Assembly (NCBI GenBank): GCA_964106645.2
Contig: OZ067050.1
Reading direction: 5' to 3' (one strand)
From: Podarcis pityusensis
Taxonomy: Eukaryota
DNA length: 64,000 bases
Shown here: one piece after another, positions 1-64,000 of the stretch
Layout of the letters: every line of letters begins with the position of its first letter
Numbering within the stretch: the first letter of the stretch is position 1
Notes under the pieces: model-generated
Seen by the model: only the letters and a program-made list of their open reading frames with translations
Database searches by the model: none
What the model was told of the DNA's origin: nothing
Program-made: the position numbers and the translations under genes

Positions 1-747
1 GCAACTGGGATCATTTGATATAAAGTGCATTACAAACAATCCTGGAACCAGATGACTTAGGGCTTTAAAAGATCCAAAAGAGCCCTTTAAAAAAATCAGG
101 CCTTGAAACTGACTGGAAGCCAATGGAGATGCTGCAGAAGTGAAATATGAAACACTCTCCCAAACACTTTCCAAACTTTTTAAATATGATACAACGGCCA
201 CAAACCCTCTTTGAGCAGACAGCTAAATCTGCAGGGGACCGAGTGGAAATTAAATCTCCCATAGTTCATTGTGTACTGCAGTATATTTTTTAATGACATT
301 GAATGGACCCTCCTTTTCTGTTCATACTTTTCAAGAAGGCTTCCAAATACAAGATTTGGGGTGGAGAGTGGGGCAGAACTAGGAGAGAGGGAGGGATCTC
401 CCAATATAGATTGCGAGACACTCTGATGGTGGAGGGGAATGAATGGGGCAGTATTATGCCTTTGGGGAAATGTGATAGCAAGTGATATTTCTATTTTGAT
501 TCCAAGGGGAAAGAACCCGTAGGAAGTAGCGGAAGTAGAAAATTACTCAATTACACCGGCCTTACACCAGCAATTCTGATTTCTTTTGCCTTTACTGAAA
601 GATCTGGCTTTTTTTTGTAGCTTATCACACTACGTCCCCGTCCCCCCAATCTTCTTGCTTTATTTGTTTTGTCATTTGTTCAATAAAGCTTTTGAACATA
701 CTTTTTTTTTTAAAGGGATGGGAGCCTGGAGAAATGTAGTAGGAACA

Positions 748-832
748 GTTCAGAGAGAGGGAGCAGGAGCGGGGGGTGGGGAGAGAGAGACAGTTCAGAG
801 AGAAGGAGAGAAAGTTCAGAGAGAGAGGGGGG

Positions 833-878
<46 letters not shown>

Positions 879-908
879 GTTCAGAGAGAAGGAGAGAGAG
901 AGTTCAGG

Positions 909-945
<37 letters not shown>

Positions 946-995
946 AGAGAGAAGGAGAGAGAGAGTTCAGGGAGGAGAGAGAGAGAGAGAGAGAG
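748..995. repeat. Compound (GA)n/(GACA)n purine-rich microsatellite with duplicated AGTTCAG-containing units
   Basis: Directly visible; explains the spurious RE/SL-rich ORFs at 586-1097. Confidence 0.95.
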
Positions 996-1019
996 TTTTC
1001 TAAAGAAATTATCACTCAC

Positions 1020-1101
1020 CCGGGAGCTGTAATACACCCGCAGGATTGGATTCCCTGACAAGTCGATGGTCTTGTGGCTCTCCCCACCTTTTACCACGGT
1101 G
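1020..1101 (-). CDS. CDIPT: CDIPT coding exon 4
   Basis: CACCAG acceptor, CGG|GTGAGT donor; TVVKGGESHKTIDLSGNPILRVYYSSR; 82 nt. Confidence 0.95.
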
Positions 1102-1811
1102 CTGGTGGGAGCAGAGAAGGTAGTTAAAATGGGAGCCAGGAGTGCTCAGCCTCTCTTCCCTTCCACGCCTCTCTATCCCAGCAGGGGGGGCACCATAGCT
1201 GAGCGGCAGAGCATCTGGGTTGTTTGCAGAAGACCCCAGGTTTGGTTTCCGGCACCTCCAGTTAAAAGGAATAGGCAGACGGGCAATACGAAAGGCTCCC
1301 TATCAGCCCGAGACCCTGCCGCAAGTCAGAGCAGGTGAGGCTGAGCCAGACCTGGACATCATTGTCCAATATTGTACAAGGCAACTTCTGGTGCCGCCAT
1401 CGAGGGCAGAGTCTGGTACCTGTGGAGATGGAGCCAATGGGAGGCGACGTCAAGGCTCATGCTGAGTTGGAACCAAAGGGCAGATTCAGGGTAGAGCATA
1501 GCGAGGTTCACCAGCAGGCACATGGTGGCGCAGCGGTCCGTCAGCATGTCCAGCATGGCGCCAAAGCGGGTGCCTGGGAAGAACAGCGCACATTAGAAAG
1601 GCAAGGGTGCTGTAAACCAATGGGGAGGAAGCTATGCATACAGTAGAGACTGCAGCCACACGTCACCCGCAACCCATCAAAGTTTTAATGCATATATTCC
1701 CTGTTTAGGGAAGTTTTTAATATTAAATGCTGTATTGTTTTTAACACTTGATTGGAAGCTGCCCAGTGTGGCTGGGGAAACTCAGCCAGATGGGCGGGGT
1801 ATAAATAATAA

Positions 1812-1849
<38 letters not shown>

Positions 1850-4031
1850 TACTATTTTGTGGCTTGCTATGTGCTTGACAAGTTTCTGCTGCCCCAGGCA
1901 GGTGACAGGCACAGGTGGCTGTGCTTCTGCTGTGAGGCCATGAGTTGTGTGGTCCAGGCAGGCACACTTGAAAACAACAGGTTTCGGTGTGCAGCTTACA
2001 CAGACGGAAAGTACCGAGAGCCTTGTGAAACCTTCCCATCTCAGCAAGAAAAGCTCACGCTTCCTTTTGGCTACAGCTGCGGATCTGGAGGGTTTTCCCC
2101 ACAGCCAGGCATTATTCCTGTAGATTTCTGGGAGGGAGGGTGAGGCAAAGAGTAGCACTGTGTTGCAAGAGGAAGTGGGGGGGGGGCACAGACCCTCCTT
2201 CTTTGTGGCTGCTGCTGGCAGGGGAGGTTCAGGCAGGCAGCGCCTTGTTGCAGCAGCAGCAAAGTACAGTTCTGAGGATGGGCAAGACTGAGGGATAGCT
2301 CCTTGCCTGCTGCCACCCAGTGAGCTCAAACCTGAACCAACCTTGTAGCTCATACTCTTAAGCAACACGGCAACCTCAGTCGTCTTCTGAGGAATGCAGC
2401 TCAGCAGTGGGAGACATGCTGCCCACACAGGAGGTCTCAGGTGCATCCTCTAGCATCTTCAACTAATAAAGGGTCAGTTAGCCACTCTCTCTCTATCTCT
2501 CTCTCTGTATATATATGTTCAAACTGACTGCATTACACCACAACAAATTATTCCATACCGCACAGAATGCATACATGCCATGCATTTAAAAGCACCCCAA
2601 AAGAATCCTGGGAACTATAGTTTGCCGCTCACAAAGCCATGTGCTTTCAGTGTATGGCTCGTATGAGCCACCCTGTAGCCCTCTCTGCCTTGAGGCAAAC
2701 AAGCCTTACCTTGGTCCAGGGCCCGAGCCGCATAGCCATCAAAGGCATCAAGGAAACCACTTAGGAGGTAAAAGAAGGATGCTATTATGTGGGAGGTTGG
2801 CATAAAATAGAACGCGATAAAAGCGAAGATTATGCGGGCGTAACCTGCAAAGGACAAGGAAGCAAAATGAGACTTTGTCCTGGAATCTTTTAACCCCCAA
2901 GCCCTGCAGCCCTCAGAAAACTGGGGAAATGGGTCATGCAAATTCTAGTTGGTTCCACTCCTTTGCACAACCCCACATCCCCAGATACCTAGGCAAGAGT
3001 CACTCAAAGATCAGTAATGTTTGCTTCAGGAGTGTTGAAGAGAAGGAGAAACAGACTCCCTATTTTAGAAACACCCTTTTCCTCTTTTGTTTTTGGCACT
3101 GAAAGCTACAATCAACTGTAAGAAATGAAAGGGTCCAGACTGAGCCTACAAGAGTCAGGTGAGTCACTGCCTGCCTGTCACATCTGATCTGGAGGAGACA
3201 GTCTAGATGCTGCTGCTGCTGCCTTCAGCTGCAGATTAACACTTGTGAAAATAACAGGGCAGGAAATAGAGGGGAGTGTTGAAGCAGAAGGCCCGGAGGC
3301 AAGGCAAAGGAGGCGGGGAAGGGGCCGGAGCACGAGGCGCTTCTCAGCTTTTACCAAGCGAGATCAGACCAAAGGTCGATCTAGTCCGGCATCGGCACCC
3401 GGTTTTCCAGGCTGCATTCGGGAAGTCTGTAAACGAAGCATGAAGGCAAGGAGCCTTCACCCACCTGTGTCTGTCTCCCAGCACCGGGATTTGGAGCTCT
3501 TACTGCTTCTGAACATCTCGAGAGGCCCAGAACTAGGTCAGGTCTCCTGGGCCAGGCCTGTCCTCCCTGGAAGAGCATCGCAGCACCCCACCCTAAGCAC
3601 GTTTACACAGAAGCGACTCCCCCGGTGCAGTTCAGCTGGGTTGATGAGGCTCTTCCCGGGGCTCATGGATTACACCATTAGCCACAGCAGGGCTGCCTCA
3701 TCGAGATTAATGGGCGTGACTAACGAGGCCCCCATTCATTCCAGCCGGTCTACTCATTCAGGATGCGAACACACACACACCATCCTTTTAAAGCATCCTT
3801 AAAGCACATATGAATCCTGGGAACGGTGGTTTGCAAGGGCTAAAAAGTCCGTGCCGGGTAAACTACACTTCCCAGCATTTCGGGGAGGAGAAGCATAGCG
3901 CTTTTAAGTGGATGGGGCGCGCGCAGCCCGACGTGTTTCAGGATCGCAGCCTCCTCCTCTCCCCCGCCCGGCACCCCGGGGAACGTACCGATGAGGTTGG
4001 GGACGAAGAGGAAGATGTTTTCTTGCTTCAT
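1020..4031 (-). CDS. CDIPT: CDP-diacylglycerol--inositol 3-phosphatidyltransferase (PI synthase), 5' part; exons 3989-4031, 2710-2844, 1420-1573, 1020-1101; continues beyond window start
   Basis: Spliced translation MKQENIFLFVPNLIGYARIIFAFIAFYFMP...LDAFDGYAARALDQGTRFGAMLDMLTDRC...HWLHLHSTVVKGGESHKTIDLSGNPILRVYYSSR matches the CDP-alcohol phosphatidyltransferase motif and recalled human CDIPT; all introns GT-AG with matching phases. Confidence 0.97.
1185..1390 (+). mobile_element. tRNA-derived squamate SINE (Squam3-like), diverged
   Basis: CATAGCTGAGCGGCAGAGCATCT...CCCAGGTT...CTCCAGTTAAAAGG...AAGGCAACTTC; related copies near 15828, 25620 and 36178. Confidence 0.65.
1420..1573 (-). CDS. CDIPT: CDIPT coding exon 3
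   Basis: TTCCCAG acceptor, AG|GTACCA donor; GTRFGAMLDMLTDRC...; 154 nt. Confidence 0.96.
1697..1850 (+). mobile_element. L2-type LINE 3' end with (ATT)n tail
   Basis: CCCTGTTTAGGGAAGTTTTTAAT...GCTGCCCAGTGTGGCTGGGGAAACTCAGCCAGATGGGCGGGGTATAAATAATAAATTATTATT; the same 3' end follows RT-like sequence at 33510-33815. Confidence 0.75.
2710..2844 (-). CDS. CDIPT: CDIPT coding exon 2
   Basis: TTGCAG acceptor, G|GTAAGG donor; GYARII...RALDQ; 135 nt. Confidence 0.96.
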
Positions 4032-4625
4032 CTCGCGGCCAGCTGTTGCTCCGGCGGCGGAACCTCCTTGCAAACCCCGCTCCAGCCCCGATGCAACGCT
4101 CGGACCACGCAGCGCCCACCCGCTGCAGGAGCCCCTCGTATTCCGCTCTTTCTCTTCCTCACGATGGACTCGGAGACTCCCGCTCCCCGCTTTCTGCCTT
4201 CCTGCTTTGGCCCAATGCACGCAGCTTCCCCCGGTTTCCGCAACCTTCAGCTACTCTGTTCAGGTTCCGAAAGGAAAATGTCTGCCTGTCTCTTTAAAAA
4301 CTGCGCTCCCGCCCCTTCCCCGGGGAAGAGGGACATTTCGGAACGCCAATGGTTTCGTCCCCGTACGCTCCCCTGCCGGCTTTCGTTTTGGTGTAGCCCC
4401 ACCAACAAGAAGCCGGGCTAGAAGGGCCACTTCTCCTCGTCTTCTTCCTGTGATTTATGGTTACTCCGCTCCTAGAGCGTTCGGAGGACCGAGGCTTCAG
4501 AAAAGCTCCATTTAGTAGAGAGAGTCGGGCGAACAGCCGCCGACATGGAGGTTGGCTTTGGAGCGCTTCCGGCTTCCCCTGGGGCGGCTCCTTCGCACCC
4601 TCCTGTTTTCTTATTGGCCAGTCAG
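3850..4625 (-). promoter_or_regulatory. CDIPT CpG-island promoter / 5' UTR
   Basis: CpG-rich; CCAAT box (4613-4617), GC box (4581-4587) and ETS motif CCGGAAG (4566-4572) upstream of the ATG. Confidence 0.75.
3989..4031 (-). CDS. CDIPT: CDIPT coding exon 1 (MKQENIFLFVPNLI)
   Basis: ATG at 4031; donor G|GTACGT; 43 nt. Confidence 0.95.
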
Positions 4626-5169
4626 AAAGTATGGAAAGGGAACTGTTATTTCCCCACGCTAAATGACTCGCCAGATCCAGTGCTTTTGTATAGTCTTGAT
4701 AGTAAGAATTGCTGTGCAAAAGTCTTTAGCAAGAAAGTGGCCGCCTTTAATAATATATTTTGCAATTGAAAGCAGAACTTTTACCTCCATATTTTTTCCT
4801 GTTTTGACAACAAACAAACGTGTTTTTTAATGAGTGGTATTTCTTAACGGGAATATGAAATAAATTTCGAAAACATGGCTTGAATCGGTGGTCTTTCTAA
4901 TCATTTCTTCTTTGGTTGATAAGTTTTATTTATAAACTGCTGGGCGACTGAAGATGCCACATGAAGGGATAAAGAATCTTCAGATAAAATATGTCTGATT
5001 TTCAAATTCCATAGTTTTTGCTTTAATGGAGTTAATAGTGGCTACTGGCACGCTTTGGTATTGTTACAGATTATGGGTAGGCACCTAGTATTTATATCAG
5101 TGTGCTGACCTTTCACCAGGGCTATGTATAAATTTAACAGTAAATTGCCCGTTGATGGCACTACGTATA

Positions 5170-5396
5170 CAGTGGTACTTCGGTTTTCGAACGTAATCCG
5201 TTCCGGAAGACCATTCGAGTTCTGAAACGTTCGAAAACAAAAAAATCAGTAGTCGACAGCTAGGCCTCAGGATCTTGCCGTGTGGCATGTTCAACTTCCG
5301 AGGCGTATTCGAAAACCGAAGCATTTATTTGCAGGTTTACGGTGTTCAAAAACTGAAATGCTAGTGAACAGAGATGTTCGAAAACAGGTACCACTG
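5170..5396. mobile_element. Tc1/mariner (Tigger-like) MITE
   Basis: Terminal inverted repeats CAGTGGTAC.../...GTACCACTG, TA at left flank. Confidence 0.8.
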
Positions 5397-5974
5397 TGTG
5401 TGTGTATAAATCAAAATCACAAGCATGGGTCCAGCTGGGATTTGAACTCAAGACTCCTTGGCCAAGTCCAGCACTCAGTCCATTACACCACACCACCTCT
5501 TGCTTGCTAATCTGTGAACAGATATGCAGGCTGTACAGTATATGAATTCACTCATGTATATGCACTGGTCAGGGTTTTCACTTGTTTGTTCATTTGCATT
5601 TTATTTAAATATATTTTGGAAGAGGTGGCAGTGCCAGCTGCTTTGAGTAGTTCTTCAATCCCTTCATGGACAGAACCTGATGTTTACCCAGAATGCATCT
5701 TATGGCAATTAACCCAACATGCTTTGCAGCTTTCCCCCCCTTCCCAATTCTGCTTGCTGTGATTATTGCAAGGATAGCCAACCTGGTGCCCTTCAGATTA
5801 TAACTCCCAACAGCCCCAGCCAGCATGGCCAATGGCCAGGGATGGTGGGAACCATAGCTGACCAACATCGGGAGCGTGCCATTTTGGCTCTCTCCGATGG
5901 AATGGGCGAGAGATGCATTGTCCTTTTCCCCTCCAGATCCTGGAGGGAAATGGGAGAGGGGTTCAAGCGGAGTG

Positions 5975-5980
5975 TTTATT
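5975..5980 (-). terminator. Poly(A) signal AATAAA of the uncharacterised gene
   Basis: TTTATT on plus strand, 40 nt past the TGA at 6021-6023. Confidence 0.65.
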
Positions 5981-6020
5981 ATTCTCTCTTGTGAATACAG
6001 TGGGTCTGGAGCCAGGTTGA

Positions 6021-6158
6021 TCAGGTGTCCTCAGGCAAAGCCTCTGGCTGGTCGGTGTCGCTGTCCGAATTCTCTGGCTGAGGCGGATCCTTGCGCCGAG
6101 ACACTTTGCTCAGGAACTTGCCTGGCCCACCCTGGCGGGACGGGCAGCAGATCAGGGG
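6021..6158 (-). CDS. Uncharacterised gene terminal exon (PLICCPSRQGG...EALPEDT*)
   Basis: Long pyrimidine tract plus CTACAG acceptor; TGA then AATAAA. Confidence 0.72.
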   Translation of the reverse strand, partial: PLICCPSRQGGPGKFLSKVSRRKDPPQPENSDSDTDQPEALPEDT

Positions 6159-9100
6159 CTGTAGTGCAGGGAAGGAAGAAAATGAGAAGTAAAACACAGT
6201 TTCCAAGCACCTCCACCACCCTGACACTGAAAAAGTCTGTTTCCTACTTGGCATAGAATGTGGCTATGATTATACCAAGGAACGTGATGATTTATGGTCA
6301 AAAGTTCCCCAGCTCTGGACTTGGTCCTGCTGGAAGTGTGGGGTTAGGATTGCCACCCTCCCAGACGGAAACAGACTTTGCTCTTTTACATGTTTCATAT
6401 ATTCACTGAAACACATCCAAAATTAAAGTTATCCCTGGCAACACAATTTCCCCCAAAGTTGGCAGTCCACCCCCAGCCATGCTAGTATAAAACCCGTGAC
6501 TGGAGTGTGGTGATGCTAAACGTTTCAGAATTTCTGAAAATAAGAAAAATGGAGTGTTTTATAGTCCCACGCATGAGGGAAATCCTCTTCTTTCTCCCTC
6601 CTCCCTCAGCCTGGATGTGGGCAGGAGTCACAGCTGATACCTGGGTGCATTCTGCACAGGTTGGGTTGAGGACAGGAAAAAGAGAAGGAGGCTCCATAGA
6701 AGAAGAGATTGTGGCCTGCCGGAATGCAAAGACCCACATCTGCTGAAACTCTTGCTTTTGCATAACTATGAAGTATGGCAACCAGTGTGTTGGACTAGGG
6801 AGAGCTGGATTCACATCCACAACAAAGCATGATGCTTGCAGGATGACCTGGAGGCCAGGAACAGTTGCTGTCGGCATAGCCTATTTCGCAGGGTTGTTCT
6901 GGGAATAAAATGGGAAAACCCTAGATTTGCATCTACAAATGCAACATTCCGCAGCTTGCAGAAAAGATCCACTGGTGTCACTATGTGTTGCCTCGCAAAC
7001 TGTCAAGCAATTATTCACAGCTTTAAGGACTCCAGTTATAAGTCTGTTTGCTTTGTGGTATAATCAATGTAACCCTAGGGGCACCCTACTTCTTGTCTGG
7101 AGTTGTGAGTCACAAGTTGTGGATGGGGCCTGGCAGGCTGTCCTCCCTCCCTCCCTTCCACATGGTCTCCTGTCCAGTCTCTCTTTGTCTGCTTAGAAAA
7201 GCAGAGATCAGCTGATGACAATGTTCCCATCAGTGCATTCCTATGCCAGGAAAAGCAGTACCAGTAGATTTGTAAGTCCTTGTAGTATAACAGACTTTAA
7301 ATTGTTGGACTAGGACCTGGGAGACCAAGGTTCAAATCCCGACTCAGCCAATGAAGCTCACTGGGTGATCTTGGGCCAGTCACTGCCTCTCAGTCTAGCC
7401 TACCTCACAGGGTTGCTGTGAGGGGGGGAAATGGGAGGGAAGAACCAAGTACACCACCTTGAGCTGCTTGGGGGGGGGGGAAGATTGTACATAAATGTAA
7501 TAAATATACATCAAACAAACAAATCCTGCTCCTCTTGCCTCTACCACCTGTCCTCTCCAATTTTCCCTGGTGCCTTATGCCCAGAGAGTCAATACCTGAA
7601 TGGTGCTGAGGTCCTGCTCAGATACTAGGGGAGAAAGCCCCTCCACACCAGCCGAGGGGGACCGTCGGGGCCGGCGCTGGGTCACATACCCCATCTGATC
7701 TTCCAGAAGCACAGTCTCCACCTGGTAAGGGAAGAAAGCATATTCAGAGCCATTTTTCAGTCTTGGGAGTCAAAGCCCACACTTCCAACACACATACTAC
7801 TACTAGCATTAACAAATACGAGAGATGACCTGTGTTAGGGTTTGCAGCAAAAACAACAGATGGCCTTGTGGCACTTTGAAGACAGACGGATTCATTACCA
7901 CATCAGTTTTCACAGACTAGCACAAGAGGAGCTGTCCTCAGCTGGCAGATTAGGCGCACACAAGTACAGAGGGGAAGACAACCCCCGCCCCGTATTTAGG
8001 GGTGGGACCCAAAAGCTATTAAATGGAAGAGGTAGGGCCTGTCACATTGTCACAGTATATTTCTATCTGCCTACTGAGGATACATTTCCTGCATTTGGTA
8101 TAGTGGCTGCTAGTTCACAAAAGCTTATGCCACAAAATTCAGGCTTTAAAGTACCACACAAGACCCCTCTGGTTCTTTAGCGGGAGCCACAGAAGGGCAG
8201 TGCCACTGAGCACATGCAGAATCTCTCGCTCACAAGTTAGTGACCACAGGCAGCTTCTCAAATGCCATATTCCTTAGGAAAAATAGGTTCCCAGGCCAGA
8301 ACTCCAGCACCTTCTAATTTAGAAATGAAAGGGGGGCAGACGAGCCATGCTTGGTCCATATCGGCCCCTGCTGGCAGCCACCTCTGTAGCCAGGAAACTT
8401 GCAAACTCCTCAATGGGCTGCAGCATGGCATAAATCTGCAGTGTGGGTGGCTTGTCAATAGAAGCTGAGACCTGTCAAATGGAGGTCTTTTGAGTATCAA
8501 AGTGGGGAGGTTTGAGCAGGGGCAAGAATAATGTGTCCCAGAGGAGAAAGGAGACAGGGTAGTTACAAATCTAAAGGGATGGTTAAATGTGTCAGGAATA
8601 TGAATGACAGAATGGAGACAAGCAATTCACAAAGTGTCATGACTGATAAATTAGAAACCATGCAAATTACACATGCCCCACTTTCACTGGGCAGCCCCTC
8701 CTTCTACGACGTTTTGTGTCTTTCTTGCCAAGGTGGCTGGACACAAGTTTCAAAAGTAGCTCCCACTTTGTTTGGGGCCCTTCTTCTTCTCTCTGTTGTT
8801 GGAGGGGGAGATCCTGTTGCAACTGATCCATAAGGATCAGGCTCAGCATCCAGCCTTGCTTTCTTGTATGTGATTAATGTCTCCATTTATTTCTCTAACC
8901 AATAGCGGACCTCAAGGGATCCAAAGTCGCTTGGTGGGGAGCCGGGCTGCAAAAGCCAACCCCGATTTGTATAATGATACGAAACAGCGGTTTGAGGGCA
9001 CGTACTTGCTTATGGCGTGAGGGGTTTCGCCCTCGAATCTGCAGAGACAGACCCTCCTCTTCCTCTGTGCAGTCCACATCCTGCTGTGGGAGAAAAGGGA

Positions 9101-10560
9101 AGGATGGAAGGGGGGGACCCAGAAGCAACCCCTCTCCCCCCCCTCTTATTGGGCCCCTCCTCACTATTTCATAGGATCTCCATAGTGCTTCCTGCTATTT
9201 CCATTAAAAAAAATAATATTTGGTTTTACAAGTGTAAAGATACAACAGTACCAAGTACGTATTCATATTTAGAGATTTCTTGGAATCTCCAGACTTCCCA
9301 CCATCCCCTCCCTGGGTCCTACTGTCAACATTTTCAACTTTGTATTATTTCACAATGCATATTTTATACCTCTTCATGTTGTCCATAGTGTTTGTTACAT
9401 TACAAGTGTTATTAAAACCCTGCTAATGTTTTCATCTGCTTACAGTGATCTCCTAAATATATTAATTTTTTTGCTTCCTGTTACTTCCTGATTCCCCTTA
9501 GCCCCTCCTACTTCAGATTAAGCCCCTCCCACCTCACTCAGCTGTCAGGCCTGAGGCCAGCTGTGCCTGGCTCAGAGTCCACAGCTGACGTTGCCCTTTA
9601 TTATTAACAGTGATAATTAAATCTATATACCACCCTCCATCCAAAGATCACAGGGCAGTTTACAGCATAAAATACAAAAGGAAACACAAAATACATATCA
9701 CAACAAAAGGGGGGAAAGCCAGTCACCCTATCCCGCGAACGCATTAAAAAGGCCATAGATTGTTTGCTCAGCCAAATGCCTGTTTATACAGAGTTATTAC
9801 ATAACACAGGTGAGAGACGCATACGCTCTGCTGCCACCTGGCCCCTGGCACTTTTCTGGTCTCTGGATCTGGTGGTCTCTGGATCTGGAAATCTCTGTTT
9901 AAATTTGAGAGTACCAACAACTGCTCTGTGGGGAGGGTTTTTAGGAAGGCCGACAGGGAAAAAAGAGAACCCAGAGCTTGCTCCTGTGGCACCTGGACTG
10001 CCCTCTCCCCTCACAGAGACATCAACCATCCTCTTTTTTTATCGCTAATTTCTGTCAAGAACACAGTTGAGGAGCAAATGGTTAAATTGCACCTCCCCAT
10101 CTGCTGTGGTCATAATATATAACCACCTCCGAGCACTACATTTAAAAAATATTCTGACGTGGCTGCCAGCATGGGCATAGCTAGGGTTTTTGTTAGGGAG
10201 GGGCAGACCTCCTGTTAGGTGGGGGGCAGAACCTCAGTTTGCTGTGTATTTTTATTGATTATGGGGGGGCAGCTGCCCCTCCCTGCCGCCCCTCGGCTAT
10301 GCCGGTGGCTGCAAGCCTAGACCCTTGGCTTCAAAGCTGTAATGCATCTCAGCATGTGCTGAATGCCTTCCTCTCGTCAGAGGGCAGATTACAACCAGCC
10401 CCTGCTCATCAAAACTTTTAGGTTGAAGACCACGGGGGACGCATATCACTCACTCTTTCACAGGCACAAGAGGATATGAAGCACCGGAAGTCATGACCCC
10501 CTCCTTGAAGCCCATCATCACTAAGATCTGGTCTGGAAAAAGGAGCATGGAAATAAAAGC

Positions 10561-10591
<31 letters not shown>

Positions 10592-13500
10592 GTGGAATTG
10601 TAGAGTTGGAAAAGACCCTGAGGATCATCATCTAGTCCAACCCGCTGCAATGCGGGAATATTCAGCCATCCCATACAGGGAATGAACCTGCAACCTTGGC
10701 GTTATCAGCACCACACTCTCCCCAACGTTAAAATGATGGGTTTGCCCCACAAGGGCCTCCCACAAGGTCACTCACGGACAGGTGAATTCAGAGCCTGGGC
10801 TGGGTTCTCGTCTGGCTGGGAATCCTGGCTTGCACTTCAGAACAGGGTGCAGGAGTACTGCAAGGCAGGAGGAAGCAGTGGGGTGGCTTTCTTTAATGAT
10901 TTATATATCCTGCACCTTCAACACAAATTTACATGTGCAGAGCTGCTGGCAAGGCAGTAAGAAGCAAAAGTAAGAAAATAAATAAAGATAGCAATTTATT
11001 ATTATTATTATTGCCCACAAGTTATTAAAGCAAACTAAAACAGCAGCAGTCCATTGAAGGAGAGAGTAAAAACTGAACTGCACTACATTAAAAATGGTAA
11101 CATTAGCAGCTCTTTAAAAAGAAACCTGGGAAAACAGAAATAAGACTTCTGCTAGGCCCTAAATGGTAGGGCCCACCATATTCGCTTGACCGTAATTAAT
11201 TTTAACATTTTAATATTGTACTTCTAAAGCTCTTGTAACCTGCCTTGGAATAGCATGGTGAAGTGCAGAAATACGGTGAGCAATAATAATTCTAGCAGCA
11301 AGAGCTCCAGGCAGGCCTCCTCGGGGGAGTACAGTGGTACCTTGGCTTACGAACTTAATCCGTTCCGGAAATCCGTTCTTAAACTGAGGCGCACTTTCCC
11401 TAATGAGGCCTCCCGCCGCCAGTGCCCTTCCACCATTCGGATTCCATTCTCAGACTGAGGTAAAGTTCTCAAACCGGGACACTACTTCTGGTTTTCAAGA
11501 GTTCGTAAACCGAATCGTTCAAAAACAGGACTGTTCTTAAACCGAGGTACCACTGTATATGCCACAGTTGAGGGGCCACCCACAAAAAGGCTCTGTTGCT
11601 CCATTCACCGTGCCACACATCATCTGAACCCTGCCTACTCTCTCTCAGTAGCCCCACCCATTCTTATGGAGGCCACACCCACTGAATTCTTAGCTTCACG
11701 CAGAACCTGAAGTAGGTGAAGATATGGGGGTCAGTGGGTGTGACCCCCATAAGAATGGGCGGGGTTACTGAGGGAGTAGGCAGGATCCAGATGGACAGCG
11801 ACAGAGACGACGGGTGTCCAGGCAGAAAACAAATTCCTAGCACCAGGGATATTGATACTGACCATTTTCTGTACGTCGGATGATGGTGCAGAATTCAGAA
11901 TAGGGTAGCGGGGGCTCTGTCAGGAGCTGGAAGAGCCCTTGGTAGTCAGGGGGGTTCAGGAACCCCAAAAGTCGCTCGGCCAACCCCCGGGCTGCCATGT
12001 AGCTCAGCCGGGCCTGGGCCAGGGACTGCTCTGCATGGAAACAAGCGAGCTGGAGAGAAGGCAGAAGGGGACAAGTCACGGCTACGCAGGCTTTGAGCCC
12101 CACACAAGGCCCCAGATACAAGAGATTCCTACATAAAACTGCTATAAAAAGAGCTCATTTTTGTCACTCTTAACCGTGCCATGGGTCTTTTATAAATGAC
12201 AACAATTTTATTCATTTATTTTTAAATCTTACATACTGATTTATTTACAAATCTTCAATATCTTTTCATTTATAAGCTTACAAATCTCAAAGAAGTCCAC
12301 AATACGCAAAAACCATTAAAATAACCACTGAAACGTCAACATACTCGTATAATTGCAGCAACTCCAACAGCCTGAACAACAACAAAAACAGTCAGGAAAT
12401 GCCCAAGAGAAAGGAAACGTCTTAAAATTTACGGCCTGTACTACATTGAAGGAAAATATAATGAAAATGGTACACAGATGGTATATAACCCCAGTAAAAC
12501 TGGCTAAAATGTATAAAACATGTAATAAGTGTTGGAAATGTAAAGAAAAAGAAGGAACATTCTATCATATGTGGTGGGAGTGTAAAAAGGTGAAAGGCTT
12601 CTGGGAAATGATATATAATGAATTGAAAAAGATGTTGAAATATACGTTTGTTAAGAAACCGGAGGCCTTCCTACTAGGATTGGTAGGTAATGAAATAAAA
12701 TAAGAAAGACTGTAAACTTTTCCAATACGCAGTAACAGCAGTGAGAATACTTCTGGCCCAAAGATGGAAACAGGAAGAAATTCCAACGGTGGAAGAATGG
12801 AGAACGAAATTGACTGAATACGCAGAATTGGATAAACTAACAGGGAAGATTTGATACCAGCGAGACCAAAAGTTCATCGAGGACTGGGGGAGATTTACAG
12901 ACTATCTGAAAAACATATGTGATGAACAGATAACGCTTGTTGGTTTTCAAGAGACTCTGTGAAAAATTAAGAAATATTGTAAAAAAGAGTAAGAAGGGAG
13001 AGGTGATTTTTAAAGGCAATATTAAGCTTAGAAATGCGTTAAATAATATAAATTTAAAACGAAAGATTGGCAGAGAAACTGAGGGAAGTCAAAAAATAGA
13101 TGAATGTGTGATAAAATGTGAATGGATTGTATAAAATTGTTGTTGAAAATGAATAAAAATGTTATAAAAAAAGAAAGAAAAAGGAAACGTCTTTAACAGT
13201 CTGTGAAAGCACCCTATTGTTGGGTGCTTGCCTGATCTCCTTCCACAAAATGGGTGACACAGTGTAAAAGCCCCCCTCCTTTGACACTGGCAGCAAAAGT
13301 GCTAAAGGCTGGTTGTTACACACCTGTCACAGTGGCTGTGTACACACACCTTACATTTAAAGCGCATTACTTTCCCCAATGAACCCTGAAGTTTGTTAAG
13401 TGATCAGGGCATTGGATGGAGCCAGTGTTAGAATATGTGTGTGGGGGATCAGGGTTCAAATCACCCCTCAGCCCAAGGTTGGGTGTCCTGGGCTAGAAAC

Positions 13501-13951
13501 TATCCTTCAGCCAGGCTTCCTCAACCGTGGCCCTCCAGATGTTTTTGGCCTACAACTACCATGATCCCTAGCTAGCAGGACCAGTGGCCAGGGATGATGG
13601 GAATTGTAGTCTCAAAACATCTGGAGGGACAAGTCTGAGGAAGCCTGCTTCAGCCTAACTCCCAGTGTACTCTCTGTGTGCAAAGGCTGAGAAATGATAT
13701 TGGGAGTTTTGAGCAAGAGAATTATTTCTCTCATTCAGTCTCTCTAATACTGGTCATTCCTAGAGCCTGGGCTCAGGTACCTGGGCAGACTTTTGCGCTT
13801 CCACAGAAGCCTGGACCATTTTGGCAGTGCCGGCCACAGTGTTCACCAAATACTCAGCCATGGCTTCCGATATTCTGGGTGCAAAGCCAGTTGGGGCAGC
13901 TTTATCGTCCTGAGGAGGGCTGTTCCTGGGGGTGCGACAGCTCTCTTCCAT
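6021..13951 (-). CDS. Uncharacterised protein-coding gene, about 387 aa; exons 13781-13951, 11863-12049, 10776-10857, 10454-10532, 9825-9920, 9006-9083, 7596-7721, 6641-6847, 6021-6158
   Basis: Exons with canonical AG/GT sites join in phase (0,1,2,0,0,0,0,0) into one stop-free ORF starting at aaaATGG; downstream AATAAA; no homolog recognised from memory. Confidence 0.72.
6641..6847 (-). CDS. Uncharacterised gene exon (VILQASCFVVDVNP...PTCAECTQ)
   Basis: CCTGGCCTCCAG acceptor, CAG|GTATCA donor; 207 nt, open in phase 0. Confidence 0.58.
7300..7510 (+). mobile_element. tRNA-derived SINE (Squam2/MIR-like)
   Basis: TTGGACTAGGACCTGGGAGACCAAGGTTCAAATCCC...CTGGGTGATCTTGGGCCAGTCAC...CCTACCTCACAGGGTTG; copies near 14255 and 42292. 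Confidence 0.75.
7596..7721 (-). CDS. Uncharacterised gene exon (VETVLLEDQMGYVTQRRPRRSPS...EQDLSTIQ)
   Basis: TTCCCTTACCAG acceptor, CAG|GTATTG donor; 126 nt, phase 0-0, CpG retained. Confidence 0.75.
9006..9083 (-). CDS. Uncharacterised gene exon (QDVDCTEEEEGLSLQIRGRNPSRHKQ)
   Basis: NAGNAG acceptor TTCTCCCACAGCAG, donor CAA|GTACGT. Confidence 0.68.
9825..9920 (-). CDS. Uncharacterised gene, possible exon (LLVLSNLNRDFQIQRPPDPETRKVPGARWQQS)
   Basis: Acceptor region CCCCACAGAGCAG (needs the second or third AG to keep frame), donor AGC|GTATGC; can be skipped without frameshift. Confidence 0.45.
10454..10532 (-). CDS. Uncharacterised gene exon (PDLSDDGLQGGGHDFRCFISSCACER)
   Basis: CTTTTTCCAG acceptor, AGA|GTGAGT donor; phase 2 to 0. 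Confidence 0.72.
10594..10722 (-). mobile_element. tRNA-derived SINE with CR1-like tail (lacertid POM-SINE-like), next to an (AT)n tract
   Basis: Minus strand GTGGTGCTGATAACGCCAAGGTTGCAGGTTC...GGTTGGACTAGATGATGATCCTCAGGGTC...CCAACTCTACAATTC. Confidence 0.65.
10776..10857 (-). CDS. Uncharacterised gene exon (VLLHPVLKCKPGFPARREPSPGSEFTC)
   Basis: CCTTGCAG acceptor, CC|GTGAGT donor; phase 1 to 2. Confidence 0.72.
11332..11555. mobile_element. Tc1/mariner (Tigger-like) MITE
   Basis: TIRs CAGTGGTACCT/AGGTACCACTG with TA on both sides. Confidence 0.85.
11621..11793. repeat. Inverted repeat with about 65-bp arms (hairpin / probable MITE)
   Basis: 11621-11685 is close to the reverse complement of 11731-11793. 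Confidence 0.85.
11863..12049 (-). CDS. Uncharacterised gene exon (LACFHAEQSLAQARLSYMAARGLAERLLGFL...RRTEN)
   Basis: CTTCTCTCCAG acceptor, G|GTCAGT donor; only the phase-0 frame is open. Confidence 0.78.
12424..13179 (+). mobile_element. 5'-truncated L1-clade LINE (ORF2 C-terminus with CCHC knuckle, 3' UTR, A-rich tail)
   Basis: CWKCKEKEGTFYHMWWEC motif; AATAAA at 13152; 14-bp target site duplication AAAGGAAACGTCTT at 12410-12423 and 13180-13193. Confidence 0.92.
13512..13647. mobile_element. hAT-like MITE nested in a SINE remnant
   Basis: TIRs CAGGCTTCCTCA/TGAGGAAGCCTG, flanking CTTCAGC(C) duplication, internal palindromic ACTACCATGATCCC core. Confidence 0.8.
13781..13951 (-). CDS. Uncharacterised gene, start exon (MEESCRTPRN...VEAQKSAQ)
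   Basis: Strong pyrimidine tract ending TTCTTAG at 13959; Kozak aaaATGG; donor CAG|GTACCT. Confidence 0.75.
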
Positions 13952-14254
13952 TTTGGATCTAAGAAAGAGAGAGAAAGATGGACACTGGGCAGAGAAAGGA
14001 ATGTGTAATTGGCGATAAAAAGAAGTAGGAGCAAACAGCGGCTGAAAGAATCCATTTCAGAAGCAGTTATTGGGCCATGAGGCTTGACTTTTCTATCCAG
14101 AGCACGAACCGGAGCTACTGTTGTTTCTCTCTACCGGGCCTGAAGATGATGATTCTGAGCTAGAGTATCTTTTATCCTTCACAGAATTGCTGGAACACAT
14201 GATTTTGAACTTGAGACATGTATCCACAACATGCATTGTTGATACTATGGGAAG

Positions 14255-14480
14255 ATCAGCACAGTGTTAGTGGTTAGAGGGTTGGATTAGGACCTGGGTT
14301 CAAATCTTCCCTCAGCCATGAAGGTCACTGGGTAACTTTGGGCCAACCGCTGCCTCTCAGCCTAACTTGTCTTACAAGGTGGTTGTGGGGATTAAATGGG
14401 GTCAGGGGAAACCATGTATACTACCTTGAGTTCCTTGGAGAAGAAAGTAAGATATAAATGCAATGAACTAAATAAAAAAA
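14255..14480 (+). mobile_element. tRNA-derived SINE (Squam2/MIR-like)
   Basis: Same family as 7300-7510, with A-rich tail. Confidence 0.75.
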
Positions 14481-15408
14481 AAGATGAGCCCATTGCTTGC
14501 CATTTATTCTCACATGAATCTCTCCAGTGACTGAGATCATTTAAGGAGGCCCAAGGCTGAGGACTTTCATCTTACCAGCAATGGGGGCTTTCTGACTAGA
14601 GACATTTCAATGATGTAAATCCCCGCTTTTCTGCTTGCTGAAAAATTTAATTTTTAAACACCAGGTAAAGATTAGCTTGTTTCTGCAGGCACTTCATGGC
14701 TTTTGAAATGGCTTTGAGAAATTCACCCCTGCAAGTGCACTCCATTGTCTTTTGAGATGGATGGATGCCAGCCACAACCGTGAGAGATCCAGCCACTCTA
14801 AACTGTTCCCATCTACGGCTGGTTGAGGACACAATTTGTCGTTTACCTATCATGTATTTTAGATTGACATTTTAGAACATACACTGTCTTAGATTCTTTT
14901 TTAATTATCAAAGGATGGGATAAAAAAAAAACTTTAAATATATTGGGGAGAAAGATCATAAGTCTTCATTTCTGGTGTCCCCATAAAAAAGTAAGTTAGC
15001 ATAGGTTCATATTTGCAATAAGTGCGGCTTCTGGACCTGTCTCTGAAGTAATTTGTTGTTGCTTTTGTTCCTTAATATTATTTTCTTAATTTGTATCCCA
15101 TCACGGAACACAAGGTGGCATAAGGGTGGTCACCTATGACCAGGCCCAAACCTTCTCAGCTTCACGACTCAAAAAATACCCATCACTGAAATTTTGCAGG
15201 CAATGCAGAGCTCTTTGGGAAAACACAAGATTTGCTCTTCCTTTAACCAGCAGGTGCAGACTATTGTATTGGGAGAAAGCAGTTACAGAAAGAAGTTACA
15301 GACTTCTGCCTTCCCTGAGGGCAATTTTTGTTCTTAAAGCAGGCAGTACCCACAAGTTTCTCTCTTTTTTATGACTAGTGCTGTGAATTAAGATGTAAGT
15401 CCACATAC

Positions 15409-15498
15409 CTCTTTACTCCCACCCCCCTTGCTTGCAAATGTGATATGAGCAGAGTACTGCCAATTTTCTGCTTGCTTTGTGTGCGCATGTGTCCACGA
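15409..15498 (-). other. Upstream exon of the uncharacterised gene (5' UTR or 29-aa N-terminal extension MRTQSKQK...)
   Basis: TTTATAG acceptor, GAG|GTATGT donor; ATG at 15488 is in frame with the downstream ORF but has weak Kozak context. Confidence 0.5.
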
Positions 15499-15827
15499 CT
15501 ATAAATGCAGAAACAGGGTAAGAAGGACTGACTGATGGGAGGAGGCACTCTCAGGGGAAATCGCAAACTTGATGTAGGCCCTGGTGCACTTCTGGAAACC
15601 ATGTAGCCTGCAACTAATCCTGAGCCAGGACTGTATGGTAAGCGGGAGAAAGGGCAGGGCACCAGTGAGTGCACTGCTTTAACTGGGAAAGGTAGACAAC
15701 GCTCCCTTCCATTCCACATACCTACACAGATAAAGTAATTCTAACGTGCTGGATTTTGTCAGCTGATTCCACTGTGCCCAACATTAAATGGGAGTCTGAT
15801 GTACGAGGAAGGGTGTTTGCTAGGTGG

Positions 15828-15995
15828 CTTAGGAAGCTGCTCTTGTGAGTCAGGTCTATTTAGTTCAGTAGTTTACACTGACTGGCAGCATGGCTTTCAG
15901 GGTTTCAGGCAGGGCGTAACTTCTGCAAGTCCTACCTGGATTTGCGAGGGATTGAACCCACAACCTCGTATGCTCAGCCAGGTAGCTACAGCCCA
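15828..15995 (-). mobile_element. Squam3-like SINE, diverged
   Basis: TAGGAAGCTGC...TACACTGACTGGCAGC...GGATTGAACCC, resembles copy at 36178. Confidence 0.6.
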
Positions 15996-16074
15996 ATGAC
16001 ACAAATTCGCATATGCTACTACAAAGTACTGCCTCTGAACAAATTAAAGAGAGGGCAAGTGCCTGGGGTCTTAC

Positions 16075-16106
16075 CAACGCTATACTTTACAGCATTCCCA
16101 GCTGCC
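16075..16106 (-). other. Candidate 32-nt 5' UTR exon of the uncharacterised gene
   Basis: TTTGTTTACAG acceptor, TTG|GTAAGA donor; contains minimal uORF ATG-CTG-TAA. Confidence 0.4.
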
Positions 16107-16456
16107 CTGTAAACAAAGGTTTTTTTTAATAAAAAAGGAAAAGGGGGAAAATTTTTTGGAGGCACCCTCTAGCAATGCCTCTAAAGCCCACACTTAATGG
16201 ATAGGACTCTCTCACTGAATATGAAGGTGGTGGCCTGGAAACTGAGCAAGTGGAAACACAATGTGGCTTAGTGGCAAATGCCCTTCCTATTCAGGGGACT
16301 TCACCTTCACATCTCCCATTTTCTATGCAGAAAAGGCCCTTGAGGTCTGTTAAGATACAAACCATCAGCCCCTTCCTTCCCTTTCAAGCCCCGTCCTGTG
16401 GGGGTAGGATGCAACCAAGATGCTCCTTCAATTGGTAGCCAACTGCCAGGGATGCA

Positions 16457-16497
16457 GTTGCCATGGGAATGCTTCCAGAGCCCAGTTGCTAGGCGAT
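16457..16497. promoter_or_regulatory. Tandem RFX X-box-like motifs, candidate promoter of the uncharacterised gene
   Basis: GTTGCCATGGGAAT (16457-16470) and GTTGCTAGGCGAT (16485-16497) resemble the X-box consensus GTTGCCATGGCAAC / GTTGCTAGGCAAC. Confidence 0.55.
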
Positions 16498-16789
16498 GGA
16501 ATTCCTTGTAATGTAAGAGGGTTGAATGTTTCAGAGGCAGAACAGGGCAGACCTGCAGAGACTGAGATGGAGCACATATACAACTGCAGGTTTGTGAGTA
16601 GAGGAAAGAGGGTCTTCCAGAAGGAAATGCATCCTTCTGTTATTATCAGATAAGTGAATACATACACACACACATATATTTAGATACGGCTAGTGGTCAC
16701 TTGAATTCAACTCGCTTCTGAGCCCAAGAATATTTTTTTTTTCAAGACTGAGAAGGAAGGAATATAGATTTAGGGAACTCAAGCACCGT

Positions 16790-17302
16790 AATTGTTGTTC
16801 AACATCTTTATAAATGACTTGGATGAAGGTATTGAGAGGATGCTAATCAAATCTGCCGATGACGCCAAACTGGGACAGGTAGCCATGCCGCTGAAGACAG
16901 AATCAGGATTCCAGATGACTGTAACAAACTAACAAAATTGATTTCAATAGGGACAAATGTCAGGTTCTACACTTGGGCAAGAACAACCAGCCGCAAAAAA
17001 TATAAAATGGAGGACACCTGGCTTGCCAATAGTACATGTGAAAAGTATCTAGGGGCCTTAGTAGACTGCTCAACATGTGTCAACAGCCTGATACTGCAGG
17101 AATAAAAGCTAATGTTATTCTAGGCTGCATCAACAGGAGGATACTGTTCTGATCAAGAAGTCGTCCCCCCACTCTATTCTGCTTTGGTCAGGCCACACCT
17201 GTGTCCAGTTCTGGGCACTACAATTTAAGGATATTGACAAACTGGAACGTGTGCAGAGGAGGTTGACCAAGATGATAAAGGGTCTGGAAACCAAGCCTTA
17301 TG
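16790..17302 (+). mobile_element. CR1 LINE reverse-transcriptase fragment, degenerate
   Basis: Translates as LFNIFINDLDEGIERMLIKSADDAKLG (FADDTKL-type motif); later [11 protein letters not shown] and [17 protein letters not shown]. Confidence 0.88.
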
Positions 17303-17652
17303 AATTCCACATGGTAGGAGACATATAGACAAAAGTACCCGTTATTCCAGATTAATTCAATTGAGTGACCACTACACTCATGGTTGTGTATACAATAATG
17401 ACGTTAATATGTTTCAGGAACCTCCATCCCACATGTAAACATGACTTGAAAGGAGTCAGAATCCTTTAACCTCCCTGTATGTGTATAAAATGGGGGGAAC
17501 TGACGTGTTAATCAGTTATCCAGACGTAAAAAAAAAGCCCTTTAGGATCTTGTCCCATGGGAACCTGGGTTGGACAAGATATTGATGCCTTGACCCCATT
17601 CCCTCTCAAAACCCCAAAGAGACAGAATACTTTTTTTTTAATAGTCAACATT

Positions 17653-17814
17653 TTTATTAAAAGATTTCTCACCCCACCCCAAAATCTCTCCGACTGGTAG
17701 CCCTCTAGAGAGCAACCAGTTCCATCTTTGTGTTCTCTTTCCAGTTTTTGCTCTCCCAAGTAAGATTCAAGATCACCCACCCCGTTCCTGTTTGTTTTTA
17801 AAAAGTGTTTTATT
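17653..17814 (-). terminator. Candidate poly(A) signals of TAOK2 beta 3' UTR (AATAAA at 17809-17814 and 17653-17658)
   Basis: Repeat-free UTR-like sequence from the stop at 21376 to here; GU-rich element after the distal signal. Confidence 0.55.
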
Positions 17815-20800
17815 TTCTAATACATTCCATAGGACACATATGTCTAAGTTCCCCCCCGCCAACATTTTTTCTTCATATATAAAAAAAGACATACACACAT
17901 ACATACACACACTCACATTAGTTTTTAATCACCCACACAGAGGGAGACAGGAAAAAAACTGGGGAGGGGGGGAGGGGAGGAAAGCGCAAAAAGAGAAAAA
18001 AAAAGACTGGAAGAGGTAAACTGTACATGGGGAAAGTTATGGCACCAAAAAACAGAAATATTTTTTTTAAAGCAAAAGGATTAATTATTATAATACATCA
18101 AGCCCCTCCAGCCCACCCAAAACCCCATTTCCCAATCCCAGGCAGGCAGAAATCACTAACTGAACACCTTGAAGTAACAAAAGATCCCATTCAGTTCTCC
18201 CCTCCCACCCACCCCCATCCCCTCTGGTTTAAAACAGTGGCCTTGTTCAATCACAAAATTAGCTTGAGGAACTTGAAGAGGGTTCTGGGAGAAGTCTGAG
18301 AAGTTTAGAAAGGATAATTTTATGGTTGTAGCCAAACCAGTGCCCTTGGGGTTGGGGGGGGGGAACAGGTGTGGGCAGCAGAGTTGGTAAGGAAGGAGGG
18401 GGGATTTTAATAGGGTTGTGTGTTGTAAAGGACAAGACTTACTTCAGCTGCTTACAATGGAAAAAAAATGATTCAGTTCCTGGCCCAAATACGAGGGCGG
18501 GAGGCGGGAATCTAAGAAACTACAATGTCTTCCACAGATAAAGAAGGACTACACCACATTTCCCGCCAACAGATGGAAAATTTCTACTTCAAGATCTTCC
18601 CTGGCTCGTTTTACTACTTGTGATAATTCCGTAACCCATTTCTGCTTTCCAGGAACATGCGGCTCTCCTTCGCTTCCACACACAACCCTTCGGACTTTCC
18701 TTCCATCACTAGCGAGAAATGGTTTCTAGAGCTGCGTGCTTTACCTATGAGATTAAAAAAAAGTTTCCCCTGGTCTCTAGGAGGGATTTGTGAGATGTGG
18801 AAATTTTGTTTCACGTTTCAAAAGAAGACAGCTTGGATTTCCCCAATCTTCCTGAAAAAAGGGGTTTATGTGGCTCCTTTTGTACAGTCAATGTAATGCC
18901 AACACTGCTGGCTGATCCTTGGGCTTAATTCACACAAACAGCTGGTAGAACTTCTTACACTGTCCCACTTCAGAGAGCCAACATGGCCAAATGCTTCCAA
19001 AAGGGAAACAAGAAACAGCTACGCATTTAACAAAGCCAGTGTGCCAGAAGGCTACCCTAGAGATCATCTTCCCAGCTTCCAATTTTCACGTAAGCAGCAG
19101 GGGTATTTTTTAAAATATGGGTTCAAATGGTACAGTTTGATCAGAGCTCTTCACTTGCTGTGGCCAAGAATCTAGTATTCCTCCCTAGATGGTGAAAACT
19201 TTGAGAGATGGTTCAGAACAAAATGAAAAGGGGAAGACTAACCTCTGAAAGCTGACTTTGCACAAGAGTTATCATACATGATTTCAACATGATGCCGCCC
19301 CTCCCAATTGGGCTCCCAACTCAGGAGTTTTGAACATGCAAAATGTCCGATGTCCCTCCAAAGGTTCTCCTTTAGCTGGCCAGAGTTGAAACAGCCCACT
19401 TGCAAAACTCCCCTCCCTCTTAGCAGGGCAAACCACCCTGGCGGCTTCAGGAAGTGTTCTTTATTGACTGGTGGGATATGTGGGTCTGACTCAGATAAAT
19501 TATAGCTCTAGAGGAACTAGGGGCCCATTTTCCACCAGAGGTTTGGTTCTTAAGTACAGGAGGAGGAGAGGAGGACAACTGGCCACAGATATATAGTTTG
19601 CCGATTCTGACAGGCTGACCCTGATCCCAAACCCTGGGTAGCCGGCCTTGGGGTTTGTTCATACTGGGTATTATGTAACCAAATAAGTTTTTCCAGAGGG
19701 TAGGAACGGTTCTGGGGGTGGGGAGAATGTATAGGAAGGAGATGGGTTGAAGGTGGCTTCTGAACCGACAGGTGTCCTTCATTCTGCTGGGTGCTCAGAT
19801 TCTGCAGCCGATCTCCTGCATGCAAATACGAACTCAGGGCTGCAGATCTGGCGAGTCTAAACTGGGCAGGTGGGGTGCATGGGAGCGATGCTGAAAAGTG
19901 GCTGGAGGACAACGGGAATGACAGGAGGCGAATTTGTAGGGGGGCACGGTGGTTTCTGGGAGGAGGAGGTGGCTTAAGGGAGCAACCGGGGGCAACAGAA
20001 GCAAGTGGCCCTCTGATGCCCTCGGCCAGGGAGGGAGCCTGACCTTCCAGAGGTTTTGGCTGGGCCAAGAAACTAAATTTAATGCTCAGGACTGGGTGGC
20101 AGAGGGAGGCCTGCCATTCAAAGTCCCTCTGGGTGGCAAGAGTGGTGGGGCGGTCTTTCCTTCAGAGGGGGGAAAGAGACGTAATCCGTGTGGGTAAGGT
20201 GGTGAGTATTAACACAAAAACACATCCCTGGGCTGGCATGGGCTAAAATCCGCATCTCAAAACAGACATATAGGGCGGGTATGTAGAGGGCACCGTTTAA
20301 AATCTACATTCTGGTTCATGACAGGAACGCGAGGCCTGGTTCCGGAACCTCAATCCCCGCTCCATCCTGTGGAACCAGCCTGGCGCCGTGACAGGAGGAG
20401 CTGGAGGAGGCCGCCTCTGTGAGAAATGGGGCGATGCAGATAAAGAGCCCAGAGCAGCTTGCAATTTACAATTCCTTCTCCAGCCACAGACTGTGGTGAG
20501 GTAAGGAAGGTTCTGGGAGCTGAGAACGGTCCAGAAACAATGGATTTCGGTAATGGTCGCCTGTGAACTCAGGATCAGAAGCCACTGTCCACGCCTCAGG
20601 AAGGAGGCAAAGTTCTTTCACTGTCAATCTGGTAATTCTATGCATGCACCGATCGGCCGCCACCAATGGCAATCCAGGGTTCTCCCAAAATCCACGCCCG
20701 TTAATTTAATTTCTCTCTCTCTCACTGCCTGAACTGATTGAAAGGAACCATGACGCAGGAGACACAGAACAGGCTCTGCCGAGCGCATCAGCTCCGATTG

Positions 20801-21375
20801 CAGTGCGTGGGGAAGCTATGGATGCACAATCAAGAATTCTGGATTTGCTGCGATGTGGGGGGCCTTTCTCCCCACCCGCCCCTCGTCCTGGGAATATTCA
20901 GCCACATCCTGAAGACACAATTTAGCCTCCGCTGCCGGGGCACCGCTCTCTGCCTCTCTCCATCTACAGATTGTGGCAACGCTGGGGGAAGCGGCTGACA
21001 ACCACCAGGGATGCAAAAAAACGATTGCCAACGTCACGTTCACAAGCTTCGGTGTCTCCATCCATTTGGCGGGGGATAGGAAACCACGATCTGAGGAGGA
21101 GGCCCCAGCCATGCTCCAGAGGGCATGAGTGCAACCTTCCGCCGCACAGTCCAATCTTCTGTGTCTCTGCGCTTGCAAGGTGGGTGGCAAGTCAAAGGCC
21201 ACAGATGACGACTGAGGAGCCTTCAGACTGCAGTTCGGTTTCTCCCAGTTCTAGCTTGCTGAGCCCCGGCAAACGCGCCGCCCCCCTGCCGCCTCCTCCT
21301 CCTCCCCTCCCCCTTTCCACCAGCCAATTCCCCCGTCTCCCTCCAGCAAAGTTTCCCTGTTCTCTCCCCATCGCC

Positions 21376-45405
<24,030 letters not shown>

Positions 45406-47109
45406 GGCGGCCGTGGAGGAGGCTGGGCTGCACCTTTGCCCTTCTCCTAAGGTGGGGAAACAGAGGTTAGCAAGCTCACCGAGGGTAAGACATGGTCTGA
45501 TAGGACACACAATGAGGCTACCTTCCTGAAGCTAAACATATCTAGGCCTGATCAGTGAGGGGACTGGACCCAGGGAGGGGCATCTAAGAACCTCATGTAG
45601 GTTGCCTTGAGTTCCTTAGTGGAAGAAAGGCAGGTTATAAAAATATATCAGACTCCCTACAAAAGGCCCATTCTTTTGCCAAATCAGCCAGGATGGGAAA
45701 TCTTCCACAGCTGCATCCAATCCAGTCACTGCTCATACAGGACATCCTTCACAAGAGAATCCAGGAGTTGCAAGTTCCCACCCACAAAAATAAGAGAAGT
45801 GGTGTAGAATGGTAATCAAGGAGAAGAATTTGGAGGGGGGGGGCACCAATGCCAGCAAATGGGGTAAGACTTCATAGAGATCAGAGAAGATATAGCTGTT
45901 TCTCTTCTTCATGTTGTGCTCCTGCTACACTAGCAGCAGCATACAATTGGGAACTGAAAATGTACTGAATTGGGGAACTGAATGCACCCGAAACTTTGCT
46001 TATCGCTAAGTTTTCCAACTTTTCTGCTCTAACCACAACAATATACCCTGGCAAGCAAATTTCTTTTAGAAAATAAATTACAGGCCCCAATTGTTCCTAA
46101 GAAACCTCAGGAGTATCTCCCTGAGATACAATACACTCTGACTCAGAGCACACTTGTCCCTGCTGCTTTCCCAACTAAAATAACCTCCATGACTTGCTCC
46201 TTCTAAGACAGGATGAAGGTTCTTGCTGGGTTTTCCCTCTTCAGTGTGGAAGGACTGAACATGCTTCAGCTCCACAGACTTGCATGCGCAGTGCCACCTT
46301 CCCCTTGCAGTGGGCAAAGACCTGCATGTACAGCAGCCACATTCTCACAAAGAATTGCCTCAGCTTAATAAACTTCTTTCTTGCTTTAGTTTCCCTTCTG
46401 CTCTTGCTGAAAGTCAGGTTAGGGAGGAGGAAGAAATTAACAAGATCTTCTTTAAAGACTACTTCTTTGATGGCAATTATTCCCAAGGATGTATATACAA
46501 AACCAAAAAGAAATAATCAAGCCCAACCCTTCCAAGGTTGCTTTTGTGATTTGGCTATCTTGTGCTGCTTTCCTTAACAATTCTTTCTAGAGCAGGGATG
46601 GATGGGGACACATGGACCTCCAGAGGTTGCTGGCACCCAAACCCCTATCAGAATAAGCCAATGGTTAGAAATAATGAAAGTTAAATAGTCCACCACCATC
46701 TTGAAGGCCACAGGTTCCCCATTCCTTTTTTTGGGTAAACTGAGGTCAGTCAGTTGTGAGGGGCTGAAGGGAATTATGGGGACATGTAGCAAATGAGACT
46801 TTTGAGAGGCATGCCTGAGATTTTACTGGGCTTGGTACAGGAGAAGTGGACTAGGTAATTTCTTTCTTTCTAAGCTTTTATACCTGCCCTTCTCCAATAG
46901 GTTCCAGGGTGGGTTACAGTATTACAATATACTATTATAAAAACAGTTAAGACCATTGCAATGATAATAATAACGTAGTAAATCCTCTCTGAACGGAACA
47001 GAACAGTATAAATCCAACAAAAGTTCAGTCCCCAAAAAACAAAGGCCAGGGCAAAGAGGTGTGTCTTTTACATACAGCGAAAGCTGTCCAATGAAGATGT
47101 TGCACACAA

Positions 47110-47330
47110 CACTGTGGGGAGGGAGTCCCACAATTTAGAGGCTGCCACAAAGAAAGGCCTCTCCTGGGCCACTCTTCCCCACACTTCTGAGGATGAGGAT
47201 ACCAAGGGAGCCCCCTCAGTCGATCGTAACACTCAACAACTTTGGAAGCGGTGGAGGCAGTCCTTCAGATATTTGGGGCCTGAGCTTTTTAGGGCTCGCT
47301 AATGTGATCACCCTGAACTCGGCCCAGAGA
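47110..47330 (-). mobile_element. L2 LINE fragment
   Basis: GGGAGGGAGTCCCAC...AGAAAGGCCTCTC...TCCTTCAGATATTTGGGGCC, reverse of L2 ORF2 C-terminus. Confidence 0.55.
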
Positions 47331-49339
47331 CCAATAACCCTGTACACAGGAAGCATGGACAGTACAGAAGTTGCTTAATCCTTATTAGTCCTCAAAGAGG
47401 TGCTCAGAGCTGTTCACCACCTGGAAAATATCACCTCCATCATACAATTTTATGTTAAAAGCTAACCATCCACATATGAAACAGTTGCATGTCACTATGT
47501 TGAAATGTTTTACCTGCAACACACTGCCCCAATTGGTACATCTATGGAGTTTATTTTAATCAAGGTCTTTAAGATTAAAAGATGCAGGTGGCACAGAAGT
47601 AAAAAAAGGGGGGGAAAGAGCAGAAATACATTTCAGATTGTAAGCCTGCAGGCAGGGGCTGTCTTGCAAGCTATTGTATGCAAGCCACTCCAGGAGACTT
47701 TTAGGTTGAAGAGCGGGGTACAAGTGCTCTAAATCAATCAATAAATTCTATGGCAAGATGACCCATACTTCTTGATGTGGCATTATAGCGTACAAGAGGC
47801 TGAAGCTTCTATAAGAGAACAGAGACAAATCCAGGCAGCCTAGATTCTAGCTCTGAACCCTACATCAAACAACTCAAATTTCCAGACATACCAACCTAAA
47901 TTCCCTGGGAGAGATCCTTCAGCAGGAGAATGTGTTTGCCGCTTGCAGTAGCTGCAACCTATGACCCTACACTAAATGGGAAGACAGGTGGACAGCCATG
48001 CTGCCTCCCACCCTGGCCCAAGGGAGACACTCCTAACATGGGTACCCTGCTTCCCAGAGGGGGAACCTCACTATTTTGGAGTCTATGCTTAATGCAGGTA
48101 TAAGCCACTATTCTGACCTTATTGCTAATCACACCCTGGCAGGCTGGGCACTCTTCATCTTTGCTCAACACAAAAGGCAAGAAAGAGGTCTGTAAAAGTT
48201 GGCACCAGCTACTCCCCCCCCCCCCCGATACCACCTCTGCAGGCTGCAAAACTCCACAGTGATCCTTTGCAGGACTCCATCAGCTGAATGAACCAGCAGG
48301 GTATTCATATAGGCTAAAACATCTTGTATGTCTGGACTGTGGATCCATTCCTTGCCCTTGACATTAGTCAGCTGGATGTAACCCCCTGGAGTCTTTGCCT
48401 ATGGGAATGGGTCAGGCCAGGCTGGCTAGATGAACATTAGAAAAACAAGGCCCGTGGCCTTTGCCTTTTGAGGAGCACCAACCTGCATCTAAACCCCGTT
48501 TGCCAAAACAAGTTTCTTGGGGTACCTCTTCACCTTCTGGGATGGGCAGAGCTCATTGAACCAATTCCCCTCCTCCACCCAATGAACAGAAAAACAAGGA
48601 AATCAAGAGCCTGCAGGCAGGCCATGTCAGCGAGAGGAAATCCTTGCATTGTTCAGTTGCTTCCCAGGGAACAATCCAAAGCAAAAAGGCAAATCACAAG
48701 GCCAGCCTGGCAGCAGTAATGCGGGTGGGAAGGCATCCTTCTGCTGTACCTCACTTCACTAAGCAGTGCACAGAATTTAACCTCTCAAGTTTGGTTTTGA
48801 GGTTCCAGGCTAACGTCAACGGAACAGGGTTATACAATGAATTCAGAGAAGTCATCTAGGGCTACTCCTTACACAGAAAGAAATGCTCCCTGCAGCATAA
48901 GCTGTATCGACTGCAAAAAGGATCTGCAAAAGTAGATCAGGCTCTCACCCAACATGGAACAGTAGACCTGCTTTCAGGTCATCATCAGCAGGTCTGGATG
49001 TCACATTTGACCCAAGATGTGCAGACTAAAAGTGGAACCAGTTTATAGGCCTGTGACTCTTAAAGAGCCGTGCAAGATTTTGCTGCTTCTGCTGAAGCTT
49101 TGGGAGGCTGCAATTAGACACAGAAAGCAGCAGTTACCATTTGCCAGCATACTTCTATGCCACTTTTCCAGTAGTTCTCATGGCACTTACATGAATGCAC
49201 AAGACACTTCCAATAAACACAAAAAGAATATATAATCTTTAATTATTGTAATATAACTATTAAAAAGGACCTGTGCTAGAGGGTTAAGAGCACTCCTGAA
49301 GGCAGGCTTAAGGATTTCTTCTCAACTGCAGAGTGTAAC

Positions 49340-49683
49340 ACAGGGGTGGGGAACCTCAGGCCCCTCAGGCCTCTCTATCTGGCCCTCAGAACTTTCCCCA
49401 GGCATTCCCCTCTCCCCAGGCAACAGCTCTCACTGGCCCTGCTTGACTGCCTGTGTGTTTCTGCCCGGCTGGAAGGTGTCTTTGAACTCTGATAATGCCT
49501 CTTGCTTGCCTGGATGGCAGAAAGAGAAAGGGGAGTGTGAGTTTTTCGTAGAAACTAACCTACTGTTCAAAGGTTGTTCTGCCCGCTTTTGCCTCCGTCC
49601 CTGTGCACCACCAGCATGTGACCCTCAGAAGGCTCCCTAGAAGGGAAAGCAGCCATTGGGCTAAAAAAGGTTCCTCATCCCTG
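49340..49683. mobile_element. hAT-like MITE
   Basis: TIRs CAGGGGTGGGGAACCT / AGGTTCCTCATCCCTG. Confidence 0.65.
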
Positions 49684-52600
49684 CTGTACCGGATAAGCAC
49701 ATTTGGAAAGGAGTTAACCACCCAGGACAAACAATACACCTTGCCTTTTCTATAGCATGTGCTTTGGCTCACTTGCTCAATCCAGCTACAGTGAGTTATG
49801 AAAATTAGTCAGGAAGCTCTGACACAGGACCTGCTGCCAGTTTCAACAATCTGCTTGCAGAACACGCTACCCAGAATGACATTTGCCAAGGGAGGGTGGA
49901 CGGACATGTTGTAAAAAATTAAGTGTCTATCCAAAGGCTGGGAGATGGACCCTTGACCTTAATGGCTTTCCAGCTACTACAGTTTAGAGAACTGCAGATA
50001 GTGATCCTGAATTCTTCTGTTCATTTTCACAAACTGAGGATGTAACTTGAGGATCTCCTGAAGAAAATGCACCTCATATGCCTGGATGGCAAAGAGGGGT
50101 ACCAGATTTCTGACAGGGAGTAGCAACAAGCTGGGGATGCCAACATGCCAAGTAGGTTGACAATGATGGGCTCAACTGTGCAGGAAAAAGGAACAAAAAT
50201 GCATTACCTAGTATACCAATGTCCACCCCAAGTGATTGCCACTGTACCCCATCTACTATTAAGGGTTTTTCCTCAAAAGCTGCTGGGATTGTTATGTGTG
50301 CTTGGAAAGCCAAAATTGGTGAGGTTGCTTCTACTCTATTTTACCACCTGAAATATATCAAGCATTGAGCTGTTTACACTGCATTCTTTAAGATACAGAG
50401 ATTAAGGTAAACAGAAGAACTAAAAGAACAGCCTGATTATTCTGGGTTTAATCAGTGAAACAATATACAGTGAAAGCTGGTTAGGGGAAAGTCTTAAGAG
50501 AAGTGGTCAGGAGGCCTCAGGCCTAACTTGGCAATTAAAGCTAGGTAACTTATGACAGCAGACACTTGGCAACAGTGAAATGTAAAATCCTAAGGCAGAC
50601 TTTCCACAAACATAAAGTCATTAAATTGCAGGTGAAAACAGATACACTAGGAGATGGTAGCATTAGGCTGCTGGAGTCCCATTAAAAAGTGAAGAACATA
50701 TAAACTCCATCAGGTTCTCCCTATTGCAAAACATCATCAGTGGTGGGGATATGGAGCAAGGAAGAGCCATCTGAACCTAGAGAGGAAGGGGGCAGAATTA
50801 TCCAATACCCACAGGTTGGCTTTAAGTATTTGAAAGCGGGATAGTGCCACAGTTGTGGCACATGTGGATCTTTCCACACACCCAAAATCAAGAGGCCTAA
50901 AGATCACCTGCCTGCAACACTGGAAGCCACAACGTCTGGACTGGTCCCAATCTCCAAATGTTAGCCACTGTCCTTTGTGGTAGTGGCAGAGAAGCAAGTT
51001 GTGGGTTTTCTTTCTTTCTTCACTGGCCCAGTAAATGCTTTTAGACAGCACCTTGTGCCAAATACCACCAATGGGCAATGAAATACTATCACAGAATGAA
51101 AGAAAGGACAAACTCTGGTCCAGTTTGTTGAACTTACTCAGGGGAGGCCGCTGCACCTCCACAAAGGGCTTCTGATCCCTTCTCCTTACTTAAGCCTCCA
51201 AAATATCCACACGTAGCCCATTTGGATAACCTCTTGATAGAAACCTAGGAAACGCATTAAAGCTCCAGCCACAAAACAGCAGAAGAGCTGCCCTTCACCT
51301 GTTGCTGCCCTCTTCATATTTGCTGGCTTTGCACTGCAACTACAAGGATTATAAAGTGCTTATTAAAAATTATGGCAGCAATTTCTATATTTAATAGATG
51401 TATATCCTATCTTTTTTCCATCATGGAACTCAAGTCCCCAGGCACTCTTGCCATCCAGGAACTAACCAGGCCCAGACCTGCTTAGCTTCAGCAAAGCTAC
51501 AGCATCCTGGGTCCACAGAAGCACATCTCTGTTCTGTTACTGCTTCCTAGTCCTTGCTTCCCAGGCAGCACAATCCTTTGAATGTTTACTCAGAAGCAAC
51601 TCCTACAGTGCTCAATGGGGTTCATCTCAATTAAGTATACAGGGTTACAAATCATACAGTGCCATCCTACACGCCTACTTAGACCTAAGCCCTTCTGAAT
51701 TCAATGGGGCTTACTCCAGGTAAATGGACTCCAGCCTTAAAGTCTCTTTCCTAAATATTATGAAATACCCTGTCCTGGCCTCTTTCCTTTCAGAGGTTCT
51801 AGGATGCTTTCATTCCAGGGGGTCTTCTCCCCCGCACTACCAATTCCTTCTGTGCTGGAAGAATACAGGGCTTACTGAGTAACCTGTGGGTAACTCAGAA
51901 GCAAGCCCTAGGGGTTGTATTCTACCACAACAGCATGACAGAAAATAATGCTTTGAGAACACAATGCAGTCATTTCCAGAGATTTTGCTGCAACCATTAG
52001 AAAACTATTTTAAGAAAGAATTGGAAGGAGTTCAGTTACCTTAACAAATGCCCTTCGCCGGCTGGAAGAAAATATTGCATTTGTCCAGACTACTGAGGTG
52101 ATTTAGTTTTGCATACCCTGTCACATATGTTAAGCCCATGGAAAGGCCTGTAGTCATGAGACGTACATAAGACAAACTCTCACCAAACCAGATTCAACTG
52201 AAAACTAAAGGCAGAAAACAAGACTGGTGTTGGATGTTATAGAAAGCACTTCCACTTTTCGCAAGTCCTCCATAGTGTCTAAAGGGGAACTTTTGTATGT
52301 GTTGAGGGGGTGGGGTGTGCGTGTGTGAAAGAGAGAAGTTCTAATCGTATCTCAAGCTTCTACATGTGTCCTTTCAGACATTCCTCTGCTTGCCAGCTCT
52401 TCTTAACAACGTATTCTCTGACAAAGGACAAGATCAAAGTTAGAAACTTTGGGCTGTTAAATTTATCTGACCAAAGAGTGTTACCAATTATTATTTTATG
52501 TCACACCGTGGTGAGATGTGCAAAAAGAGGCAGCCTCTTAAGACAGAATCAGCAGCCACAAATATAGAAACAATTCCACCTCCCCTAAGTAGTGCCTGGG

Positions 52601-55599
52601 CAAGAGGGGTAGGATGCTTTTATTCTTAGTCTGGGTTGGCTTGTTTGCAGTCCTTTGGCTCAAAGCAACACTTTTGTTACACCATCATAATCATCTTTTT
52701 AAAAAAACATCTGAATATTCCAGGATAAAACTTCTCTCATGATGACATGTCCAGCTGAAAGGAGGCTCATGATTCTGTTTTAGATTACTGGAAGTAAGTG
52801 TATTATAATCAAGAACATAGGTGGGGGGAATCCAGCAAAGGAAAAATCCTAAATGCTCATTGAGAAGTCATGCTCTTTGTAGCAACAGGGGCAGAACCAG
52901 GGTTTTAAATGGACATGTGTATTAGAGGAATGGGGCTGCAATTCTAACCTCACTTACATGGGAATAAGCCCCACTGAACTCAACAGGACATGTTTCCAAC
53001 TTGTCACAGAAGTGTGCTGTAAGTCAGAGAAACTGGAAAAAGTGTTGGTTCTTTTCCTTTCTTTTGAGCTCTTGATATAATTGAAATGACCGAATAAACA
53101 TATGTGGACAGATTAGTAACTTTGGGGCATTCATTTGCAAGGCTGTCCCCAACTAAACAGACTAAAATAAGAGTGTTACTGGTCACAAGAGAAAATCAGC
53201 TGGGTTAAAAGTCTGAGGAACTCCTGTCAACAAAAGAAAAGCAATTTATCCCATTATCTTGGTGGCCAAGTACTTCAGAAAGAGCCTTCAAAAAAATATC
53301 AAAGGAAAAGCTTTGTCAAAAAGCAACCAAGTAGATACTGGGCCCCATCTTGCATGATAAAACTACTGCCTATTAGGACAGTGGATGGAGGAGCCCCAAA
53401 AGCAACATAGCTCTCAAGGACTCTTACTCATCCTTGATAGAAGCATGCCACACAAAACCTTTCCTGAAACCTTCTGGAATGATGTTCAAGCTACGATGAA
53501 AATTGTTGGATGCACACCACAAGAAACACCCCTTATTCTCAGACTCATTTTAAATTCCTACCTTAAATTGGTATGTCCCAGAGAAATGCGCAATCCCTTG
53601 AGGCGGTAATATTCCCAACTCCCGTTTTTTGACCCAGGTCAAGCAGCAATACAATCCATGAAAGTGGAGGTCTTGAAACTTGTGTGCTTTGTGTTAATGG
53701 GCTTGATAAACATGCCATCATTCATTAATTGATCTTCTGAGATGTGACATGTACAGAAATCTAGACTGCTGAAGACCTCTTCTTTAAAGGTACTAGCCCC
53801 CATTTTTCTAGAGAGATATCTGAAAACAACCCTGGGTGGGCAGGGGGAGAGAAACAGACAACTGCCATTGCTCAAGGAATACAGTACTGGTTTTCTCATA
53901 CCCCACTGCTTATAGATACTGCCTCCTAACAGCACCTTCACACCACCAAGTACTAAATAATGCTCAATTTACCTAAAACTCTGAATTAAATGTGAAACTC
54001 CTGCATATTAACAGAATTGAATTTTTTGTACAGTGTTATATTGAATGCTGAATTTTATTTTCCTCTCTGTGGAAAATGGGTTTCTTTGACATTAAATCCT
54101 TTTCTGGTTTCCCCTCAGAATACAAAAAGAGCAGGCCCAGTGGGAAGTGGTCCCTGTAGCTTAAAAGGATGTCAAATTGAACACCATCCAGCATTTATCC
54201 TCCTTCCATTCATCCTCCTTCCTTCCAAGTGGTCATGTTAAACCTCATTACTCTGCAGTATCTGTGTGAAGCACCCCTGCAACCAAATACAGTCCCACCA
54301 TGTCTTCCTCCTAACCCATTAAAAACACACATACAAAACTTTTGGCAGCGTGCTACATTAAAATCCAACCCCAGACCACAAGCCAAGGGCAATCATCCCA
54401 TTTCCCCAAAATTCACTCCTGGTTGCATGCTCAATATTTACAACAAAGTTTCAGCCTGAATGATGATTCCTAGGGAAGCCAACAGTAGTCCATCATGTTA
54501 ACCTACCTTGATAACACCTACATCCCCAATCTTGTCATCAAATATTTAAGGGCATAAAAACAGGCCTCTAGGTTTCCTTAAAAGCTGAACAAGACCTAAT
54601 GGAGAGGAACAGGACTAGGAGCCAGGGGCTCTTAGTTGCATAGTCAAGAAATGAGTCTAGCAGTCATAGTGAGATGCAATTGCTAGGTTGCAAAGGAGGT
54701 TTTTGGGAGGGATGGGGGTGGTGGTGTCAGCTTTTATTCTCAATAAAAAGAAAAGGATTTGAGGTGGCAGAATGAAAACCCAGGATCCATGTTCTGGTGA
54801 ACAGAACTCCTGGCTTCTCCAGAAGAGAGAAGTGGGGCCCAGATGTGGCAGGGGAAAGCTGCAAGTTGCTACTCCTTCATTAAGCCTTTAGAAGAAGAAA
54901 ATGAGTTCGGGGTGGGGTGGGAGGGCGTGTGCTTCTCAACATAGGAGGCATGATTGTTGGGGGAAGGCGGGGGAAGCAGACAGAAAGAAAATCGGATTTC
55001 CACAAAATTGGTGCATACAACCTCTTTGTTCTGCAAACGTTCACCTTCTGTTATCTTCCCAGCCTCCCCACACCACCACCAAAACACACATCCCTTCACC
55101 TCTCCCCTGTATCAGTACGTTCAGGTCTCACCTGTAAGCCTCGGCAGCTGCCTTGATACTGTTCCCCTTGCGGCTCCAGCTCCAGGATATTGGGGGTGGG
55201 GAGTACACCCCCGACCTCCTCCTCCTCTTCCCCAACTCCTCCAATCAAGGAAGAGGGTTTAGAGGGAACTGTCACTGGCTCCCCTGGACGAGGGAGGCCT
55301 CTGCGTAGGAGACATAGGGCACCTAGAGTATCTCCCTCTCTCTGGCTTGGCTAGGGAAGAAAGGATCCGCAGAAGCGAAGACGTGCAGGGGGCTCTACTT
55401 AAAGGGGAAGGATGGGGGCATCCCTTTGAAAAGGTGAATGAGGAGTCTCCCAGCAGACCCAATTCTACGGAGACTCTTCAGGGCGGTGGGGGGGGGGAAA
55501 GGGAGGAGAAGAGAGAATATCCCAATTTAGAGGAGGGGAAATCTCTCTCAGACAAGAGGCCCTACCGACAGACGACTCTTTGGGAAGCCTATTAAGGGA

Positions 55600-57300
55600 A
55601 GGAAGACGCGGGCTAAGTGGGACGTCGCAGCCCCTGTCATATATTTCAGGTGGGGTGTGCTATAAAGGACCCACAGGTAATGGATGCGGAGGGGACTCAG
55701 GCTTGCCCCTCCGAAGCGGAACGCGCCACCGCCCTCACGGGGAAACTGGGGTGGGGGGTCAGGAGGGGCCGGGGCGGGGCGGGCGGACGGGGGCGGGCTG
55801 GTCCTCCAGGAGCCCCAGAAATCCTCCAACGTCCAGGGAGCCCTGCGGGGCGGGGGGCTGGGGGAAGGGAGGGGCTACCTCTCTACGGCAGAGGGTGGGG
55901 TCGGTGATGTGGAGTACTGTGGGGATGGGGGGCCTGGCGCTATCCGGCCCCCCCTCCCCTCTCTCGCCTCCTCGGGCTCCTCTGCCTTCTCACTCACTCA
56001 CTCACTCCAGTTGTCCCCAAATCCAAGATGGCGCCTAAGGCAGGAGCCAGACCGGAACCAAGGCAGAGAGAAGCCTGGGCGCATGCGCAGAGGCGGCGGC
56101 GCGCGGCGGAGGAGAGGGCGCACGCGCAGTGAGCCGTGGGAGGGAGCCGGGAGAAAGCCGCATGCGCCGCGGACTGGACACGCGCCGAACGCCTTTCCGA
56201 AGCCAAGGAACGGCCGCATGCGTAGAGCGGAGCGGAGACGTAGCGTACGACTTGCGCCTTGGTAAGGGCGTTCTGGAGAGAGAGAGAGAGAGAGTTAACC
56301 GAGCATGAGCTGTGAGGAAACAAGGTGTTGCTGAATGAGACACAGCGCATGTGCACTAATAAAAGGGAGCGAGCGAGCGAGCCGAGTCGTTCGCGAGGGC
56401 CCAGCGTTCATTGGGTTGCTGCGGCGTTGATGGGCGGAACTGTGGCGTTCCTTGACAATACGAAGAGAGTGCGGGCGGATGTCTGGAACCGGGCCTAGGG
56501 GCGAGCAAGCCGCGCCGGGCTTGGAGGAGGCGGGGCTTCGGGAAGGGCGAGGGCAAACAAGGAGGTCGGCGTTCTGGTTGGCTGAGAGGGGAAAGAGCTG
56601 TTTAATGAAAGGAGTCCGATTGGGACGGCACATGCCCTCCAACCAGTGTTGATTGGGACAAACGGTGGAGGCGGGATGTGATTGGTAGCTTGGCCTTGTT
56701 GGGGGCGGAGCTTCTGGCGCTCAGCTGTTACTGGGGCAGGATTCCGAAAAAACAGGCGCGCGCGCATAGGAAACAGGCGAAGGGACGACAGCTGTCGAAG
56801 GGGAGGGGGAGGAATAAAGGACGCTGTGGGCGACCGTTAAAGCGTCACTGAACGAGCGCGCGGGCCCTCGCCCGAACCCCTCTGGAGGAGGGCGGGGTCA
56901 GGCTCCCCTCACTCGACGGAATGTTCAGGTGCCGCGCGGTTTCCCTCGCCTTATATGGGAACAGCAGCACCTTGGCACCTGCGCAATTGGGACCAAGGCG
57001 AGCTATAACCGCCCTTTCTCAAGGGGGCGGCGGCGGAATAAATCGTACGCCCTTTTGGCCGTAAATTTAAACCCCCCCCCCCAAACAAGCAAAAATGAAA
57101 AGGCGGCAAAATAGAAACACTCCAAAAAATCTTCACAAAACCGAAAGGCTCTACCTGCTCTGGAACAACCCCCTCCCCACAGTGTCACGTGATTTGGCCT
57201 CGCTTGTTGACTCCGCGGATGCTAATGCAGCACAGCCTGTACATTGTTAAGCCCGGTGACGTCTCGGACACTGATTGGCTGGGCTGGTGCATTGGCTGGG
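55600..57300 (-). promoter_or_regulatory. TAOK2 CpG-island promoter and non-coding exon 1 (exon ends at about 56006)
   Basis: CpG-rich; NRF1 GCGCATGCGC 56079-56088 plus variants; YY1 CAAGATGGCG 56024-56033; CCAAT boxes at 56410, 56619, 56652, 56681; donor GGA|GTGAGT. Confidence 0.85.
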
Positions 57301-58041
57301 ACAGTTCAGAGCAGATCGTGGTCCACCTTCTGTGAGGAAAAGGGGGTTGGTTGGTATTCATTAATACATCGCAGGGGAATGGTTGAAGATTGTGATGGCC
57401 CTGAGAGGAGGTAGAGAAGCTAATGGACAGGGAGCCCCAAGGCAAGGAAGCTGAATGAAGGGGCAGAGTGGAGAAAGTGGCTTCTTTTTTCAACGCAGAT
57501 TTTTTTAAAAAATTAAGATGTTAATGTATTGTTACAATAGCCCGGTGCCTGCCCTCCCTCCACCCAGCAGTGGCCAGAGCACTTGCGGCCAAAGGCACAC
57601 ACACAGGGTCTGTGTCCCTTTGGAGAACAGAAGACACGGTGGAGACTGTTGTGCTTTAAGAAAGAGGGTTTATTCGCCTATTTACACCTTCAGTCTGCCT
57701 GAAGGGAGTCCAGATTTTACAGCATGGTCCACAGCAGTGCAGGAGACTCTTTCATCTCCTTCTCCAAGATGGATCTCAGCCTTACTTCCTCCTCCTACCC
57801 CCGGGGGACACCCCCCCAAAGTTCTATAACACCATGTATTTGTTTTTTTATTAAAATATTGTAAGTCACTTTGCGTTCCCATGGCAAAAAAGTAACTAGT
57901 TGATTTAATAAATAAGAAAAAGGAGGAGGAGGAGCCTGGAGGTAGGGGAAGAAAGAGGGAATTGAGACATGAAAGGGCAACAAGGATAAGATGAGTAGAA
58001 TTTTATGTGGCAGATGGAAGGAGAAATAGAGTGATCTAGAA

Positions 58042-58343
58042 CAGTGGTTTCCAAACTTCACATCCGTGGTCTACTTGAAAACTGCTTAGCATCTTGGTGG
58101 ACCACTTAATGGTTTTTCTGCTTGTTTAGCAACTGTAATACACTGTGCATTACAATTTTATAGAATTCAAACTGTAATACAATATAATACAATACAACAC
58201 GGAAGAAATACAATTAAAATCAATATGAGTATTTAATGCAATGGATATGCCATCTCTTGTTTTCGGTAGCCACAGATCATGCCATGGATCACCTGAATGA
58301 AGTGTGTGTGTGTGTCCCGTGAAGTGCAGTTTGGGAACCCCTG
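58042..58343. mobile_element. hAT MITE with intact 8-bp TSD
   Basis: TIRs CAGTGGTTTCCAAACT / AGTTTGGGAACCCCTG; TSD ATCTAGAA on both sides. Confidence 0.88.
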
Positions 58344-60106
58344 ATCTAGAAACATGGTAGAGAAAGGAAGGGGAACAAAGTAGGCAGTGGCCTGACAAGC
58401 CGTGGCCTGAGGAAGCAATGGGTGGTAGGGTCATGGAGTTGGAAAAGGAGGGCTAGAGACAGGAGGGTCTGGTACTTTACACAGGAAGGAAGGGAGCAGC
58501 CAAGGGGGAACTGGGTTGCTATGTGTAGCCAGAGACATTCTACCAGTTATGGCTTCTGCTGTCACTGCAGCACTGTGAGCCTGGCAAGTAGGGGGATAGG
58601 GACACAAAGACTCAGAAGCAGCAGAGGTGGTGTGACTGAATTTCACACATTAATTTTAAATGGCTGGCCAAATTTTGGTTCAGGCACCTCTAACTGATTC
58701 TCCTATTTGGTAGTGCAGTTTGCTGAAACCTGGGTTGAATTACCTATCAGTAACCCATAAGTTGGAATCAATGACATGAAATGAAATCACAATGAAAATT
58801 GTGATTTTATGTACAAAAGGATGGCATCTCGTGATCCCTTTAACATTAATGAGAGATTACTGTCATGGTAGAAAGGAATGCCCTGGAAGATCCCTTCCTT
58901 TCCAATGGGTGACTCATGTAAAGAGTTAAGGCGTACCCAGCACTCCGCTAGCATCGCTGTGCCATGATCACTTCTCTGCCAAAGGCAGGGAGTCCAGGTT
59001 GAATGCTTCAGCCTCAAAGGAATGAGGCCTGTAAGCCAGCTCCAGTTAGGAAGTAGGATCCAGAATTGCACACATTTCAGACCCTCCTCCACCTTACATT
59101 AGGGAGGTGGTTATGAACAAGGATCTTCTCCCCCTAACCCTGACTCACCAAAGTCCTTGCCTGTGAATCTTCTGAACTTTTGATGTAAGATGTATTTATT
59201 AAAAGTGTCTTGATGAGACAGAGATAAGGGAAAGTCTTTGGGATGGGGTAGGCTATATGTCAGCTTCAGATGCTCTGCTCTTGAACCTTGGGTGGGTATT
59301 TGAGATAAAACCTCAGTGGTTATCCCGTAATGGTGGAATGCCCTTCCTGTTGAGATCTGCTGGGCTGCTTTCATTTCACCTTTAAGCAGTCATAGAAGAC
59401 TCCAGTGAGTTTTTAATATTTCTATTTTAATTACTCTTCTCTGCTCTTAATCTGAATGTTGTAAGGTGTTTTGTGCATCTTTTGATTAAAAAGTGGGAAA
59501 TAAATACATAAAACACAAGCAATAAACAAGCAAACCATGACACAACTCACACCAGCAAGAAATAACATTGGGTTTCTTATGATCACATTCCCTGACCCCA
59601 TTGATCAATGATACCATGTTATATACTGGTTTTTAATTTAAATTATTTTTAAAAAATGAAATTATGTTAACCTGTAGCCAAAGCTCCTAATTCTAACAGA
59701 ATATTTACTGGCAAAGGCATGGTAATCCCATTTAGGCTAATGCTACGGTAGTCATTAACCTACTCAACCACACGTGAAGCTCCTTCAGTAACTACCTGAG
59801 AAATACTACATGATTCAATTTGTGTCACTGGTACAGCCACTTACAATACAAAAAACAAATACTCCTATCATTTGTATGTTATTTATTGCACCATCTGCTC
59901 TCATAGGAGTTCATATAGTCACCCCACAGTGAACCAAGATAGCAGTTAAACTCTTATTCACAGCTCAGCTGTCACAACAGTACATGGGCTAATTTCAGAT
60001 CTGAAATATGGTATCGTTGCATGATCCAGGTGCTTGGAAAAAGCAGGGCAAATGGGCAGGCTACCTGGCTTTGCTGCAGTACAGGTCCGGCATTTGCTGG
60101 ACCCGC

Positions 60107-60235
60107 TTAGATTTGCCCCCACTTGTCTCTGGGGTTAGGATAGCACAGGCCAGCTGCACAACATAGCATGGCACAGAGGCAGAGAAGGAAAGCACTGGTC
60201 ATCAGGAGCCGCTGGCTGCAGAGGGCACGATCCGC
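60107..60235 (-). CDS. TMEM219: TMEM219 last coding exon (TM2)
   Basis: ADRALCSQRLLMTSAFLLCLCAMLCCAAGLCYPNPRDKWGQI*. Confidence 0.9.
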   Translation of the reverse strand, partial: ADRALCSQRLLMTSAFLLCLCAMLCCAAGLCYPNPRDKWGQI

Positions 60236-61955
60236 CTGAGAGTGAAAGGAGTGCAACAGTGAATGCTCCTCCCCTTATAATCCAGCTTGCATCCTGAAGA
60301 AACCCAGAATCCCCAGGTCCAGATACTGTCACTGCCCACATTCATCTTACCTGATCCAGCATGCTGGACAGGGCAGGATTAGCCTGGTAATGTGGCTGGT
60401 AACAAATTCCTTTCTCTTCTTGATGCATGTCCCATTCCTCTATCACACATTTAGGTGGTTGTCTGGGGACAAGATGGGAGTATTGCATTAATGGGTTAAG
60501 AACTCCTTGAAACTAAATCTCTTGGCTCACCTGGTCTTGGGGAGAAGGGATGAAGGTGCAGTGATGCTAAGGCAGTTCTCATGGGAGACTGAGTTCGTGA
60601 TGATAGTCAGGAAGTGGATTGATTCCTGGGCATCTGGACCTGTGGTTGGAGTTGATGGAAGGAAAGGTCAAGGGGAGACGGACACGGAACCAGAGTTCCT
60701 GAAATCTTTGGGAGGATGTTGCAATTGGTCAGGAGATCACTCACCCTTGAGACCCAGTTTTTCCCCAGTGACTGTCAGACCTAGGCGTGTACCATTGGGA
60801 GGATCTGTGCCATTGTGGAGGTCAAAGGTCAAGGCAACCATGACAGAGACTGTTGTAGGGGTCTCAGCAGTGGTTGTGGAGGGAGCTGGTGTCAAGGCAC
60901 TTTCCTGGGTCTTATTTGGGATACAGAACATTAAGTGTGCCAGAGACTTTAGCAGAGAATTCCAGTCCTTAGAGATGAGGGAGGGAAAAGGAATGAGAAT
61001 TGACTCTTAGTTGATTCTATTCTCTTGATTGCAATTTTTTCATTTGCTTCTGCCTTTTAAAGTACCTTTCCAATTTCACCCAATCGTGCCTCTAAAAATT
61101 CCCTTTTGCTTTTAACAGCTAGAAAATTGAAAGATGGGAACTGTATTTTAAAAGTACCATAAAACATCTCAGAACACCCGGATCGTTGAATATTTCAGAT
61201 ATAGCTGCACTTACTAATTTAAAATTTTGTACTGTAGAATATCCTATTCTTTTGCTCGCCACTTCTTCTGATAGTAACCATTCAGGACTATCTTTTCAAT
61301 GACAGCTTCTTATAGCGTATTTGTAAAAACCAACAACACCCAACCCTCTGTAATTCATGAATGTTTAGCTTGGGTCCTTATGGTATGATAACAGCAGCCA
61401 ACACAGGCAACACTATTTTTGAGAGCAAATCAATGCAGCTGTTCAAATTCGGGTAAATCTCTCAAGTCTGTTAGAAAATGGAAATAAATAAAAACAATTG
61501 CCAAAAGATAAATCACACAAGTCTGCCTCTACAATGAACACCCAACATACCCGTCACAGCCCAGAATTGTTAGGGACATTCTGTGCATTCCATCCGAGAA
61601 GATACCCAACCATTCTGAAAGTTTCAGTCAGAGAACCATTCAGTTGCTGAGCCTAAACAGTTAGTAAGAGACCAAGAAGGCAGAGCACCCACCACTGCCT
61701 CCCAAAGTCTCTCATGCGTGCTTTACAACCACAACCCAATTCCATCCCCAGCATTTTGGTCTGATTTTCTACTTAAGGTGATCATCTCTAGCTCACCTCT
61801 TTGACATCGGGATTCTGAACATCATGTGACTGGATGTAGGCAGCAAAACCAACAAAGGCAACAGCCAACGAAAGGAGGCAAAAGAAGAAGGTGACCAGAG
61901 GTGGGTGTCGCTCCAGGCAGACACGCAGGGAGCCCAGCAGGGAGCAGGTGACCAT
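60107..61955 (-). CDS. TMEM219: Transmembrane protein 219 (IGFBP-3 receptor; TMEM219/TMEM248 family), 243 aa; exons 61797-61955, 60745-60967, 60531-60639, 60351-60462, 60107-60235
   Basis: MVTCSLLGSLRVCLERHPPLVTFFFCLL...NPDVKEDWNSLLKSL...KLGLKG...QPPKC...ALCSQRLLMTSAFLLCLCAMLCC resembles recalled human TMEM219; same strand and directly upstream of TAOK2, as in human. Confidence 0.9.
60351..60462 (-). CDS. TMEM219: TMEM219 exon (QPPKCVIEEW...SMLDQ)
   Basis: 112 nt, phase 2 to 0. Confidence 0.85.
60531..60639 (-). CDS. TMEM219: TMEM219 exon (PDAQESIHFLTII...LPKT)
   Basis: 109 nt, phase 1 to 2. Confidence 0.85.
60745..60967 (-). CDS. TMEM219: TMEM219 exon (DWNSLLKSL...GLK)
   Basis: 223 nt; N-glycosylation sequons NKT, NGT, NGT. 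Confidence 0.88.
61797..61955 (-). CDS. TMEM219: TMEM219 first coding exon (TM1)
   Basis: Exon begins at 61963 after CCTAG; accATGG Kozak; GAG|GTGAGC donor. Confidence 0.9.
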
Positions 61956-63479
61956 GGTCAGCCCTAGGAATGAGGGTAAGAAGGTTGCAGTGTCATCCCA
62001 GCACTAGAAGAAGCTGAAACGTCTGCTGGAACAGCCAGAATCAAGGGAAACGAAAAGGCTGGCAGTCTGCTACCTATTCCCCTTTGCATTTTGTGTGGTA
62101 CAATCATAAGCTTTGCTTTATTAAATAAATAAATTTTAAAAAGTCAAATCGTGTCCTAGAAATGTGAATGGAAATAACACCAAAAGATATTCATTCAATC
62201 TCATAAATTGCTCAGAGATTACTTAAATATTTAGTGTGCATGCGGTCTGGTTGTCTAAACTTGCTGAAAATAAAGTGGGAATTGGTTTCCTTGAGATTGC
62301 CCCTGCCTCAAGATCGCCACGTAAATGGAAAGGTGATATACTGCAACTTTGTATTCATTTTTTATGTGCTTTCCAAAAATACCTGAAGACATTTTGTTTC
62401 AACAAACCTTTCCATCTGGATGAAAAGGTCTCCATCTTGTATTGCTTTTAAAAGTATGTTAGTTGCTTATATTGTGATTCAGATTGAGACATGTGAAAGG
62501 CAATTCAAAAATTAATAAAATGAATATATTTTGACTGTGGGGTGTTTTTAGACAAGTAACCACTGCCCATGTGTATCTTGACATAGTAAGGCTCTCAGGG
62601 AAGACTGCACTACATACACCTCATTGTTTAAATTAGCTCTAAATCTATGCATTGGGGGGGGGGACTTAGAAGTGCCAACTTCTGAAGTTAGCAACCACTA
62701 GATTCTTGATCATCGCAACTGGCTGGATGACTGCTTGTATGAAAGAACGTCGTACTCAAGGATATACAGGCAAGGTTTTCCTACTTGACAGGTTTTCCTA
62801 CTTCTCTATATTTCTGATGAAGGTGGCATATTTCAACAGAGTTACGGTAAGTTGGAAAGAAAGAGCTGGAATTATAGGTGAAAGTTGGATATTTGCAACC
62901 CAGGGTTGCTTCATCTGCTCCACCCAACATGGCAATCTCATCATTGCCAAGTCTTCTCGCAGTGTGGTGTTATTTGTTGGGGATGAGGAAGGGGAAAAAC
63001 TTTACAAGGAGGTTATTTTTAACAATCCCTGTCAAATCTTAAAATATAATGTGCCACATGATGTATTGTCGTTGATCACATTGTTTTTCCTTTGTTTAAA
63101 TAAAGTTTTTTTAAAAAAAGAATATGGGGATGCTGATCTTTGTGTGTGTCCTCAAAATTCAACAAAAGAGAGAACCCCCCACAAAATGAATAAGCAGCAT
63201 AAACTGTGGAAAACTGAACACCACATTTGTTTGATTTCTTAAGTTTTGTTACATAAGGCTTCCCTCCTTTGAGTCTTCGGGTCTTGTGAGACAGTTTCTC
63301 CCCATATTTCTCAAGAACTGCATGTGAATGCGTAGTTTCATGGTAGACTTGTTTTGTGCTGTATATCCCACAAATGTTGGTGTGTTTACATCACACAAAC
63401 AACTTGCTAGCAGTTATTGCAGTGAACTGCTAGCAAGATCATTGTGCAGCATGTGATCTCCTGTACCTTTGCTGCTGGG

Positions 63480-63630
63480 AATGTCAACTGCAGGGAACTG
63501 TATGTGAGGACAGGGCTGTTGTGCTCAGATCCTGCTTGCAGACTTCCGATAGGCTAGGCATTTGGCTGGCTACTATGACAACTGGATGGGCCATTGGCCT
63601 GATCCAGCAGACCCTTCATACATTCTTAAC
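63480..63630 (+). mobile_element. CR1-type 3' end remnant
   Basis: GGATGGGCCATTGGCCTGATCCAGCAG...TTCTTA. Confidence 0.55.
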
Positions 63631-64000
63631 ATACAGATTAGCCCTCGCCTATGCCCACACGATCATCATGAGCACCTTTTAAGTCCACAAATGGTTCCCT
63701 GCCACACTGCAAGATGTGGTGATGGGCACTAGCATATATGGATTAAACACACTTTCATGGAGAATGAATGTGTTTTACCATTAGCTGTTAATCATGACAA
63801 GTGGAACCTGCAACAAAAAGTTGTAGTATGGAGGCTCCTATTTGGAATTCCTGCCAGCCAGCCATGCCCTTTTCCTGGATATTCCATTTTCCCTCCTCCT
63901 GCTTGTCCATTCCTCCCTCCATTCAACTGAGAGTCAATTTTCTATAGCCACTGAGCATGTTCAGTTCTTCCTGAATAACTCTTCCATGTGCACTCATCAT

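What the first reader, a model, noticed from the sequence alone, without database searches (positions are those of the whole stretch)
5975..16500. Unrecognised nine-exon protein-coding gene hidden between TAOK2 and CDIPT
Seen in sequence: nine minus-strand segments flanked by canonical acceptors and donors splice in compatible phases (0,1,2,0,0,0,0,0) into a stop-free ORF of about 387 aa, from aaaATGG (13951) to TGA (6021), with AATAAA 40 nt later. The 1-to-2-to-0 phase chain across three consecutive exons is hard to obtain by chance. The product has an Ala-rich, probably helical N-terminal region (SEAMAEYLVNTVAGTAKMVQASVEAQKSAQLACFHAEQSLAQARLSYMAARGLAERLLGFL), a Pro/Ser/Arg-rich middle, a hydrophobic block (SCFVVDV...HWLPYFIVM...MWVFAF), a Cys cluster made across a junction (CAECTQ|PLICC) and an acidic tail. 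It does not match any 16p11.2 neighbour I can recall (HIRIP3, KCTD13, SEZ6L2, ASPHD1, MVP, C16orf92). Inference: a lineage-restricted or mammal-lost gene. Exons 9825-9920 and 6641-6847 are less certain and can be skipped in frame.
Basis: partly seen in the sequence, partly recalled or inferred. Interest (0 to 1): 0.88.

Follow-up and report, generated by a model that had tools for sequence, protein, structure and literature searches.

The report
Conserved uncharacterised gene between TAOK2, CDIPT
The stretch holds a real, expressed 286-residue protein gene with seven coding exons (not nine) that public annotation of sister lizards already lists as an "uncharacterized LOC"; it belongs to an unnamed family found from sharks to reptiles but not found in mammals or birds.

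Summary
The nine minus-strand segments exist as described and do chain into a 387-codon ORF. Only seven are exons. Spliced RNA-like contigs of a close relative join E2-E3-E4-E6-E7-E9 and skip 9920-9825 and 6847-6641.

The seven-exon product (286 aa) differs by two residues from Podarcis lilfordi CAI5790927. It is the orthologue of P. muralis LOC114582816, P. raffonei LOC128400908 and Lacerta agilis LOC117058054, all named "uncharacterized protein". So the gene is not unrecognised, only uncharacterised.

Relatives were found in squamates, turtles, alligator, axolotl, coelacanth and sharks. None was found in mammals, birds, frogs or teleosts. The order TAOK2 -> gene -> CDIPT holds in lizards, turtles and alligator.

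No Pfam, PDB or fold match was found. The model has a confident helical region at residues ~25-122 and a disordered tail with a conserved RRSPRRSPS...SPLVSE block. dN/dS is 0.24 against Zootoca. A promoter block with X-box-like and MYB-like motifs is conserved from lizard to turtle and hints at RFX control.

The hydrophobic block and the Cys cluster are artefacts of a false exon that is partly SINE-derived.

The parts
16431..16500 (-). Conserved promoter block. It holds X-box-like ATCGCCTAGCAAC (16497-16485), X-box-like ATTCCCATGGCAAC (16470-16457, 12/14 to the palindromic RFX consensus) and GGCAGTTGGCTACC (16447-16434, which contains the MYB-type CAACTG on the other strand).
   Evidence: The block is conserved among lacertids, Anolis, gecko and a sea turtle. 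It lies ~65-135 bp upstream of the start annotated in P. lilfordi. Binding was not tested.
16305..16365 (-). Probable non-coding first exon (5' UTR).
   Evidence: The P. lilfordi gene model start (L005:4001) maps to window 16365. The donor GT at 16304-16303 and the splice to 13958 are my inference from the sequence. No read evidence.
13781..13958 (-). Coding exon 1: acceptor AG before 13958, ATG at 13951, 57 codons. It encodes the start of the long helix.
   Evidence: The peptide is identical in three Podarcis models. The E1|E2 junction is continuous in the mRNA contig L010 and in the intronless shark ORF. Not covered by the reads laid.
11863..12049 (-). Coding exon 2 (187 nt).
   Evidence: The RNA contigs cover 11863-12046 and join it to exon 3. 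HMMER hits to reptile orthologues reach E 1e-24.
10776..10857 (-). Coding exon 3 (82 nt).
   Evidence: Joints 10856/7<->11863 and 10532<->10776.
10454..10532 (-). Coding exon 4 (79 nt).
   Evidence: Joints 10532<->10776 and 9083<->10454.
9825..9920 (-).
   Evidence: Skipped in the RNA contigs. The donor is AT in P. lilfordi. Zootoca has a 30-nt insertion and an in-frame stop here. It is absent from all orthologous proteins.
9006..9083 (-). It has a tandem CAGCAG acceptor, which explains the 285-aa X2 isoforms.
   Evidence: Joints 9083<->10454 and 7722<->9007. The isoforms differ by one Q.
7596..7721 (-). It encodes the most conserved block, HKQVE...RRSPRRSPS...SPLVSE.
6641..6847 (-). It is an open stretch that is partly SINE-derived.
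   Evidence: Skipped by the joint 6158<->7596. Homologous to a SINE over 6901-6792. Diverges at the intron rate. Absent from all orthologues.
6021..6158 (-). Last coding exon (45 codons + TGA at 6023-6021).
5240..6020 (-). Probable 3' UTR. It includes AATAAA at 5980-5975, which the RNA contigs appear to read through.
   Evidence: Contigs X1 and X2 extend 783 and 819 nt beyond 6057. If colinear, they end inside a high-copy repeat at ~5400-5170. Colinearity was not verified.

Best explanation
Window 16365 to about 5240, minus strand, is one real gene. It has a short non-coding first exon and seven coding exons (13951-13781, 12049-11863, 10857-10776, 10532-10454, 9083-9006, 7721-7596, 6158-6021) that encode 286 residues. 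It is the orthologue of Podarcis muralis LOC114582816. It belongs to an unnamed gnathostome protein family that sits between TAOK2 and CDIPT in squamates, turtles and crocodilians. All of this is shown. The product has one confidently predicted helical region (residues ~25-122: a 57-residue helix plus two short helices). The rest is a disordered tail. The tail carries an acidic patch, an invariant basic Ser/Pro block (HKQVE..E..MGG.YV..RRRSPRRSPS....LSPLVSE), a PSRQGG.GKFLSKV.RR motif and an acidic SDSDTD end. Inferred, at roughly 25-30% odds: it is a small phospho-regulated adaptor. Under this reading the helical region binds a partner, or itself, in coiled-coil fashion, and the tail motifs are docking or phosphorylation sites (RRxS and SP sites, with CK2-type acidic serines). 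Transcription would be driven by RFX-type, and possibly MYB-type, factors through a promoter block conserved from lizards to turtles. That would place the gene in a cilia or spermatid-type programme.
For: Exon structure: spliced contigs with CT..AC (= GT..AG on the minus strand) joints at the exact boundaries, at depth 141/105 against 3-7 in introns. The product differs by two residues from the 286-aa model P0014, and the cluster holds RefSeq LOCs of four lacertids. An mRNA contig of another squamate has an uninterrupted 290-aa ORF that is colinear across all junctions. Constraint: against organism A the exons differ by ~1.0% (4 of 413) and the intronic contigs by ~4.4%. Against Zootoca the exons differ by 4.4% and the introns by 6.3%, and dN/dS is 0.24; against P. 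lilfordi dN/dS is 0.09. Family: 30+ proteins from squamates to sharks, E down to 1e-133 and 1e-14 to 1e-27 for fishes, all without Pfam domains. Synteny: TAOK2 -> gene -> CDIPT on one strand in Alligator, Mauremys and Lepidochelys; CDIPT directly downstream in Anolis, Heteronotia, P. lilfordi and Zootoca. Structure: pLDDT 91-97 over residues 30-80 and 100-120, below 50 for most of 131-286. Promoter: the only site with 12 or more of 14 matches in the scanned 1.8 kb lies 105 bp upstream of the transferred start. The block is invariant at many columns in five species including a turtle. X-box and MYB consensus and the role of RFX2 and A-MYB in testis: PMC2797782, PMC4498915, PMC4745085.
Against: Exon 1, the 5' exon and the 3' end have no read evidence in this species. 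The runs are only guessed to be RNA, and their tissue is unknown. Function: nothing was found in Pfam, PDB sequences, Foldseek, ESM Atlas or VIA (best Z 6.0, generic long helices). The homodimer test gave no answer. No X-box was found upstream of the shark genes. The X-box-like sites are half-good matches (12/14) and no binding data exist. The absence from mammals and birds rests on protein databases searched with word-limited or single-exon queries, not on genome searches.
Confidence: 0.9

Rival explanations
1. The reader's nine-exon, 387-residue protein, with a hydrophobic block and a Cys cluster, is a genuine isoform made in some tissue.
For: Both extra segments keep the frame and have AG/GT in this genome. 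E8 also stays open in P. lilfordi and Zootoca. Contigs drop rare variants.
Against: The dominant contigs of two runs skip both segments. The E5 donor is AT in P. lilfordi, and E5 has a stop in Zootoca. E8 diverges at the intron rate with 8 non-synonymous against 5 synonymous changes, is partly SINE-derived, and has a 7-nt deletion at its donor in a relative. No orthologue from gecko to shark has an insert at either junction.
Confidence: 0.04
2. The family is not missing from mammals and birds. It is a fast-evolving orthologue of a named gene that sequence searches failed to link (hidden orthology), or it lies in unassembled GC-rich bird DNA.
For: The middle of the protein is poorly conserved, and the alligator protein is only 37% identical to the gecko protein. 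The search for homologous proteins is limited by shared words and by length, and the exhaustive HMMER search used only the 62-aa exon 2.
Against: The C-terminal block is nearly invariant from shark to lizard, so it should have been picked up in mammals if present. Three family searches returned only 'uncharacterized' proteins of the same taxa. No Pfam family matches.
Confidence: 0.12
3. The transcript is real but the ORF is not translated: it is a non-coding RNA or a decaying gene in this lizard.
For: There is no protein-level evidence. Possible upstream ATGs lie in the inferred 5' exon.
Against: The ORF is intact in every species examined. dN/dS is 0.09-0.24. 4 of the 5 exonic differences listed fall at third codon positions. 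Protein conservation reaches sharks.
Confidence: 0.02

Closest known systems
Uncharacterized protein LOC114582816 (Podarcis muralis) and its orthologues: LOC128400908 (P. raffonei), CAI5790927 (P. lilfordi), LOC117058054 (Lacerta agilis), LOC118095513 (Zootoca), LOC134292387 (Anolis), LOC132584505 (Heteronotia), LOC112060912 (Chrysemys), LOC109283116 (Alligator), LOC102352916 (Latimeria), LOC103187233 (Callorhinchus)
   Same: Same length (286 aa), same seven coding exons, 99% identity to the Podarcis models, the same neighbours TAOK2 and CDIPT, and the same conserved N-terminal helix and C-terminal motif block.
   Different: The exon-7 and exon-9 peptides differ by one or two residues from every Podarcis model held (S238, Q268), so the window comes from another species or allele. 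The shark members are single-exon genes at another locus, between V-ATPase subunit e-like and RPL26-like genes.
RFX2 / A-MYB target genes of spermatocytes and spermatids (e.g. Alf, Spag6; PMC2797782, PMC4498915)
   Same: X-box-type sites and MYB-type sites (YAAC[G/T]G) are clustered within ~150 bp upstream of the start, and they are conserved across reptiles.
   Different: Only motif matches exist (12/14 and half sites). No expression or binding data are available. The coding sequence resembles no known ciliary or sperm protein.
Generic coiled-coil or long-helix segments (FlgN, TMEM120A N-terminal helices, Geminin, NEMO and others)
   Same: The predicted helix at residues 28-87 superposes on many long helices (Z 4.8-6.0).
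   Different: These scores are below the level that means anything for helical models. Identity is 2-15%. No family stands out.
Pfam FIGL1_N (PF24347)
   Same: A weak local match of exon-2 residues 4-32.
   Different: 13.3 bits against a cut-off of 27, E 0.075. It does not recur in full-length family members.

Membership tests
Vertebrate 'uncharacterized LOC114582816-like' family (unnamed, no Pfam) | Full-length sequence similarity to family members | tested here: met
   The peptides of exons E1-E4 and E6 are identical to the Podarcis models, and E7 and E9 differ by 1-2 residues. Exon 2 alone hits reptile members at E 1e-24 to 3e-9.
Vertebrate 'uncharacterized LOC114582816-like' family (unnamed, no Pfam) | Position between TAOK2 and CDIPT on the same strand (amniote members) | tested here: met
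   In the window: CDIPT exons at 1362-4070 (-), a kinase exon at 43527-43874 (-) and the TAOK2-like N-terminus at 45088-45531 (-). The same order holds in L002, L004 and L009. CDIPT is downstream in L005-L008.
Vertebrate 'uncharacterized LOC114582816-like' family (unnamed, no Pfam) | Conserved C-terminal block HKQVE...RRSPRRSPS...SPLVSE...PSRQGG.GKF and acidic SDSDTD end | tested here: met
   The block is present in exons 7721-7596 and 6158-6021. The invariant columns are Q199 E201 E206 R219 S220 S222 S229 P230 L231.
Vertebrate 'uncharacterized LOC114582816-like' family (unnamed, no Pfam) | Transcribed and spliced as the seven-exon form | tested here: met
   Five exon-exon joints appear in two runs of a close relative. 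A full CDS lies on an mRNA contig of another squamate. The E1-E2 joint was not tested in Podarcis reads.
Pfam FIGL1_N (PF24347) | Score at or above the gathering cut-off (27 bits) | tested here: not met
   13.3 bits, E 0.075. No hit among 14 full-length members.
Pfam P53_tetramer (PF07710) | Score at or above the gathering cut-off (20.7 bits) | tested here: not met
   14 bits, on an acidic 15-residue stretch.
RFX-regulated (X-box promoter) genes | X-box (GTNRCC N0-3 RGYAAC-type) close to the transcription start, conserved in orthologues | tested here: inconclusive
   A 12/14 match lies at 16470-16457, with a second X-box-like site at 16497-16485. The block is conserved in lacertids, Anolis, gecko and turtle (13/14 in Lepidochelys). 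The strict regular expression is not matched in the lizard. None was found in sharks.
RFX-regulated (X-box promoter) genes | RFX occupancy and RFX-dependent, cilia- or testis-biased expression | not testable with these tools
   No ChIP data or tissue-labelled RNA data were available. The run identities are coded.
Named 16p11.2 genes (TMEM219, HIRIP3, KCTD13, SEZ6L2, ASPHD1, PAGR1, PRRT2, MVP) | Pfam or sequence match to the gene family | tested here: not met
   No Pfam family matches any exon or any family member. TMEM219 itself lies elsewhere in the window, at 60740-61006, PF14940 E 7e-10.

The most novel reading that the evidence does not exclude
This is an ancient gnathostome gene, more than 400 million years old, that encodes a helical domain with no known relatives plus a phospho-motif tail. 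It is driven by an RFX/MYB-type promoter in germ or ciliated cells. It was part of the ancestral TAOK2-CDIPT neighbourhood of the 16p11.2 block and was lost in mammals, and perhaps in birds, frogs and teleosts. The mammalian loss may have come with the rearrangement that separated TAOK2 from CDIPT, because one rearrangement end falls in the interval the gene occupies in reptiles.
Probability: 0.3. Interest if true: 0.55.

Novelty: new member of a known kind. Interest (0 to 1): 0.35.

Why it matters
For annotation, the gene should be modelled as seven coding exons and 286 aa, and the two extra in-frame segments should not be added. For biology, the family is conserved from sharks to lizards under purifying selection, yet it has no name, no Pfam entry, no structure and no paper that I could find. 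It sits inside the reptile counterpart of the human 16p11.2 copy-number region but has no detected human member. It is therefore a clean case for studying the loss of an old vertebrate gene. With its conserved X-box promoter it is also a cheap candidate for a reptile or shark cilia or spermatogenesis factor.

Tried and rejected
- Pfam on each exon peptide and on 14 family members gave only sub-threshold noise: FIGL1_N, P53_tetramer, Trp_dioxygenase and others.
- A profile search of PDB sequences gave best E 0.94.
- Foldseek against PDB had no match at E <= 0.001. The ESM Atlas shape search gave TM <= 0.29. The ESM Atlas feature search gave no usable hit. VIA wide gave only generic long helices, Z <= 6.0.
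- Homodimer prediction for residues 20-125: no answer, score 0.01. This is not evidence either way.
- A literature search for six LOC identifiers found 0 papers. A search for TAOK2/CDIPT/Anolis/synteny found nothing on this gene.
- blastn of each exon against the rest of the window found no repeat hits at E <= 1e-3. The SINE origin of the E8 5' part appeared only in a direct alignment with shuffle controls.
- A search for X-boxes upstream of the two shark genes found none.
- DNA for the Latimeria locus is not on record, and the axolotl gene is too long to fetch. The ancestral gene order could therefore not be polarised.
- TMEM219 was considered as the identity of the gene and rejected. It lies at 60740-61006 and is unrelated.
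- Searches used exon 2 by reference and then the public orthologues (P0014 and others). dN/dS was counted exon by exon on in-frame codons, leaving out split codons. The only join made was exon 0 + exon 1 inside one script, to look for upstream ATGs.

Full report
**Observation**

I re-derived the nine minus-strand segments from the sequence. They are 13951-13781, 12049-11863, 10857-10776, 10532-10454, 9920-9825, 9083-9006, 7721-7596, 6847-6641 and 6158-6021. Every internal boundary has AG and GT. The phases run 0,1,2,0,0,0,0,0. The total is 1164 nt, that is 387 codons and TGA, and AATAAA lies at 5980-5975.

**Transcript evidence**

The look-up of sequencing runs found four small runs of 'organism A' that hold about a tenth of the words of 6000-14000. 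It also found DNA runs of relatives. I laid X1, X2 (RNA-like) and X6, X8 (DNA of relatives) on 6055-12054.

- X1 and X2 each gave one contig (1437 and 1473 nt) at depth 141 and 105. Contigs in the introns had depth 3-7.
- These contigs carry joints 11863<->10856/7, 10776<->10532, 10454<->9083, 9007<->7722 and 7596<->6158.
- The skipped parts where the cut is unambiguous begin CT and end AC on the + strand, which is GT..AG on the minus strand.
- None of these joints appears in the DNA runs.
Segments 9920-9825 and 6847-6641 are skipped. Both have lengths that are multiples of three, so the frame is kept.
- The contigs end at the 5' edge of exon 2. This fits a branch between alternative upstream junctions, because P. 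lilfordi has a second model that starts 'M' + exon 2.
- The contigs run on about 780-820 nt 3' of 6057. If colinear, they end inside a high-copy repeat at about 5400-5170. The AATAAA at 5980 is thus probably read through.
- The caps (one call, 6 kb) left exon 1 and the 3' end untested.

**The two false exons**

E5:
- Its donor GT is AT in P. lilfordi.
- In Zootoca it carries a 30-nt insertion with an in-frame stop.

E8:
- Its acceptor and first ~56 nt align to two SINE copies in the window. Identity is 68% over 112 nt and the score z is 19.6 and 14.1 against shuffles.
- It differs from Zootoca by 13 of 207 nt (6.3%). This equals the 6.3% I measured over 6.2 kb of aligned introns. Eight of the changes are non-synonymous and five synonymous.
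- Organism C has a 7-nt deletion at 6634, at or next to its donor.

No orthologue has an insert at either junction.

**Identity**

- Exon 2 alone (62 aa, by reference) was scored by HMMER against 1.84 billion representatives. It hit only reptile proteins.
- Their clusters are named 'hypothetical' or 'uncharacterized protein' in Ophiophagus, Naja, Heteronotia, Paroedura, Gekko and Chrysemys.
- A full-length search with the gecko protein found 31 relatives. Among them is P0014, Podarcis lilfordi CAI5790927, 286 aa.
- The window's peptides for exons 1-4 and 6 are identical to P0014. Exons 7 and 9 differ by one residue each.
- Its 90% cluster holds P. muralis LOC114582816, P. raffonei LOC128400908, Lacerta agilis LOC117058054 and Zootoca LOC118095513.
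- The P. lilfordi locus is colinear with window 20357-2026 at 98.1%. The window is therefore a Podarcis-like lacertid, and the gene is already modelled in its congeners.
- 286 = 387 - 32 - 69, which is exactly the seven-exon form.
- An mRNA contig of another squamate (SRR6291263, 1214 nt) carries an uninterrupted 290-aa ORF that is 72% identical and continuous across all junctions, including E1|E2.

**Family and distribution**

- Members were found in many squamates, in turtles, and in Alligator, Ambystoma, Latimeria, Chiloscyllium and Callorhinchus.
- No mammal, bird, frog, teleost or lamprey protein appeared in the gecko search, in the 14-sequence profile search, or in the profile of the four non-amniote members.
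- No member has a Pfam domain.
- These searches are limited by shared words and by length, so absence is probable, not proven.
- Synteny: a ~1220-1510-aa kinase (TAOK2) -> this gene -> CDIPT on one strand in Alligator, Mauremys and Lepidochelys. CDIPT lies directly downstream in Anolis, Heteronotia, P. lilfordi and Zootoca.
- The window shows the same order: CDIPT exons at 1362-4070, this gene, TAOK2 at about 20000-45500, then a TMEM219 exon at 60740-61006, all on the minus strand.
- The two shark genes are single uninterrupted ORFs at another locus. The axolotl gene spans 400 kb.

**Selection**

- Codons were counted exon by exon.
- The seven exons give dN/dS 0.24 against Zootoca (21 synonymous, 17 non-synonymous changes) and 0.09 against P. 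lilfordi.
- Against organism A the exon pieces differ at 4 of 413 positions and the intronic contigs at about 4.4%.
- 4 of the 5 exonic differences listed are at third codon positions (my count from the frame).

**Protein**

- AlphaFold2 on the 14-sequence alignment gives pLDDT above 90 for residues ~30-80 and 100-120. The helices are 29-85, 94-99 and 107-122. Most of 131-286 is below 50.
- The disordered tail nevertheless holds the best conserved columns of the family: S195, Q199, E201, E206, G210, R218-R219-S220-P221-S222, L228-S229-P230-L231, G252, K255, V260 and R263.
- In motif terms these are HKQVE..E..MGG.YV..RRRSPRRSPS....LSPLVSE, then PSRQGG.GKFLSKV.RR, and an acidic SDSDTD end.
- From general knowledge, RRxS and SP are basophilic-kinase and proline-directed-kinase sites, and S/T-D/E runs are CK2-type sites.
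- Hence my working model is a small phospho-regulated adaptor with a coiled-coil-like binding region. This is inference.
- Fold searches found only generic long helices. The homodimer test gave no answer.

**Promoter**

- The P. lilfordi model starts at window 16365.
- The only site in the scanned 1.8 kb that matches the palindromic RFX consensus at 12 or more of 14 positions lies 105 bp upstream, at 16470-16457.
- The same or a better site stands at a comparable distance in Zootoca, Anolis, Heteronotia and two turtles.
- An alignment shows a ~70-bp block with two X-box-like sites and a CAACTG/CAACGG (MYB-type) site. Many of its columns are invariant from lizard to sea turtle.
- RFX2 and A-MYB drive meiotic and spermiogenic genes in mouse (PMC2797782, PMC4498915, PMC4745085).
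The shark loci have no such site.

**Comparison with the human map**

This part rests on my own knowledge of the 16p11.2 order: MAZ, PRRT2, PAGR1, MVP, CDIPT, SEZ6L2, ASPHD1, KCTD13, TMEM219, TAOK2, HIRIP3.

- In human, CDIPT is preceded by SEZ6L2. In reptiles it is preceded by this gene and TAOK2.
- One end of a rearrangement therefore falls in the interval the gene occupies.
- Which order is ancestral could not be tested.

**Verdict**

The gene is real, expressed and conserved. It has seven coding exons, not nine. It is already annotated in sister species but has never been characterised, and its family is old and apparently missing from mammals. The interest is moderate. The claim of an unrecognised gene falls, but an unnamed vertebrate family with a conserved RFX-type promoter remains open for study.

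Noticed in passing
window 60740-61006 (-), 20000-45531 (-), 1362-4070 (-): The gene order in the window is CDIPT, the LOC gene, TAOK2, TMEM219, all on the minus strand. Against the human 16p11.2 order as I recall it (CDIPT, SEZ6L2, ASPHD1, KCTD13, TMEM219, TAOK2), the TAOK2-side block is inverted, and one rearrangement end falls in the interval this gene occupies.
   Followed up: partly
L001:10001-11032 and L003:10001-11023: The Callorhinchus and Chiloscyllium family members are single uninterrupted ORFs (343 and 340 aa). The Callorhinchus gene lies between a V-ATPase subunit e-like gene and an RPL26-like gene, not near TAOK2 or CDIPT. They may be retrocopies that replaced a multi-exon parent.
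   Followed up: no
window 9083-9078 (-): The acceptor of the exon at 9083 is a tandem CAGCAG (NAGNAG). It explains the 285-aa X2 isoforms of P. muralis and P. raffonei, which lack one Gln. The contigs laid use the upstream site.
   Followed up: partly
window 16305-16365 (-) joined to 13958: If the inferred 5' exon splices to 13958, the leader carries upstream ATGs: at 16365, an ORF open for at least 58 codons in another frame, and at 16319-16317, a 23-codon ORF that overlaps the main ATG. These may be regulatory uORFs. The splice itself is not verified.
   Followed up: no
window 11330-11560, 5170-5400, 7300-7445, 10455-10855, 9255-9850: These are very high-copy repeats, with summed contig depth up to about 770,000 in the DNA runs of relatives. 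One element, 'ACAGTGGTACC...GTTCGAAAAC'-like, occurs in both intron 2 and the 3' UTR region. A (TA)n tract lies near 10560-10590.
   Followed up: no
window 10857 and 7606: Two coding differences stand out among Podarcis. Residue 120 is Val here and in P. lilfordi but Ala in P. muralis and in run X1. Residue 238 is Ser here, as in Lacerta and Zootoca, but Asn in all three Podarcis models and in all four runs laid.
   Followed up: partly
P0038 (Platysternon megacephalum TFJ96423.1): A 147-aa fragment of this family is named 'transcription initiation factor TFIID subunit 6' in GenBank. The name looks like an annotation error, since no TAF6 domain was seen in the family.
   Followed up: no
window 580-1145: A long GA/CT-rich low-complexity tract (translating as RE/SL repeats) lies inside the CDIPT gene region, presumably in an intron.
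   Followed up: no
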